The notes beneath the pieces are model-generated. The model did no database searches. It saw only the letters and a program-made list of their open reading frames with translations, and was not told the DNA's origin. From positions 6,071 through 70,070 of the forward strand of contig CAUAWV010000007.1 of NCBI GenBank assembly GCA_958433005.1: a stretch of DNA of 64,000 nt. The letters run 5' to 3'. This stretch comes from an uncultured Collinsella sp. GTDB lineage: Bacteria > Actinomycetota > Coriobacteriia > Coriobacteriales > Coriobacteriaceae. Positions 1 to 64,000 of this stretch are shown in pieces (the stretch's first letter is position 1; every line of letters begins with the position of its first letter). A program made the translations under genes and the position numbers.

Positions 1-56
1 ATACCGGCGGGTATACCTATGGCTTTGACGAGCGCGGTACGGATGGGGACCGCTAT

Positions 57-1010
57 GTGGTGATTGCATCAGCCTCGGGTGATGCCAAGGGCGGCGCGCG
101 TTGGCTTGATAGCGCTCAAATGGTAGAGGCGTCGTCTGTCGCGTTGCGGGATGAGCAGGGGCCCTTGACCTCTCTGGCTTCCTTTTTGGGCGACATCGAC
201 TATCGCCCGTTTTGGGTGTCCGTTAAAACGAGCGGCCTTGCCCTGCTGATCTCCTTTGCGCTGGGCCTGTTCGCCGCGTGGAAGACTATGGGTACCTCGA
301 GCCGCATCAAGGGCCTGCTCGATTCGGTCTTTACGATTCCTATGGTGCTGCCGCCCACGGTCTGCGGCTTTCTGCTTCTCATGCTGTTTGGCCGCTCGAC
401 CGGGGTGGGCCAGTGGCTCATCGCACACGGCATCTCGATCGTCTTTACGTGGCCTGCGGCGGTCATTTCGGCCGTCGTTGTGTCGTTTCCGCTGGTCTAC
501 CGCACGGCGCTCGGAGCCTTCGAGAGCCTCGACACGCAGATGCTCGACGCCGCGCGAACCCTGGGATGGTCCGAGCGTCGCATCTTTACCAAGCTTATGA
601 TGCCGCTTGGCTGGCCCTCGATTGCCGCCGGCACGGTGCTCGCCTTTGCCCGCGCGATGGGCGAGTTCGGTTGCACCCTGTTCTTTGCGGGCAACTACGC
701 TGGCATTACCCAGACCATCCCCATCGCCATCTACTTTGAGTGGATGGGCGGCAACACGTCGGTGGCGCTCTTTTGGGTCATCGTCGTAATCGTGTTCAGC
801 TTCCTGGTCATTCTGTTCATCAATATGTACACGGCGCATTCGCAAAAGTACCGTGAGCGCGGCCTGTCCCGCGCGGAGCGCAAGCAGGCCAAGCAGCTGG
901 GCGGCCAGACCGATTCGCTCGACCCAGTCGGCGGCGATGCACTGCGTATCGATCGCGAGGCGCTGGCCGAGCTTATGCGCGATGACGCGGTGCCGCAGGG
1001 AGGTCGATAA
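57..1010 (+). CDS. modB: Molybdate ABC transporter permease ModB. The start may be internal at ATG 120. Frame +3 is open from the window edge, and residues upstream of 120 look like the C-terminus of a substrate-binding protein.
   Basis: Multi-TM protein with the ABC-permease EAA-like loop 'ARTLGWSERRIFTKLMMPLGWPSIAAG'. The N-terminal stretch 'LTSLASFLGDIDYRPFWVSVKTSGLALLISFALGLFAAW...IPMVLPPTVCGFLLL' is typical of ModB. modC lies immediately downstream. Confidence 0.8.
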   Translation: MVIASASGDAKGGARWLDSAQMVEASSVALRDEQGPLTSLASFLGDIDYRPFWVSVKTSGLALLISFALGLFAAWKTMGTSSRIKGLLDSVFTIPMVLPPTVCGFLLLMLFGRSTGVGQWLIAHGISIVFTWPAAVISAVVVSFPLVYRTALGAFESLDTQMLDAARTLGWSERRIFTKLMMPLGWPSIAAGTVLAFARAMGEFGCTLFFAGNYAGITQTIPIAIYFEWMGGNTSVALFWVIVVIVFSFLVILFINMYTAHSQKYRERGLSRAERKQAKQLGGQTDSLDPVGGDALRIDREALAELMRDDAVPQGGR

Positions 1011-1013
1011 GCT

Positions 1014-2084
1014 ATGTCGCTCGTTCTGGATATCAAAAAACGCTACCCCGGGTTTATGCTCGATATGCAGCTTGAGGCCGGCGAGGAGCGCGTGGCGCTG
1101 CTGGGCGCCTCGGGTTGTGGCAAGAGCTGCACCTTGCGTTGCATTGCCGGCGTGGAGACGCCCGACGAGGGCGAGATCGTCGTCAACGGCGTGACCTTCT
1201 TTGACTCGGCGGCGGGTATCAACCTGTCGCCCCAGGAGCGCAAGTGTGCCCTGCTGTTCCAAAACTATCAGCTGTTCCCTAATATGACGGTGGCCGATAA
1301 CGTGTGCGCCGGCGTTGAGGGTGCAGGTGACGCCGCAGCGCGCAGACAACTTGCCGAGCGCTACCTGGGCATCTTTGGACTGGCCGACTTTGCCGACCGT
1401 TATCCCGCGCGCCTCTCGGGCGGCCAGCAGCAGCGTGTGGCGCTTGCTCGCATGGTGGCGGCACACCCGGGCATTTTTATGTTCGATGAGCCCATGAGCG
1501 CGCTCGACGCGTATCTCAAGAGCGCGCTCGAACAGAACATGCTCGACCTGTTCGATGTGTGCAACCGTACCGTGCTCTACGTGAGCCACGACATCGACGA
1601 AGCGTGCCGCCTGTGCCGGCGCATTTGTGTGATGCACGACGGGCATATGGAGGAGATCGGCTCCGTCGAGGACGTGGTCCGCCGGCCGCAAACCTTGGCT
1701 GCGCTGCGCCTGACGGGCTGCAAGAATACGAGCCGCGCGCGCAAGATCGGCGACGAAGAAGTTGAGGCCCTCGACTGGGGCATGACCTTCAACGTGGGCC
1801 GTGAGGTTCCCGATAACGTGGCGTACCTGGGTATTCGTGCGAGCTACTTCCATGTGGACAACCGTGCTGAGCGGGGTCGCAACAGCTACGACCTGCATGT
1901 GGCCCGCGTGAGCGATTCACGTTTTGAGCGCCTGGTGCTGCTGGACGTGCCGCGCGCCGACGCGCCGACGCGCCTGCAGTGGAAGGTCAACAAAGTGCGC
2001 ATGCCTGTCGACGAGCTGCCGCAAGCAGGCGAGACGCTGCGCATGCATTTTGATGCCAGCAGGATCCATTTGGTTTGTCGATAG
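1014..2084 (+). CDS. modC: Molybdate ABC transporter ATP-binding protein ModC with a C-terminal TOBE domain.
   Basis: Walker A 'GASGCGKS', ABC signature 'LSGGQQQRVALAR', Walker B 'FMFDEP'. A C-terminal extension of about 120 aa looks like a TOBE domain. The start overlaps the modB stop region. Confidence 0.85.
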   Translation: MSLVLDIKKRYPGFMLDMQLEAGEERVALLGASGCGKSCTLRCIAGVETPDEGEIVVNGVTFFDSAAGINLSPQERKCALLFQNYQLFPNMTVADNVCAGVEGAGDAAARRQLAERYLGIFGLADFADRYPARLSGGQQQRVALARMVAAHPGIFMFDEPMSALDAYLKSALEQNMLDLFDVCNRTVLYVSHDIDEACRLCRRICVMHDGHMEEIGSVEDVVRRPQTLAALRLTGCKNTSRARKIGDEEVEALDWGMTFNVGREVPDNVAYLGIRASYFHVDNRAERGRNSYDLHVARVSDSRFERLVLLDVPRADAPTRLQWKVNKVRMPVDELPQAGETLRMHFDASRIHLVCR

Positions 2085-2095
2085 CGCCGGGTAAT

Positions 2096-2132
2096 GCCGT
2101 CGGGGAATATAAGCCTCGGCGGCTTTGTTTTT
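2096..2132 (+). terminator. Putative rho-independent terminator after modC.
   Basis: GC-rich imperfect inverted repeat gccgtcgggg...cctcggcggc, followed by a T-tract (tttgtttttg). Confidence 0.5.
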
Positions 2133-2515
2133 GCCGTTCGCCGAATGAGGAATGACAAACTCTTATCAATCAAGATAATTATTTATTAAACGAAGGCACA
2201 CGACGCTGTCGTACGAATGTCAACGGTGTTCGCATGGTCGATGACCGTTGGTATAGTTGACCTCAACTTGTAAAGGAAGGTGCGCACATGCCGCAGACGA
2301 CATACATTCGCCGCGTTGCCGCGCGTGCCCTATATATGGCTCGGAGCCGCATATGAGCAGGTATGTTCACGGCTCCGGGAGAGACGACGCACAACTAAAT
2401 AATCGACCGCAAAGCAGGTTCCCTAAAATTCCGGGTTTGAGCACGGTCGGGCAATCGCCGTCCGTCGTGCATCGATACCGCTGTTATCCGTTTTTGGTTC
2501 GAGAGGGGAACCGTT

Positions 2516-3799
2516 ATGGCTGAAGAAATTGATTTCCATCCGATGTGGGAGAGCCTCGGCATGAATCTTGCCGACCACGACATGCTGCTGGGCGCCGTGG
2601 GCCAGATGTACGGCGATATGTTCCTGACGCAGAACAATCGCCCCAAGTCCACGTCCTACCTGGATTTTGTCGCCACCAACATCCACAGCGGCCGTATTAA
2701 GGAGATGCTCGACAAGAAGGAGGCCGGCGAGGCCACCAAGATCGTGGGCAGCTTCTGCGTCTACGTGCCCGAGGAGATTGTGCTCGCCTGCGACGGCATC
2801 CCCGTGGGTCTGTGCTCGGGTGCCGATTGGGCGACCGACAAGGTCGAGGAGCACTTGCCGCGCAACACTTGTCCGCTCATCAAGAGCTTTGCCGGCTTTA
2901 AGCTGGGCGAGGTCTGCCCCTACATTGAGTCGAGTGACTTGGTGGTAGGCGAGAACACCTGCGACGGCAAGAAGAAAGCCTACGAGTTCTTTGCCACGCA
3001 AAAGAACATGTACGTCATGGATATTCCCAACGTACACGACGAGTCGACGCTCGTGACCTGGAAGGCCGAGGTCAAGAAGCTCGCAGCCAAGATCGAGGAA
3101 GAGTGTGGCGTCAAGATTACGCCTGAGCGTCTGAAGGCCGCCATCCGCGCCGTCAATGAGAAGCGTCGCGCCCTGCAGCGCCTCGCTGCCACGCGCGCTG
3201 CCGACCCAGCGCCCATCAGCGGTCTCGACAGTCTGCTGACCGTTCAGGCCGCCTTTATGGACGACACGCCGCGTCTGACCGGGGCCATCAACGATATGGC
3301 GGCTGAGTGCGAGCAGCGTGTCGAGGCCGGCGAGGGCGTGGCGCCCAAGGGGACCAAGCGCATCCTGTACACCGGCACGCCCATGGCCGTGCCCAACTGG
3401 AAGCTGTTCAACCTCATCGAGAAGGCCGGCGGCGTTGTGGTAGGCGAGGAGTCCTGCACGGGTTCGCGCTATTACAAGGACCTGGTCGACGAGTCCGGTG
3501 AGACGGTTGACAAGATGCTCGATGCCATCGCCGAGCGCTACTTTAAGATCAACTGCGCCGTCTTTACGCCCAACGACCAGCGTATGAAGGACATTGTCCA
3601 GATGGCCAAGGACCTGCACGCCGACGGCATCGTCGACGTGGCCCTGCAGTTCTGCACGCTCTACGAGATGGAGTCGTTTGCCGTGGAGAAGGCCGCCGAG
3701 GAGGCAGGCATTCCATATATGCACATCACGACCGACTACGCCGGCGAGGATGCAGGCCAACTGCAAACCAGGATTGAGGCTTTCTTGGAAACCATTTAG
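2516..3799 (+). CDS. 2-hydroxyacyl-CoA dehydratase / benzoyl-CoA reductase family subunit (HgdA/HgdB/BcrC/BadD-like, PF06050 family). Substrate unknown.
   Basis: 427 aa. The conserved Cys-containing motifs 'NTCPLIKS' and 'GENTCDGKKKAYE' are shared with the paralogue downstream. An RBS-like 'gagagggga' precedes the ATG. The family assignment is from memory of the HGD-D family, not from a search. Confidence 0.7.
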   Translation: MAEEIDFHPMWESLGMNLADHDMLLGAVGQMYGDMFLTQNNRPKSTSYLDFVATNIHSGRIKEMLDKKEAGEATKIVGSFCVYVPEEIVLACDGIPVGLCSGADWATDKVEEHLPRNTCPLIKSFAGFKLGEVCPYIESSDLVVGENTCDGKKKAYEFFATQKNMYVMDIPNVHDESTLVTWKAEVKKLAAKIEEECGVKITPERLKAAIRAVNEKRRALQRLAATRAADPAPISGLDSLLTVQAAFMDDTPRLTGAINDMAAECEQRVEAGEGVAPKGTKRILYTGTPMAVPNWKLFNLIEKAGGVVVGEESCTGSRYYKDLVDESGETVDKMLDAIAERYFKINCAVFTPNDQRMKDIVQMAKDLHADGIVDVALQFCTLYEMESFAVEKAAEEAGIPYMHITTDYAGEDAGQLQTRIEAFLETI

Positions 3800-3949
3800 G
3801 ACTATTCGTCCCGGCGGCTTCCCCAGGCACTCGATCTTGCTGTTCAAACCGTCGCTTGCGTACCAAAGTACGCGACGCTCCTCTTTCACGGCAACCTCGG
3901 GCACCTGGGAAAGCCGCTTCCTTGGTTGGTTAAAAGGTTTAGGAGTTAT

Positions 3950-5113
3950 ATGTCGGAAAATATTGAGCAGCCGTTGCCCAGCACGTTTGAGGAGTTTAAC
4001 GAACAACGCAAGGCGGCGTTTATTCGCGTCAAGGATTATAAGCAGGCGGGTAATCGCCTGGTCGGCTTTTTGTGCAGCTATACGCCGCTCGAGATTATCG
4101 ATGCCGCGGGGGCTGCGAGCGTGGCTCTGTGCGGTACGTCCGATGAGGTGATTCCCGAGGCCGAGAAGGTGCTGCCGGCAAACCTGTGCCCGCTCATCAA
4201 GTCGACCTACGGTTTTGCCTACTCGCAAAAGTGCCCGTTTACGTACTTTAGCGACATGATCATCGGCGAGACCACCTGCGACGGCAAGAAGAAGATGTAC
4301 GAGCTACTCAACGAGCTCAAGCGCACGCACATTCTGCATCTTCCGCAGGGTCGCGATCGTGCCTACGAGCGTGAAGGCTGGTACGAGGAGTGCCGCCTGC
4401 TCAAGGAGGAGCTCGAGGGCTTCTACGGCATCACGATTACCGACGATGACCTGCGCGCTGCCGTCCGTCGTCGCAACCGCTTGCGTGCGGCCCAGCTCGA
4501 GATGTTTGCACTGCAGGCTAACCAGCCGGCGGCCATGAGCGGCGTCGACCTGATGAGCACCATGTTTGCCGGTACGTTCAGCTTCGACATCGAGGCCTAT
4601 ACGCAGCAGCTGGAGCAAAAGGTCGCCAAGCTGCGCGAGGCCTACGACGCGGGCGAGCGCCCGGTCGCGGTGGATGCCAAGCGCATTCTGATCACCGGCT
4701 GCCCGGTGGGCGGCGTGATCAACAAGATCGGTCGCACCATCGAGTCCAACGGCGGTGTGGTCGTGTGCATGGACGACTGCTCGGGCGAGCGCACGGCGGC
4801 CATGATGATCGACCCGGAGGCTCCCGATATCCTGCGTGCCATCGCCGACCGCTACCTGGACATCAACTGCTCGGTCATGACGCCCAACGATGGTCGTATG
4901 GAAAACACGCTGGCCATGTGCGAGAAGTATCATGTCGATGGCGTGGTAGAGAGCGTGCTACAGGCCTGCCACACCTTTAACGTGGAGAGTGCGCGCATGC
5001 AGGAGGCTGTCGAGGGCGCGGGTATTCCGTATATGAAGATTGAGACCGACTACAGCAACGGTGACATGGGCCAGATCGAGACGCGCATTGCTGCCTTTAT
5101 CGAGACCCTGTAG
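3950..5113 (+). CDS. Second, paralogous 2-hydroxyacyl-CoA dehydratase family subunit (partner of the gene at 2516).
   Basis: Paralogous motifs 'NLCPLIKS' and '[13 protein letters not shown]'. The likely start is ATG 3950 after an 'aggag' RBS; the ORF-track start at 3926 is a TTG. Operon arrangement: alpha, beta, activase. Confidence 0.7.
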
Positions 5114-5121
5114 GTGACGGT

Positions 5122-5152
5122 ATGTGACAAAGGGACTGTCCCTTTGTCACAT
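5122..5152. repeat. Perfect 31-nt palindrome ATGTGACAAAGGGAC-T-GTCCCTTTGTCACAT. A near-identical copy lies at 62960..62990.
   Basis: Read directly. The arms are 15 bp and perfectly complementary. It sits 9 nt after the stop of the dehydratase beta-like gene. There is no flanking T-tract. Confidence 0.8.
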
Positions 5153-5217
5153 GTGAGGGAGGATGCCAAGGCGCCTGAACGCGCCGCTACCTTTGATGTT
5201 TAGATTGGGAGAGAGCC

Positions 5218-5982
5218 ATGATAGGGATCGGGATCGATATCGGGTCTACGGCGGCTAAGGCTGCTGTGGTCGACGGGGAGGGTTCGGTGGCGTGGACGTG
5301 CGTGCAGCCAACCGGGTTCTCCTCGGTCGATGCTTCCGAGCGGCTGCGCGAGGCACTGGCAGCGGCCGGCTATGACGTGACAGGCGACGACGTGCGCGTG
5401 ATCGCGACCGGCTACGGTCGTGTTGCCGTGCCCTATGCGCATAAGGTCGTGACCGAGATCACCTGCCACGGTACCGGTGCCGTGCGTCTGTTTGGCGACC
5501 ATGGCACCGTGATCGATGTGGGTGGTCAGGACACCAAGGTCATCCAGCTTAAAGGCGGCCGCGTGGCCAAGTTTGCCATGAACGACAAGTGCGCCGCCGG
5601 CACGGGGCGCTTTTTGGAGATCATGGCCGACCGCCTGGGCATTTCCCAGCAGCAGATGGCCGACCTGGCGCGTTCCGGCGAGCCTACCAAGATCAGCAGC
5701 ATGTGCACGGTCTTTGCCGAAAGCGAGGTCATCAGCCTGATCGGTCGCGGTGAGCCGCGCGAGAACATCGCCCGTGGCGTGATCGACAGCGTCGTGTCGC
5801 GCGTGGCGACCATGGCCGGGCAGGCGGCGGGCGCCCCGTACTATCTGACCGGTGGTCTGTGCGAGAACGCTTACGTTGTGGAGCGGTTGGGCGAGCTACT
5901 GGGGTCGCCGGTGACCACCTCGCCCCAGGCTCGCTTTGCCGGAGCGATCGGCGCGGCTGTCCGCGCCGCCGCCTTGGCCTAG
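5218..5982 (+). CDS. CoA-substrate-specific enzyme activase (HgdC/BcrA/BadF-type ATPase, the 'archerase' of 2-hydroxyacyl-CoA dehydratases).
   Basis: N-terminal ASKHA ATPase motif 'IGIDIGSTAAKAAV'. Cluster-bridging Cys motif 'KCAAGTGRFLE'. Length 254 aa, typical of HgdC. Confidence 0.8.
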   Translation: MIGIGIDIGSTAAKAAVVDGEGSVAWTCVQPTGFSSVDASERLREALAAAGYDVTGDDVRVIATGYGRVAVPYAHKVVTEITCHGTGAVRLFGDHGTVIDVGGQDTKVIQLKGGRVAKFAMNDKCAAGTGRFLEIMADRLGISQQQMADLARSGEPTKISSMCTVFAESEVISLIGRGEPRENIARGVIDSVVSRVATMAGQAAGAPYYLTGGLCENAYVVERLGELLGSPVTTSPQARFAGAIGAAVRAAALA

Positions 5983-5996
5983 GGGTGTACCGCGAC

Positions 5997-7214
5997 ATGC
6001 GCATCCTCATTATCACGGCACAAAAACCAGATAGCACCGGCAGCGGCACCTACCTTGCCGCGCTTGTGCGCGAGCAGATCGAGACGGGGCATCGCGCCGC
6101 CGTGCTTTGCGGTGCGGCGCCGGGTGATACCCAAGGCGAGCTGGACCGGCGTGCTGCCGTGTTTGCCGTACCGTTCGAGTCGCCCGAGCTGCCGTTTCCG
6201 ATCTGCGGTATGTCCGATGTCATGCCCTATCCCTCTACACGCTATCGTGACCTGACGCCCTCGATGCTCAAGGCGTTTGAGCGGGCATTTGCCGCTGCAA
6301 TCGATCGGGCGGTGGCTGAGTTTCGGCCCGATCTGGTGCTCTGCCATCACCTGTATCTGGTGACCGCATTGGCGCGCGAGTGCGTCCGGGGCGTGCCGGT
6401 TGTCGCCGTGTGCCATTCGACCGATCTGCGCCAGCTGCGTTCGCATGCGCTCGAGCGCGATCGCATCGTAAGTGCGGTTCGTCGGCTCGATGCTGTCTTT
6501 GCGCTCCATGCTGAGCAGGCTGAGCAGATTGGCCTGGTGTGCGGCGTCGATGCCGATCGCATCCACGTGATTGGGACGGGCTACGACCATCGCGTCTTCT
6601 GCCGCGACGCAAGCGCGGCGAGGCGGCCGGGATCGCTTGTGTACGTGGGCAAGATTTGCTTTAAAAAGGGCGTCGAGTCGCTGGTTCGAGCCGTGTCATT
6701 GCCGATTGACGATGACGTCCGCCCATCTGACTTGGTACTTGTGGGCGGCCGCGGGGACGATGCCGAGTACGCGCGTATCGAGCGCTTGACCGCGGCCTCG
6801 GATGTGCCGGTGTCGCTTGCGGGGCGCCTGGATAGCGATGAACTCGTGCGTGCCTACCGCAGTTCCGACGTCTTTGTGCTGCCTTCGTTTTACGAAGGTT
6901 TGCCGCTCGTGACGATCGAGGCCCTCGCGTGCGGCTGCAAAGTTGTGGCGACCGATTTGCCCGGCGTTCGTCCCTGGATGGAGGCGATGCTTCCCGGTGC
7001 TCCCGTGACGTGGGTGGCGTCGCCGCGTATGACGGATGTCGACACGCCCGTGGCGGCCGACCTTCCGTTGTTTGAGCGCGCACTGGCAGATGCTATCGCG
7101 CAGGCGCTTGCGGCTCCGCCTTCGACGTTCGAGCCGTCGGCGGTCTCTTGGGAAGCGTGCCTGGGGCGTATACTTAAAGTCGTTGATTTGTTGGAAGGGG
7201 GTTCGTATGGCTAA
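5997..7214 (+). CDS. Family GT4/GT1 glycosyltransferase.
   Basis: N-terminal 'MRILIITAQKPDSTGSGTY' and C-terminal 'VFVLPSFYEGLPLVTIEALACGCKVVATD' (E-x7-E motif). The start ATG 5997 overlaps the activase stop. The stop overlaps the selD start at 7207. Confidence 0.75.
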   Translation: MRILIITAQKPDSTGSGTYLAALVREQIETGHRAAVLCGAAPGDTQGELDRRAAVFAVPFESPELPFPICGMSDVMPYPSTRYRDLTPSMLKAFERAFAAAIDRAVAEFRPDLVLCHHLYLVTALARECVRGVPVVAVCHSTDLRQLRSHALERDRIVSAVRRLDAVFALHAEQAEQIGLVCGVDADRIHVIGTGYDHRVFCRDASAARRPGSLVYVGKICFKKGVESLVRAVSLPIDDDVRPSDLVLVGGRGDDAEYARIERLTAASDVPVSLAGRLDSDELVRAYRSSDVFVLPSFYEGLPLVTIEALACGCKVVATDLPGVRPWMEAMLPGAPVTWVASPRMTDVDTPVAADLPLFERALADAIAQALAAPPSTFEPSAVSWEACLGRILKVVDLLEGGSYG

Positions 7215-8256
7215 GGACACCATGAGGCTCACGTCCATGACGGCCGCGAGCGGTTGAGCCGCTAAGTTGGCTCCCGGAGCCCTCGCCCAGGTCCTGGGCG
7301 ACTTACCCAATGTGCATAACGACAACCTGCTCGTGGGGTTCGATACCTCCGACGATGCGAGCGTCTTTCGCGTAGGGGAGAACCTTGGCCTCGTGCAGTC
7401 CATCGACTTCTTCCCGCCGATGGTCGACGACCCGTTTCTGTTTGGCCAGATCGCCGCGGCCAACTCGCTTTCGGACATCTACGCCATGGGTGGGCGGCCG
7501 AGCCATGCCATGAACCTGCTGTGCATACCCAGCTGCCTGGGCGTTGAGGTTGCGGGGCAGATTTTGGCGGGCGGCGCCGACAAGTGCGTCGAGGCCGGCT
7601 GCGCCATCGCGGGCGGCCACACCATCAACGACGACGAGCCCAAGTACGGCCTGTCTGTGAGCGGCTTTGTCGCGCTCGACCGCATGCTCGCCAACAGCGG
7701 TGCGCACGCGGGCGATGTCCTGTTGCTGACCAAGGCGATCGGCTCTGGCATCATCACCACGGCCATTAAGGGTGAGCTCATCGGGCAGGACGAGGCCACA
7801 GCCATGTTTGACTCGATGCGCACCCTCAACGAGGCGCCGATTCGTCTGGCAGAGGGACTTGAGCTTCACGGCTGCACCGACATCACGGGCTTTGGCCTGA
7901 TCGGGCATGCGTGCGAGATGGCTGAGGGCTCGGGTGTGCAGGTTGAGCTTGCGTCGGGGGCGGTGCCGCTCTTTGACCAGGTGCTCGACATGGCGCGTCT
8001 GGGCATTATCCCCGCGGGCTCCTACCGCAACCAGGACTTCTTTGGCCCGCGCGTGGCTGCCGACGAGGACCTGGAGCCGGGCATGCTTGACGCGCTGTAC
8101 GATCCGCAGACCTCGGGTGGTTTGCTCATCGCGGCGCCCGCGTGGGATGTGGATGAGCTTGCGCGCCGTCTGCATGCCGAGGGGCGCGTTGCCGCCGCCG
8201 TCGGTCGCGTGTGCGAGCCGGTGCCAGGCGGTCCTGCCGTCCACGTTGTCCGCTAG
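7207..8256 (+). CDS. selD: Selenophosphate synthetase (selenide, water dikinase) SelD, a selenoprotein with in-frame UGA (Sec) at 7255..7257.
   Basis: Upstream of the ORF-track start (TTG 7267), the same frame reads MAKDTMRLTSMTAASG-U(TGA)-AAKLAPGALAQVLGDLP. This matches the SelD N-terminal motif RLTxYSHGAG(C/U)GCKIxPxxLxxIL. The rest of the protein is clearly SelD (AIR-synthase-related fold; 'GGHTINDDEPKYGLSVSGF', 'LLLTKAIGSGI'). A 5-bp hairpin GGCTC-CCGG-GAGCC begins 11 nt after the UGA, the usual bacterial SECIS spacing. Confidence 0.8.
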
Positions 8257-8317
8257 CCCGCACGTTTATGTAACTGTTTACCGTTCTCTAGAACGGCTCT
8301 TTCGAAAGGAATTTGCT

Positions 8318-8944
8318 ATGTCTACCAAGATTGAAGTCAATGCCATGGGCGATGCCTGCCCGCTGCCCGTCGTCAAGACGCTCAAAGCTCTGAAGCAGCT
8401 CGATGGCGAGGGCGCCGTCGTGACCTCGGTCGACAACGAGACCGCCGTCAAGAACATCTCCAAGATGGCGCAGGAGAAGGGCTGCACGGCCTCGGTCGAG
8501 AAGGTTTCTGACGCCGAGTGGCACGTGACCGTGGCGACCTCTGGCGCCGTTGCCATGGCCGATCCCGAACAGGATGGCGCTGCCTTCTGTGATGCCAGCG
8601 CCGGCAAGGGTAGGCTCGTCATTTCCGTCTACACCGACTGCATGGGCCGTGGCGACGACGAGCTGGGCCACAAGCTCATGAAGGCGTTTATCTTTGCCGT
8701 GACGCAGCAGGAGGAGCTGCCCGCGACCATGCTGTTCTACAACGGCGGCGCCAAGCTCACCGTCGAGGGCTCGCCAGTGCTCGATGACCTGAAGGGCCTG
8801 GCGGAGCAGGGTGTCGAGATTCTCACCTGCGGCACCTGCCTCGATCACTTTGGCATTAAGGATCAGCTCGCGGTGGGTGAGGTCACGAACATGTACGTGA
8901 TCGTGGAGAAGATGGAACAGGCCGTGCGCGTCGTGCGTCCGTAG
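8318..8944 (+). CDS. yedF: YedF-type selenium-metabolism protein (TusA-like sulfur/selenium carrier domain fused to a DsrE-like domain).
   Basis: TusA/SirA CPxP motif 'MGDACPLPVVKTLKAL'. At 208 aa it fits the two-domain YedF family that co-occurs with selD. The ORF-track N-terminal extension (7907..) overlaps selD and is rejected. The real start is ATG 8318. Confidence 0.7.
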   Translation: MSTKIEVNAMGDACPLPVVKTLKALKQLDGEGAVVTSVDNETAVKNISKMAQEKGCTASVEKVSDAEWHVTVATSGAVAMADPEQDGAAFCDASAGKGRLVISVYTDCMGRGDDELGHKLMKAFIFAVTQQEELPATMLFYNGGAKLTVEGSPVLDDLKGLAEQGVEILTCGTCLDHFGIKDQLAVGEVTNMYVIVEKMEQAVRVVRP

Positions 8945-8963
8945 CGTATTGGTTGGAGTTGCC

Positions 8964-9215
8964 ATGAGGGAGAAGCGCCCGGCGCTTGTCATCACGTTTC
9001 CCACCACGGCGGCCGCCATGGGTTGCGAGTCCCTGTGCGTTGAGCGTGGCCTTCCCGGGCGAACGATTCCCGTGCCCGGGGAGGTCGCTGCCGGCTGCGG
9101 CCTGGCGTGGAAGGCGTTGCCTGCCGATGAGGAGCTGCTGCGCAGCGAGCTTACCGCGGCAGGCGTTCCTACCGAGGGCTATACCGTGATTGATATGTGG
9201 GAGGTCGTGCGATGA
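8964..9215 (+). CDS. DUF3343-family small protein (putative Se/S-relay protein that often accompanies yedE/yedF).
   Basis: 'ALVITFPTTAAAMGCESLCVERGLPGRTIPVPGEVAAGCGLAW' has the DUF3343 pattern (…TPxxISxxCGLA…). ATG 8964 follows a GGAG-like RBS. Confidence 0.6.
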   Translation: MREKRPALVITFPTTAAAMGCESLCVERGLPGRTIPVPGEVAAGCGLAWKALPADEELLRSELTAAGVPTEGYTVIDMWEVVR

Positions 9216-10354
9216 TCTACCTGGATAACGCGGCGACGACCATGCACAAGCCTCAGACGGTCATCGATGCCGTGACGCAGGCGATGTGCTCGCTCGGCAA
9301 TGCCGGGCGCGGTGCCACGTCGGGTGCCCTCGATGCCGCTCGTACGATTCACGCTTGCCGTACCAAGCTCGCGCGCCTTTTGGGCTGCCCGAGGGCGGAC
9401 CATGTGTGCTTTACGCCCAACTCCACGGCGGCGCTCAACACCGCCATCTGTGGCGTGGTGCGTCCCGGTGACCGCGTGGTCACGACGGTGCTTGAGCACA
9501 ACTCGGTGCTGCGTCCGCTCAATCGCTTGGCGACGGAGCAGGGTGTGACGGTTGAGCATGCGGGCTGCGACGCGAACGGCGCGCTCGACTACGACGAGCT
9601 CGAGCGGCTGGTCACGCCCGGTACGCGTGCCGTGGTGGTGACGCATGCCTCTAATGTGACCGGCAACGCGGTCGACATTGCGCGCGTGGCGGCCATGGCC
9701 CATGCGGCCGGTGCGCTGGTGATCGTCGATGCCTCGCAGTCTGCCGGTACGGCGCATATCGATATGCAGGCCATGGGGCTCGACGTGGTGTGCTTTACCG
9801 GCCACAAGGGGCTCATGGGCCCGCAGGGCACCGGCGGCCTGGCCGTGGCGGAGGGCGTCGACGTGGCGCCCTGGGCCATGGGCGGCACGGGCGTGCACAG
9901 CTTCGATGCGTTGCAGCCCATGGAGTGGCCCACGCGGCTCGAGGCGGGCACGCTCAACGGTCACGGCATAGCGGGCCTTTCCGCAGGTCTCGACTTTATC
10001 GAGGCGCAAGGCGGGGTCGAGGCGATTGCGGCGCATGAGCGAGCACTGGCGGATCGCTTTCTCGCTGGCGTGCGCGAAATCCCGGAGATCAAGCTCTACG
10101 GCGCTTTTGACCAGCCGTCGCGCTCGGCGATCGTCTCGCTCAACGTGGGTGATATCGACTCTGCCGAGATCTCGGACGCGCTCATGCAGGGGTGGGGGAT
10201 TGCGACGCGCTCCGGCGCCCATTGCGCTCCGCTCATGCACCGCGCGCTGGGAACCGAGCGCCAGGGCGTGATTCGGTTCTCGTTTGGTTACTTCAATACG
10301 GCCGAGGAAGTCGACATGGCGATTGAGGCTCTGCGCGATTTGAGCTGCGATTAG
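9212..10354 (+). CDS. Class-V PLP-dependent cysteine desulfurase / selenocysteine lyase family enzyme.
   Basis: 'MIYLDNAATT' N-terminus. PLP-lysine region 'CFTGHKGLMGPQGTGGL'. Active-site Cys loop 'RSGAHCAPL'. Adjacent to selD, yedF and DUF3343. Confidence 0.8.
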   Translation: MIYLDNAATTMHKPQTVIDAVTQAMCSLGNAGRGATSGALDAARTIHACRTKLARLLGCPRADHVCFTPNSTAALNTAICGVVRPGDRVVTTVLEHNSVLRPLNRLATEQGVTVEHAGCDANGALDYDELERLVTPGTRAVVVTHASNVTGNAVDIARVAAMAHAAGALVIVDASQSAGTAHIDMQAMGLDVVCFTGHKGLMGPQGTGGLAVAEGVDVAPWAMGGTGVHSFDALQPMEWPTRLEAGTLNGHGIAGLSAGLDFIEAQGGVEAIAAHERALADRFLAGVREIPEIKLYGAFDQPSRSAIVSLNVGDIDSAEISDALMQGWGIATRSGAHCAPLMHRALGTERQGVIRFSFGYFNTAEEVDMAIEALRDLSCD

Positions 10355-10392
10355 ACCAACCTTTTGCGCCCTTAGATAAACCGTTTGCGCTA

Positions 10393-10475
10393 CCTTCCCG
10401 CATTGTCGCTTATACAGGGTAATGTGAAATGATGGCCCACTCTGGGACTCTGTATCTTTGCGAATTGCGGGAAGG
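10393..10475 (+). promoter_or_regulatory. 5'-leader inverted repeat that pairs the ribosome-binding site of the giant surface-protein gene with an upstream anti-SD sequence.
   Basis: CCTTCCCGCA (10393..10402) is the exact reverse complement of TGCGGGAAGG (10466..10475). The latter contains the GGGAAGG Shine-Dalgarno 6 nt before ATG 10481. Confidence 0.45.
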
Positions 10476-10480
10476 TTCCT

Positions 10481-13400
10481 ATGAACAGGATCACTGCTGC
10501 CCTCTATAGGTTTTTGGTTGTCTATCTTTCGGTCGCGATGGTCGTGACCTCGATACCGCTTGCGCCCCGCGCGGCTTATGCCGATGACGCCGGGGCGGTC
10601 GCCGTCGAGAGCGAGGCCCAAGAGACCGACTCGAGTTCTGACGCTGATGTCCATGCGGTCGATAACGCGTCATCTTCGGGCGAGGGCAGCTCATCCACAG
10701 CTTCCGACCAAACGAATAACGCTCAGGACGAATCGTCCAGCTCGGATACCAGCACTTCCACGTCGAGCTTGGCCCAAGACCTTTCGATCTCCGCGACCGA
10801 TTCTGATGCAGCAAAGAGCTTGGTTGCCACGGCGGAACCCTCGTCCGATGACAGCGAAGTCGATCCCCTCCTGTATGAGGACCCAACGGTCTACGAGTAT
10901 GCCAAGCTTATGCCGAACGGCTATGTGTATCCGTGCGATGCAAGCGGAAGCGTTACGGTAGAGATCGATGGAAACGACCCGTACGGGAGCTCTGTCGACG
11001 GTAAATTGGTAACCAATCTGATCGTTGATTACGGAGTGGATGGGGTCCCCGGATATATTTGTGAGTATTCCTCCAATTTGCGTTCGGTGCGTTTTGAGAA
11101 CAGCTCTATTTCTTCAATTGGACTACACGCCTTTTCTGGGTGCTCCAATCTCGCCGATATCAGCTTTTCCGGTATGACCATTGGGGGCATCGGAACAGAG
11201 GCGTTTTCTGGGTGCGGATCGCTTACGAGCCTGAACATTAATGACGTTGCTACCATCGGCTCTATGGGCGATGCCGCGTTTGCCTGGAGCGGGCTGCGGT
11301 CTACGGGTCTCGACAAGGTCGTTGGTCTCAGTTCGATTCCTGAGAACGCTTATAATGCCTGCAGCGCTCTGACCGATACCGGTCTGGGCGGGAACACATC
11401 CATCACGTCAATCGGCGTTAATGCGTTCAAAAACTGCTCCCGCCTTGCGACGACCGGACTTGAGAGCAATACGACGATCAAGACGCTCCGCGAAGGTTGC
11501 TTCTCCGGGACCAATATGAGCGGCGGGCTGACGCTGCCCCTTTATTCCAAAATCGAGGAACTGCCGAGCCGTGCGTTCTATGGCTCTAAGCTCGAAACCG
11601 TGTACCTTGGGTGCGACCATGTGGTGCTCATTAATTCCACCACGTTTCCCAAGCAATACATGACTGTCATGGTCCCTGCCAAGATGGTTTCGCAATACGA
11701 AAGCGGCCACCCTAAAGAGGTTTGGGAGAGCTGTAATGGTAGCCTGCCCGTCCCCGTAGGCAAGATGCTCCAAAAGATTGAGATCTCGCGTGATCCCGAC
11801 AAGATGGCCTATCAGCCGGGGGAAAAGATCTCGCTCGAGGGCATGAGTGTCACATTTCAATATCCTCATTCGACGATGGATAGCGACTACGAAGCGCTCA
11901 TAAAGGAAGAACTCGGCGAATACCTTACGGCGACCCCCTGCGATGGTGATGTCTTCGACGAGTCGATGGACGGAGAACCTATACAGCTCGTGTACGACGA
12001 TGGCTACACGCGCCTTGTCGCGTACAGCAAGGGCAACCTGCAGCAGGCAGCCTACGAGTATGCCAAGCTCATGCCCAACTACTATCTGTATCCGTGCGAC
12101 GCAAACGGAAATCTTACGGTAGAAATCGATGAAAACAACCCGCGCGAGAACTCTGTCGATGGTCGAATGGTAACGAATTTGATTGTCGATTACGGGGTTG
12201 ATGAAGTCGACGCACAGCTCTGCGCCGACTCTACCAATCTGCGCTCAGTGCGCTTCGAGAACAGTTCCATTTCCAAAATCGGATTGCACGCCTTCTATAA
12301 CTGCCCGAATCTCACCGATATCAGCCTTTCCGGTATGACCATCGGCACCATCGGAAAAGAGGCGTTCTATGGCTGCAAGTCGCTTACGAGCCTGAACATC
12401 AGCGAGACTACTACCATTGTCTCGATGGGCTATGCCGCGTTTGCCGACAGTGGGCTGGTGTCCACGGGGCTCGACAAGGTTGTCGGCCTCACATCGATTC
12501 CCGACAGAGCCTACGAAGGCTGCAAGGCTCTGACCGATACCGGCCTGGACAAGAATACCTCCATTACATCGATTGGCGTTTGCGCGTTCAGGTTCTGCTC
12601 GAACCTTGCTACCACAGGGCTCGAGAGCAACACAACGGTCCAAACGCTTGGCCACACCTGCTTCTACGGCACCGACTTGAGCGGCGGGCTGACGCTGCCA
12701 TATAACTCCAAGATCGAGGAGTTGCCGGAAAAGGCGTTTGGCAGCACCAATCTCGAGACCGTGTTCTTTGGGTGCAACCATGCGGTGCTCATTAACACCG
12801 ACACGTTCCCCAAATACAACATGACCGTCATGGTTCCCGCCAAGATGATTCCGAAGTATGCTAACGGGCATCCCAAAGCTGTTTGGGAGAGGTGCAACGG
12901 CTGCCTGCCCGTCCCCGTGGGCAAGGTGCTCGAGGACGTTGAGATCTCATGCGACCCCAACAACATGACCTATGAGACGGGGGAGACCATTTCGCTCGAG
13001 GGCATGAGCGTTGAGCTCCATTACCCGCATACGGTATCGATTTGGGACTACGAGGCCCTCATACAGGAAGAGCTCGGCGAGTACCTTACGGCCACCCCCT
13101 GCGACGGCGACGTCTTCGATGAGTCGATGGACGGACAGCCCGTAAAGCTCGTGTATGACGACGGCTATTCGCATTTTGAATCCCAGACCAAGGGCACGCT
13201 ACAGCTCAAGAAGCCTGAGCCGACGTCGTTCCAGATCTCCTATGCCCAAACGATCGATAAAGGCGAACGCAAGCTGATGGACGGCGTTGAACTGTCCGAT
13301 GTTTCCGGCGCGACGACGATTGATGCGGGCGACGAGGTCACGCTCGATGCCGGTGCTCTAGGAATGCTCAACGACAACATCACGTTTAAGGGCTGGTATG

Positions 13401-16400
13401 ATACCGAGTCCGGCAAGTACATCTCCAAGGAAGCGGCTTGCACGTTTACGCCAGATAAGGACCTGTCCCTGGAGGCTCGCTTTAAGCTCAAGGACTATGC
13501 GGTGCATGTCAACGATGCGCAGGCGACCGATTCGTCACAGGACTTTGCGCACCTGAGTGTTACCGCCCAAAACTGCTATCGCAATGCCGGCGAGACGGTT
13601 GAGGTTTCCGCCGTCACGGATAACGCCCTGTTCCTGGGCTGGTATCTGGGCGAGGGCGATGATGCGTACGCCGCGAGCGATCAGCTCGACTTTACCTATA
13701 CGGTGGACAAGGCGGACGCGATTGTGTCCGAGGACAAGACTGACGCTAGGATCGAGATCACGCCGCGCTACTGCGCTCCCCAGGCAAGCGTTGTGCTGAG
13801 TGTGGACGGGGTCGATGAGAACGGGCAGCCGCTCGGGCAGTTCCTTTCCACCGGTCTGTACGGCATCGGGTCGCGCGTGACGGTCGTGGCGGTGCCAATG
13901 CCTGGCTATGTGTTTGACTACGCGACCGATGCCCTCGGCAACGTTGTCTTTACCGGGGACGATGGTCCGTCCTACACGTTTGTGCTCGAGGGGGATGTGC
14001 AGTACACCGCGCATTTCCGCGAGGAGACTGACCCCGACGAGTCACTCGCGGCGCTGAAGGCCGCGCTCATCGCCGCAATTACGGCTGCGGCCGTTCTCGC
14101 TACCATGTATGGCTTGGGCGAGATCGTCGACCCCATCGCGGCCGACGCAGTGATCGAGATCGGTATGGCCGACAATATTGAGGATGTTGCCGCTGTGGGC
14201 ACCAAGGTGCTCAAGGAGATTAAGGACATCATCGATGACCACAAGAAGCCCAAGCCTCATGGCGACCATAAGATCGAAATAATTACCACCGCGCAGCCCG
14301 AGGTGGGCGGCGTCGTTACCGGAGGCGGTATCCACTATGAGGGGACGGTCGCCACGCTCGAGGCTGTCGCAAATCCCGGCTATCGCTTCGTATGTTGGAA
14401 AGAGAACGGCGTCGAGGTCTCGACATCTCCTCTCAAGACGATGACGATCACGGACCTGACGCCCGAGGTTGTAAAGATGACGGCCGTTTTCGAGAAAAAA
14501 GTCGAGATTACGGCCGTTGCCGAAGCCGATGGCATTCAGGCCGATTTTTCGACAGGCTGCACCGCAAGCCCCGTAAAGCAGAGCATTACACGTGGCGATC
14601 AGGCTATGGTCACCGCGAGCGAGGGTCCCGACTATGCCTTTGTGGGATGGTTTGAGGACGGCGTCGAGGTTTCGCCCGAGCGTACGTATATCTTTAAGGC
14701 CGAGGTCGACCGCCATCTGGTTGCACGCTTCCGCAAGGCGGATAAGACCATCCTGGTGAATACCGATCCCTTCGATAGCGCCGAGGTGCTGTGCGATGGC
14801 GTGCCGGTCGTGGACGGTAAGGTTCGCGCGAAGGATGGGGACATTCTCACGTTTACGATGCGGCCCAAGGTACGCCCCGACAATCCGGAGAAAACGTACC
14901 GGTTTGTGGAATGGCGCGAAACCGATGCGCAGGGCATCACGATTGCCAACAAGCAGGAAGTTTGCGAATACCGCGTTAACGGGAATGCCCGGATCGAGGC
15001 CGTGATGGACGGCAGGGATGCGCATACCGTGCGTGCCGAGGCCGACCCGCTCGAGGGCGGTACCGTTACGCTGAAGCGTGGCGAGACTGCTGGCATGGTA
15101 CTCGAGGTTCCCGAAGGCGAGCGTGTGACCGCGGAGGCCACCCCATCCGAGGGCTATATCTTTGACGGCTGGTATTTGAGCAACGGCGGCTCGGATGTCA
15201 CCTCGACGCTGGTTTCGAGCGAGCGCTCTTATACCTTTGAGCCCATTACCGACTGCGTGATCCAAGCGAAGTTTACGCGCGCCTGCAAGGTAGACGTGGT
15301 CGTTGAGCCGGCCGCGGCCATGGCGGGCAAATATTTGGTGCACGGCGAGGGCTACTGCATGAAGGGCGAGCCTGCCACGCTGAGCATTGAGCTTACGGCC
15401 GAGGCGAGCAAACAATTTACCTTTAAGGGCTGGTACGACGCCAAGACGGACCTGCTTTTGGGCACCGACCCCAGCTACCTTGAGTTCTATCCCGAGGACG
15501 TGGAATGCACGGTGCGTGCGGTGTTTGAGGAAAACACGTATACCGTGACGGCGAAGGCAAAAAAGACCTTTGTGGAGCGGGGTACCGTTGAGATCGAGGG
15601 GCATCCGGGCGCATCTTCTGTTACTTGTGGCTACGGCGATACGGTGATGCTCAAGGCAAAGGCCAACGACGGCTATCGTTTTGACCATTGGAAGGATGAC
15701 TCCGGTAAGGAGTACGACACCGCCGAGCTGGTCGTCAAGGTTACCAAGAGCGATACCTATACCGCGATCTTTACCGACTCAAAACCCGAGGTCATGGTCA
15801 CCGCCGATTCATGGCTCGGCGGTACCGTGACGTGCAATGGGACCGTGGTGAAGCCTACGACCGATACGTTCAAATTAGGGGAAACCCTTCATTTGACGGC
15901 CAAGGCCCATCCTGGCTTTTTGTTCCGGGGTTGGTGCGTCAATGGCCGCCTGAAGAGCCTTAAGCACGAGACCTCGTTGGTTGCGAAGGCTCGCGGTAAA
16001 ACCGGGCACTGCGTTATTACCGCGGGCTTTGTGCCTATCGATACCGTCTGCGTGCCCCTCGCCGATCCTGCGGAGGGTGGCACCGTCAAGGCGAGCCGCG
16101 TTCTTGCGGACCGCGGCGCGGAGGTTGCCCTTAAGGCAACACCCAATCCCGGTTATGTCTTTACTGGTTGGTATACGGCAGACGGCACGTTTGAGTCTGC
16201 CGATGCGGAGTTCACCTGCCACCAGGAGCGCAGCCATGTGCACATCGCTCGCTTTATGGCAAAAAGCTATGAAGTCGACGCCACGACGGTAGTCGATTCC
16301 GGCACCGGTTCGCTGATCGAATCGAGTGTCGCCGGCTGGGTCGAGGGCACGGGTACCGTCGAGGCGGGGCATGCCGCCACGCTGACTGCGCATGCGCTTT

Positions 16401-19400
16401 CGGGCTATGCGTTTGAGTATTGGGCCGATGCCTCGGGCGCCGTGGTAAGCCGCGACACCACCTATCACGTGGTGCCGACGTCTGACACGGCGCTCCAGGC
16501 CGTGTTCTCGGCAAAGCAATATACGGTGGACGTCTCGTGCGAAGAGAGCATGGGCACGGTCGAGGGCGCGGGGGCGTATGCCGCTGGACAGGTCGCAACC
16601 GTGCGTGCGGTCGCCGCCGAGGATACGGCTTTTGTGGGCTGGTTCCGTAACGGCACATGCGTGAGCTCCAAGAAAACCTATCGATTTACCGTGCGTGAGG
16701 ATACGTCGCTCTATGCCCTCTTTGCGTCGGGTTCGTATGTCGTGCATACCGTTGCTTCGCCTGCCGAGGGCGGAGCCGTGAGCGGCTTTGGTGGCTATGA
16801 GTCCGGCGACCGCGCAACGCTTTGTGCGACTGCAAACACCGGGTATTCGTTTGCGGGTTGGACGGACGACAAGGGCGACTCAGTCAGCGAGAACGCCGAC
16901 TATACCGTTAAGGTCACGGGCAACGCCACCTATACGGCGACCTTTACGCCTAAGTCCTATCAGGTCGTTTTGAGTGCGAGCGACGATAACGTTGGCACCC
17001 TGAGCGGCGAGGGCTCCTATCAATTCGGTGATACGGTCGAACTCAACGCTACGCCTATGGGAACCAAACGTTTTGTCGGCTGGTATGTCCTGGATGCCGA
17101 GGGCAACAAGTCGCTGCTGAGCTGCGACGCTCATTGTTGGGTTAAGCTCGACGAGGATATGGTCGAGGGGCTCGAGGACGATACGTTGGAGCTCCAGGCC
17201 GTGTTTGCCGATCCGTACGAGGTGACCGTTACGGGCGAGGTCGTGGTGAAGGACAAGACTTCGAACAGGGGCTGCCGTGTTACGGGCAGCGGTAGCTTTG
17301 CCGTGGGCGATCAGGTGGAACTGACCGCTGTTGCCGGCATGGGCTATCGCTTTGTGGGCTGGAGCACCGATAAGGAGGGCACCTCGATTGTCGAGACTGC
17401 GACGACCCTCGATGTGACTGCCACGCAGGACATAACGTACTACGCGCAGTTCGAATCCGATGGACAGGTGACCATTACCGTCACTGGCTCGTCCATCTTC
17501 CGCGGTACGGCCCTTCTGGTCGACGGCATTCCTGCCGGCAGCAGGTCCTACGACAGGGGCGACATGTTTATGGCGATCGCGATTCCGTGGAAGAAGCACC
17601 ACTTCTCGCATTGGGTCGACGATGCGGGTGTCACGGTGAGCTATAGCGCGTTCTATATCGGTACCGCAAAGGAGAATAGGCAGCTTACGGCCGTGTTCTA
17701 TGAGACGGGCTGCGATGTTCAGGTCGCTACGTATCCTAAGGATGCTGGCTTTTCGATGGTAGCGCTCGGTACGGGTGGCTCCTACCACTCCGCGGCGATT
17801 ATGTTTACCGTGCCGCATAAGGGTTGGAAGTTTAAATACTGGGTCGATGAGAACGGCATGCCCGTTGGCTTTACGCCGGTCATTAACCGCGTGGTGTTTG
17901 GCAACCGAACCTTTACGGCCGTTTATGAACGGGCGACGATGTCGGTGACGGCGGTTGATCCGCGTCAGGGCGGACACGTCGAGGGCTCCTCCGAGGACGA
18001 ATCTCTGGGCTATGCCGTGACCAACGAAGTCGAGAACGGTGAGTCCACGACCCTGACTGCCGTTCCCGATGCGGGGTATGTGTTCGATGGGTGGTATGCG
18101 CGCAATGACGACGGGTCGTTGGGCGATGAGCCACTGAGCACGGATGCTACCTGGACGTTTGTCCCCGAGGATAACATGACTGTCGAGGCGCGCTTTGCGG
18201 AGGCGCCTAAGTACAAGGTGACGGCCCGAGCGGTCAACGGATCGGTTGATTCGGAGTCTGCTTTGGTCGCTACGGATGGCAAGGTGACGCTTTCGGCGAC
18301 GCCCGATGAGGGCTGCTACCTGACGCGCGTGACCGTTGCCGAAGAGGCAGGCGATGACGGTTCGGCCGGCAATGCCTATGACCTTGATATTTCCGACTAT
18401 AAGGGTGGGGCGTACGAGGTCACACTGAGTGGCGTGAGTGCTCCGCAGCAGGTTACATTCGAATTCGCGAAGGCTGCGGCTCCGGAGGTGCTCGCTCAGC
18501 CGCAGGATGCAAGCGCTTACGAGGGCGATCCGGTTGATCTTTCGGTCGCCGCCGAGGCGGGGCGCAACGTTCGCGTCCATGCGGCCGTGTCTTCTGGATC
18601 CGCTGCAGACGTCAAGCTGAGCTACCAGTGGTATCGCGTGTCTGACGATAGCGGCAAGGCGGTGGCGCTGAAGGGCGAGGCGGGGGAGACTCTTTCGATC
18701 GCCCAGCTCGACAGCGACGGCGAAGGCGAGTACTTCTGTCGCATTACGCAGAACTACCTGGGCACGGTGACAAAGACGGATACCGAACATGCAAAGGTAT
18801 CCATCGTGCCGCGAGAAGCACTTGTGTTTAACGGGCGTGTGCTGCCGGTGGCGACCGCTCACGATGAGTACCGTGCAGAGATTGCCGGCGCTACGGGCGG
18901 CAAGGCACCGTATGCGTACAACTTGGATGATGTTGAGGTTCCTGAGGGCATGCAGCTGACGCTGGCAGATGACGGATCGGGCGCCTTGGTGCTCTCGGGC
19001 GTGCCTGCGGCTACGGGTGTGCATAGCTTCAAGATTAGGTGCACTGATGACCTGGGCAACAAGTGCGATGCGCACTTCGCGCTGCTCGTGAAGGCGAAGG
19101 AAGCCCCGCTTACATTTGAGGGCCAGACCTTTACCTACAACGCGACGGCGCAGGCCCCGGAGCTTTCGGGCGTGCCCGAGGGTTGCGAGGACGATGTCAA
19201 ACTGACCTATGTTGGCACGGGCGACACACATTACTCGTCTGATAAGGCGCCGGTGGATGCCGGCACGTATCGTGCGGTGGTGACGCTCGACGCCAAGGGA
19301 TATGTCGGTAATGCCTCCTGTGACTTCACGATCGAGAAGGCCCCGGTCGATATTTCGATCGAGACGTCCGATGTGACATACGATGGCGCACGACACAGTG

Positions 19401-22400
19401 CGGCGGTTGCGGTTGCCGGCCTTGATGCGTCCGCCTATTCCGTTGTCTATCGAGGTATAGATGGAACGTCCTATGGTCCGACGGCGCTGGAGCCGTGCGA
19501 CAGTGGCAACTACCGCGTCACGGTTAAGGTGACTGACCCCAATTATCAGGGTAAAAAGTCCGCCGAGTTCTCGATTACAAAGGCAAGCCAGGTTATTACG
19601 GGAACGACGAGCTATTCGGGTGTATACGGTGGAGACCCCATCGTGTTTAACAACGTTGCCCAGACTCCCGTGAGCTTTGAGCTGGTCGATTCCGATGACG
19701 ATGCGAGCCCGGTTTCGATTAAGGGACGCTGCGCGACGGTGAAGGCCGCCGGTACGGCGCGTGTTGTCGCCCATGCCGCTGCCTCGCGTAACTATCTTGC
19801 CGCCGAGGACGTCGAGTTGTCGGTTTCCGTTGCACCTGCCCAGTTGCTGGTGAAGGTCGACGATGCCGAGCGCTTTGAGGGCCAGGAAAATCCCGAGTTT
19901 ACCTCCAGCTTGGTGAGCCGTTGCGACACCTCGGACGTAAAGGTTACGTACTTCTGCTCGGCGAATAAGAAATCGCCGGCGGGTGAGTACCAGATCGACG
20001 CGGCGGTTGCCGATCCGAACTTTGATGTCGCGGTCGACCCCGGTACACTGACGGTCAAGAAGAAGCCCGAACACTACAAAGTGACGGCGAAGGCAGTCAA
20101 CGGTTCGGTCGACAACGACTTGGTTTCGGTCGTTGAGGGCGGGGATGCGACCCTCTCGGCGACGCCCGACGAGGGCTGCTACCTCGAGCGCGTGACGGTC
20201 GCGCAGGCCGGCTCAGATGCGACCGTTGACCTCGACATTTCTGATTACAAGGGCGGGGCGTACAAGGTCTCGCTGAGCGATGTCACCGCATCGCAGGAGG
20301 TCACGTTCGAGTTTGCGAAGGCGGACGCTCCGCGTGTGGTCGCGCAGCCGCAGGACGTGAGCGTCCATGAGGGCGATTCGGCTGTGCTCTCGGTTGTGGC
20401 CGACGCAGGCAAGAACGTCGCCGACCACGCGACCTCGTCCACGGGGTGCGCTGCCGAGGTTGAGCTTTCCTACCAGTGGTTCCGCATGGTGAATGGCAAG
20501 GCCGTGGCGCTCGATGGCGAGACGGGGGAGACGCTCTCGCTCGCGGACCTCGATGACGAGCAGGCCGGCGAGTACTTCTGTCGCATCACTCAACGCTACC
20601 TTGATACTGAGAAGCAGACGGACAGTGATTGCGCCTCCGTCTCCGTCGTTGCCTGGGACACCCTTGTGTTTAACGGCGACCTGCTGCCGGCAGCGAGCGC
20701 CCACAGTACGTACATCGCTACGATTGCCGGGGCCGCGGGCGGCAAGGCTCCGTACGAGTACGCATGGGATGAGACGAAGCTCCCCGACGGGCTCAAGCTC
20801 TCCCGTACTTCGGGCGGCCTGACGCTCTCTGGTGTTCCGTCCAAGACGGGCGTTTCCGCCTTCGAAATCACGTGCACGGATGTCCGTGGCGAGGCCATGA
20901 CCGCCCGCTTTGCGTTCGTTGTCCAGGCAAAGCGCGTAAAGCTAACGTTTGCGGATAGCGACTTTACGTTTAATGGCGCGTCGCAGGCGCCCGAAGTTTC
21001 CGGTGCTCCCAAGGTCTGCAAGGGTGACCTTAAGGTCTGGTACTACGGATGCGGAAGTACGCAATATTCCTCGACGGATGCCCCGACCGATGCCGGCGCA
21101 TACCGCGCTGTCGTCACGCTGCGCAGCCACGGCTACATCGGTGCCGCTGCCTGCGAGTTCGAGATCGCTCCGGCAAAGCTCAAGGTGAAGGTTGACGACG
21201 CCGAGCGCTTCGAGGGAGAGGCGAACCCAGCGTTTACCTCGAGCCTGGAGAGTGCGGTTGACACTTCGGGTGTGAAGGTCGAGTACTCCTGCGATGCCGA
21301 TGAGAGCTCTCCTGCTGGCGTGTACCAGATCGGCGCGACGGTCACCGATCCGAATTTCGATGTCGAGGTCGTGCCCGGAACGCTGACGGTGAAAAAGAAG
21401 CAGGAGCCCGTCGATCCCGACCCGGACAACCCGGATCCCGGTCAGCCTGATCCCAACCCCGACCCGGATAATCCGGAGCCGGACAATCCAGATAACCCTG
21501 ACCCGGACAACCCGGATCCCGATCAGCCTGATCCCAACCCCGACCCGGATAATCCGGAACCCGATAATCCTGATCCGGACCCCAAGCCTGATCCCGATAA
21601 CCCCGACCCTGATAACCCCGAGCCCGATAACCCGGACAAGCCCGAGCGCTTTGAGGTGACGGCAAAGGCGGTCAACGGTTCGGTCGACAACGCTTCCGTC
21701 ACCGTTGATGCGGGCGGCGACGTGACGCTCTCGGCGACGCCCGACGAGGGCTGCTACCTCGAGCGGGTGACGGTCACGGAAGCCGGCTCGGACAAGGCCA
21801 TCGATCTCGATATTTCCGGCTATGAGGGCGGAGCGTACAAGGTCACGCTGAGCGGCGTCACCGCGTCGCACGAGATTACGTTCGAGTTCGCGAAAGCGGA
21901 CGCTCCGAAGGTGATTGCGCAGCCACAGGACGCGAGTGCCTACGAGGGCGATGCTGTCGTACTCTCGGTCGCGGCCGAAGCGGGGGAGAGCGTGGCCGAC
22001 CATGCGGGCTCGTCCACGGGTCCTGCCGGCGATGTCGAGCTCTCCTACCAGTGGTTCCATATGGTCGACGGCAAAGCCGTGGCGCTTGAGGGCGAGACGG
22101 GGGAGACGCTCCTCATCGAGGGCCTTGATGGCGATTGCGCCGGCGAGTATTTCTGCCGTGTCACTCAGCGCTACCTTGGTACCGAGATGCAAGCGGACAG
22201 CGATCGCGCTGTCGTTTCCGTTGTGCCCCGGGATGCCCTCGTGTTCAACGGCGGTCTGCTGCCGGTTGCACGTGCGCATAGCACGTATCGCGCGACGATT
22301 TTGGGTGCCGCGGGTGGCGAAGCTCCGTATGAGTACACGTGGGACGAAGCTAAGCTCCCCGACGGGTTTAAGCTCACCCGCACGGCGGGCGGTCTGACGC

Positions 22401-23338
22401 TCTCGGGCGTCCCGTCCAAGGCCGGAGTGTCTACCTTTGACATCACGTGCAAGGACGCTCAGGGCGAGACCGTGACCGCGCACTTCGTGCTGGTTGTTCG
22501 GGCGAAACAGGTTGAGCTCGCGTTTGAGGGCGGCAACTTCGTCTATAGCGGTGACGCCCAGGCGCCCGAGGTCACGGGGGTTCCCAAGGCCTGCGAAGGC
22601 GACCTGAGGGTTAGGTATTACGGGACGGGCGGCACGCACTATTCGTCGAGTGAGGCCCCGACCGATGCTGGCACGTATCGCGCCGTTGTCACGCTGCGAA
22701 GCAACGGGTATATCGGCGCCGCCTCGCGCAAGTTCAGGATTGCGCCGGCGAAGCTTAAGGTAAAAGTCGACGATGTTGAACGCTTCGAGGGAGAGATGAA
22801 TCCCGCCTTTACCTCGAGCCTAAAGAGCTCGGCCGATACCTCGGGCGTGAAGGTCGAGTACTCCTGCGTCGCCGATGAGAGTTCCCCGGCGGGCGAGTAC
22901 CAGATCGAGGCGACGGTCACCGACCCGAACTTTGATGTCACGGTTGAGCCCGGTACGCTGACGGTGAAGAAGAAGCAGGAGCCTGTCGACCCGGACCCGG
23001 TGGTTCCCGATCCGGACAAGCCCGATGGACCCGATCCGGACAAGCCGGATAAGCCGGAGCCCGGCAAGCCGGACCCGGATAAGCCCGGGACGCCCGATTC
23101 CGACCAGTCGGATTCTGGGGATCCGGCAAAACCAGGTAGTTCGGCTGACTTCGCAGCCGATAAGGCAAGGGGCGATGGTGCGGAAAACCCCGGACAGAAG
23201 GCTTCGTCCAAGACGAGCGCTCAGCAGCTCGCCGATACGGGCGATCACGCGCCATTGGCCGTCGCCGTGGCTGCGGGCGCCGTTGCGCTTATCGCAATAG
23301 CGTTCGAGCTGCTGCGTCGTCGTCGATCGGACGCGTAA
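10481..23338 (+). CDS. Giant (4285 aa) cell-wall-anchored surface protein / putative adhesin. Domain order: signal peptide, Ser/Asp-rich region, 2x BspA-type leucine-rich-repeat modules, about 19 Listeria-Bacteroides (InlB B-type) repeats, 3x about 450-aa Ig/MBG-like tandem repeats with Pro/Asp-rich linkers, C-terminal LAxTG sorting signal.
   Basis: N-terminal 'MNRITAALYRFLVVYLSVAMVVTSIPLAPRAAYA|DD'. LRR consensus 'IGxxAFxxCxxLTxI'. Recurrent 'GYxFxGWY' repeats. C-terminus '...LADTG DHAPLAVAVAAGAVALIAIAF ELLRRRRSDA' is LAxTG + TM + basic tail, the class-E sortase substrate type. A single continuous ORF. Confidence 0.85.
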   Translation: MNRITAALYRFLVVYLSVAMVVTSIPLAPRAAYADDAGAVAVESEAQETDSSSDADVHAVDNASSSGEGSSSTASDQTNNAQDESSSSDTSTSTSSLAQDLSISATDSDAAKSLVATAEPSSDDSEVDPLLYEDPTVYEYAKLMPNGYVYPCDASGSVTVEIDGNDPYGSSVDGKLVTNLIVDYGVDGVPGYICEYSSNLRSVRFENSSISSIGLHAFSGCSNLADISFSGMTIGGIGTEAFSGCGSLTSLNINDVATIGSMGDAAFAWSGLRSTGLDKVVGLSSIPENAYNACSALTDTGLGGNTSITSIGVNAFKNCSRLATTGLESNTTIKTLREGCFSGTNMSGGLTLPLYSKIEELPSRAFYGSKLETVYLGCDHVVLINSTTFPKQYMTVMVPAKMVSQYESGHPKEVWESCNGSLPVPVGKMLQKIEISRDPDKMAYQPGEKISLEGMSVTFQYPHSTMDSDYEALIKEELGEYLTATPCDGDVFDESMDGEPIQLVYDDGYTRLVAYSKGNLQQAAYEYAKLMPNYYLYPCDANGNLTVEIDENNPRENSVDGRMVTNLIVDYGVDEVDAQLCADSTNLRSVRFENSSISKIGLHAFYNCPNLTDISLSGMTIGTIGKEAFYGCKSLTSLNISETTTIVSMGYAAFADSGLVSTGLDKVVGLTSIPDRAYEGCKALTDTGLDKNTSITSIGVCAFRFCSNLATTGLESNTTVQTLGHTCFYGTDLSGGLTLPYNSKIEELPEKAFGSTNLETVFFGCNHAVLINTDTFPKYNMTVMVPAKMIPKYANGHPKAVWERCNGCLPVPVGKVLEDVEISCDPNNMTYETGETISLEGMSVELHYPHTVSIWDYEALIQEELGEYLTATPCDGDVFDESMDGQPVKLVYDDGYSHFESQTKGTLQLKKPEPTSFQISYAQTIDKGERKLMDGVELSDVSGATTIDAGDEVTLDAGALGMLNDNITFKGWYDTESGKYISKEAACTFTPDKDLSLEARFKLKDYAVHVNDAQATDSSQDFAHLSVTAQNCYRNAGETVEVSAVTDNALFLGWYLGEGDDAYAASDQLDFTYTVDKADAIVSEDKTDARIEITPRYCAPQASVVLSVDGVDENGQPLGQFLSTGLYGIGSRVTVVAVPMPGYVFDYATDALGNVVFTGDDGPSYTFVLEGDVQYTAHFREETDPDESLAALKAALIAAITAAAVLATMYGLGEIVDPIAADAVIEIGMADNIEDVAAVGTKVLKEIKDIIDDHKKPKPHGDHKIEIITTAQPEVGGVVTGGGIHYEGTVATLEAVANPGYRFVCWKENGVEVSTSPLKTMTITDLTPEVVKMTAVFEKKVEITAVAEADGIQADFSTGCTASPVKQSITRGDQAMVTASEGPDYAFVGWFEDGVEVSPERTYIFKAEVDRHLVARFRKADKTILVNTDPFDSAEVLCDGVPVVDGKVRAKDGDILTFTMRPKVRPDNPEKTYRFVEWRETDAQGITIANKQEVCEYRVNGNARIEAVMDGRDAHTVRAEADPLEGGTVTLKRGETAGMVLEVPEGERVTAEATPSEGYIFDGWYLSNGGSDVTSTLVSSERSYTFEPITDCVIQAKFTRACKVDVVVEPAAAMAGKYLVHGEGYCMKGEPATLSIELTAEASKQFTFKGWYDAKTDLLLGTDPSYLEFYPEDVECTVRAVFEENTYTVTAKAKKTFVERGTVEIEGHPGASSVTCGYGDTVMLKAKANDGYRFDHWKDDSGKEYDTAELVVKVTKSDTYTAIFTDSKPEVMVTADSWLGGTVTCNGTVVKPTTDTFKLGETLHLTAKAHPGFLFRGWCVNGRLKSLKHETSLVAKARGKTGHCVITAGFVPIDTVCVPLADPAEGGTVKASRVLADRGAEVALKATPNPGYVFTGWYTADGTFESADAEFTCHQERSHVHIARFMAKSYEVDATTVVDSGTGSLIESSVAGWVEGTGTVEAGHAATLTAHALSGYAFEYWADASGAVVSRDTTYHVVPTSDTALQAVFSAKQYTVDVSCEESMGTVEGAGAYAAGQVATVRAVAAEDTAFVGWFRNGTCVSSKKTYRFTVREDTSLYALFASGSYVVHTVASPAEGGAVSGFGGYESGDRATLCATANTGYSFAGWTDDKGDSVSENADYTVKVTGNATYTATFTPKSYQVVLSASDDNVGTLSGEGSYQFGDTVELNATPMGTKRFVGWYVLDAEGNKSLLSCDAHCWVKLDEDMVEGLEDDTLELQAVFADPYEVTVTGEVVVKDKTSNRGCRVTGSGSFAVGDQVELTAVAGMGYRFVGWSTDKEGTSIVETATTLDVTATQDITYYAQFESDGQVTITVTGSSIFRGTALLVDGIPAGSRSYDRGDMFMAIAIPWKKHHFSHWVDDAGVTVSYSAFYIGTAKENRQLTAVFYETGCDVQVATYPKDAGFSMVALGTGGSYHSAAIMFTVPHKGWKFKYWVDENGMPVGFTPVINRVVFGNRTFTAVYERATMSVTAVDPRQGGHVEGSSEDESLGYAVTNEVENGESTTLTAVPDAGYVFDGWYARNDDGSLGDEPLSTDATWTFVPEDNMTVEARFAEAPKYKVTARAVNGSVDSESALVATDGKVTLSATPDEGCYLTRVTVAEEAGDDGSAGNAYDLDISDYKGGAYEVTLSGVSAPQQVTFEFAKAAAPEVLAQPQDASAYEGDPVDLSVAAEAGRNVRVHAAVSSGSAADVKLSYQWYRVSDDSGKAVALKGEAGETLSIAQLDSDGEGEYFCRITQNYLGTVTKTDTEHAKVSIVPREALVFNGRVLPVATAHDEYRAEIAGATGGKAPYAYNLDDVEVPEGMQLTLADDGSGALVLSGVPAATGVHSFKIRCTDDLGNKCDAHFALLVKAKEAPLTFEGQTFTYNATAQAPELSGVPEGCEDDVKLTYVGTGDTHYSSDKAPVDAGTYRAVVTLDAKGYVGNASCDFTIEKAPVDISIETSDVTYDGARHSAAVAVAGLDASAYSVVYRGIDGTSYGPTALEPCDSGNYRVTVKVTDPNYQGKKSAEFSITKASQVITGTTSYSGVYGGDPIVFNNVAQTPVSFELVDSDDDASPVSIKGRCATVKAAGTARVVAHAAASRNYLAAEDVELSVSVAPAQLLVKVDDAERFEGQENPEFTSSLVSRCDTSDVKVTYFCSANKKSPAGEYQIDAAVADPNFDVAVDPGTLTVKKKPEHYKVTAKAVNGSVDNDLVSVVEGGDATLSATPDEGCYLERVTVAQAGSDATVDLDISDYKGGAYKVSLSDVTASQEVTFEFAKADAPRVVAQPQDVSVHEGDSAVLSVVADAGKNVADHATSSTGCAAEVELSYQWFRMVNGKAVALDGETGETLSLADLDDEQAGEYFCRITQRYLDTEKQTDSDCASVSVVAWDTLVFNGDLLPAASAHSTYIATIAGAAGGKAPYEYAWDETKLPDGLKLSRTSGGLTLSGVPSKTGVSAFEITCTDVRGEAMTARFAFVVQAKRVKLTFADSDFTFNGASQAPEVSGAPKVCKGDLKVWYYGCGSTQYSSTDAPTDAGAYRAVVTLRSHGYIGAAACEFEIAPAKLKVKVDDAERFEGEANPAFTSSLESAVDTSGVKVEYSCDADESSPAGVYQIGATVTDPNFDVEVVPGTLTVKKKQEPVDPDPDNPDPGQPDPNPDPDNPEPDNPDNPDPDNPDPDQPDPNPDPDNPEPDNPDPDPKPDPDNPDPDNPEPDNPDKPERFEVTAKAVNGSVDNASVTVDAGGDVTLSATPDEGCYLERVTVTEAGSDKAIDLDISGYEGGAYKVTLSGVTASHEITFEFAKADAPKVIAQPQDASAYEGDAVVLSVAAEAGESVADHAGSSTGPAGDVELSYQWFHMVDGKAVALEGETGETLLIEGLDGDCAGEYFCRVTQRYLGTEMQADSDRAVVSVVPRDALVFNGGLLPVARAHSTYRATILGAAGGEAPYEYTWDEAKLPDGFKLTRTAGGLTLSGVPSKAGVSTFDITCKDAQGETVTAHFVLVVRAKQVELAFEGGNFVYSGDAQAPEVTGVPKACEGDLRVRYYGTGGTHYSSSEAPTDAGTYRAVVTLRSNGYIGAASRKFRIAPAKLKVKVDDVERFEGEMNPAFTSSLKSSADTSGVKVEYSCVADESSPAGEYQIEATVTDPNFDVTVEPGTLTVKKKQEPVDPDPVVPDPDKPDGPDPDKPDKPEPGKPDPDKPGTPDSDQSDSGDPAKPGSSADFAADKARGDGAENPGQKASSKTSAQQLADTGDHAPLAVAVAAGAVALIAIAFELLRRRRSDA
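10892..13200 (+). repeat. Tandem duplication (2 x about 1.16 kb) encoding two LRR + Ig-like modules inside the giant gene.
   Basis: The protein segment 'YEYAKLMPNGYVYPCD...LVYDDGYT' recurs as 'YEYAKLMPNYYLYPCD...LVYDDGYS' at about 75% amino-acid identity. Confidence 0.8.
18205..22985 (+). repeat. Three large tandem coding repeats (about 1.86 kb, 1.35 kb, 1.35 kb) in the 3' part of the giant gene. Each starts 'VTAKAVNGSVD...TLSATPDEGCYLERVTV' and ends '...TDPNFDV.V.PGTLTVKKK'.
   Basis: Near-identical protein blocks start at about 18205, 20065 and 21641. Repeats 2 and 3 are separated by Pro/Asp linkers. Confidence 0.8.
21412..21640 (+). repeat. Short-period tandem nucleotide repeat encoding a (P-D-N/P-D-P/E-P-D) linker. 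A second, shorter tract lies at about 22990..23110.
   Basis: Reiterated 'gacccggataatccggagccggacaatcc'-type units, translating to 'PDPDNPDPGQPDPNPDPDNPEPDNPD...'. Confidence 0.75.
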
Positions 23339-23404
23339 CGGCTCAGAAGGGGTGGCTAGATTGAAGCTTTGCGCGATTTAGTCTGCTAAAGCGTATATAC
23401 TTGC

Positions 23405-23434
23405 GGGACGGGTCTTTTGCCCGTCCCGTTTTTG
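23405..23434 (+). terminator. Rho-independent terminator after the giant gene.
   Basis: cgggacggg-tcttttg-cccgtcccg followed by ttttt. Confidence 0.75.
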
Positions 23435-23456
23435 TCTCGACTCGAAAGGTGGTCCC

Positions 23457-24815
23457 ATGGCCTCATCCGCCCCTCGCGGCCTGCGCTCCGACCATGTCCT
23501 CACTGTCGGCATCGCCCTGTTCTCGATGCTCTTTGGCGCCGGCAACCTCATTATTCCGCCGCTGCTGGCGCTGCAGGCAGGTTCTGCCACGCCGGTCGCC
23601 ATGCTTGGATTTCTCATTGCCGCCATTGGCCTGCCCGTCATGGGCTTTATCGCCGTGGCGCTTGCCGGAACGGCGCGCGAGCTTGCCGGCCGCGTGCACC
23701 CCAAGTTTGGCGAGTTCTTTGTCGCGGCGGTGTATCTGGCTATCGGCCCGTGTCTGGCCATTCCGCGTACGAGCTCCACAGCCTTCGAGATGCTGGTGCC
23801 GCTGCTGCCCGAGGGCGTCTCGCATGGCACCGCGCGCTTGGTCTTCGCCGTCGCCTTCTTCGTGGTCGCATTTGCGCTCACGCTGCGTCCCGGCGTCATC
23901 ACGCGCGTGCTCGGCCGCATTACGGGCCCCGCGCTCATCGCCCTTATCGTGTTGGTCGTGTGCGCAGCCGTGGTTTCGCCGCTGGGTCCCGCTGCCGCGC
24001 CGCAGGCTCCCTATAATGCCGGTGCTGCCGTGCAGGGCTTTTTGACCGGCTACCAGACCATGGACCTGCTCGCCTCGCTCGCCTTTGGCATCATCATCGC
24101 CGAGACTATCCACGAGCTGGGGGTTACCGATGACAAGCGCGTTGCCTTCGAGATTTCGCGCTCCGGCGTGATCGCCGGTGTGCTCATGGCCATCATCTAC
24201 TGCGGCCTAGCACTTGCCGGCGCGCAGCTCAGCACCGTGATGCCCGATGCCACCAACGGTGCCGCCATCCTCGCCCGTTCCGCCTCCATGCACTTTGGTC
24301 TTGCCGGCACGGTCGTGGTCTTTGCGATCTTTTTCCTCGCCTGCATGAACGTGTGCATCGGCCTTATCAGCTGCTGCTCGCGTTACTTCTGCGAGACGTA
24401 TGTGGTTAAAGGGGGAGCGGAGGCTTCCGAGGAGGCCATGCGCCGTCCCTTTGCGGTTCTCGCCTTTGTGTTCGCGACGTTTTCGTGCGTGCTCTCCAAC
24501 GTGGGTCTCGACGTGATCCTCATGTTCTCGGTGCCCATGCTCAACGCCCTGTACCCCGTCGCCATCGTGCTGGTGCTTATGGGTCTGGTACACGGTTTTT
24601 GCGACGCGCATCCGCAGGTGTGGGTCTGGGTCGGCGGCGTTGTCGCTGTCCAGAGCGTGATCACCTCGGTTCGTGATGCGTTCTTTGCTGGCGCGTGGCT
24701 GCCGTTTGATGCGCTGCCGCTGGCAGACATTGGAGCCGCGTGGGCGCCGGTTGCCATGGTGGCGTTTGCGATCGGCCTGCTCCACAGCCGGTTTGTCGCA
24801 CATTCGAGGAGCTAG
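23457..24815 (+). CDS. brnQ: Branched-chain amino acid transport system II carrier (LIVCS family).
   Basis: 'SMLFGAGNLIIPPLLA' signature, polytopic membrane protein, 452 aa. Confidence 0.85.
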   Translation: MASSAPRGLRSDHVLTVGIALFSMLFGAGNLIIPPLLALQAGSATPVAMLGFLIAAIGLPVMGFIAVALAGTARELAGRVHPKFGEFFVAAVYLAIGPCLAIPRTSSTAFEMLVPLLPEGVSHGTARLVFAVAFFVVAFALTLRPGVITRVLGRITGPALIALIVLVVCAAVVSPLGPAAAPQAPYNAGAAVQGFLTGYQTMDLLASLAFGIIIAETIHELGVTDDKRVAFEISRSGVIAGVLMAIIYCGLALAGAQLSTVMPDATNGAAILARSASMHFGLAGTVVVFAIFFLACMNVCIGLISCCSRYFCETYVVKGGAEASEEAMRRPFAVLAFVFATFSCVLSNVGLDVILMFSVPMLNALYPVAIVLVLMGLVHGFCDAHPQVWVWVGGVVAVQSVITSVRDAFFAGAWLPFDALPLADIGAAWAPVAMVAFAIGLLHSRFVAHSRS

Positions 24816-24906
24816 GGTATCGTCGCTTGCACAGGCGGGGAGTCTCCCCTATAATTTCCTTCGCTTTGGGACACGCAAGGTTTAGACCTTAGCTGCTCAA
24901 CACCTT

Positions 24907-24983
24907 CGGGACGTGGCGCAGTTTGGTAGCGCGCCTGCTTTGGGAGCAGGATGACGCAGGTTCAAATCCTGTCGTCCCGACCA
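24907..24983 (+). tRNA. tRNA-Pro (anticodon TGG), CCA encoded.
   Basis: Manual cloverleaf: acceptor CGGGACG/CGTCCCG; D-stem GCGC/GCGC; anticodon stem CCTGC/GCAGG with loop TTTGGGA; T-arm GCAGG-TTCAAAT-CCTGT. Confidence 0.85.
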
Positions 24984-24989
24984 TATCTT

Positions 24990-25063
24990 GCGGGCGGCGT
25001 TCAATGGTAGAACCCCAGCCTTCCAAGCTGATGACGCGGGTTCGATTCCCGTCGCCCGCTCCA
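24990..25063 (+). tRNA. tRNA-Gly (anticodon TCC), CCA encoded.
   Basis: Acceptor GCGGGCG/CGCCCGC; D-arm GTTC-AATGGTA-GAAC; anticodon loop CTTCCAA; T-loop TTCGATT. Confidence 0.8.
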
Positions 25064-25074
25064 CAAGATAGATG

Positions 25075-25110
25075 AATGGCTCTGCTTCCTTTTGGGAACA
25101 GAGCCATTTT
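25075..25110 (+). terminator. Rho-independent terminator downstream of the tRNA pair.
   Basis: aatggctctg-cttccttttgggaa-cagagccatt followed by TT. Confidence 0.6.
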
Positions 25111-25168
25111 CATAAGTGTGCCGGGTGACGGAAATCGATCCCGCACCGCAACTTAGGAGGGGATGGGG

Positions 25169-25624
25169 TTAGCTGCGGGGGTGGTGGCGGAGCTTGTCGA
25201 TAGTGGCGTCGGTGCTGTGGCCGCGGGCGTCGGCAGCGGTTTGGCGCTTGCGGCGGTAATCGATCATGCCTTGGATGATGGGCTTGCCAAAGCTCACGAC
25301 ATCATCGTTGTAGATGGCGGTTCGGGCTGCGAGGAGGCAGTCGGAAAAGTCCATATGGGTCTTGCCAAAGAGTTTGACGGCAAGGGCGACAACGGTGGGC
25401 TCGTCGACCATGACGTCATCGAGCAGCCTTTTCATGGCCGCAGCAATCTCAACGCGGGGAACCTTATAGACGTCGCGCAGTGTGACCACGACGCGCGTGA
25501 TGATTTCGGGGTAGACACGAGCAGTGCGCGTGGCGATGACCTTGGCGGCGCGCGGTGACAGAACTTCGTCGTCGTCAAGCAGGTAGCGTAGGATGACGGT
25601 CTCGTCGATGATGGTGCTACTCAT
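25169..25624 (-). CDS. PIN-domain (VapC-like) toxin.
   Basis: 'IIDETVILRYLLDDDE' N-terminal acidic PIN motif, conserved E in '...VPRVEIAAA...', C-terminal '...HMDFSDCLLAARTA...NDDVVSF'. Overlaps the upstream antitoxin gene by 8 nt. Confidence 0.55.
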   Translation of the reverse strand: MSSTIIDETVILRYLLDDDEVLSPRAAKVIATRTARVYPEIITRVVVTLRDVYKVPRVEIAAAMKRLLDDVMVDEPTVVALAVKLFGKTHMDFSDCLLAARTAIYNDDVVSFGKPIIQGMIDYRRKRQTAADARGHSTDATIDKLRHHPRS

Positions 25625-25943
25625 GGATATCTACTTCCTCGGGGCCCAAAATCGAATCGTCGCTTTCTGCAGCAAGGTACTCAATCCAGGCATTGCGCTC
25701 CTCGGAGCGGCGATTGGAGTCCCCATATGCTTTGAGCGATCCATAGGCGGCGGTGCCGTCCTTTGAGCGCACGGCGACCGGCTGAAAGGGAAGCTTGCGC
25801 ATCAAAATGCTCTGCGCGACAAAAAGGCGCACGGCCTCGGCGAGCGATGTGCCCATGGCGTCGTAGAGACGCTCGGCATGCTGCTTATCTTCCTCGCGAA
25901 TGCGCACCTGCAGGATGGCTCGTTTTTGAGTCGATGACATCAC
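25617..25943 (-). CDS. RelB/DinJ-family antitoxin.
   Basis: 'KRAILQVRIREEDKQHAERLYDAMGTSLAEAVRLFVAQSILMRKLPFQP' matches the DinJ/RelB ribbon-helix-helix N-terminal pattern (RIDxxLKxxA...GLSxSxA...F...LPF). Confidence 0.6.
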   Translation of the reverse strand: MMSSTQKRAILQVRIREEDKQHAERLYDAMGTSLAEAVRLFVAQSILMRKLPFQPVAVRSKDGTAAYGSLKAYGDSNRRSEERNAWIEYLAAESDDSILGPEEVDIHE

Positions 25944-26167
25944 TGGCCTCCCTTAATGAGCGTGCAATTTGAATAGTCAAATACAGCATCGGCTAATAAT
26001 AGCCAATCTTACAACCACTACTTTATTGCACTAGAGTAATTGAGTGTAAACGATATTACAAACGTACTACATCCTTTATAAACGAGCGTGAAATCTCCCC
26101 TGGATGTACGCATGTAATACACTCACCTTTATAGCTTCTAGAGAATAATTCCAACCTGCCAAAACCC

Positions 26168-26189
26168 CTGCAATACACCCGTATTGCAG
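26168..26189. promoter_or_regulatory. Perfect 9-bp inverted repeat CTGCAATAC-ACCC-GTATTGCAG, inside the AT-rich region upstream of the fdh/hyf operon.
   Basis: Read directly. It lies about 180 nt upstream of the HycB-like gene start. A TGCC-N8-TGCA sigma-54-like element immediately upstream is only partial. Confidence 0.4.
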
Positions 26190-26369
26190 GGCCTATGCTC
26201 AAGTTTGCCCCCTGCAACTGCGTATATTTAACCTGTATATCGTTGGAGGAATTCTATCGAAGTGCCTGTTTCGCCGCATGCACTCGATACGCCGACGCCG
26301 GACCACGGGCGGTCCGGGGCAACGTCGGCAGGGTCTCTCCGGCATGGGATTCAGGAGGGAGTGAACAAC

Positions 26370-26888
26370 ATGGGCAATAAACGAGTCGTGGCTGATTCTT
26401 CACGCTGCATTGGGTGCCAAACCTGTATGGCGGCGTGCATCGAGGCACACGATATTCCCGGCAACATCGCCGCACCTCGCTTGCGCGTAACGCGCACCTA
26501 CGAGATCTCCGCGCCGGTGGCATGTCACCACTGCGAGGACGCTCCGTGCGCGAAGGCCTGTCCTACGGGCGCCTTGTTCTTTGATCCAAAGAACCATCGT
26601 ATCGGCGTCAACGAGGACAACTGCATCGGCTGCAAGAGCTGCGTTATGGCATGCCCCTTTGGCGCCGTGAGCGTGGCGACCACGCAGGTCCCCGTCTTGA
26701 TGGGTGACGTTCGCGTGGGTTCGCAGACTAAGAGCTTCGTGCTCAAGTGCGACCTGTGCGTGGACCGTCCCGGCGGTCCGGCGTGTGCCGAGGCGTGCCC
26801 GACCAAGGGCCTCACCCTGGTAGACGAGGAGCGTCTGGCAGAACTGACTGCCGAGCGTGCCCGCGCCACCATCGAAAACGAGGCGTAA
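26370..26888 (+). CDS. 4x[4Fe-4S] ferredoxin-type electron-transfer subunit (HycB/HydN-like) of formate dehydrogenase / formate hydrogenlyase.
   Basis: Four CxxCxxCxxxCP motifs (e.g. 'CIGCQTCMAAC', 'CHHCEDAPCAKACP', 'CIGCKSCVMACP'). ATG 26370 follows an 'aggaggga' RBS. Confidence 0.8.
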   Translation: MGNKRVVADSSRCIGCQTCMAACIEAHDIPGNIAAPRLRVTRTYEISAPVACHHCEDAPCAKACPTGALFFDPKNHRIGVNEDNCIGCKSCVMACPFGAVSVATTQVPVLMGDVRVGSQTKSFVLKCDLCVDRPGGPACAEACPTKGLTLVDEERLAELTAERARATIENEA

Positions 26889-26963
26889 GTGTTGGGGCGA
26901 CAGGCCCAATGATTGTCAAATACGTACCGATTAATCGGTAGCAGAGAAAGGAAGGAGGGTGTC

Positions 26964-29186
26964 ATGGAGAAGCATAAAGTGATCTGCCCGTATTGCGGCG
27001 CCGGTTGCCAGTTTAACCTCTTGGTCCAAAACGGCCAGGTCGTGGGTACCGAACCGCTCAACGGCATCACCAACCAGAGCGAGCTGTGCCTTAAGGGCAT
27101 GAGCGGCTACGACTTCATCAACGACACCAAGATCTTGACTCCTCGCGTACTGCACCCGATGATCCGCCGCACTAAGGGCGCGGATCTTGAGCGCGTAAGC
27201 TGGGACGAGGCACTGGATTTCACCGCATCTAAGATGCAGGCCATAATTGACGAATATGGTCCTAACGCTGTCATGACCACCGGCTCTTCGCGAGGCGGCG
27301 GCAATGAGGCGAACTACGTCATGCAGAAGTTTACGCGCGCGTGCATCGGCACCCACAGCGTGGACAACTGCGCCCGTACTTGACACGGCCCTACTGTCCT
27401 CGGTCTGATGGACACGGTTGGTTCAGGTTGCATGTCATGCTCCATCCCCGGTATGGAGGATGCGGGCTGCATTTTCCTCTTCGGCTATAACCCTGCCGAT
27501 TCGCACCCCATCGTCGCAAGGCGTATCGTGCGAGCCAAAGAAAAGGGTTGCAAGATCATCGTCGCCGACCCGCGCCATATCGAAACCGCGCGTATCGCCG
27601 ATATCTACCTTCCGATCAAGAACGGTTGCAACGTTGCGTTCCTCAACGCCTTTGCCAACTGCTTGGTCAACGATGGCCTCTACGACAAGGAATTCGTCGC
27701 CGAGCACACGAACGGCTTTGACGAGTGGTGGGAGACCATCAAGAACTACACTCCCGAATCCGTACAGGACATCACGGGTGTCGAGCCCGCGCTGATCCAC
27801 CAAGCTGCCGAGATGTACGCCACGGCGAAGCCCTCTGCCATCATTGGCTGGGGCATGGGCGTATGCCAGCAGAAGCAGAACCTGAAGACGGTGCACACCA
27901 TCGCCTCCATCGCCTGCGTTGCCGGCCAGATCGGCAAACCCAATTCCGGCCTCGCGCCCGTGCGCGGTCAGAACAACGTCCAGGGCTCCTGCGATATGGG
28001 CATGCTGCCCAACCTGTATCCTGGCTACCAGAAAGTCACCGACCCGGCTGTGCGTGCCAAGTTTGCCAAGGCTTGGGGCGTGCCCGAGGAAAAGCTCCCG
28101 CTCGAGGAGGGCTACAAGCTCACCGACCTGGGCCACCTGGTCGACGAGGGCAAGGTGCACTGCTTCTACAACTACGGCGAGGACCCGGTGCAGACCGAGC
28201 CCGATTCGGCCGGTATGCGCAAGACGCTCTCCGAGCTGGACCTGTTCATTTGCCAGGACATCTTTATGACGCAGACGACCATGCTCGCCGACGTCATCCT
28301 GCCCGCCACCTCTTGGGGCGAGCACGAGGGTGTCTTTACCGCATCCGACCGTAGCTTCCAGCACTTTGACGCGGCCGTTCCGCCCAAGGGCGAGTGCCGC
28401 CACGACTGGGAGATCTTCGCGGACCTGTCCACGCGCATGGGCTATCCCATGCACTACGACAACACCGAGCAGATCTGGAACGAGTGCATTAGCCTGTGCC
28501 CCAACTTTGTGGGCGCGACCTACGAGAAGATGGCTCCCGAGGGCGGCTACGCCCAGTGGCCCGTCAAGAGCACCGATGTGAACGACCACGGCACGGCCGA
28601 CATGTTCGCTGGTGGCAAGTTCACCACCAAGGACGGCCGCGCCAACCTGATGGCGCACGACTGGGAGGCGCCCTCCGAGCTTCCCGACGATGAGTACCCG
28701 CTCATCCTGTGCACCGTCCGCGAGGTCGGCCACTACAGCTGCCGCTCGATGACCGGCAACTGCAAGACGCTGGCGCTGCTTGCCGACGAGCCCGGCTTTG
28801 TCCGCATGAATCCCGCGGACGCCCAGGCGCGCGGCATCAAGAACGGCGACATCGTCTCGATTCACAGCCGCCGCGGCCAGGTATACAGCCGCGCCGACGT
28901 GAGCGATCGCATCAACAAGGGCACGGTCTATATGACCTACCAGTGGTGGATCGGCAAGTGCAACGAGCTGACCATTCACAAGGTCGACCCGGTCTCGCAT
29001 ACGCCCGAGGACAAGTTCTCCGCCTGCCAGGTCGACGCTATCGCCGACCAGGTCTGGGCCGAGGGCGAGGTCGAGCGTCAGTACACCGAGCTCAAGCAGG
29101 CTCTGGTGGACGCCGCCGCTCCCCAGGACGTTGAGCCCGGCGCCGCCAAGTTCGACGATGAGACGCACGTGAACCAAATCGTGTAG
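26964..29186 (+). CDS. fdhF: Formate dehydrogenase H catalytic subunit (molybdopterin; selenocysteine-containing) with in-frame UGA (Sec) at 27381..27383.
   Basis: ORFs 26913..27383 and 27408..29186 are in one frame and are separated only by TGA within 'SVDNCART-U-HGPTVLG'. This is the conserved FdhF Sec site (E. coli 'VDNCARV-U-HGPSV'). N-terminal Cys cluster 'CPYCGAGCQ'. A hairpin with a GGTCTG-containing loop starts 11 nt after the UGA (SECIS candidate, 27394..27415). Confidence 0.85.
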
Positions 29187-29207
29187 TCCCGTTCTCGTTG
29201 GCTTTTT

Positions 29208-29250
29208 GGGCCGGGCGTCCCGTACGTTCGGGAGCCCGGCCCGTTATTTT
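29208..29250 (+). terminator. GC-rich hairpin with a T-tract between fdhF and hyfA (attenuator or terminator).
   Basis: gggccgggc...gcccggccc followed by gttatttt. Confidence 0.5.
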
Positions 29251-29264
29251 GAAAGGAAGTGGGG

Positions 29265-29882
29265 ATGAACCGCTTCATCGACATCAACCCGGAGAGGTGC
29301 ATCGGCTGCGGAACATGCCAGTCTGCCTGTGCCGACGCCCACCGGATGCAGGGTCTTCAGGATACGCCGCGTCTGGCGCTCGTGAAGACCGGCGGTATTT
29401 CGGCCGCCCTTGCCTGCCACCATTGCGAGGGTGCCCCCTGCGCCGAGGTCTGCCCGGTGAATGCCATCGAGCACGATGGCGATCGCATCCACGTCAAGGA
29501 GCAGGAGTGCATCGGGTGCAGGCTGTGCGCCATTGCGTGCCCCTTCGGAGCCATCCATCCCGATGGCACGTCTATCGCCGGTGTCGCAGGCATGTGCGAT
29601 CCGACGCCTTCGTATCCTAAGTCCCTGAGCAGCCTGCTTACGTGGGCTCCTGGCCAGTACACCTGCGCTGTCAAGTGCGACCTGTGCGCCTTCGATCCGG
29701 ACGGCCCGCATTGTGTGGCGGCGTGCCCCACCAAGGCGCTGACCGTCATGGGCGGCGCGGCCGATCGCGAGCTCGACGAGGCCAAGCGCCTGCGCTCGAT
29801 CGAAAACGGTCCGGCTGTCGACGTTACCGCTGTGGCCCAGGGTCTGTCCGAGAAAGCAGAAGGGAGCGTAAACAATGGATAG
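29265..29882 (+). CDS. hyfA: Hydrogenase-4 component A-like 4Fe-4S ferredoxin (HyfA/HycB family).
   Basis: 'CIGCGTCQSACADAH', 'CHHCEGAPCAEVCP', 'CIGCRLCAIACP', 'CDLCAF...CVAACP'. About 206 aa, as E. coli HyfA. Confidence 0.75.
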   Translation: MNRFIDINPERCIGCGTCQSACADAHRMQGLQDTPRLALVKTGGISAALACHHCEGAPCAEVCPVNAIEHDGDRIHVKEQECIGCRLCAIACPFGAIHPDGTSIAGVAGMCDPTPSYPKSLSSLLTWAPGQYTCAVKCDLCAFDPDGPHCVAACPTKALTVMGGAADRELDEAKRLRSIENGPAVDVTAVAQGLSEKAEGSVNNG

Positions 29883-31893
29883 CATGACGCTGTTTATCGC
29901 ATCGCTTGCCGTCTCGTGCATCGGTGCGCTCGCCTCGGTTCTGCTGATTAAGGCCGACAACGCCGCCAAGACCGCCGGCTGCCTGATCGGCGCCGTCGCG
30001 GCCGTGCTGTCGTTCATCGCGGGCCTCGAGGCCGTGCTTGGCGACGTTTCGTCCCTCAACACGGTCTTCTTCTTCCCGTTCGCCCGTCTCGAGCTCTTGC
30101 TCAACGGCCTTGCGGGCCTGATCGTGGTCCTCATCTCGATTCTCGCCTTTGCGGGCTTCATCTACGGTCTGTCCTACTTCGACGAGTACCCGGGCAAGGT
30201 CGGGCGCGCCGGCTTCTTTATGAACACCTTCGTCGCCTCGATGATGCTCGTCATCACCGCCGATAACGTGTTCTGGTTCCTGGTCGCCTTTGAGCTCATG
30301 TCCCTTACGAGCTACTTCCTTGTCGTTATCGAGGAGAACAAGAACTCCATTAGGGGCGGTTGGCTCTACTTCGTCATCGCGCACGTCGGCTTCGTTCTCA
30401 TCATGGCGAGCTTCCTGCTCATGACCAACGGCGTGGGCGGTTCCTTCAGCTTCAGTGATTTCCGTACGTATGACTTTGGACCCGCCGTCTCCTCCGCGTG
30501 CTTCGTCCTCGCGTTCTTCGGATTTGGCGCGAAGGCCGGTATCATTCCGCTGCACTCCTGGCTGCCCCAGGCGCACCCCGAGGCGCCGTCCAACGTGTCC
30601 GCCCTCATGTCCGGCGGCATGATCAAGATCGGCATCCTGGGAATCCTCAAGGTCGGTCTCGACCTGCTCGCGGGTTCGGGCATCCAGCTCTGGTGGGGCC
30701 TCATGGTCCTGGTCTTCGGATCCATCTCGTCGGTCCTGGGTGTCGTCTATGCCCTCCACGAGCACGACATCAAGCGCCTGCTTGCCTATCACTCCGTCGA
30801 GAACATCGGCATCATCTTGCTCGGTGTCGGCGCGTCCATGACGGCGCACGCCCTGGGCAACGACGTCATCGCGACGATCGCGCTCATGGCCGCCCTCTAC
30901 CACACGCTCAACCACGCCATGTTCAAGGGCGAGCTGTTCCTCGGCGCGGGCTCCCTGCTCTATGCCACGGGTACGCGCAACATGGAGAAGATGGGCGGTC
31001 TGTTCCGCCGCATGCCGGTCACGGCCGTCTGCTTCCTCATCGGTGCCCTTGCCATCTCGGCCATCCTGCCGCTCAACGGCTTCGTTTCCGAGTGGTTCAC
31101 CTACCAGTCCCTGTTCAACATCTCGACGCTCTCCGACCCGGTCGTCATGGTGTTCGCCGTCGCCTCCGCGGCCGCCCTCGCCATCACCGGTGCCCTGGCC
31201 GTCACGTGCTTCGTGAAGGCCTACGGCGTCTCGTTCGCGAGCAGCCCTCGTTCCCAGGAGGCCGCGAACGCCAAGGAGTCCCCGGCTCCGATGTTGTTCT
31301 CGCAGATGCTCCTCGCGGCCATCTGCGTGGTACTGGGAATCGGCTCCCCGGTCATCGCCCCGGTTCTGGGCGACGTCGCCCAGAGCGTGCTTGCCGGCTC
31401 CGCCGTCACAGCCACCTCGGGCGTGTCTCTCGTGAACGAGATTTCCGGTGCCGCCACCTCCACCCCCGCGATCGCCATCGCGCTCGTGGTCCTCACCGGC
31501 CTCGCGTTCGCGTTGAGGTCCTGCCTCGGCGCCAAGGCCCCCGCTAAGAAGACCGACCCTTGGGCGTGCGGCTACGAGCCCAACGAGCACATGCCCGTCG
31601 TCGCCACGAGCTTCGCGTCCGACGTCGAACTCTTCATGGGCCCGCTCTACACCCTGCGCGAGGTATGCACCAAGATCTGCTGGTCCATCGCGCACGTGTT
31701 CCAGAAGCTCACCGGTGTCGCCCAGGGCGTCGAGCCCCTGCCCGACCGTTTCCTGGTCGATGCACCGAGCGAGGGTGCCGACAAGCTGGCCGGCCTCGCC
31801 TCCAAGATCGAGGGCGGCAACTACTCCGTATACATCTGCTACATCGTCGCGGCGCTCGTGGTCTTCCTCGTGCTCGCCGTGGTCATGGTCTAG
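29875..31893 (+). CDS. hyfB: Hydrogenase-4 membrane subunit B (NuoL/MnhA-like antiporter subunit).
   Basis: 672 aa polytopic protein, the same length as E. coli HyfB. NuoL-like motifs (HSWLPxAxxxPxxVSALxxxxxMxxxG). Confidence 0.75.
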   Translation: MDSMTLFIASLAVSCIGALASVLLIKADNAAKTAGCLIGAVAAVLSFIAGLEAVLGDVSSLNTVFFFPFARLELLLNGLAGLIVVLISILAFAGFIYGLSYFDEYPGKVGRAGFFMNTFVASMMLVITADNVFWFLVAFELMSLTSYFLVVIEENKNSIRGGWLYFVIAHVGFVLIMASFLLMTNGVGGSFSFSDFRTYDFGPAVSSACFVLAFFGFGAKAGIIPLHSWLPQAHPEAPSNVSALMSGGMIKIGILGILKVGLDLLAGSGIQLWWGLMVLVFGSISSVLGVVYALHEHDIKRLLAYHSVENIGIILLGVGASMTAHALGNDVIATIALMAALYHTLNHAMFKGELFLGAGSLLYATGTRNMEKMGGLFRRMPVTAVCFLIGALAISAILPLNGFVSEWFTYQSLFNISTLSDPVVMVFAVASAAALAITGALAVTCFVKAYGVSFASSPRSQEAANAKESPAPMLFSQMLLAAICVVLGIGSPVIAPVLGDVAQSVLAGSAVTATSGVSLVNEISGAATSTPAIAIALVVLTGLAFALRSCLGAKAPAKKTDPWACGYEPNEHMPVVATSFASDVELFMGPLYTLREVCTKICWSIAHVFQKLTGVAQGVEPLPDRFLVDAPSEGADKLAGLASKIEGGNYSVYICYIVAALVVFLVLAVVMV

Positions 31894-31910
31894 AGAGGGG
31901 AGAGGATATT

Positions 31911-32834
31911 ATGAACATCGTTCTTGCGATGGCGCAGGGCCTCGTGGTCATGCTGGTCGCGCCCTTCTTCTCCGGCCTCGCCCGTGTGATTCGCGCGAAG
32001 ATGCACAATCGCCGCGGTCCGTCCATCCTTCAGGATTACCGGGACCTCGCGAAGCTCATGGCGCGTCCCGAGTCCGTGAGTTCCGACTCGAGCTTCGTGC
32101 TGCGCATCATGCCGCCGCTGTTCCTCGCGGTGTCGTTTATGCTCGCCATGGGCCTGCCCATGTTCACGCTCCAGAGCCCCATGCCCGTCTTTGGTGACGC
32201 CATCACCATCATGTACGCGCTCGCGCTGTCCCGCTTCTTCTTCGCGCTGTCCGGCGTGGATTCCTCCAACGCCTACGCGGGCTTCGGCGGTATCCGCGAG
32301 CTCCTCATGAGCGTGCTCATCGAGCCGTCCATGCTCATCGCGCTGTTCACCGTCGCCATCGTGTGCGGCTCCACGGACATTGCGACCATGGGTCAGCACA
32401 TCGTTACGGGCAACGTCTCGAGCGTCGTCGCCGTTATCCTCGCCGGCGTCGCCTTCGCGGCCGCCTGTTACATGGAGCTCGGCAAGCTTCCGTTCGATCA
32501 GGCCGAAGCCGAGCAGGAGCTCCAGGAGGGCCCGCTCGCCGAGCTCTCCGGCCCGTCCCTGGCCATGATGAAGCTCGCCATGGGCATGAAGCAGGTCGTG
32601 GTCGTCGCTTGGTTCACCTCCATCTTCATCCCCTGGGGAGAGCCCGCGACCATCGGCGTCACCGCTCTCGTGGGCGCCGTCGTCTTCCTCGTCAAGTGCC
32701 TGGTCGATTTCGTCGTCTGCGGCGTGCTCGAGAACTCCGTTTCCCGTTCGCGCTTCAAGGTGCTCGGTAACCAGACCTGGGCCGTCGTCGGCATCGCGGT
32801 CCTCGCGTTCGTCTTCGTCGTCGTAGGCGTGTAG
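31911..32834 (+). CDS. hyfC: Hydrogenase-4 / formate hydrogenlyase membrane subunit (NuoH-like; HyfC/HycD).
   Basis: 'MNIVLAMAQGLVVMLVAPFFSGLARVIRAKMHNRRGPSILQDYRDL' is NuoH/HycD-like. The ORF-track extension (31560) is rejected. Confidence 0.75.
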   Translation: MNIVLAMAQGLVVMLVAPFFSGLARVIRAKMHNRRGPSILQDYRDLAKLMARPESVSSDSSFVLRIMPPLFLAVSFMLAMGLPMFTLQSPMPVFGDAITIMYALALSRFFFALSGVDSSNAYAGFGGIRELLMSVLIEPSMLIALFTVAIVCGSTDIATMGQHIVTGNVSSVVAVILAGVAFAAACYMELGKLPFDQAEAEQELQEGPLAELSGPSLAMMKLAMGMKQVVVVAWFTSIFIPWGEPATIGVTALVGAVVFLVKCLVDFVVCGVLENSVSRSRFKVLGNQTWAVVGIAVLAFVFVVVGV

Positions 32835-32850
32835 GGAGAAGGGAGAAACT

Positions 32851-34308
32851 ATGTCAATCGAATCGAGCTTGTCCCTCTTTGCCATGGTGGCGATCGCCGT
32901 CCCCATGCTGGGCTCCCTGCTCATCGTCATGCTGCCGCGTCCCTACGCTAAATGGATCTGCGCCTTTGCCGGCGGCATCGCCACGGTCGCTTCCGTTGGC
33001 TTGGCCGCGACGTTTGCCGGAAACGGCATGAACGCGGTCGATGTAACCTGGGCGAGTATGGGCCAGACCTTGGTCATGGGCTTCATATTCGACCGGATGA
33101 GCACGCTGCTCGCACCCGCGTTCGTCGCTATCGGCCTGCTCGTCGTCATCTATTCGTTCCCGTACATGAGCGATAAGAATAAGGAGCATCCCGACGCGCC
33201 CCGTCGTCGCTTCTACGTGTACTTCTCCACGTTCATCGGCGCCATGGCCGGTCTCGCCTACAGCTCCACCATCGTCGGCCAGCTCGTTTTCTTCGAGATC
33301 ACCGGTGTGTGCTCCTGGGGCCTCATCAGCTACTACATGACGCCCACGGCCAAGAAGGCCGGTATGAAGGCGCTCATCATCACCCATATCGGCGCTCTGG
33401 GACTCTACATCGGCGCGGCCTTCCTGTTCGCCGGAACCGGCACGTTCGCGCTGAGCGCGATCTCCCAGCTCGATTCCGGTATGAAGACCGTCGTGCTGCT
33501 GCTCATCCTGTTCGCTGCTTGGGCCAAGTCCGCCCAGTTCCCGCTCTACATGTGGCTGCCCTCCGCAATGGAGGCCCCCACGCCCGTTTCCGCCTACCTT
33601 CATGGCGCGTCCATGGTTAAGGTCGGCGTGTGCGTGTTCGCCCGCGCTCTTGCGAGCGCCGGCGATATCCCCGAGATCGTCGGTTGGGTCGCCATCATCG
33701 ACGCCGTCGTGACCATGCTCTTCGGCTTCCTCATGTACCTGCCCCAGAAGGATATGAAGCGCCTGCTCGCCTTCTCGACGATCGCGCAGCTCGCCTACGT
33801 GTTCTTTGGCCTGGGCCTCTCCGTGTTCGGAAGCCAGATGGCGTTTAACGGCGCCGTCGAGCACATCTTCAACCACGCGTTCACCAAGACCCTGTTCTTC
33901 CTCATCGCTGGCTCTCTCAGCTTCACGCTGGGAACCCGTATGCTGCCCAAGATCCAGGGCCTCATGAAGAAGTACCCGGTCACGGGCGTGGGCTTTGCGG
34001 TCGCCGCGACCGCTATCGCCGGCGTGCCCCCCATGAGCACGTTCTTTTCCAAGTTCCAGATCATTTCCGGTGGCTTCGCGGTTGGTGCTACCAACACGGT
34101 CATCTTTGTCCTCGTGTGCGTCATGGTCGTCGAGACCGTCGCTACCTTCGCATGGTTCCTGCGTTGGATGGGTAAGGTCCTGCCCGGTGAGCCGAGCGAG
34201 ACCGTGGCCGCCGGCCAGCCCCTTCCGCGCGCCATGGCGTTCGTGTTCGTCGTCCTCATGATCATGGTCGTCGTCGCCGGTCCTCTGTCCTCTAGTTGGA
34301 TGGGTTAG
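32851..34308 (+). CDS. hyfD: Hydrogenase-4 membrane subunit D (NuoM/N-like).
   Basis: 485 aa membrane protein with antiporter-like motifs ('WLPSAMEAPTPVSAYLHGASMVKVG'). Confidence 0.7.
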   Translation: MSIESSLSLFAMVAIAVPMLGSLLIVMLPRPYAKWICAFAGGIATVASVGLAATFAGNGMNAVDVTWASMGQTLVMGFIFDRMSTLLAPAFVAIGLLVVIYSFPYMSDKNKEHPDAPRRRFYVYFSTFIGAMAGLAYSSTIVGQLVFFEITGVCSWGLISYYMTPTAKKAGMKALIITHIGALGLYIGAAFLFAGTGTFALSAISQLDSGMKTVVLLLILFAAWAKSAQFPLYMWLPSAMEAPTPVSAYLHGASMVKVGVCVFARALASAGDIPEIVGWVAIIDAVVTMLFGFLMYLPQKDMKRLLAFSTIAQLAYVFFGLGLSVFGSQMAFNGAVEHIFNHAFTKTLFFLIAGSLSFTLGTRMLPKIQGLMKKYPVTGVGFAVAATAIAGVPPMSTFFSKFQIISGGFAVGATNTVIFVLVCVMVVETVATFAWFLRWMGKVLPGEPSETVAAGQPLPRAMAFVFVVLMIMVVVAGPLSSSWMG

Positions 34309-34318
34309 GAGGTAGGAC

Positions 34319-34972
34319 ATGGGTTATTCGTTAGTCAATATCCTGGGCGGTCTTCTGATCGTGACCTCCACCATGGTGGTCGTCTCGAAGACCATCCCGT
34401 CCGCCATCAAGTGGTACGCGATCCAGTCGGTTGTCCTGGTGGGCGTGCTGCTCACCCTGGGCCTCACCACCGGTGCCACCGAGCTTCTCATGTGGGCCGC
34501 GTCGGCCTTCGTCACCAAGGTGATCCTCGTTCCGTTCATTCTCAACCGTGCCTACAAGAAGATGGGTTCGCCTGCCGATAGCACGCTGACCTCCTCCATC
34601 AAGCCGGCCTGGACCATCATCCTCACCGGTCTGGAGGTGGCCGTCTGCTTCGCGGTGGTCACGCGCCTGAGCCTGCCCACCGCCGAGGTGGCCACTCCGG
34701 CCCTCGCCATCAGCTTCGCGCACTTCTTCGTCGGCCTCACGTGCATCATCTCCCAGCGCAACATCCTCAAGCAGATCTTCGGGTACTGCCTTATGGAGAA
34801 CGGTAGCCACGTGACGCTCGCTCTGCTCGCGCCCACGGCCCCCGAGATCATCGAGATCGGCATCGCCACCGACGCCATCTTCGCCGTCATCATCATGTCC
34901 GCCGTCGTCGTGAGGATTTGGAACGACACCAAGTCGCTCGACTCCCACGACCTGACCGAATTGAAGGGGTAG
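34319..34972 (+). CDS. hyfE: Hydrogenase-4 membrane subunit E.
   Basis: 217 aa, about 6 TM, at the hyfE position and with HyfE length. Confidence 0.65.
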   Translation: MGYSLVNILGGLLIVTSTMVVVSKTIPSAIKWYAIQSVVLVGVLLTLGLTTGATELLMWAASAFVTKVILVPFILNRAYKKMGSPADSTLTSSIKPAWTIILTGLEVAVCFAVVTRLSLPTAEVATPALAISFAHFFVGLTCIISQRNILKQIFGYCLMENGSHVTLALLAPTAPEIIEIGIATDAIFAVIIMSAVVVRIWNDTKSLDSHDLTELKG

Positions 34973-34975
34973 GCC

Positions 34976-36541
34976 ATGGATGTTTCAATGCTGACGGTCG
35001 CCCTGCTCGCTTGTCCTCTCGTGTTCTCCCTGATTATGGCTGCGCTCCCCAAGACGACGTCCTACAACGTCTTCGCAGGGCTCAACACCATCTCCGTCGC
35101 GGCGACCCTTGTCCTTTCGGTCGTCACCGCGGGAACCATGCTCTCGAGCGGGCAGAATATCGACGCTTTGGGCCTGTGGCTCCATCTCGATTCGCTCTCG
35201 TCGATCTTCGTCCTTCTGGTAGGCATCATCGGGTTCATCACCGGCGTGTACTCAATCTCCTATATCAAGATCGATATCGAGGAGAAGACCATGCCGGCCG
35301 AGCGCACCAAGCAGTACTACGCGCTGTTCAGCCTGTTCGTCTTCACGATGCTGCTCGCCTGCCTGTCCAACAACATCATCCTCACCTGGGCGGCGGTCGA
35401 GGCCACTACGCTGTCGACCGTGTTCCTCGTGGGCATCTACAAGAACAAGCAGGCGCTCGAGGCGTCTTGGAAGTACGCGATGGTCTGCACCGCCGGTGTG
35501 GCCTTCGGCCTGTTCGGCACGCTGCTCATCTACGCGAACGCCGCCGATATCATGCCCAACGCGCATGAGGCCGCCTTCCTCACCTCCATCATGCCCTACG
35601 CCGACCAGTTCGACCCGATGCTCGTGCGCCTCGCGTTCGCGTTCATCGTCATCGGCTTCGGCACCAAGGCGGGCCTGTTCCCCATGCACACCTGGCTGCC
35701 CGACGCGCACTCCCAGGCTCCGAGCCCGGTCTCCGCGCTGCTCTCGGGCGTGCTGCTCAAGTGCGCCATGCTGGTGATCATCCGCTTCTACTCCCTGTCC
35801 ATCATCACGGTGGGCGACACCTATCCGCGAACGCTCCTGCTCATCCTGGGCACGCTGTCCATCCTGGTGGCTGCCCTGTGCATCTTCAAGCAGGACGATA
35901 TCAAGCGCCGCTTCGCGTACTCCTCCGTCGACAACGTCGGCGTGGTCGCGCTGTGCCTGGGTATCGGTGGCCCGCTCGGTATCGCCGCCTGCCTGCTGCA
36001 CTGCATCTTCCACGGCTTCACGAAGGCGCTCGCCTTCTGCATGGCCGGTAACATCCAGCACATCTACCACACCCGCGACCTGAACAAGATCAAGGGCGTC
36101 GTCGAGATCGCTCCCGTCACGGCAGCGCTCACCATCATCGCCCTGCTCGCGCTCGCCGCCTTCCCGCCGTTCGCCCTGTTCATCTCCGAGTTCCTCACCT
36201 TCGTGGCCGGCGTTCAGTCCGGTCCCATCTGGGTGGTCGTGCTCGTGGCCATCGGCCTCACCGGCGTGTACTTCGCCCTTACCGGCATCGCGCTCAAGTC
36301 CATCTTCGGCAAGGCGCCCGAGGGCATGAAGCGCCACGAGGTGCCCGCCCTCATGATCATCCCCGAGATCGCCCTCGCGATCGTGGTCATGTGGTTCGGT
36401 ATCGCCACCCCGGTCGCCATCACGAGCGGCGTCGAGGATGCAACGTCCGTCGTTTTGAACCAGAGCGTCGAAGAGCTCCACGAGGCCCCTCTCTACCGCA
36501 TGGTGTTCAGTTCCCAGACCAAGACAAGTGAGGTGAATTAG
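34976..36541 (+). CDS. hyfF: Hydrogenase-4 membrane subunit F (NuoN/L-like).
   Basis: 521 aa. 'HTWLPDAHSQAPSPVSALLSGVLLKCAM' is the antiporter-subunit signature. Confidence 0.7.
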   Translation: MDVSMLTVALLACPLVFSLIMAALPKTTSYNVFAGLNTISVAATLVLSVVTAGTMLSSGQNIDALGLWLHLDSLSSIFVLLVGIIGFITGVYSISYIKIDIEEKTMPAERTKQYYALFSLFVFTMLLACLSNNIILTWAAVEATTLSTVFLVGIYKNKQALEASWKYAMVCTAGVAFGLFGTLLIYANAADIMPNAHEAAFLTSIMPYADQFDPMLVRLAFAFIVIGFGTKAGLFPMHTWLPDAHSQAPSPVSALLSGVLLKCAMLVIIRFYSLSIITVGDTYPRTLLLILGTLSILVAALCIFKQDDIKRRFAYSSVDNVGVVALCLGIGGPLGIAACLLHCIFHGFTKALAFCMAGNIQHIYHTRDLNKIKGVVEIAPVTAALTIIALLALAAFPPFALFISEFLTFVAGVQSGPIWVVVLVAIGLTGVYFALTGIALKSIFGKAPEGMKRHEVPALMIIPEIALAIVVMWFGIATPVAITSGVEDATSVVLNQSVEELHEAPLYRMVFSSQTKTSEVN

Positions 36542-36545
36542 CACC

Positions 36546-38318
36546 ATGGCAGAACCTGAAAAGAAGGACTACGCTCGTCGCTGCGAAAGCCACGTCGAGG
36601 CCCTGCGTGCTGCAGTGCCGGGCGCTATCGAGAAGGTCGAATGGCAGTGCGAGGACCAGCTGACGATCACCGTCAAGCTGGACCGTCTGCCCGAGGCCGT
36701 CCACTACCTGTATTACGAGCGCTACGGCTGGATTCCTGTGATTGTCGGCAACGACGAGCGCAGCCTGTGCGGCCGTTACGCCGTGTACTACGTCATCTCC
36801 ATGGAGGGGGAGGACCCCGGCTGGGTTACCGTGCGTGCCGAGGTCGACCCCGCCAAGATGACGTTCCCGTCCGTGACGCCGTTCGTCCCCGCCTGCGTGT
36901 GGGGCGAGCGCGAGCTGCGCGATATGTTTGGCCTGATTCCCGAGGGTCTGCCCGACCGCCGTCGCCTGGTGCTTCCCGACGATTGGCCCAGCGGGCTGTA
37001 CCCGTTGCGCAAGGATTCGATGGATTACCGTTTCCGCCCCGCTCCCGCGAGCGACATGGAAAACTACGAATTCCTGGCCGACACCAAGGGCAAGGAGACT
37101 ACGCTCGTCCCCATGGGACCGCTGCACATCACCTCCGACGAGCCCGGCCACTTCCGCCTGTTCGTGGAGGGCGAGACGATCGTCGATGCCGACTACCGCC
37201 TGTTCTACGTGCATCGCGGTATGGAGAAGGTCGCCGAGACGCGCCTGAACTATGATGCCGTGACGTTCCTTGCCGACCGTATCTGCGGTATCTGCGGCTG
37301 CGCCCACTCGGTGGCCTACGCCGAGGCTGTCGAGCGCGCCCAGGGCATTCACGTCCCGCCGCGCGCGCAGTACATCCGCGCCATCATGCTCGAGGTCGAG
37401 CGCCTGCACTCGCACCTGCTCAACATTGGCCTCGCATCGCACTACACCGGCTTCGATTCCGGCTTCCAGCAGTTCTTCCGCGTTCGCGAGAAGTCCATGG
37501 ACCTGGCCGAGAAACTCTCCGGCCACCGCAAGACCTACGGCCTCAATGTGATCGGTGGCGTGCGTCGCGACATTTTGGCCGAGCAGAAACTCTCCACGCT
37601 CACGACCATCCACCAGCTGCGCTCCGAGGTCCAGGAGCTCGTCGACGTTTTGCTCTCCACGCCCAACTTTATTGAGCGCACGAGCGGCATCGGCATTCTC
37701 GACCGTAAGATCGCCCGCGACTTTTCGCCGGTCGGCCCGCTCATGCGTGGTTCGGGCTATGCCCGCGACGTGCGCTTCGACCATCCCTTCGACGGCTACG
37801 CCGATCCGGACGTCATGAAGATGCATGCCGCCACGGCCGACACCTGCGACGCCTTCGGCCGTACCGCCGTGCGTATCCAGGAGGTCTACGATTCGATCGA
37901 CATGATCGAGACCATGCTCGAGAACTGCCCGTCGGGCCCCATCCTCACCACAGATTGGGAGTACACCCCGCACAAGTACGCCATCGGCGCCACCGAGGCT
38001 CCGCGCGGCGAGGACGTGCACTGGGCCATGCTCGGCAACAACCAGAAGTGCTACCGCTGGCGCGCCAAGGCGGCCACGTACAGCAACTGGCCGGTCCTGC
38101 GCTACATGTTCCGCGGCAACACCGTGGGCGACGCGGCGCTGATCGTCGGCTCGCTCGACCCGTGCTACTCCTGCACCGACCGCGTGACGGTGACCGATGT
38201 TGCCGCCAAGCGCGACCACGTGCTCGACAAGGAGCAGTTCGAGAACGTCTGGCGCGACAAGTCGCCGCTTGCGGGCGAGGGCACCATGGCCGCTCCGCTC
38301 GATGAGGAGGCGCTCTAA
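36546..38318 (+). CDS. hyfG: [NiFe]-hydrogenase large subunit of formate hydrogenlyase, with N-terminal NuoC-like domain (HyfG/HycE).
   Basis: N-terminal NiFe ligand motif 'RICGICGCAHS'. C-terminal 'DPCYSCTDR' (DPCxxCxxR). 590 aa. Confidence 0.85.
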   Translation: MAEPEKKDYARRCESHVEALRAAVPGAIEKVEWQCEDQLTITVKLDRLPEAVHYLYYERYGWIPVIVGNDERSLCGRYAVYYVISMEGEDPGWVTVRAEVDPAKMTFPSVTPFVPACVWGERELRDMFGLIPEGLPDRRRLVLPDDWPSGLYPLRKDSMDYRFRPAPASDMENYEFLADTKGKETTLVPMGPLHITSDEPGHFRLFVEGETIVDADYRLFYVHRGMEKVAETRLNYDAVTFLADRICGICGCAHSVAYAEAVERAQGIHVPPRAQYIRAIMLEVERLHSHLLNIGLASHYTGFDSGFQQFFRVREKSMDLAEKLSGHRKTYGLNVIGGVRRDILAEQKLSTLTTIHQLRSEVQELVDVLLSTPNFIERTSGIGILDRKIARDFSPVGPLMRGSGYARDVRFDHPFDGYADPDVMKMHAATADTCDAFGRTAVRIQEVYDSIDMIETMLENCPSGPILTTDWEYTPHKYAIGATEAPRGEDVHWAMLGNNQKCYRWRAKAATYSNWPVLRYMFRGNTVGDAALIVGSLDPCYSCTDRVTVTDVAAKRDHVLDKEQFENVWRDKSPLAGEGTMAAPLDEEAL

Positions 38319-38319
38319 T

Positions 38320-39036
38320 ATGCTGAAGCTTTGGAAGGTTAACGCCAAGGCCGGCGACGCGACGGTCAAGTACCCGTTTGCGCCGTTCCCCACCAATAAG
38401 GACATGCGCGGCAAGCCCGAGCACAATGCCGAGCTCTGCATCGCCTGCGGTGCCTGCGGCGTGGCGTGCCCGGCCGATGCCATTCGCATGGACACCGACC
38501 TTGCGGCCGATACCATCACCTGGTCGATCGACTACGGTCGCTGCATCTTTTGCGGCCGCTGTGAGGAAGCCTGCCCCATGGAGGCCATCAAGCTTACCGA
38601 GGTGTTTGAGCTGGCCGTCATGAGCAAGGACGACCTCACCAGCAAGAGCGTCTATACGCTCGAGCACTGCTCGCGCTGCGGCAAGCCGTTTGCCCCGCAC
38701 AAGGAGATCGACTACGCCAAGCGCCTGCTGCAAAAGGCCGGCGGCATGGAGGCCGAGCAGGCCGCCCGTACCGTCGGTATGTGCCAGGAGTGCAAGCGCG
38801 AGCTTGACGCCCTGCGCGCCGCCTCGGCCGTAAAGACCGGCAACGCGCACGGCATGGCTGCCAACGAGACGCTTGCGTCCGGTGAGCCCCAGGGCCCCGG
38901 CATGGAGTATCTGGGCGGCCACGGCGTGAACCCGGAGTATATCGACCGCGAGCTCAACCCCGATGCGCCCGAGATTCCCGCCGGTCCTGCGCCGGTCGAG
39001 GGCATCATCATGGATTTTGATACGAAGGAGGAGTAA
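38320..39036 (+). CDS. hyfH: NuoI-like 2x[4Fe-4S] subunit (HyfH/HycF).
   Basis: 'CIACGACGVACP' and 'CIFCGRCEEACP'. ATG 38320 is 1 nt after the hyfG stop; the ORF-track upstream extension is rejected. Confidence 0.75.
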   Translation: MLKLWKVNAKAGDATVKYPFAPFPTNKDMRGKPEHNAELCIACGACGVACPADAIRMDTDLAADTITWSIDYGRCIFCGRCEEACPMEAIKLTEVFELAVMSKDDLTSKSVYTLEHCSRCGKPFAPHKEIDYAKRLLQKAGGMEAEQAARTVGMCQECKRELDALRAASAVKTGNAHGMAANETLASGEPQGPGMEYLGGHGVNPEYIDRELNPDAPEIPAGPAPVEGIIMDFDTKEE

Positions 39037-39038
39037 CC

Positions 39039-39821
39039 ATGGCCGAACCCACGCTTTTGCCCGAGCGGCTTCAGTACCGCCCGACCAAGATCGAGCTCGA
39101 CGAGAGCATCGAGAAGGCCAAGGCGACCCTTCTTAAGAAGATCAAGCGCTCGGTGTACGTCTACCGTGTCGACTGCGGCGGCTGCAACGGCTGCGAGATC
39201 GAGATCTTCGGTTCCATCACGCCCGTCTTTGACGTCGAGCGTTTTGGTATTAAGGTCGTCCCGTCGCCCCGCCACGCCGATGTGCTGCTGTACACCGGCG
39301 CCGTGACGCGTGCCATGCGCATGCCGGCCCTGCGCGCCTTTGAGGCCGCACCCGATCCCAAGATCGTGGTGTCCTATGGCGCGTGCGGCTGCACCGGTGG
39401 CATCTTCTACGACAACTATTGCGTCTGGGGCGGCACGGACAAGATTCTGCCGGTCGATGTCTACATCCCCGGCTGCCCGCCCAGTCCCGCGCAGACCATC
39501 TACGGCTTTGCCATGGCACTTGGCCTGCTGGACCAAAAGCTCCATGCCGAGACCACGGTGGAGGCCGCCGGCGAGCAGGCCGATATCCTGCACCTCGGCG
39601 TGCCGTACAAGCTGCGCGTTGCCATCGAGCGCGAGGCTCGCGCCATGAGCGGCTACCGTTACGGCCGCGACCTGGCCAATGAGTTCATGGATACGCTCGA
39701 GGGCGCGCCCAAGGGCGATATCCGCGGTGCCATGGCGCTGCTCATCGACAAGCAGGACGATCCGCGCCGCGTCGAGGTGTACTCGGCGCTGCAGGATCTG
39801 GTGCTGGCCGGAGGTCGCTAG
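39039..39821 (+). CDS. hyfI: [NiFe]-hydrogenase small subunit, NuoB-like (HyfI/HycG).
   Basis: 'VDCGGCNGCEIE', 'GACGCTGGI', 'IPGCPPSP' are the NuoB/HycG cluster-N2-type cysteines. Confidence 0.8.
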   Translation: MAEPTLLPERLQYRPTKIELDESIEKAKATLLKKIKRSVYVYRVDCGGCNGCEIEIFGSITPVFDVERFGIKVVPSPRHADVLLYTGAVTRAMRMPALRAFEAAPDPKIVVSYGACGCTGGIFYDNYCVWGGTDKILPVDVYIPGCPPSPAQTIYGFAMALGLLDQKLHAETTVEAAGEQADILHLGVPYKLRVAIEREARAMSGYRYGRDLANEFMDTLEGAPKGDIRGAMALLIDKQDDPRRVEVYSALQDLVLAGGR

Positions 39822-40403
39822 ATGGAGCTCACGGACCGCTCTGGTTACTTTGCGGGCCCCGGTATGCTCGGCGGCTCCTTTGGCGATGCCTCGCGCGCAA
39901 GCGACGAGGCCGCCGAGGGCGTCGCCGACCCCTGCCTGGGCCATGCGCCCGACCAGGTGGTCTTTTACGAGCTCACGCGTAAGTTTGTGGAGACCGAGGA
40001 AGACGTTCCCCAGGAGGCCTGCGACGTGCTGTACTACACGCTCGCCGTGGGCCACCACACCGGCGTGCTCGACTGCTTTGAGCCGCGTCTGTCGGTGCCG
40101 GTGGATGTGTTCTATTCGCTCGTCGACGCGCTGCCGGAGGGGGAGGCCAAGACCAAGTTTGAGGCCATCCGCTCCTTTGGTGAGTGCCAGCTCGACAAGG
40201 CGGCGGTGCCGTCGCTGCTCGAGGTCTGCGATGCGCTGCTCGACGAGCGCGGTTTTCGCGGGTCGGCCAAGGCCGGCATCTCGGTGTTCGACGACGACTT
40301 TGGTCTTCATGCCCAGCAGGTCGCGTTTCTGATGAAGTTTCGCGATCTGGTGGAGCGCGTGCGCGATGTGTCGGGCGTGTATCTGACGGGGAGGTTGCAG
40401 TAA
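39822..40403 (+). CDS. hycH: Formate hydrogenlyase maturation protein HycH/HyfJ-like.
   Basis: Called by its position between the small subunit and hycI. Acidic 193-aa protein. Similarity is weak and from memory only. Confidence 0.5.
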   Translation: MELTDRSGYFAGPGMLGGSFGDASRASDEAAEGVADPCLGHAPDQVVFYELTRKFVETEEDVPQEACDVLYYTLAVGHHTGVLDCFEPRLSVPVDVFYSLVDALPEGEAKTKFEAIRSFGECQLDKAAVPSLLEVCDALLDERGFRGSAKAGISVFDDDFGLHAQQVAFLMKFRDLVERVRDVSGVYLTGRLQ

Positions 40404-40906
40404 TGGGTTGCGTTGTGGACGGACGTGTGAACGGCGCCCCGTTTGCGGGTATCGTGCTCACGGCGGGAAGCGTGTTGCGTGCCGACGATGCCGCCGGCCC
40501 CGTGCTCTCCAAAAAGATGGAGGACGCGCCCATTGCCGGTTGGTACACCATCGACGGTGGCCAAACGCCCGAGGATGACATCATCGAGGTCAAGCGCGAG
40601 CGTCCGCCTCGCCTGGTCTTGGTCGATGCCGCCGACATGGCGCTGCCCGTCGGGTCCATCCGTTTGCTCGACAAGCGCGATGTGGCCCGCAAGTCGATGT
40701 TCACCACGCATTCGCTTCCCTTGTCGATTCTGATCGAAGAGATTGAGCAATCGTGCGATGATATCGTCTTCGTCGGGATTCAGCCGGGCGACACGGAGTT
40801 CTACAACCCCATGTCCTCGGAAGTCTTTGACGCCGTCGACGCCGTGTACCACGCCGTGGCCGCCAACGACTTTTCCCACTTTGTTCGCTTGGGGCAAGAG
40901 CAATAG
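40403..40906 (+). CDS. hycI: Hydrogenase-3-type maturation endopeptidase HycI.
   Basis: About 167 aa. 'RLVLVDAADMALPVGSIRLLD' resembles the HycI/HybD protease core (metal-binding D). ATG 40403 overlaps the hycH stop. The ORF-track extension is rejected. Confidence 0.65.
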   Translation: MGCVVDGRVNGAPFAGIVLTAGSVLRADDAAGPVLSKKMEDAPIAGWYTIDGGQTPEDDIIEVKRERPPRLVLVDAADMALPVGSIRLLDKRDVARKSMFTTHSLPLSILIEEIEQSCDDIVFVGIQPGDTEFYNPMSSEVFDAVDAVYHAVAANDFSHFVRLGQEQ

Positions 40907-40945
40907 GAGCGCTTGTCCCTGCTGATTAGGAAAGAAGTGATTGAC

Positions 40946-41785
40946 ATGGCAGATTCCAAGGTGGAGTATCCCGCTCCCGATTGCCTGGCGCCCGCCGCGA
41001 TCGAGGCCAAGACCGAGGCCGCCGGCGTGACCAAGGCCAACCTGCCGGTCGCTAAGGCCTTTCTGTTGGCAATGTTCGCCGGTGCGTTCATTGCCTTCGG
41101 CGGTCTGTTCTTTACGGTGTTTTTGAGCGACAACACGCTGGGCTGGGGTGCCCAGCGCGTCGTGGGCGGCCTGTGCTTTTGCCTGGGCCTGGTGCTGGTA
41201 CTGGTGTGCGGCGCCGAGCTGTTTACTGGCAATTCGCTTATGGTCTGTGCGCTCAAGAGCAAAAAGATCACCCTGGCTCAGATGCTCAAGGCCTGGGTCG
41301 TCGTGTGGGTCGGCAATTTTGTCGGTGCTCTGTTCATTGTCTTTTTGGTGTACATGGCCGGCATTTACAAGCTCAACGGCGAGGCGGTTGCCAATTCCAT
41401 GGTGAGCGTCGCCGCCGGCAAGGTGACGATCGACTGGGTGACGATCTTCTTCCGCGGCATCCTGTGCAACATCTTTGTGTGCCTGGCCGTGTGGATTGGT
41501 ACCGCCGGCAAGACCGTGGTCGATAAGGTTGTGGGCATTCTGCTGCCCATCGCTGCCTTTGTGGCCTGCGGTTTTGAGCACTGCGTTGCCAACATGTACT
41601 TTTTGCCCATGGGTGCCGTAATGCATGCATGCGGCTATGGTGCCAAGGTCGCTGGTGCCGATGCGCTTAACGTCGCGGGCATTGCGTTTAACCTATCCGC
41701 CGCCACGCTGGGTAACATTGTGGGCGGCGCGGTTCTGGTGGCGCTCGGCTACTGGTTTATCTACGCCAAGAAGTCCGAGGCGTAA
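40946..41785 (+). CDS. focA: Formate channel (FNT family) FocA/FocB.
   Basis: FNT signatures 'FLLAMFAGAFIAFGGLFF', 'LVCGAELFTGN', 'CGFEHCVANMYFLP'. An alternative TTG start lies at 40913. Confidence 0.85.
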   Translation: MADSKVEYPAPDCLAPAAIEAKTEAAGVTKANLPVAKAFLLAMFAGAFIAFGGLFFTVFLSDNTLGWGAQRVVGGLCFCLGLVLVLVCGAELFTGNSLMVCALKSKKITLAQMLKAWVVVWVGNFVGALFIVFLVYMAGIYKLNGEAVANSMVSVAAGKVTIDWVTIFFRGILCNIFVCLAVWIGTAGKTVVDKVVGILLPIAAFVACGFEHCVANMYFLPMGAVMHACGYGAKVAGADALNVAGIAFNLSAATLGNIVGGAVLVALGYWFIYAKKSEA

Positions 41786-41907
41786 GGTACCGTCTGTTTG
41801 ACGTTGGGCCTCCCGCGGGGCGTTGCCGTGCGGGAGGCTTTTTTGGCCTGGGGCCCGGTGCCGGGCTGTTGACCTGTTGTGTTTGGCTGGTGAAAGGGGT
41901 AATCGAG

Positions 41908-44025
41908 ATGGCATCTGCTGTGGAGCGTGACGGTCGCGCCGTGGTGACCACATGCGGGGGATGCTATGCCGATTGCGCCTTTGCGGCACGCGTTGAGGAC
42001 GGCTGCGTGGTGGCCGAGTTGCCGGTGCCGGGGCACCCGTGCGCTGCGCGTGCCCTGTGCGCCCGCGGACGGCATCGCCTGGCAATGCCGTTTGACGAGC
42101 GCGACCGCATCGTGCACCCCATGCGCCGACGAGCTGATGGCTCGGGGTTCGATGCGATTTCGTGGGACGAGGCGTTTGCCCAGATTGCCGAGCGTCTTTT
42201 GGGGATTGTTGACGAACGTGGCCCCCGTGCGCTGGGCATGACGCTCGGCGTGCCCTCGTTCGACCGCTACTGGGCATATCGCTTTATGCATGCGCTGGGC
42301 TCGCCCAACGTGTATGGTGCCGACGGAGCCTGCGAGGTAAGCCGACTTACCGGTTGGGAGCACAGCCTAGGCTACAGCCCCGCCTCCGACCTGGCACATA
42401 CCGATTGCATCATGTACCTGGGGCGTTCCATTGTCGATTCGTCGACGATGGGGTCCGTTGATGCGCTCAACGATGCACGCCGGCGCGGGGCGAAGATCAT
42501 CGTTGTCGACCCCCGGCGCAGCGGCTCGGCTGCGCTTGCCGACCGCTGGCTGCGCGTGCGCCCGGGCTGCGATTTGGCGTTGCTGCTGGGTATCGCACAT
42601 GTGTTGATTGCCGAGGACCTGTACGATCACGAGTTCGTTGACCGCTATACCACAGGCTTTGACGAGCTGGCGCAGGCGGCCCGTGCTTGGACGCCCGAGT
42701 GGGCCGAGTCGATGTGCGACGTGCCGGCCGCAGAGATTGTCGCCACGGCGCGCGATCTCGCTGCCGCCGCGCCTGCCGCTGTGGTGGATGCGGGCTTTCA
42801 TGGTGGCATCGGTATCGCGTATGCCAATAGCACCCAGACCGCGCGCGCTATCTGCTTGGTCGATGTGCTGCTGGGCTGCATCGGGCATGCGGGTGGCGCG
42901 CTCAATCCGCCCACGCCGCTTGTGTTGGGCGACCTCGATTCCGCGCGCTTTGCGACGCCGCCGGTACCGCGCGGGCCCAAGCTGGGGTCCGAGCGCTATC
43001 CACTGGTCGATCCGGTGCGCGGCCTGTGCACGACCATCGGCCAGTCGATTCTGACCGGCGATTTGCGTGGGCTCATCGTCTATGCCAGTAACCCCGGTGC
43101 GGGCTATGGCAATGCACAGGCTTGGTTGGGTATTTTGCAGCAGCTCGACTTGCTCGTGACGATTGATATCCGCTGGTCCGAGACAGCGCGCGCTTCTGAC
43201 TTCGTGCTGCCCGATGTGACGTATCTGGAGGCCGACCGCGGTGTGGGCACAGTCGTGTGTGCCAACGATTCGCGGGTGTTCTACCGCAACGCCGTGCTGC
43301 CTGTGCAGCATGACGACACACGTCCCGGTCGGGAGATTTTTGCCGGTCTGGCGCAGGCGTGTGGGGCTGGCGAGTACTTCCGGTTTACGTCTGACGACCT
43401 GGCGGCTGCCCAGGTGGCGCCTTTTGGGATCGATCTGGACGAGCTCAAGGAGCGCGGCTGGGCCGACACGGGTGTTGCGTTGCCGTCGCGTACGGGCGAG
43501 CCGGCGATTCCCTTGGATGGCGGCAAAATTGCGCTGGCAAGCGACGTATGGGAACGAGCCGGCCTGGGTCGTGTACCCAACTGGATCGCCCCCATGGTGG
43601 AGCCGGGCCTGGGGATGTTTCGCCTCATTAGCGGCAACCGTCCCTTTGAGTCGCATACCTCGCGAAGGCTCGCGGCCCAAGGTGCCGCCGAGGCTGGGTC
43701 GGACCTGGATGCCGTGCAGATGAATGTCGATGCTGCCGCGCACATGGGCATCGCCGACGGCGAGATCGTCGAACTCGTGAGTGATATGGGCCGCGACCGC
43801 GTGCGCGTGGAGACGACGCCTTATCTGCATCCGGCGTGCATCTTTACGTCGGCCGCCCCCGGCGGGCGTTCGCTTTGCGCCGATGCCGGTGGCGCTCAAG
43901 CCTTGGGCGTGGGCCCGCTCGACCATACGCCGTTGCGTTGGGACCCGTTGACGGGTGCCGCGCTCACTCAGGAAAACGCCGTTCGCGTGGAAAAGATCGT
44001 CGCGCGCGGGGATAATGACGAGTAA
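41908..44025 (+). CDS. Molybdopterin (bis-MGD) oxidoreductase catalytic subunit of unknown substrate, apparently cytoplasmic (no twin-arginine signal).
   Basis: N-terminal Cys cluster 'TCGGCYADC...C'. MGD-fold regions ('IIVVDPRRS', 'PGCDLALLLGIAHVLI'). C-terminal 'GIADGEIVELVSDMGRDRVRVETT' beta-barrel. ATG 41908 follows an 'aaagggg' RBS. Confidence 0.7.
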   Translation: MASAVERDGRAVVTTCGGCYADCAFAARVEDGCVVAELPVPGHPCAARALCARGRHRLAMPFDERDRIVHPMRRRADGSGFDAISWDEAFAQIAERLLGIVDERGPRALGMTLGVPSFDRYWAYRFMHALGSPNVYGADGACEVSRLTGWEHSLGYSPASDLAHTDCIMYLGRSIVDSSTMGSVDALNDARRRGAKIIVVDPRRSGSAALADRWLRVRPGCDLALLLGIAHVLIAEDLYDHEFVDRYTTGFDELAQAARAWTPEWAESMCDVPAAEIVATARDLAAAAPAAVVDAGFHGGIGIAYANSTQTARAICLVDVLLGCIGHAGGALNPPTPLVLGDLDSARFATPPVPRGPKLGSERYPLVDPVRGLCTTIGQSILTGDLRGLIVYASNPGAGYGNAQAWLGILQQLDLLVTIDIRWSETARASDFVLPDVTYLEADRGVGTVVCANDSRVFYRNAVLPVQHDDTRPGREIFAGLAQACGAGEYFRFTSDDLAAAQVAPFGIDLDELKERGWADTGVALPSRTGEPAIPLDGGKIALASDVWERAGLGRVPNWIAPMVEPGLGMFRLISGNRPFESHTSRRLAAQGAAEAGSDLDAVQMNVDAAAHMGIADGEIVELVSDMGRDRVRVETTPYLHPACIFTSAAPGGRSLCADAGGAQALGVGPLDHTPLRWDPLTGAALTQENAVRVEKIVARGDNDE

Positions 44026-44077
44026 TTGACTCAGCTGATGTATTCGACTGATCCACGTTTCTTTTGAAAGGCCGCAC

Positions 44078-45535
44078 ATGAGCGATAGCCAGAACATGTC
44101 CGATGAGGTGCGCGCCCGCCTGCGCGCCATTCCTTCCGTCAACGAGCTGCTTGCCGAGTGGCCGGTGGTGAAGGCGGCGGGGGAGACCTGCGACGCGGTG
44201 GTGCACGCCGCCGTCACGGCCGAACTCGACGAGGAGCGCGCCGCCATTCGCGCCGGTGCCGCCCCGCGCTCTAAGCGCGACCTGGCCTCGGCCATCGAGT
44301 GGCGTGCGCATCGCTCCGCACTGCCGAGCCTGCGCCCCGCCGTCAACGCCACGGGTGTGGTCATCCATACCAATCTGGGCCGTGCCCCGCTTGCGGAGTC
44401 GGCGGCAAAGGCCGTGGCCGAGGTTGCGCGCGGGTATAGCACGCTCGAGTACAGCGTCGACACCTGTTCGCGCGGGTCGCGCAAGGAGCACGCCGCGCAA
44501 CTGATCCGCTCGCTCACCGGTGCCGAGGACGCGCTGGTCGTCAACAACAATGCCGCCGCGGTGCTGCTGGTGCTTGCCACCCATGCCGCGGGCAAAGAGG
44601 TCATCGTGAGCCGCGGCGAGCTTGTCGAGATCGGCGGCAGCTTCCGCATCCCCGATGTCATGGAGGCCTCGGGTGCCAAGCTCGTTGAGGTCGGGGCCAC
44701 CAACCGCACGCACCTGTCGGACTACGAGCGCGCCATCACGCCCGATACGGCGATGATCCTCAAGGTCCATCCTTCTAACTATCGCATTGAGGGTTTCCAC
44801 GAGGAGGTGGGCTCTCGGGAGCTTGCGGCGCTTGCTCACAAGCATGGCCTGCTGTTCTACGAGGACCAGGGTTCGGGCGCGCTGCTGCCCGACGACATCT
44901 TGGTGCGCGGCGGCGAGGAGCCCACACCGGTTTCGGTCGCGGCGGGGCTCGATCTGGTGTCTTGCTCGGGCGATAAGCTGCTCGGAGCCGCACAGGCGGG
45001 CATTATCATGGGCCGTCGCGATCTGGTCCAGGCCTGTGGGTCGCATCCGCTTATGCGCGCCCTGCGCCCGGGCAAGTTGGCGCTCACGGCGCTCGAGGCC
45101 ACGCTGCGCATCTACATGGACGGCGCCGATGTTGCCCATCGCGATATTCCGGTGCTCAGCATGCTTACGCTGCCGCAGGCTCATTTGGAGCGACGTGCCC
45201 GTAAGCTGCGTGATCGTATGGTCGCCGGGCTCGATAAGGCTGGTTGCCCGTGTGCCGTTGAGTTGGAGATTGTCGAGGAATCGTCGACCCCCGGTGGCGG
45301 CTCGCTGCCTACCGTGGAGCTGCCCACGATGTGCGTTGCCGTGCGTCTTGTTGACGAGCGCCTGACGGTCGATGCGCTCAAGCGCTCTCTTGTCCAGGAC
45401 TTCGACACGCCGGTCGTCACGCGAACCTCGCACGATCGCATTTTGTTTGACGTCCGTACGCTCGTGGGCGATCGCGATATCGAGACGGCGGCATCGACGC
45501 TCGTCGCGTGCGTTGAGAAGGCGATTGTTCGATGA
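44078..45535 (+). CDS. selA: L-seryl-tRNA(Sec) selenium transferase SelA.
   Basis: PLP-lysine motif 'CSGDKLLGAAQAGIIMG'. 'NATGVVIHTNLGRAPL'. 485 aa. Confidence 0.85.
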   Translation: MSDSQNMSDEVRARLRAIPSVNELLAEWPVVKAAGETCDAVVHAAVTAELDEERAAIRAGAAPRSKRDLASAIEWRAHRSALPSLRPAVNATGVVIHTNLGRAPLAESAAKAVAEVARGYSTLEYSVDTCSRGSRKEHAAQLIRSLTGAEDALVVNNNAAAVLLVLATHAAGKEVIVSRGELVEIGGSFRIPDVMEASGAKLVEVGATNRTHLSDYERAITPDTAMILKVHPSNYRIEGFHEEVGSRELAALAHKHGLLFYEDQGSGALLPDDILVRGGEEPTPVSVAAGLDLVSCSGDKLLGAAQAGIIMGRRDLVQACGSHPLMRALRPGKLALTALEATLRIYMDGADVAHRDIPVLSMLTLPQAHLERRARKLRDRMVAGLDKAGCPCAVELEIVEESSTPGGGSLPTVELPTMCVAVRLVDERLTVDALKRSLVQDFDTPVVTRTSHDRILFDVRTLVGDRDIETAASTLVACVEKAIVR

Positions 45536-47499
45536 GTGAGGTTCAGGCGCTGGTGGAGTGTCCCGTTATCGTTGGCACGGCGGGCCACGTCGACCACGGT
45601 AAGTCGGCGCTGATCGAGGCGCTGACCGGCAAGAATCCCGACCGTCTGGAGGTTGAACGCCGTCGCGGTATGACCGTGGAGCTTGGCTTTGGCGAGCTGG
45701 CGCTCCCGAGTGGCAAGATCGTCGGCCTGGTCGACGTGCCGGGCCACGCGCATTACCTGCGCGCTATGGTGCAGGGCGCCACGGGTATCGACGTGGCCGT
45801 GCTGGTGGTTTCGGCCGTCGAGGGCGTGATGCCGCAGACCCGCGAGCACGTGCGTGTGCTGGAGCTGCTGGGCGTTACGCATATGGTGGTCGCGCTGACG
45901 ATGTGCGACCTGGCCGATAACGAAATGATTGAGCTGGCCGAGCTCGACGTGGACGATTTTCTTTCGGATACCGTGTTTGCCGACGCGTCGATCGTGCCCG
46001 TGTCGTCCAAGACCGGCGCGGGGATCGATGACCTGCTTGCTGCACTCGACGAGCAGGTTGCCGCTTGCTGGGATGCCTGCCGTGCCCGTGCCGAGACCAC
46101 CGATGCCGCGCCGCGGCTGCCCATCGACCGCTGCTTTACGATCAAGGGCGCCGGTGCCGTGGTGACGGGAACGCTGCACGATGCGCCGGTTGCGGTGGGC
46201 GACGAGCTGATGGCGTTACCGTCGCGTACGGTCTGTCGTGTACGCGGGATTCAGGTGCATGGCGATACGCCGCGGGCGTTGCCCGGCCAGCGTGTGGCGC
46301 TCAACTTGGTGGGCGATGCTGTCGCCGCGCTCGATCGCGGTGAGATGCTCGGCGTGCCGGGCCGCTTTGGCCAGTCGATGCGCTTTATGATGACGTTTAC
46401 GTATTTGGGCCGCGAGGGCGCCAAGCCGCGCGTGCTCGAGTCGGGCGCGCGTGTGCACGTGATGGCGGGTACGGCCGAGGTTGTCGGCCGCATCATGCTT
46501 TTGGAGGGCGAGGCCCCCATGGCGGTGGGAGAGACGCGAGTGGTGCAGGTACGCTTGGAGGAACCGCTTCCGCTGCGCGCCGGCGACCATGCCGTGGTGC
46601 TGTCCTATTCGCCGGTCATGCTTATTGGTGGAGGGCGCGTGCTGTTGTCGCGATGCCGCCGTTCGCGCGAACTTACTGAGGGGGAACGCGTGCTGTACGC
46701 GGCGCTCGAGTCCGGCGATATCGCGGGCGGTGTGGGCGCTTGGCTGGCGTTGCGGACGCTGCCGGTTAAGGCGATTGATGTTGCCGAGGCTTTGGATCTT
46801 GGTGTCGGCGAGGTCGATGCCGCACTGCGCGGGTTGGTGGCGCAGGGCTCCGTTCGCAAGCTTGCCGTGGGTGATGCGGGCCTCTTGGCGGACGCCGTGG
46901 TGCTCGACGCCGCGATGGATGCACTGGCGGCGACCCTGTCAGCCATGCACGCGGCGGCTCCCAAGGAGACAGGCTTTACGCCCGGCGCCGTTGCCCATGC
47001 TGCGTGGCCTGCCGCTGATGAAGGCGTTGCCGCGGCCCTGATTTACGAGGGCTGCTCGCGCGGCGTGTGTGCCTCCGAGGGCGCCGAGGTGTTCGACCCG
47101 CACTCCGCTGCCGCTGCGGCGCGTGTGGTACGCGAGGCCTGCGAACGTATCGTTGCCTTGCTGGACGAAGCCGGCCTCGATGCACCGACGTTGCCCGATA
47201 TGGGCGAGCGGTTGCAGCTCGATCGCGACACCATGACGCGTGCCCTGCGCGAGCTTTCGCTCAACCGCTCGATCGTTAAGGTCGAGCGCGACGTTGCCCT
47301 GTCCGCTGCCGCCGAGGCCCATGCGCGCGAGCTCGTCGCCGCCGCCATTGAGGCAGCCGGCGGCGCTGCCACCACGAGCGTGCTGCGCGAGGCCCTGGGC
47401 GTGTCGCGCAAACGGGCCATCAGCATCTTGGAACACCTGGATGCCGTGCGCTTTACAGTGCTCGACAAGGAGGCCGGCGGCCTGCGCTCCCTGCGCTAG
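45532..47499 (+). CDS. selB: Selenocysteine-specific translation elongation factor SelB.
   Basis: GTPase motifs 'GTAGHVDHGKSAL', 'DVPGH'. Long C-terminal winged-helix extension (655 aa total). 4-nt overlap with selA. Confidence 0.85.
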   Translation: MSEVQALVECPVIVGTAGHVDHGKSALIEALTGKNPDRLEVERRRGMTVELGFGELALPSGKIVGLVDVPGHAHYLRAMVQGATGIDVAVLVVSAVEGVMPQTREHVRVLELLGVTHMVVALTMCDLADNEMIELAELDVDDFLSDTVFADASIVPVSSKTGAGIDDLLAALDEQVAACWDACRARAETTDAAPRLPIDRCFTIKGAGAVVTGTLHDAPVAVGDELMALPSRTVCRVRGIQVHGDTPRALPGQRVALNLVGDAVAALDRGEMLGVPGRFGQSMRFMMTFTYLGREGAKPRVLESGARVHVMAGTAEVVGRIMLLEGEAPMAVGETRVVQVRLEEPLPLRAGDHAVVLSYSPVMLIGGGRVLLSRCRRSRELTEGERVLYAALESGDIAGGVGAWLALRTLPVKAIDVAEALDLGVGEVDAALRGLVAQGSVRKLAVGDAGLLADAVVLDAAMDALAATLSAMHAAAPKETGFTPGAVAHAAWPAADEGVAAALIYEGCSRGVCASEGAEVFDPHSAAAAARVVREACERIVALLDEAGLDAPTLPDMGERLQLDRDTMTRALRELSLNRSIVKVERDVALSAAAEAHARELVAAAIEAAGGAATTSVLREALGVSRKRAISILEHLDAVRFTVLDKEAGGLRSLR

Positions 47500-47535
47500 A
47501 TTGACTGCTCGGTTTGGTAAAATACCGCCGCACTT

Positions 47536-47632
47536 GGGAACGGATGGGCTCCGGTGGGCTCTGCGGTCCTCAAAACCGTTACGAGGCGTGCAAAACGTCT
47601 TGGATGTGTTCGATTCACATACGTTCCCGCCA
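47536..47632 (+). tRNA. selC: tRNA-Sec (selC) candidate, anticodon TCA, about 94 nt + CCA.
   Basis: Manual fold: acceptor GGGAACG(G)/(A)CGTTCCC; 6-bp D-stem GGGCTC/GGGCTC (two G.U pairs) with a 4-nt loop CGGT as in E. coli selC 'CUCCGGUG'; anticodon stem GCGGT/ACCGT; loop CCTCAAA, so TCA; long variable arm of about 24 nt; T-arm ATGTG-TTCGATT-CACAT; discriminator G; CCA. It lies 37 nt after selB and is masked by a spurious ORF (47514..) in the track. Caveat: position 33 is C, not the usual U. Confidence 0.7.
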
Positions 47633-47786
47633 TACGCTACCAGCGCTTTTGTGCTCGCGGTCTTGCTGCGTGCCGCAAAGGCGCTGTTTTGTTTTTGCAC
47701 GAGCTTTTCGTAGCGCCGCTATTTCGACGGCTGTATTTAGCTTCGTGCACTGGGTTTCGAGCATGCCGATGGGGGTGGTTTGCCGT

Positions 47787-48419
47787 ATGACTACCGTAAG
47801 ACGGGCCGATCTTTCTTGCGTCGTTCAAGCGGGCGGGCTGTCCTCGCGCATGGGCTGCGATAAGGCACGGATGTTGTTTTGCGGCGAGCCTTTGATCGAG
47901 CGCGTGCTGGGCCGCCTGGCTCAGGTTGCCGGCGAGCTGGTCGTGACGACGTCGCGTCCCAGCGAGCTTGCCTATCTTGAGGAGCGCGCGTTTGGCGGCT
48001 TGGTGCCGCATGTGGTGGCGGACCTTGAAGGGCCGGCGGGTGCCATGCGCGGCATCGCGAGCTCATTGGCCGCCGCCCGATTGCCGCTCGTGGCGATCGT
48101 CGCCTGCGATATGCCGTTTGTCTCGCCGGAACTCATCGGCACGCTTGCCGATCGTGTTGAGGCCGAGACACTCGACGTGTGCGTGCCGCGCGAGGAGCGG
48201 GGGATTGAGCCGCTTTGCGCCGTCTGGCGCCGTGACGCGTGTGCGCCGGTTGCCCAAGAGCTGCTCGCCTGCGACCGCCAGCGCATTCGCTGCCTGATCA
48301 ATCGCGTTCAGGCTGGTTATATGGATGAGCCGCAGATCGTTAAGGCCACGGGCTCGACGCTCTGCTTCGAGAACGTCAATACGCCCGAGGAGTTTGCGGC
48401 GGCCGAGTTACTCGCCTAG
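47787..48419 (+). CDS. mobA: Molybdenum cofactor guanylyltransferase MobA.
   Basis: 'VVQAGGLSSRMGCDKARM', 'IVACDMPFV'. An alternative ATG lies at 47763. The ORF-track 5' extension overlaps selC and is rejected. Confidence 0.75.
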   Translation: MTTVRRADLSCVVQAGGLSSRMGCDKARMLFCGEPLIERVLGRLAQVAGELVVTTSRPSELAYLEERAFGGLVPHVVADLEGPAGAMRGIASSLAAARLPLVAIVACDMPFVSPELIGTLADRVEAETLDVCVPREERGIEPLCAVWRRDACAPVAQELLACDRQRIRCLINRVQAGYMDEPQIVKATGSTLCFENVNTPEEFAAAELLA

Positions 48420-48434
48420 ACGATTGGAGTTGCC

Positions 48435-48830
48435 ATGTCTCACGATATTTGCCCTGACACGGGAGAGCCTTGCACTTGCGATGGTTCCGAGCCTTGTACC
48501 TGCGGCTGTGGTGGCTGTGGGCATACGGCCGAGGAAGAGGCCGCGGCAGCTGCGTATCGCGATTCGCATCGGGCGACTTCGCTAAGCGATGCCCTCGACC
48601 ACGAACGCAAGATCATCGTATCGTTCGACAGCACCTTCGATGTGATGGAATGCGAGCAGCTGTGCCTGGATGCCGGCGTGCCCGGGCGCATTATGCCTTT
48701 GCCCGGCTCCATTACCGCAGGCTGCGGTCTGTGCTGGGCCATGCCGTTCTCGGGCGATGCGCTCGCCGCCTTTCGCGCTGCCACCGAAGGCCGCATAACC
48801 CCCGCCGACTACCATCAGCTCGTCCTCTAA
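48435..48830 (+). CDS. DUF3343-domain protein with a Cys-rich N-terminal extension (putative metal/selenium-binding relay protein).
   Basis: N-terminal 'CPDTGEPCTCDGSEPCTCGCGGCGH' (9 Cys in 30 aa). The C-terminal 'IIVSFDSTFDVMECEQLCLDAGVPGRIMPLPGSITAGCGLCW' matches the DUF3343 pattern, like the gene at 8964. Confidence 0.55.
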   Translation: MSHDICPDTGEPCTCDGSEPCTCGCGGCGHTAEEEAAAAAYRDSHRATSLSDALDHERKIIVSFDSTFDVMECEQLCLDAGVPGRIMPLPGSITAGCGLCWAMPFSGDALAAFRAATEGRITPADYHQLVL

Positions 48831-49085
48831 CTACCACACCACCACAAAGGTGCTGTCCCCAATGTGGTGGTTTGGAACACGTGGACGAAACAGGTTTGAA
48901 ACACGGGTTTTGCACGTCAGGCACTCAAAAACGCCTCTACCTGCATCGTAATCAAAACGAAACATCTGCTCGTCTGCTTATGCGAAACTTTCCCGCAACA
49001 GTGCGATATTATCCATACACGATAAAGTTCGCGGCGCACAGGGTGCCGCGACCGACACTTTTCGTTTCCTATCATTGGAGGAAGC

Positions 49086-50441
49086 ATGAGCTACACGCAG
49101 AAAGTTCTCGACGAGCTCAAGGCCCGCTATCCCGAGCAGCCTGAGTTCATCCAGGCCGCGACCGAGATCCTCGGCACCATCCAGCCGGCGCTCGACGCCC
49201 ATCCCGAGTACGAGGAGGCCGCCCTGCTTGAGCGCCTCGTCGAGCCCGAGCGCATCGTTATGTTCCGTGTCCCCTGGGTCGATGACCAGGGCAAGGTTCA
49301 GGTCAACCGCGGCTATCGTGTCGAGTTCAACTCTGCCATTGGACCCTACAAGGGCGGCCTGCGCTTTAACCCGACGGTCACCCTGGGCATGCTCAAGTTC
49401 CTGGGCCTGGAGCAGATCCTCAAGAACAGCCTGACCACCCTTCCCATGGGCGGCGGCAAGGGCGGCTCCGACTTTGACCCCAAGGGCAAGTCCAACAACG
49501 AGATCATGCACTTCTGCCAGTCCTTCATGACCGAGCTCTATCGCCACATCGGCCCCAACACCGACGTTCCCGCCGGCGACCTGGGCGTTGGCGGCCGTGA
49601 GGTTGCCTACATGTTCGGTCAGTACAAGCGCCTGACCAACGAGTGGACCGGCGTCCTCACCGGCAAGGGCCTCTCCTTTGGCGGCTCGCTCGCCCGTACC
49701 GAGGCCACCGGCTACGGCCTGGTCTACTTTGTGGACGAGTACCTCAAGAGCCGCGGCGACTCCTTCGAGGGCAAGAACGTCGTCGTTCACGGTTCCGGCA
49801 ACGTCGCTATCTACGCGGTCCAGAAGGTCGCCCAGCTCGGCGGCAAGGTGCTTGCCTGCTCCGATACCCACGGCTGGGTCGAGGATCCCGACGGCATCGA
49901 CTACTCCGTGCTCGAGCACGTCTACAACCAGAAGCGCTCCGGCCACGACAAGGGCGTCACGCTCGCCATGTACGTTGACGAGAAGCCCAACGCCGTGTGG
50001 CACGAGGGCGACGGCCGCGGCGTGTGGGAGCTGCCCTGCGACATCGCGCTGCCCTGCGCTCGCGAGAACACGCTGCTGCTCGAGGACGCCCAGGCGCTCG
50101 TCGCCAACGGCTGCAAGGTGGTCGGCGAGGGCGCGAACATGCCTACGACCATCGAGGCCACGACCTACTTCCAGGAGAACGGCGTCGCCTTTATGCCCGG
50201 CAAGGCTGCCAACGCCGGTGGCGTGCTCGTGTCCGGCCTGGAGATGAGCCAGAACGCCGAGCACCTGTCCTGGACCTTCGAGGAGGTCGACGGCAAGCTC
50301 GAGCAGCTCATGCGCGGCATGTTCCACAACGTGGACGACACCGCCAAGGAGTACGGCGAGGAGGGCAACTTCGTCATGGGCGCAAACATCGCCGGCTTCC
50401 TGAAGGTCGCCGATGCCATGCTCGCCCAGGGTGTCTGCTAA
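49086..50441 (+). CDS. gdhA: NADP-specific glutamate dehydrogenase.
   Basis: 'GPYKGGLRFNPTV', 'LPMGGGKGGSDFDPKGKS'. 451 aa. Confidence 0.9.
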   Translation: MSYTQKVLDELKARYPEQPEFIQAATEILGTIQPALDAHPEYEEAALLERLVEPERIVMFRVPWVDDQGKVQVNRGYRVEFNSAIGPYKGGLRFNPTVTLGMLKFLGLEQILKNSLTTLPMGGGKGGSDFDPKGKSNNEIMHFCQSFMTELYRHIGPNTDVPAGDLGVGGREVAYMFGQYKRLTNEWTGVLTGKGLSFGGSLARTEATGYGLVYFVDEYLKSRGDSFEGKNVVVHGSGNVAIYAVQKVAQLGGKVLACSDTHGWVEDPDGIDYSVLEHVYNQKRSGHDKGVTLAMYVDEKPNAVWHEGDGRGVWELPCDIALPCARENTLLLEDAQALVANGCKVVGEGANMPTTIEATTYFQENGVAFMPGKAANAGGVLVSGLEMSQNAEHLSWTFEEVDGKLEQLMRGMFHNVDDTAKEYGEEGNFVMGANIAGFLKVADAMLAQGVC

Positions 50442-50593
50442 ATCTTGCCTGACATAGCATGTAATGAGGCTCTCGGCTCAACGCCGGGAGCCTTTTTTGA
50501 TCCGCATGCGACGGAGGAAAATGGTTCATTTTGTCCCGACACGAGCTATGCCCCCTCGTTTGGTACACTTAGAGGTACTGGACAAGTAAAGAG

Positions 50594-51508
50594 ATGGGGG
50601 AGAACGTGCTCAAGTTCGGCACCTACGTCCGTGTTGGAAACGCGGCCGAAGCCTATGAGCTCTTGCAGAAAAACCGCAACAACAAGATTGTGGGCGGCGG
50701 CATCTGGATGCGCCTTGGTTCACGTCGCGTGGCGACGGCGATTGACCTTTCGGCCTGCGGACTCGATCAGATTGAGGAGACCGAGACCGAGTTTCGCATC
50801 GGTGCCATGTGCACCCTGCGTCAGCTCGAGCGTCATGCCGGGCTCAACGTGCTTGTCAACAATGTTTTTGAGTTCGCCGTCCACGACATCGTGGGCGTGC
50901 AGCTGCGCAATACCGCCACGGTGGGCGGTAGCATCTACGGCCGCTTTGGCTTCTCGGACGTGCTTTCGGCCTTTTTGGCGCTCGACTCGTACGTTGAGCT
51001 GACGGGTGCCGGCCGCGTGCCGCTCGCCGAGTTTGTGAACATGGGCTACGTGCGCGACGTGATCGAGCATGTTGTGGTCGTTAAGCATGACTACCGCGCA
51101 AGCTACGAGGCCGTACGCAAGGCCGCGACCGACTTCCCATCCCTAAATGTCACCGCCGCCTGGTGGGATAACAGCTGGCATGTCACCGTGGGTGCCCGCC
51201 CGCTGCGCGCGACCCTGCTGCGGGGCGAGGCATGCGGCCTGGTGAACGAGCAGCCTTCCGAGGACGAGCTGTGCGCCCTTGCCGCGTCCGTGCGTGCCCT
51301 GAGCTACGGCACCAACATGTGGGGCTCGGCCGACTACCGCCGCCGCATCTCGGCCCCGCTCGCCGTCCAGGCCGTGCGCCGCGCCGCCGGCATCGAGCTT
51401 TCGGCCGCGCTTGCCCGCGAGCTCGAGACCGTTCAGGTCCCCAAATATGCCACGGACGAGTATTCCTGCCGCCGCGTGCCCGGCGTCGATTCTAGCGAGG
51501 TGCGCTAA
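50594..51508 (+). CDS. FAD-binding subunit of a xanthine-dehydrogenase-family molybdenum hydroxylase (CoxM/XdhB-like).
   Basis: 'KIVGGGIWMRLG' (the FAD-binding 'AGGT/H.L' region) and 'NTATVGGSIYG'. Immediately precedes, and is translationally coupled to, the Mo subunit. Confidence 0.7.
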   Translation: MGENVLKFGTYVRVGNAAEAYELLQKNRNNKIVGGGIWMRLGSRRVATAIDLSACGLDQIEETETEFRIGAMCTLRQLERHAGLNVLVNNVFEFAVHDIVGVQLRNTATVGGSIYGRFGFSDVLSAFLALDSYVELTGAGRVPLAEFVNMGYVRDVIEHVVVVKHDYRASYEAVRKAATDFPSLNVTAAWWDNSWHVTVGARPLRATLLRGEACGLVNEQPSEDELCALAASVRALSYGTNMWGSADYRRRISAPLAVQAVRRAAGIELSAALARELETVQVPKYATDEYSCRRVPGVDSSEVR

Positions 51509-54339
51509 TGGCTGCCAAACTCATCGATCTTTCCTTTACGCTCAACGGCCGCAAGGTCAAGGTTCAGATTGCCCCCGATACCATGCTCTTTTCGCTTTTG
51601 CGTGAGCAGGGTTGCGCGTCGGTGCGCTGCGCCTGCGAGACCACCAACTGCGGCCTGTGCACGGTGTGGCTCGACGGCGACCCGGTGCTGAGCTGCTCGG
51701 TTCCCGCCGCGCGCGTCGAGGGCCATACCATCACCACGCTCGAGGGTCTCAAGGCTGAGTCCGAGGCGCTTGCCCGCGCGATGGCTGCCGAAGGCGCCGA
51801 GCAGTGCGGTTTTTGCGCCCCCGGCCTTATCATGAACGTGCTGGCGCTTGCCCGCGCCGCCAAGGAGGACCCGAGCCTCGTCGCCACGCGCGAGGAGCTG
51901 TCGCGCCAGCTCGCCGGCAACCTCTGCCGTTGCAGCGGCTACGAGAGCCAGCTGCGCGCCATTGTCCGCTTCCTCAACGAGTCCGGCGTGCAGGTGGGCT
52001 TTGAGATGCCCGAACTGCCGGTCAACGACACCAGCTGCGACGGTGTCTCGTACAAGCAGATCACCCATAAGCAGCCCAAGAAGGACTCGAAGGCGCTGCT
52101 CGAGGGCCGTCCCGTCTACACGGGCGATATGGTGCCCGCCGGCGCCCTGATCGTCAAACTCAAGCGCAGCCCCTATGCCCGCGCCAAGATCCGCTCCATC
52201 GATACGTCGCGCGCCCTGAAGGTGCCCGGCGTCGTGGGCGTCTACACCTACGAGGACGTGCCCAAGCGCCGCTTTACTATCGCCGGTCAGAGCTATCCGC
52301 AGCCGAGTCCCTACGACCGCCTGATTCTCGAGAACCTTGTTCGCTACCAAAACGAGGAGGTTGCGATCGTTGCCGCCGAAACCGAGGAGGCCGCCGACAA
52401 GGCGCTCAAGCTCATCAAGGTCGACTATGAGGTGCTCGAGCCCCTGCTCGACTTTACCCAGGCACTCGATAACGATATCGTGGTCCACCCCGAGGGCGAC
52501 GTGACCTTTATGTTCCCGCAGGGCGGCGACGTTCCGCGCAACCTGGTGTGCAGCGGCACGAGCGACTTTGGCGACCTTGACGAGGCCTTCGCCCAGAGCG
52601 ACATCGTCTTTGGGCGCACTTACACCAGCCAGGCCACGCAGACCGCGCCCATGGAGACCTTCCGTGCCTTCGCGACGACTGACGCATTCGGACGCATCTC
52701 GGTGACCACCTCTACGCAGGTGCCCTTCCACGTGCGCCGCATGGTCGCGCAGTCGCTCGACATTCCGCAGTCGCAGGTGCAGGTCATTAAGCCGCGCATC
52801 GGCGGCGGCTTTGGCTCCAAGCAGACGGGCTGCTGCGAGATCTTCGTGGCGTTCGTCACCCAGCAGACTGGCCGTCCGAGCTACTGCTGCTACACCCGCG
52901 AGGAGACCATCACTGCGGGCAACTCGCGCCACCAGATGCAGATGACCGTTAAGCTGGGCGCCATGAACGACGGCACCATCACGGCCATCGACCTGCACAC
53001 GCTGTCCAACGCCGGAGCGTACGGCGAGCACGCCACCACGACGATCGGCCTTTCGGGCCACAAGAGCCTGCCGATTTACAACCATGTAAAGGCGAGCCGC
53101 TTTAGCTGGGACGCTGTCTACACCAATACCAACCGCGGCGGCGCGTATCGCGGCTACGGTGCCACCCAGGGCCAGTTTGCCGTGGAGAGTGCCGTCAACG
53201 AGCTCGCTGACATGCTGCACATGGACCCCGCCGACCTGCGCCTTAAGAACATCGTGCGCGAGGGCGAGATCATGCCGCAGTACTACAACGAAAAGCTCAA
53301 CGCCTGCGCACTCGACCGCTGCCTGCTGCGCGCGATGGACATGATCGGTTGGCGTGACAAGCCGCTGGCCGTCGACCTGGGCGACCGCGTGCGTGCTCTG
53401 GGCTGTGCGCTCACCATGCAGGGCTCGGGCATTTCCAACGTGGATATCGCCGGCATCGACATGCGCCTGGAAGAGGACGGCTTCATTTCCATCGGCACCG
53501 GCGCCACCGATAACGGCATGGGCGTCGACACGATCCTGGCGCAGATTGCCGCCGAGGAGCTGGGCGTGGAGAGCTCGCTCATTGTGGTGCGCGGCGTGGA
53601 CACCGACGTGTCGCCGTTCGATGCCGGCTCGTACGCGAGCTCCGGTACCTACGTGACGGGCCTGGCAGCCAAGAACGCCGCGACCGAGCTGCGCGAGAAG
53701 ATCTGCGCTAAGGCCGCCCAGATGTGGGACGTGGACGCCGCCGACGTGGTCTTTGATGGCCAGTACGTGCGCCTGTCCGACGAGCGTGCCGCGCGCGAGC
53801 AGAACCGCTACCTCACGCTGCGTGACTTTGCCAACCTGTGCGTCAAGAACATCGCGGGCGGCGACGCGCTCACCTCGCACGCCTCTGCCTGCCTGCCCGT
53901 TTCGCCCCCGCCGTTTATGGCCGGCATTGCCGAGGTCGAGGTCGACAAGGCCACCGGCAAGGTGACTGTGGTGGACTACGCGGCGGCCGTCGACTGCGGC
54001 ACCGTGATCAACGAGGCGCTCGCGCGCGTCCAGGCCGAGGGCGGCATTGCCCAGGGCATCGGCCACGCGCTCTACGAGATTGTCGAGCACGACGACCGCG
54101 GCCGTCTGCGCACCGGCAACTTTATGAGCTATAAGCTGCCCACGCGCTTGGATATCGGCAGCATTCGCGTGGCCTTTGAGCCGAGCTACGAGCCGACGGG
54201 CCCGTTTGGCGCCAAGTCGATCGGCGAGGTCGTCATCAACACGCCGCTCGCCGCCGTGGCCTCGGCCGTGGCACACGCCACCGGCCACCAGGTTCGCTCG
54301 CTGCCGATCACACCCGAGAAGGCCCTGCTGGGGGAGTAG
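51508..54339 (+). CDS. Xanthine-dehydrogenase-family molybdenum hydroxylase, fused [2Fe-2S] + molybdopterin-binding subunit.
   Basis: N-terminal plant-type and second 2Fe-2S motifs 'CACETTNCGLCTV...C', 'CGFCAPG...CRCSGY'. MoCo-domain motifs 'GGGFGSK', 'AIDCGTVINEALARVQAEGG' (active-site Glu region). 943 aa. Confidence 0.8.
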   Translation: MAAKLIDLSFTLNGRKVKVQIAPDTMLFSLLREQGCASVRCACETTNCGLCTVWLDGDPVLSCSVPAARVEGHTITTLEGLKAESEALARAMAAEGAEQCGFCAPGLIMNVLALARAAKEDPSLVATREELSRQLAGNLCRCSGYESQLRAIVRFLNESGVQVGFEMPELPVNDTSCDGVSYKQITHKQPKKDSKALLEGRPVYTGDMVPAGALIVKLKRSPYARAKIRSIDTSRALKVPGVVGVYTYEDVPKRRFTIAGQSYPQPSPYDRLILENLVRYQNEEVAIVAAETEEAADKALKLIKVDYEVLEPLLDFTQALDNDIVVHPEGDVTFMFPQGGDVPRNLVCSGTSDFGDLDEAFAQSDIVFGRTYTSQATQTAPMETFRAFATTDAFGRISVTTSTQVPFHVRRMVAQSLDIPQSQVQVIKPRIGGGFGSKQTGCCEIFVAFVTQQTGRPSYCCYTREETITAGNSRHQMQMTVKLGAMNDGTITAIDLHTLSNAGAYGEHATTTIGLSGHKSLPIYNHVKASRFSWDAVYTNTNRGGAYRGYGATQGQFAVESAVNELADMLHMDPADLRLKNIVREGEIMPQYYNEKLNACALDRCLLRAMDMIGWRDKPLAVDLGDRVRALGCALTMQGSGISNVDIAGIDMRLEEDGFISIGTGATDNGMGVDTILAQIAAEELGVESSLIVVRGVDTDVSPFDAGSYASSGTYVTGLAAKNAATELREKICAKAAQMWDVDAADVVFDGQYVRLSDERAAREQNRYLTLRDFANLCVKNIAGGDALTSHASACLPVSPPPFMAGIAEVEVDKATGKVTVVDYAAAVDCGTVINEALARVQAEGGIAQGIGHALYEIVEHDDRGRLRTGNFMSYKLPTRLDIGSIRVAFEPSYEPTGPFGAKSIGEVVINTPLAAVASAVAHATGHQVRSLPITPEKALLGE

Positions 54340-54479
54340 CGGGTCAGCGAACAAGTCGTAATGGGCGGGGCGGGGCAACTCGTCCCGCCTTTTGCACTCG
54401 TGGTGAGGTCGTGAGCCTGTAAAAGGTGTGCGTGCGCTTGCCGTTCGTATCTGCTATCATTCCTAGTCTGTGCGCTCAT

Positions 54480-54563
54480 GCGGGCGTGGCGGAATTGGTA
54501 GACGCGCCAGATTTAGGTTCTGGTGGGATTCCCGTGAAGGTTCGAGTCCTTTCGCCCGCACCA
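54480..54563 (+). tRNA. tRNA-Leu (anticodon TAG), long variable arm, CCA encoded.
   Basis: Acceptor GCGGGCG/CGCCCGC; anticodon stem CCAGA/TCTGG with loop TTTAGGT; T-loop TTCGAGT; 84 nt. Confidence 0.8.
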
Positions 54564-54654
54564 TCGCACCTGCGTCGGCTTCGGCCGTCGCGACTCTTTG
54601 TTGCATAAAGGTACCAGCACCTCAGATAAGCTGGGCAGTATGAGGAGGAACGTG

Positions 54655-55953
54655 TTGAACATCACCGCTTCTGACGTCAAGGACGCCAAGCTCACCGCTA
54701 CGGTCACCATCCCGGCCGCCGACGTCGACGCCGCGATCAAGAAGGCCTACAAGGACACCGCTAAGAAGTACCGCTTCCCGGGCTTCCGTGCCGGTAAGGC
54801 TCCCCGTCCGGTCATCGATTCCGCTCTTGGCGCCGAGGCTACCCTCGCTCAGGCCACCAACGACCTGATCGCCGCCAACGAGCCCGCCGTCCTCAACGAG
54901 CTGGACATCGTCCCCACCAAGAGCGGTGACTACAAGGATCTCGACCTCGCCAAGGATCACGAGGACTACACCTACACCGTCGAGTTCTCCCTGCGTCCTG
55001 CTGCCGAGCTCTCCTCCTTCGACGCCGTCGAGATCGAGATGCCTCCCGCGGAGGTCACCGAGTCCGAGATCAACAACCAGGTCGAGATGCTCCTCAACTA
55101 CCGTGCCACCTTCGAGGACGTCGAGGGTCGCGCCGTCGAGGCTGACGACTATGTGACCGTCGACCTCAAGGCCGTCGAGAACGCCGACAACTTCGCCGCC
55201 GAGGGTCGCATGCTCATCGCCGGTAGCGACAGCAACCCCAAGGAGTTCAACGAGGCTCTGATCGGCGCCAACGTTGACGACGTCAAGACCGTCACCTGGA
55301 CCGACGAGGCCGAGGAGGGCGAGGAGGCCGAGACCCACACCGTCGAGGTCACCGTCAAGGGAATCAAGGTCCGCAACACCCCCGAGCTCACCGACGAGCT
55401 CGTCAAGTCCGACTTTGGCTTCGACAGCATCGAGGCCATGCGCGACGCCATCAAGATCGAGATCGAGCAGGACAAGGCTTCCCGCCTCCCGGCCGAGAAG
55501 GAGAACCGTTGCGTCTCTGCTCTCGCCGAGCGCCTGCAGCTCGACGAGATGGACGCCGACTACGAGCAGTCCGTCTTTGAGGAGCTTGGCCAGAACTTCC
55601 TGTCCAACCTCGCTGCCCGCGGCATGACCCTGGACACCTGGCTGCCCGCTTCCGGTCTGACCATGGAGCAGTTCATCGGCGACCTGCACAAGCAGGCCAA
55701 CGACGTTGCCCGTGAGTCCCTGGCGCTCGACGCCCTCGCCCGTGAGCTCAAGATTGAGGTCACCGAGGACGACATCAACGCCGAGTTCGAGAAGGCCGGC
55801 GTCAAGGACGTCGAGGCTTCCAAGGCCGAGTTCATCGCCGATGGTCGCATGCCTGCCGTCCGTGAGTCCATCCGTCGCTCCAAGGCCGTCGACCACCTGG
55901 TCGAGAACGCCAAGGTGACCGAGGTCGACGAGACCGCCAAGGACGCCGAGTAA
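54655..55953 (+). CDS. tig: Trigger factor.
   Basis: 'ADVDAAIKKAYKDTAKKYRFPGFRAGKAPRPVI' is the trigger-factor 'GFRPGKVP' region. Acidic C-terminus. The start is uncertain: GTG 54652 / TTG 54655 after a GGAGG RBS, while the ORF track starts at 54598. Confidence 0.8.
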   Translation: MNITASDVKDAKLTATVTIPAADVDAAIKKAYKDTAKKYRFPGFRAGKAPRPVIDSALGAEATLAQATNDLIAANEPAVLNELDIVPTKSGDYKDLDLAKDHEDYTYTVEFSLRPAAELSSFDAVEIEMPPAEVTESEINNQVEMLLNYRATFEDVEGRAVEADDYVTVDLKAVENADNFAAEGRMLIAGSDSNPKEFNEALIGANVDDVKTVTWTDEAEEGEEAETHTVEVTVKGIKVRNTPELTDELVKSDFGFDSIEAMRDAIKIEIEQDKASRLPAEKENRCVSALAERLQLDEMDADYEQSVFEELGQNFLSNLAARGMTLDTWLPASGLTMEQFIGDLHKQANDVARESLALDALARELKIEVTEDDINAEFEKAGVKDVEASKAEFIADGRMPAVRESIRRSKAVDHLVENAKVTEVDETAKDAE

Positions 55954-56116
55954 TTCTCGCCACCTTGCCCGCGAGCGCATGCGTGCGCCTGTGATGGGGT
56001 AAAGTTATACACCGGTTATCCGGTTGCTTCGTACGGTGCCAGCCAATGCATAGCATGCGGGCACCGTACGTTTATCTAGAACCAATTTGGTCCGCAAGAG
56101 AGAAATGGAGATGCGT

Positions 56117-56737
56117 ATGATCGCTAAGTTCGATTCCGCCCTCGTGCCATACGTTATCGAGCAGACGCCGCGCGGCGAGCGCAGCTACGATATCTATTCG
56201 CGCCTGCTCAACGACCGCATCATCTTCTTGGGCGAGGAGATCAACTCCGTCAGCGCCAACCTGGTCGTTGCCCAGCTGCTGCATCTTGAGAGCCAGGATG
56301 CCGAGAAGGATATCTCGCTCTACATCAATTCGCCCGGCGGCGAGGTTTACTCCGGCCTGGCGATTCTTGACACCATGAACTTTATCAAGCCGCAGGTCTC
56401 CACCATCTGCGTCGGTATGGCTGCGTCCATGGCCGCCGTGCTGCTTTCGGCTGGCGCCAAGGGCAAGCGCTTCTGCCTGCCGCACTCCAAGGTCATGATT
56501 CACCAGCCCAGCGGCGGTGCCCAGGGCCAGCAGACCGAGATCGAGATCGTTGCCGAGGAGATCAAGAAGACCCGCCGCGAGCTCAATCAGATCCTGTCCG
56601 ATGCCTCGGGCCAGCCCATCGAGAAGGTCCAGGCCGATACCGAGCGCGACAACTACCTGACCGCTGCCGAGGCCCTCGACTACGGCCTGATCGACCGTAT
56701 CGTCACCTCGCGCGATCTCGCCGCGAAGGACGCCTAG
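56117..56737 (+). CDS. clpP: ATP-dependent Clp protease proteolytic subunit.
   Basis: '[24 protein letters not shown]'; catalytic Ser in 'GMAASMAA'; 'HQPSGG'. Alternative in-frame starts at 56087/56105/56111. Confidence 0.9.
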
Positions 56738-56738
56738 G

Positions 56739-58145
56739 ATGGCAGGAAACATGCAGGACAACTTTGACGAGAATGGCAACCCCATCCGCTGCTCCTTCTG
56801 CGGAAAAGAGCAGGGCCAGGTCCGTCGCCTCGTAAAGGGTCCGACCAACATCTTTATCTGTGACGAGTGCGTCGCCGCTTGCTCTGAGATCTTGGAGGAG
56901 TCGCTGGCTTCGGACTTTATGGACGCTGCCCGCAACGGCAAGCTGCCGGGCTTCCTCAACGATCACGGCCAGGCTGCCGGTCAGCCCGCCGTGGACCCCG
57001 AGGCCGAGGGCTTTGAGCTCGAGGACGACCGCCAGGTCATCACGCACGTGCCGACGCCGCACGAGATCTATGACGAGCTTTCGGCTTATGTCATGGGCCA
57101 AGAGGACGCCAAGCGCGCCATGTCGGTTGCCGTGTACAACCATTACCGCCGCGTCATCGAGGGCGGTGCTGCGCTTTCGGCCTTTGACGACGGTTTGGAC
57201 TCGCAGCTTGACGATGACATGGACGAGGTGGAGCTCGCCAAGTCCAACATCCTGCTGCTCGGTCCCACCGGTACCGGCAAGACCCTGTTGGCCCAGACGC
57301 TCGCGCGCATCCTCGAGGTGCCGTTTGCCATCGCCGATGCCACCGCGCTCACCGAGGCTGGTTACGTTGGCGAGGACGTGGAGAACATCCTGCTCAAGCT
57401 CATCAATGCTGCCGATGGCGACATTGAGCGCGCTCAGGTGGGCATTATCTACGTGGACGAGATTGACAAGATTGCCCGCAAGGCCGAGAACCTCTCCATT
57501 ACCCGCGATGTCTCGGGCGAGGGTGTGCAGCAGGCGCTGCTTAAGATTCTTGAGGGCACGGTGGCCAGCGTTCCGCCTACCGGTGGCCGCAAGCATCCCC
57601 AGCAGGAGCTGCTGCAGATCGACACGACTAACATCCTGTTTATCTGCGGCGGTGCCTTTGTGGGTCTGGACAAGATCATCGCCGACCGCGTGGGCAACAA
57701 GGGCGTGGGCTTTAACTCCGAGATCGCCGGCCCCACCTCGGTCGACGAGAACGACCTGCTGCGTCAGGTGCTCCCGCAGGACCTCAACGCCTTTGGCATG
57801 ATCCCCGAGTTCGTGGGCCGTACGCCCGTCGTCACCCAGACGCAGGCGCTCGACGAGGACGACCTGGTGTCGATCCTGACCGAGCCAAAGAATGCCGTGG
57901 TGCGCCAGTACCGTAAGATGTTCCAGCTCGAGGACGTTGAGCTTGAGTTTGAGGCCGCGGCCCTTCACGAGATCGCCCGTATGGCGCTCGCCCGCAAGAC
58001 CGGCGCCCGCGGCCTGCGTTCCATCTGCGAGGACGTGCTTCAGCAGACGATGTTCGACCTCCCCAGCGAGGAGGGTGTCGCCAAGGTCATCGTGACCGAA
58101 GCGGCGGTTAAGGGCGAAGAACAGCCCCAACGCATCTACGGGTAA
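56739..58145 (+). CDS. clpX: ATP-dependent Clp protease ATP-binding subunit ClpX.
   Basis: Zinc finger 'CSFCGKEQ...CDEC'; Walker A 'GPTGTGKT'; 'IYVDEIDKI'. Confidence 0.9.
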
Positions 58146-58167
58146 ACCAGCCAAAAACGTGCTTGCA

Positions 58168-58204
58168 AATAGCCTCCGACCATCCGCGGTCGGAGGCTAT
58201 TTTA
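58168..58204 (+). terminator. Rho-independent terminator after clpX.
   Basis: atagcctccgacc-atccgc-ggtcggaggctat followed by tttat. Confidence 0.7.
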
Positions 58205-58356
58205 TATATACGCAATAACCCCAACTACCTGTGTTATTCTGTGTGTTTGTTTAAGCCTCAGCGAAGTCATATCAGACTGAAGTAATCGATACCTAAGGGG
58301 AGGAATGCAGACCCTAGCGGGCCTACATTCCTCCCCGGCGGGACAGGGAGAGATAT

Positions 58357-61053
58357 ATGGAAGAAATGCCCAAGAACTACGATCCGTCGACCAACGAGCC
58401 GGCGATCCTGCAGAAGTGGCTTGACGGCGGCTACTACAAGCGCCGTGAGGGCGTGGGCGACTGCACCGTCACCATTCCGCCTCCCAACGTGACCGGCAAG
58501 CTCCACATGGGTCACGCTACCGACGACTCCATCCAGGACGCCATCGTCCGTATGGCCCGCATGCGCGGCAAGTCCACGCGCTGGGTGCTGGGCACCGACC
58601 ACGCCGGTATCGCCACGCAGACCAAGGTCGACAAGAAGCTCAAGAGCGAGGGCATCAGTCGCCTGGAGATCGGTCGCGACAAGTTTGTCGACGCCTGCTG
58701 GGACTGGACCCACGAGTACGGCGGCATCATCGTCGAGCAGATCAAGCGCATGGGCTGCTCCGTCGACTTCGACAACGAGCGCTTCACCATGGACGAGGAT
58801 TACGCCCAGGCTGTGCGTAAGGTCTTCTGCGACTGGTACCATGACGGCCTGATCTACCGTGGCAAGCGCATCGTCAACTGGTGCCCCAACTGCACCACCG
58901 CCATCTCGGACGACGAGGCCGAGTATAAGGACGAGAAGGGCCACCTGTGGCACCTGCGCTACCCGCTGACCGAGCCGGTCAATGGCCAGGACTACATCGT
59001 CGTCGCCACCACGCGCCCCGAGACCATGCTCGGCGACACGGGCGTTGCCGTCTCCCCGAAGGACCCCGAGAAGGCCGCCTTTGTGGGCAAGACCGTCATG
59101 CTGCCGATCGTCAACCGCGAGATTCCCATCTTTGAGGATTGGCATGTCGACGCCAACTTTGGCTCCGGCTTCGTCAAGGTCACCCCGGCCCACGACCCCA
59201 ACGACTACGCCATGGGTCAGGCCCACGACCTGCCGCAGATCAACATCTTCGACGAGCACGCGGTGGTCGTCGAGGGCTACGGCGAGTTCACCGGCATGAA
59301 CCGCAACGAGTGCCGCGAGGCCGTCATCAAGTGGTTCGAGGAGCACGACCTGCTCGACCACGTCGAGGAGCATGATCACTCCGTCATGCACTGCTACCGT
59401 TGCGACTCCGCCCTGGAGCCGTGGCTGTCCGAGCAGTGGTTCGTCGCCGTCGACAAGCTCAAGGGGCCGGCACTCGACGCCGTCAACTCCGGCAAGGTCA
59501 CCTTCCACCCCGCGCGCTGGACGCAGACCTACACCACCTGGATGGAGAACCTCAAGGACTGGTGCATCAGCCGCCAGCTTTGGTGGGGCCACCGTATCCC
59601 CGTGTTCTACTGCGAGGACTGCGGCTGGGAGGACGCCCTCACCGAGGACACCGACGTGTGCCCCAAGTGTGGCGGCCATCACGTGCATCAGGACGAGAAC
59701 GTGCTGGACACCTGGTTCAGCTCGCAGCTGTGGACCTTCGCCACGCAGGGCTGGCCGCAAAAGCCGGAGCTGCTCGAGGGGCATCACCCCACGACGGCGC
59801 TGGTCACCGCGCGCGACATCATCGCGCTGTGGGTCGCCCGCATGGTCATGAGCTCGCTGTACTTCCTGGACGAGGTGCCGTTTAAGGACGTCGTCATCTA
59901 CCCGACGATCCTTGCCAAGGACGGCAGCCGCATGTCCAAGTCCAAGGGCAACGGCGTTGACCCCATGGACCTCATCGGTATGTACGGTGCTGACGCCATG
60001 CGTTACAACCTGCTCACGCTGTGCACTAACAACCAGGACGTCAAGTTCGACGCGAACATCGATAAGAAGACCAAGAAGCTCATCGACAGCCCGCGTACCG
60101 ACCAGGCCAAGTCGTTTGTGACCAAGATCTGGAACGCCAGCCGCTTCCTGCTTATGAACATGGAGGGCTACACGCCCGGCGTACCCGTCGTGGAGACGCC
60201 GGCCGACGCCTGGATGTTCAGCCGCCTGGCCAAGGCCGTCCAGATGGTCACCGAGGGTATTGAGAACTACACCTTTGGCGACATGGCTCGCGGCGTGCAG
60301 CAGTTCTTCTGGAACGAGGTCTGCGACTGGTACGTCGAGGTCACCAAGGCCCGCCTGAAGGGCGAGGGCCGTCTGCGGGCTCAGCGCAACCTGATCTTTG
60401 TGCTCGACACCTCCATTCGCCTGATGCACCCGCTCATGCCGTTTGTCACTGAGGAGATCTGGGACAACATGCCGGCGAGCGTGCTCGACCTGGATGCCGA
60501 GGGTAACGTGAATCGCGCCGAGGCGCTCATGATTGCCAAGTGGCCCGAGCCCGCCGACTATGCTAAGTACGTGGATGAGGACGCCGAGCGTGCGTTTGAG
60601 CTGTGCCGCACCGTCGTGTCTGCTGCCCGCGCTACCCGTTCGCGTTACCGCTTGAGCCCCAAGGCCGAGCTCGACGTGGTCGTGCGCGCCGGCTCCGAGG
60701 ACATTGAGAAGCTCGAGAGCCTGCGCTCGACCATCGAGCCGCTGGCGAACACCGCCTCGCTGGTTATGGGTACCGACGTCGAGAAGCCGGCTGCGAGCAT
60801 TGCCGTGGTCGACAGCGGCGTCGAGGTCTTTGTGGTGCTCGAGGGCAAGGTTGACCTTTCGGCCGAGAGGGCGCGCCTGGAGAAGGAGATTGCCGCGGCC
60901 CAGAAGGAGCTTGCCGGCTGCGAGAAGACGCTGGCCAACGAGGGCTTTGTGGCCAAGGCCGCGCCTGCCGTGGTCCAGAAGAAGAGGGACCGTGCAGCTG
61001 AGCTCAAGGAGATCCTGGCGGCGCTGACTGCTCAGGTTGCTGACTTCTCGTAG
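58357..61053 (+). CDS. valS: Valine--tRNA ligase.
   Basis: HIGH region 'PPPNVTGKLHMGHA'; 'KMSKSKGN'; C-terminal coiled-coil; 898 aa. Confidence 0.9.
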   Translation: MEEMPKNYDPSTNEPAILQKWLDGGYYKRREGVGDCTVTIPPPNVTGKLHMGHATDDSIQDAIVRMARMRGKSTRWVLGTDHAGIATQTKVDKKLKSEGISRLEIGRDKFVDACWDWTHEYGGIIVEQIKRMGCSVDFDNERFTMDEDYAQAVRKVFCDWYHDGLIYRGKRIVNWCPNCTTAISDDEAEYKDEKGHLWHLRYPLTEPVNGQDYIVVATTRPETMLGDTGVAVSPKDPEKAAFVGKTVMLPIVNREIPIFEDWHVDANFGSGFVKVTPAHDPNDYAMGQAHDLPQINIFDEHAVVVEGYGEFTGMNRNECREAVIKWFEEHDLLDHVEEHDHSVMHCYRCDSALEPWLSEQWFVAVDKLKGPALDAVNSGKVTFHPARWTQTYTTWMENLKDWCISRQLWWGHRIPVFYCEDCGWEDALTEDTDVCPKCGGHHVHQDENVLDTWFSSQLWTFATQGWPQKPELLEGHHPTTALVTARDIIALWVARMVMSSLYFLDEVPFKDVVIYPTILAKDGSRMSKSKGNGVDPMDLIGMYGADAMRYNLLTLCTNNQDVKFDANIDKKTKKLIDSPRTDQAKSFVTKIWNASRFLLMNMEGYTPGVPVVETPADAWMFSRLAKAVQMVTEGIENYTFGDMARGVQQFFWNEVCDWYVEVTKARLKGEGRLRAQRNLIFVLDTSIRLMHPLMPFVTEEIWDNMPASVLDLDAEGNVNRAEALMIAKWPEPADYAKYVDEDAERAFELCRTVVSAARATRSRYRLSPKAELDVVVRAGSEDIEKLESLRSTIEPLANTASLVMGTDVEKPAASIAVVDSGVEVFVVLEGKVDLSAERARLEKEIAAAQKELAGCEKTLANEGFVAKAAPAVVQKKRDRAAELKEILAALTAQVADFS

Positions 61054-61284
61054 GGCTTACTGAGGGGCGCGTCCCGACGCTTTGCTCGCTACTGCGGACA
61101 CCTATTCCGCCGTTCTAACGAACGGCGGCTGACTCGACGCTGCAAACGCCTCTGATGGCCAATCTTCCGTTCAACTTCGGGCGCATGGGCATAAGCCCTA
61201 TGCGCCCTTGTTTCACGGCACCTTGGCTCATCAGAGGCGTTTTCGCTGACTATCCTCAACCTATACTGTTTTATTTTTCTATGA

Positions 61285-62643
61285 ATGGCGGTTCTAAAAA
61301 TGCCTAAGCGTTCCGGCTTGTATACCGTTCCTTTTGAGTTTGATTTGCTTTCGTTTGATGAGGCTGTTGGGCTGGCTGCTGATACGGGGCGGATTTCTGG
61401 GGATGCTGGGCCTCTGCTTGAGACGGTTGTCGATATGCTCGATGAGTTGGGGCGTCCGGACGAGTACTTTGATTGCATTCAGGTCGCCGGTACCAATGGC
61501 AAGACTTCGACTACGCGTTTTTCGGCTGCCATTCTTCGTGGTGAGGGGCTCAAGACCGCGCTGTATACGTCGCCACAGCTGGTACGCTATCCCGAGCGCA
61601 TGGAAGTCGATGGATGCGTCGTGAGCGATGAGGCATTCGCCCGTGGCGTTTCGGCCGCTGTTGAGGCGGGGCATCGAGTGAATGCCCGTCGTGTGGCGGC
61701 GGGGGAGTGCGCCTATACCATCACGCCGTTTGACCTTTTGACGGCTGCTGCACTTGTGGTGTTTGCCGAGGCTCGCGTGGATGTTGCCGTGCTTGAGGTT
61801 GGCATGGGCGGACGCTGGGATGCTACGAGTGCGACTGATCCCGTGGCCGTCGCCATTACGGGTATTGGGCTCGATCACACACGTATTTTGGGCGATACGC
61901 TCGAGGCCATTGCGGGGGAGAAGGCTGCGGTTATTAAGCCTGGGCGATTGGTTGTTTTGGGCGAGGGCACGCATGAGCCGAGCGTTCAGCGCGTAATGGA
62001 TACGCGCTGCCGCGAGTGCGGTGTGGTGCCGCTGGTTGTGAGCCATTCCACGACCAAGGTACCGGCGCATGTAGGCGATACCGTGGAGTTTAGCTGTACT
62101 ACGCCGCGTGCCATCTATACGTCGAGCATGGTCAAGCCGGCGTATCAGCCGCAGAATGCTGCGTGCGCGATTATGCTGTGCGAGGGCTATCTTGGCCGCG
62201 AGCTCGACCACGATGCGCTCGACGCTTCGCTTATGGGCTGCCCCACGCCGGGTCGCTTTGATGTGCTGGGAACCGATCCGCTCAAGCTGATCGACGCCTG
62301 CCCAAACCCTCCGAGCGGCGAGAACGTTGTGTGCGCGCTGGATGAGATCGATCCGTGCGTGGAGAACCGCCCCACGCTGCTGTGTGCAGCGCTGGCCGAT
62401 AAAGACGTGGCGGGTATCGTTGACGTTCTGGTTCCGGCGTTCCCCCACGCGGTCGTGACCCAGACCGATTCCGATCGCGCCCTGCCGGCAGAGGAGCTCG
62501 CTGCCCTGGTGGGTGCCGATAAGCTCGCGGGCGTATACCCGAGCGTGTCCGAGGCCCTCGCTGCCTTCGATGCCGCGGGCGAGCCCTTCGTAGCCGCCGG
62601 CACCATCACCCTAGCCGGCGAAGTAGCGGGGCTGCTCCGTTAA
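61285..62643 (+). CDS. folC: Bifunctional folylpolyglutamate synthase / dihydrofolate synthase.
   Basis: Mur-ligase P-loop 'IQVAGTNGKTSTTRF'; 'GIGLDHTRILGDTLEAIAGEKAAVIKPG'. Confidence 0.8.
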   Translation: MAVLKMPKRSGLYTVPFEFDLLSFDEAVGLAADTGRISGDAGPLLETVVDMLDELGRPDEYFDCIQVAGTNGKTSTTRFSAAILRGEGLKTALYTSPQLVRYPERMEVDGCVVSDEAFARGVSAAVEAGHRVNARRVAAGECAYTITPFDLLTAAALVVFAEARVDVAVLEVGMGGRWDATSATDPVAVAITGIGLDHTRILGDTLEAIAGEKAAVIKPGRLVVLGEGTHEPSVQRVMDTRCRECGVVPLVVSHSTTKVPAHVGDTVEFSCTTPRAIYTSSMVKPAYQPQNAACAIMLCEGYLGRELDHDALDASLMGCPTPGRFDVLGTDPLKLIDACPNPPSGENVVCALDEIDPCVENRPTLLCAALADKDVAGIVDVLVPAFPHAVVTQTDSDRALPAEELAALVGADKLAGVYPSVSEALAAFDAAGEPFVAAGTITLAGEVAGLLR

Positions 62644-62658
62644 CCCATCCCCTCATCA

Positions 62659-62722
62659 GTTGCGGTGAAATACGGACTGTTTTACAAGCCAGAAGCCTCA
62701 AACAGTCCGTATATCACCGCAA
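62659..62722. repeat. Long inverted repeat (24-bp arms, 1 mismatch, 16-nt loop) between folC and the convergent peptidase gene.
   Basis: GTTGCGGTGAAATACGGACTGTTT ... AAACAGTCCGTATATCACCGCAAC. Confidence 0.7.
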
Positions 62723-62959
62723 CTCAAAAGCAGTCAATTTGGGACGGGGCTTTTTGGCTGCCCTGTGCCCCGAGTTGACTCGCTTGCCACGAAATGGGCC
62801 TATCTACTACGTTTTACCGACTACCCCCGACCACACCGAGAATTGCGAAATGAAAACCGCAGGTAGATGGCTTACCAGTTTTGCGAAAACACGGGTATGG
62901 TCGACCCATGCGGGTTAAACGTAGTAGATGGCCCGTTTTCGTGGCACTGCGTTAACGGG

Positions 62960-62990
62960 ATGTGCCAAAGGGACTGTCCCTTTGGCACAT
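62960..62990. repeat. Perfect 31-nt palindrome ATGTGCCAAAGGGAC-T-GTCCCTTTGGCACAT, the second copy of the element at 5122..5152.
   Basis: Read directly. Differs from copy 1 by a symmetric A/C change (GACAAAGG versus GCCAAAGG). Lies 3 nt downstream of the pepP-like stop. Confidence 0.8.
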
Positions 62991-62993
62991 TGG

Positions 62994-64000
62994 CTAGTCT
63001 AGGCGGACCGGATCGTGGGGGTAGGCGTTGAGAATCTCGACGCCGGACTCGGTAACTAGGGCCAAGTCCTCGATGCGGACGCCGGTGCGGCCGGGGAGGT
63101 AGATGCCCGGTTCGATGGAGAACGTCATGCCCGGCTCCACGACCTGCTCGTTGACGAGCGAGACGTCGCCTGGCTCGTGGTCCTGCAGGCCGATCGAGTG
63201 TCCCAGGCGATGCGTAAAGTACTGCCCATAGCCCGCATCCTCAATCACGTCGCGCGCGGCGCGGTCCAGGTCACACATGCGCACGCCCGGTGCGATGAGC
63301 GCCTCGGCGGCCTCGTTGGCACGGCGCACGATGTCGTAGATGCGCGCCGTCTCCTCGTCCGGCTCGCCCCAAAAGAACGTGCGCGTCATGTCCGAGCAAT
63401 AGTTGCGATGACGCCCGCCGATGTCGAACAGCACCACGTCGCCACGCTTGAGTACGGTGTCGTCGGGCTCGTGGTGCGGGTCGCCGGCGTTGGCGCCAAA
63501 GCTCACGATCGGCGGAAAACTAAAGCTCTCGCAGCCATGCTTGCGATACAGGCCGAGCATCTGGTCGGCAATCTCGCGTTCCGTCACGCCTTCGTGGGCG
63601 AGCTTGATCGCGTCGGCCATCACGGCGTCGTTGGCTGCGGAGGACATGCGCATGAGCTCCTGCTCGGCGGCGTCTTTGTAGGTTCGCGCGGCGGTCACGG
63701 CAAAATCTCCCAGGAAAAACTCGCTGGCGGCATGGCGCTCCATGAGCGGCATCAAAAAGCCGGAGCGCATGACGGTATCGATGCCAAGCGGTTTGGTCGG
63801 ATCGATCTCGCGCGCGATGGCGTCGGCCACGACATCGGTATCGATGTGGTAGGCAACGCGGGCATTGTCATACTCTGGCAGCTGGTGCAGGGCGTTGACT
63901 AGGATCACCGGCTCGGCACCGCGCGCGAGCAGCACGCCACAAAAACGTTCGAACATATCGGCATAAAAGCCGGTCAGGTAATAGATCGACCACGGGTCGT
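62994..64000 (-). CDS. pepP: M24-family Xaa-Pro aminopeptidase (PepP/PepQ-like), partial. The N-terminus lies beyond the window end.
   Basis: Metal-ligand motifs 'VLFDIGG', 'HRLGHSIGLQDHE', 'EPGMTFSIEPGIY', 'RIEDLALVTE'. The reading frame stays open to position 64000 ('...DPWSIYYLTGFYADMFERF'), so the gene is truncated by the window. Confidence 0.8.
   Translation of the reverse strand, partial: DPWSIYYLTGFYADMFERFCGVLLARGAEPVILVNALHQLPEYDNARVAYHIDTDVVADAIAREIDPTKPLGIDTVMRSGFLMPLMERHAASEFFLGDFAVTAARTYKDAAEQELMRMSSAANDAVMADAIKLAHEGVTEREIADQMLGLYRKHGCESFSFPPIVSFGANAGDPHHEPDDTVLKRGDVVLFDIGGRHRNYCSDMTRTFFWGEPDEETARIYDIVRRANEAAEALIAPGVRMCDLDRAARDVIEDAGYGQYFTHRLGHSIGLQDHEPGDVSLVNEQVVEPGMTFSIEPGIYLPGRTGVRIEDLALVTESGVEILNAYPHDPVRLD

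Follow-up and report, generated by a model that had tools for sequence, protein, structure and literature searches.

The window analysed here, a 64-kb stretch of Collinsella DNA, contains four tRNA genes according to ARAGORN, one of which is a tRNA-SeC gene (anticodon tca) located directly downstream of selA and selB (Table 1). The Rfam model of tRNA-Sec (RF01852, gathering score 47) matches positions 47536..47628 over its full length (model positions 1-91) with 63.1 bits (E 1.8e-10), and outcompetes at this position the generic tRNA model of the same clan (CL00001). The minimum free energy fold of the 97-nt gene is a cloverleaf of -39.1 kcal/mol (z = -2.5 against shuffles). A preliminary description of this DNA had placed a tRNA-Sec at 47536-47632, which are exactly the limits called by ARAGORN, and had proposed ARAGORN and Infernal with RF01852 as checks; both turned out positive. 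It had also called the gene unannotatable by ORF, which holds for ORF logic only, since standard tRNA finders detect selC routinely. The selC gene described here is an ordinary gene, and its identification is correct.

Table 1. Annotated features of the selC locus and selenium-related genes of the window. Parts of selC are given in raw numbering of the gene (raw 34 = canonical position 33; raw G94 = discriminator G73).
Feature	Position	Strand	Description or basis
selD (selenophosphate synthetase)	7207..8256	+	In-frame TGA 7255-7257, SG-U-AAK
yedF	8318-8944	+	Downstream of selD
SclA-like cysteine desulfurase/selenocysteine lyase	9197-10354	+	Downstream of selD
fdhF-type formate dehydrogenase	26964..29186	+	In-frame TGA 27381-27383, Sec140, CART-U-HGPTV
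selA (L-seryl-tRNA(Sec) selenium transferase)	44078..45535	+	Pfam SelA, E 1.6e-132
selB (Sec-specific elongation factor)	45532..47499	+	Pfam GTP_EFTU, Beta-barrel_SelB, SelB-wing_3
Candidate extended -10 element TGgTAAAAT	47515..47523	+	12 nt before tRNA position 1; conservation only
selC, tRNA-Sec(UCA)	47536..47632	+	94 nt + encoded CCA = 97 nt; ARAGORN, Rfam RF01852, MFE fold, covariation
selC acceptor stem	raw 1-8/86-93		7 Watson-Crick pairs + G8.A86 mismatch as 8th pair
selC acceptor/D linker	raw A9, U10		2 nt
selC D stem	raw 11-16/21-26		GGGCUC/GGGCUC, 6 bp, two G-U pairs
selC D loop	raw 17-20		CGGU, 4 nt
selC anticodon stem	raw 28-32/40-44		Plus pair 27:46, U45 bulged
selC anticodon loop	raw 33-39		CCUCAAA, 7 nt; anticodon UCA raw 35-37
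selC variable arm	raw 47-54/60-67		8 bp + 5-nt loop
selC T arm	raw 69-73/81-85		5-bp stem, loop UUCGAUU
selC 3' end	raw G94 (G73)		Followed by encoded CCA
Intrinsic-terminator-like hairpin and U-run	47641-47686; U-run 47687-47696	+	U-run TTTTGTTTTT; fold + terminator scan
MobA-like molybdenum cofactor nucleotidyltransferase	47763..48419	+	NTP_transf_3 from residue 102 of 301-aa ORF
Putative Se/S carrier-like protein (DUF3343 type)	48435..48830	+	Pfam Se_S_carrier, E 5e-14

The anatomy of the gene is that of a bacterial tRNA-Sec. Each acceptor strand comprises 8 nt and the T stem 5 bp, which together form the 13-bp helix of the bacterial 8/5 type, and the 6-bp D stem with its 4-nt loop, the UCA anticodon in a 7-nt loop, the long variable arm, G73 and CCA are all present. 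The D stem closing CGGU, the UCA anticodon, G73 before CCA and the length of 94 nt plus CCA had each been correctly read before; the long variable arm is also there, but it measures 21 nt (22-23 nt with flanking bases) instead of about 24 nt. According to the RF01852 alignment, canonical position 33, which is nearly always a U in elongator tRNAs, is a C in the CCUCAAA loop of this gene.

A SelB scan of one genome per GTDB species returned 80 loci, in which SelB orthologues are full length. The best locus (L001) is 100% identical and about 40 others belong to Collinsella or Coriobacteriaceae. In practically every Collinsella locus that reaches far enough, ARAGORN places a tRNA-SeC of 97 nt after selB. 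It also calls a tRNA-SeC in L033, a MAG of a less closely related member of the Coriobacteriaceae, and in L048 and L066, which represent two other bacteria. Among nine distinct sequences, 96.6% of the cells are paired and 17 of the 33 pairs are altered on both sides. None of 500 shuffles did as well as the proposed tRNA-Sec structure, and sliding the 3' partners by 1-3 columns reduced pairing to 39-50%. The D stem is paired in 100% of the cells across the nine sequences, with changes on both sides in four of its six pairs. The tRNA of the window and L001 differs from the single sequence shared by 24 'main' Collinsella loci at two positions, C to U at raw 27 and G to A at raw 46 (window 47562 and 47581). 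This compensatory replacement of C27-G46, present in at least 24 other Collinsella, by U27-A46, present in the window and L001 alone, defines a sixth pair of the anticodon stem and leaves U45 bulged. Reading these window-specific differences as a U27.U43 mismatch was rejected, since the alignment puts the changes at raw 27 and 46, where they compensate each other. The innermost acceptor pair, raw 8:86 (window 47543/47621), is G.A in the C33 Collinsella clade and in the unrelated U33 genes of L066 and L048, G.G in L033 and G-C in two deeper Collinsella loci (L020 and L023). From this comparison, a non-Watson-Crick eighth acceptor pair seems common in these tRNA-Sec lineages.

In 26 Collinsella loci, the tRNA is 97.4% identical to that of the window, as against 88.6% in the 36 nt that precede it and 84.6% in the 130 nt that follow. 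The 24 nt directly upstream of selC (GTTTGGTAAAATACCGCCGCACTT) are nearly invariant in these loci and stay fixed although the distance between selB and selC varies from 36 to about 454 nt among Collinsella. The longest spacers are found in L007 and L022 (about 454 nt), followed by L037 (about 255 nt) and by L006, L019 and L031 (about 149 nt). In the window, the spacer covers 47500-47535; selC had been correctly described as lying directly downstream of selA-selB, but it starts 36 nt, and not 37 nt, after the selB stop codon (TAG, 47497-47499). In L020, L023 and L024, the downstream flank is only about 50% identical and the upstream 24 nt are still conserved. A sigma-70 two-hexamer scan around selC found no classical promoter. 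Downstream, the hairpin begins 9 nt after CCA; the fold of 47633-47720 reaches -38 kcal/mol (z = -2.69), and the inner part of the hairpin (47670-47684) was also detected by the terminator scan. Because of the conserved upstream 24 nt with TGgTAAAAT and the downstream hairpin followed by a U-run, we propose that selC is transcribed alone, as its own small unit in which the extended -10 element would direct synthesis, RNase P would remove a short leader and the hairpin with its U-run would act as terminator.

The selB gene overlaps the selA stop by 4 nt, and the order selA-selB-selC is a common one, shared with many bacteria. As previously described, selD, selA, selB and the UGA-containing fdhF and selD all lie in the window; together with selC they form a Sec trait that spans 7207-47632, i.e., about 40.4 kb, in agreement with the earlier figure of under 45 kb. 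From their in-frame TGA codons, fdhF and selD are the predicted users of the selC tRNA, selD being also a member of the pathway. The 60 nt following the fdhF UGA fold no more stably than shuffles (z = +0.55); a hairpin directly after the selD TGA (z = -1.85) is suggestive only. The genes selD, yedF and that of the SclA-like protein (7207-10354, forward strand) are grouped in a second cluster devoted to selenium handling, which lies about 37 kb away from selABC. This second cluster is separated from a tRNA-Pro(UGG)/tRNA-Gly(UCC) pair by a single ORF of 4285 amino acids (10481-23338, forward strand), presumably encoding a giant protein of the surface/adhesin type.

A Hyf-type hydrogenase cluster, HycI and a FocA-type formate channel are encoded between fdhF and selA. 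The Hyf/HycI/FocA/fdhF set fits a putative formate hydrogenlyase, which would need both Sec and the molybdopterin guanine dinucleotide cofactor. A PhsA-like molybdopterin oxidoreductase (41869-44025) was considered as a further selenoprotein and rejected, the scan having given no in-frame TGA junction. The tRNA-Pro/tRNA-Gly pair is located 20.5 kb upstream of selB in the window (24907-25063), and about 2.6-3.0 kb upstream of selB in L020, L023, L024, L025, L027 and L029 (~1030-1416 vs. 4001). The approximately 19 kb that are extra in the window hold fdhF, the Hyf-type hydrogenase cluster, HycI, FocA and the PhsA-like oxidoreductase, and this arrangement suggests that the formate-hydrogenlyase block next to the tRNA pair has been inserted or rearranged. 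Collinsella aerofaciens is listed as a selenium user that also has the 'third selenium utilisation trait' (PMC2432076), the use of selenium being already known in this genus. The selC gene completes the set expected in gut Collinsella (selD, selA, selB and selC, with FdhF and SelD) and carries little weight as a gene call.

The C at position 33, which had been pointed out as unusual, is real: it is present in 27 independent Collinsella assemblies and is therefore not a sequencing error. C33 is found in the window and L001, in the 24 loci with one identical sequence, in L024 and in L026, with 27 species-level genomes reported. U33 is found in the deeper Collinsella L020 and L023, in the Coriobacteriaceae MAG L033 and in L048 and L066. 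Since L024 combines C33 with otherwise ancestral states, as in L020 and L023, the distribution fits a single U-to-C change within Collinsella that was then inherited. The clade keeps a full-length SelB (88-96% identity in the C33 Collinsella species), and fdhF and selD of this genome have retained their UGA, so that the C33 tRNA is evidently in use in the C33 species. On this comparative evidence, C33 is compatible with function and not the sign of a defective gene.

We searched for C33 in other bacteria by scanning metagenome contigs for the pattern CCTCAAA, a gap of 26-48 nt, GGTTCGANTCC, a gap of 10-11 nt and GCCA. The T-loop of this pattern leaves out Collinsella itself, and the scan was run for C33 only. 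At least 120 stretches matched and, among the matches listed, ARAGORN identified a C33 tRNA-SeC in 37 of 80 loci. All nine representatives tested score above the RF01852 threshold (60.7-81.1 bits). Most of these metagenome genes are located within selD-selC-selA-selB or selA-selB-selC clusters, as detected by tblastn with SelA, SelB, SelD and FdhF of the window. Clustering at 85% identity produced ten C33 clusters including Collinsella, i.e., about nine further unrelated families among the matches listed. The nearest U33 sequence is closer than the nearest other C33 cluster for Collinsella (0.97 vs. 0.76), L137 (0.91 vs. 0.80), L083/L147 (0.86 vs. 0.78), L111 (0.81 vs. 0.77) and L120 (0.81 vs. 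0.74). Several C33 clusters being nearer to U33 sequences than to other C33 sequences, parallel origins are to be considered, and the sequence comparison indicates that the change from U33 to C33 arose repeatedly in bacterial tRNA-Sec lineages.

The same pattern was searched in IMG/VR in both versions. The U33 version retrieved a true tRNA-SeC in 44 of 80 loci among the matches listed, hence at least 44, whereas the C33 version gave 14 matches and no true tRNA-SeC in this host-biased collection. Judging from these collections, C33 is a recurrent minority state of tRNA-Sec. Among the non-Sec tRNAs of the DNA sets examined, 296 of 306 distinct sequences have U33 (96.7%), and those without it belong mostly to phage-like tRNA arrays or correspond to doubtful calls. 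For instance, a phage-like array with 23 tRNAs (L095:78-6955), as well as those of L201 and L273, contain several C33 or G33 tRNAs (Glu-UUC, Lys-UUU, Val-UAC and others). It may be that viral tRNAs depart from U33 more often, or that the ARAGORN calls are weak here. Two tRNA-Sec genes of 99 nt each, separated by about 255 nt, are present on one metagenome contig (L135), at 2873-2971 on the forward strand and 3227-3325 on the reverse strand, one with C33 (60.7 bits with Rfam) and one with U33 (68.7 bits). The search for sel genes on this 5.9-kb locus was negative. This pair could represent a duplication in transition or an integration-site duplicate.

We found no mention of C33 in the literature on position 33 of bacterial tRNA-Sec, including the Secmarker supplements, which is not proof of absence. 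A clade-fixed and recurrent C33 is apparently a modest, undocumented variant of a known molecule. We put forward tentatively, at slightly less than even odds, that C33 represents a functional natural variant of tRNA-Sec, with U33 being replaceable specifically in a SelB-delivered tRNA, in at least five to ten independent lineages, one of them an entire clade of Collinsella that is abundant in the human gut. If true, this would mean that the need for U33 is relaxed, or put to use, in SelB/SECIS-dependent decoding.

In the Sec pathway of E. coli, SerRS serylates tRNA-Sec, SelA converts the seryl-tRNA with selenophosphate provided by SelD, and SelB delivers the product to UGA codons marked by a SECIS element. 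By analogy, the Collinsella tRNA would be charged with serine by SerRS through G73 and the long variable arm. SelA, which would recognise the 6-bp D stem and the 4-nt D loop, would turn it into Sec-tRNA(Sec) with selenophosphate from SelD, and SelB-GTP, recognising the 13-bp acceptor/T helix, would bring it to the UGA codons in fdhF and selD. From these structural hallmarks, the tRNA is predicted to be serylated by SerRS, converted by SelA and bound by SelB, but rejected by EF-Tu. The N3-H donor that U33 contributes to the U-turn is lost with C33, which may have a functional cost or be compensated; C33 may also be subject to C-to-U editing. In this scheme, C33 would be a derived substitution, fixed in one Collinsella clade and near-neutral.

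We thus read 47536..47632 as selC, the single-copy-type tRNA-Sec gene of this Collinsella, probably forming its own small transcription unit and carrying a derived C33 that is compatible with function and most likely near-neutral, with a probability of about 95%. It is hardly conceivable that the locus is instead the coding 5' part of a long MobA isoform, or a UGA suppressor unrelated to Sec, such as an allo-tRNA-like serine tRNA. An uninterrupted 301-aa ORF (47514..48419), opening at TTG 47514, does span selC. However, its MobA-like domain begins only at residue 102 and the NCBIfam MobA models, although scoring below their cut-offs, align from residue 14-18 of the protein starting at 47763. 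The candidate Met starts are 47763, 47769 and 47787, and the true start is near 47763. The portion of the ORF over selC is therefore best seen as an artefactual 5' extension of the MobA-like gene, in line with the preliminary description, which had called it a spurious extension of the mobA N-terminus. Moreover, the terminator-like hairpin lies between the tRNA and 47763, and species differ by hundreds of nucleotides in the distance from selB to the tRNA while the tRNA is fixed. The UCA anticodon, taken alone, would suit a suppressor too, but the 8/5 geometry, the 6-bp D stem and the 4-nt D loop are those of the tRNA-Sec model rather than of the generic tRNA model. Allo-tRNAs have an 8/4 or 9/3 acceptor/T geometry, without the D arm of tRNA-Sec and without linkage to sel genes; the gene described here, with its 8/5 geometry and tRNA-Sec D arm adjoining selAB, was rejected as a member of this group.

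The peculiarities of the tRNA itself could be taken as lesions of a decaying gene, Sec decoding being carried out by another copy or being lost. C33 departs from a near-universal nucleotide, G8.A86 is a mismatch at the base of the acceptor stem, and the Rfam score of the window tRNA (63.1 bits) is lower than those of its U33 relatives in L020 (71.2) and L033 (75.5). We consider such decay very improbable: the tRNA is near-invariant in 27 species-level genomes while its flanks diverge, the double change at 27:46 preserves the pair, and the gene is in syntenic position with its U33 orthologues in L020, L023 and L033. Furthermore, the whole clade has intact, full-length selA and selB, fdhF and selD keep in-frame TGA codons at their catalytic sites, unrelated U33 tRNA-Sec have the G.A pair as well, and C33 tRNA-Sec genes reside within the sel operons of other lineages. 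A less remote, though still unlikely, explanation is that C33 is adaptive and tunes UGA decoding, for instance through a changed geometry of the anticodon loop that would affect SelB-dependent accommodation, RF2 competition, the modification of U34 or A37, or how sensitive the tRNA is to an anticodon nuclease. The repeated independent origins, always from U to C, the retention of C33 through the diversification of 27 Collinsella species and the 96.7% of U33 among non-Sec tRNAs of the same DNA sets would agree with selection, as would the special-purpose nature of the other natural non-U33 tRNAs of the literature (eukaryotic initiators and the Candida CUG decoder). Against it, C33 and U33 tRNAs of Collinsella show no correlated change elsewhere, and C33 is a minority state (no true C33 against at least 44 U33 in IMG/VR). 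A transition at a tolerated site would also recur by chance, and fixation in a clade needs only one event. C33 is most likely a tolerated, near-neutral variant of the U-turn nucleotide, which is the most economical reading since it involves a single transition, without correlated change in the tRNA, that has recurred in parallel.

Position 33 is among the most conserved nucleotides of tRNAs, and 27 Collinsella species that retain the Sec machinery are fixed for C33, which also occurs in unrelated sel operons. If confirmed, this would constitute a natural experiment on the weight of the U-turn uridine under delivery by SelB as opposed to EF-Tu, and C33 could inform the design of engineered tRNA-Sec for the production of recombinant selenoproteins.

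The Collinsella tRNA resembles E. coli selC and the RF01852 model in its UCA anticodon and in its 8+5 geometry with a linker of 2 nt. As in these, a D stem of 6 bp closes a 4-nt YGGU loop, the anticodon stem comprises six pairs, the variable arm is long and G73 precedes an encoded CCA. It differs from them by C33, by the G.A innermost acceptor pair and by a 27:46 pair that requires a bulged U45. Its linkage to selA-selB is shared with the bacterial 8/5 tRNA-Sec family; in E. coli, selC lies apart from selAB. Bacterial tRNA-Sec variants described with Secmarker include genes with an anticodon-stem bulge at 43a, selABC operons and a 7/5 (12-bp) acceptor/T helix (PMC5330540). The bulge on the 3' side of the anticodon stem and the selA-selB-selC order of Collinsella recall these variants; in contrast to their 7/5 helix, Collinsella has 8 nt between the T stem and G73, i.e., an 8/5 helix with a non-Watson-Crick eighth pair.

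Concerning position 33, Santesmasses et al. reported U33 as 100% conserved in 553 eukaryotic tRNA-Sec, without comment on bacteria (PMC5330540). According to Grosjean and Westhof, U33 is conserved in elongator tRNAs, the only exceptions listed being eukaryotic initiators (C33) and Candida tRNA-Ser(CAG) (G33) (PMC5041475). As in eukaryotic initiator tRNA-Met and the Candida tRNA, a non-U33 tRNA is here associated with specialised decoding via a dedicated route; the domain of life, the tRNA identity and the delivery factor are different, and roles have been discussed for these exceptions. Parallels in the anticodon loop are provided by the metagenome C33 tRNA-Sec (for example, L081, L111, L123, L137 and L120), which share with Collinsella the CCUCAAA loop and mostly the U31-A39 closing pair (GGUCCUCAAAACC). 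Their identity to the Collinsella tRNA is only 72-80%, and they are closer to U33 sequences than to one another, which argues for parallel origins and not for a single C33 family.
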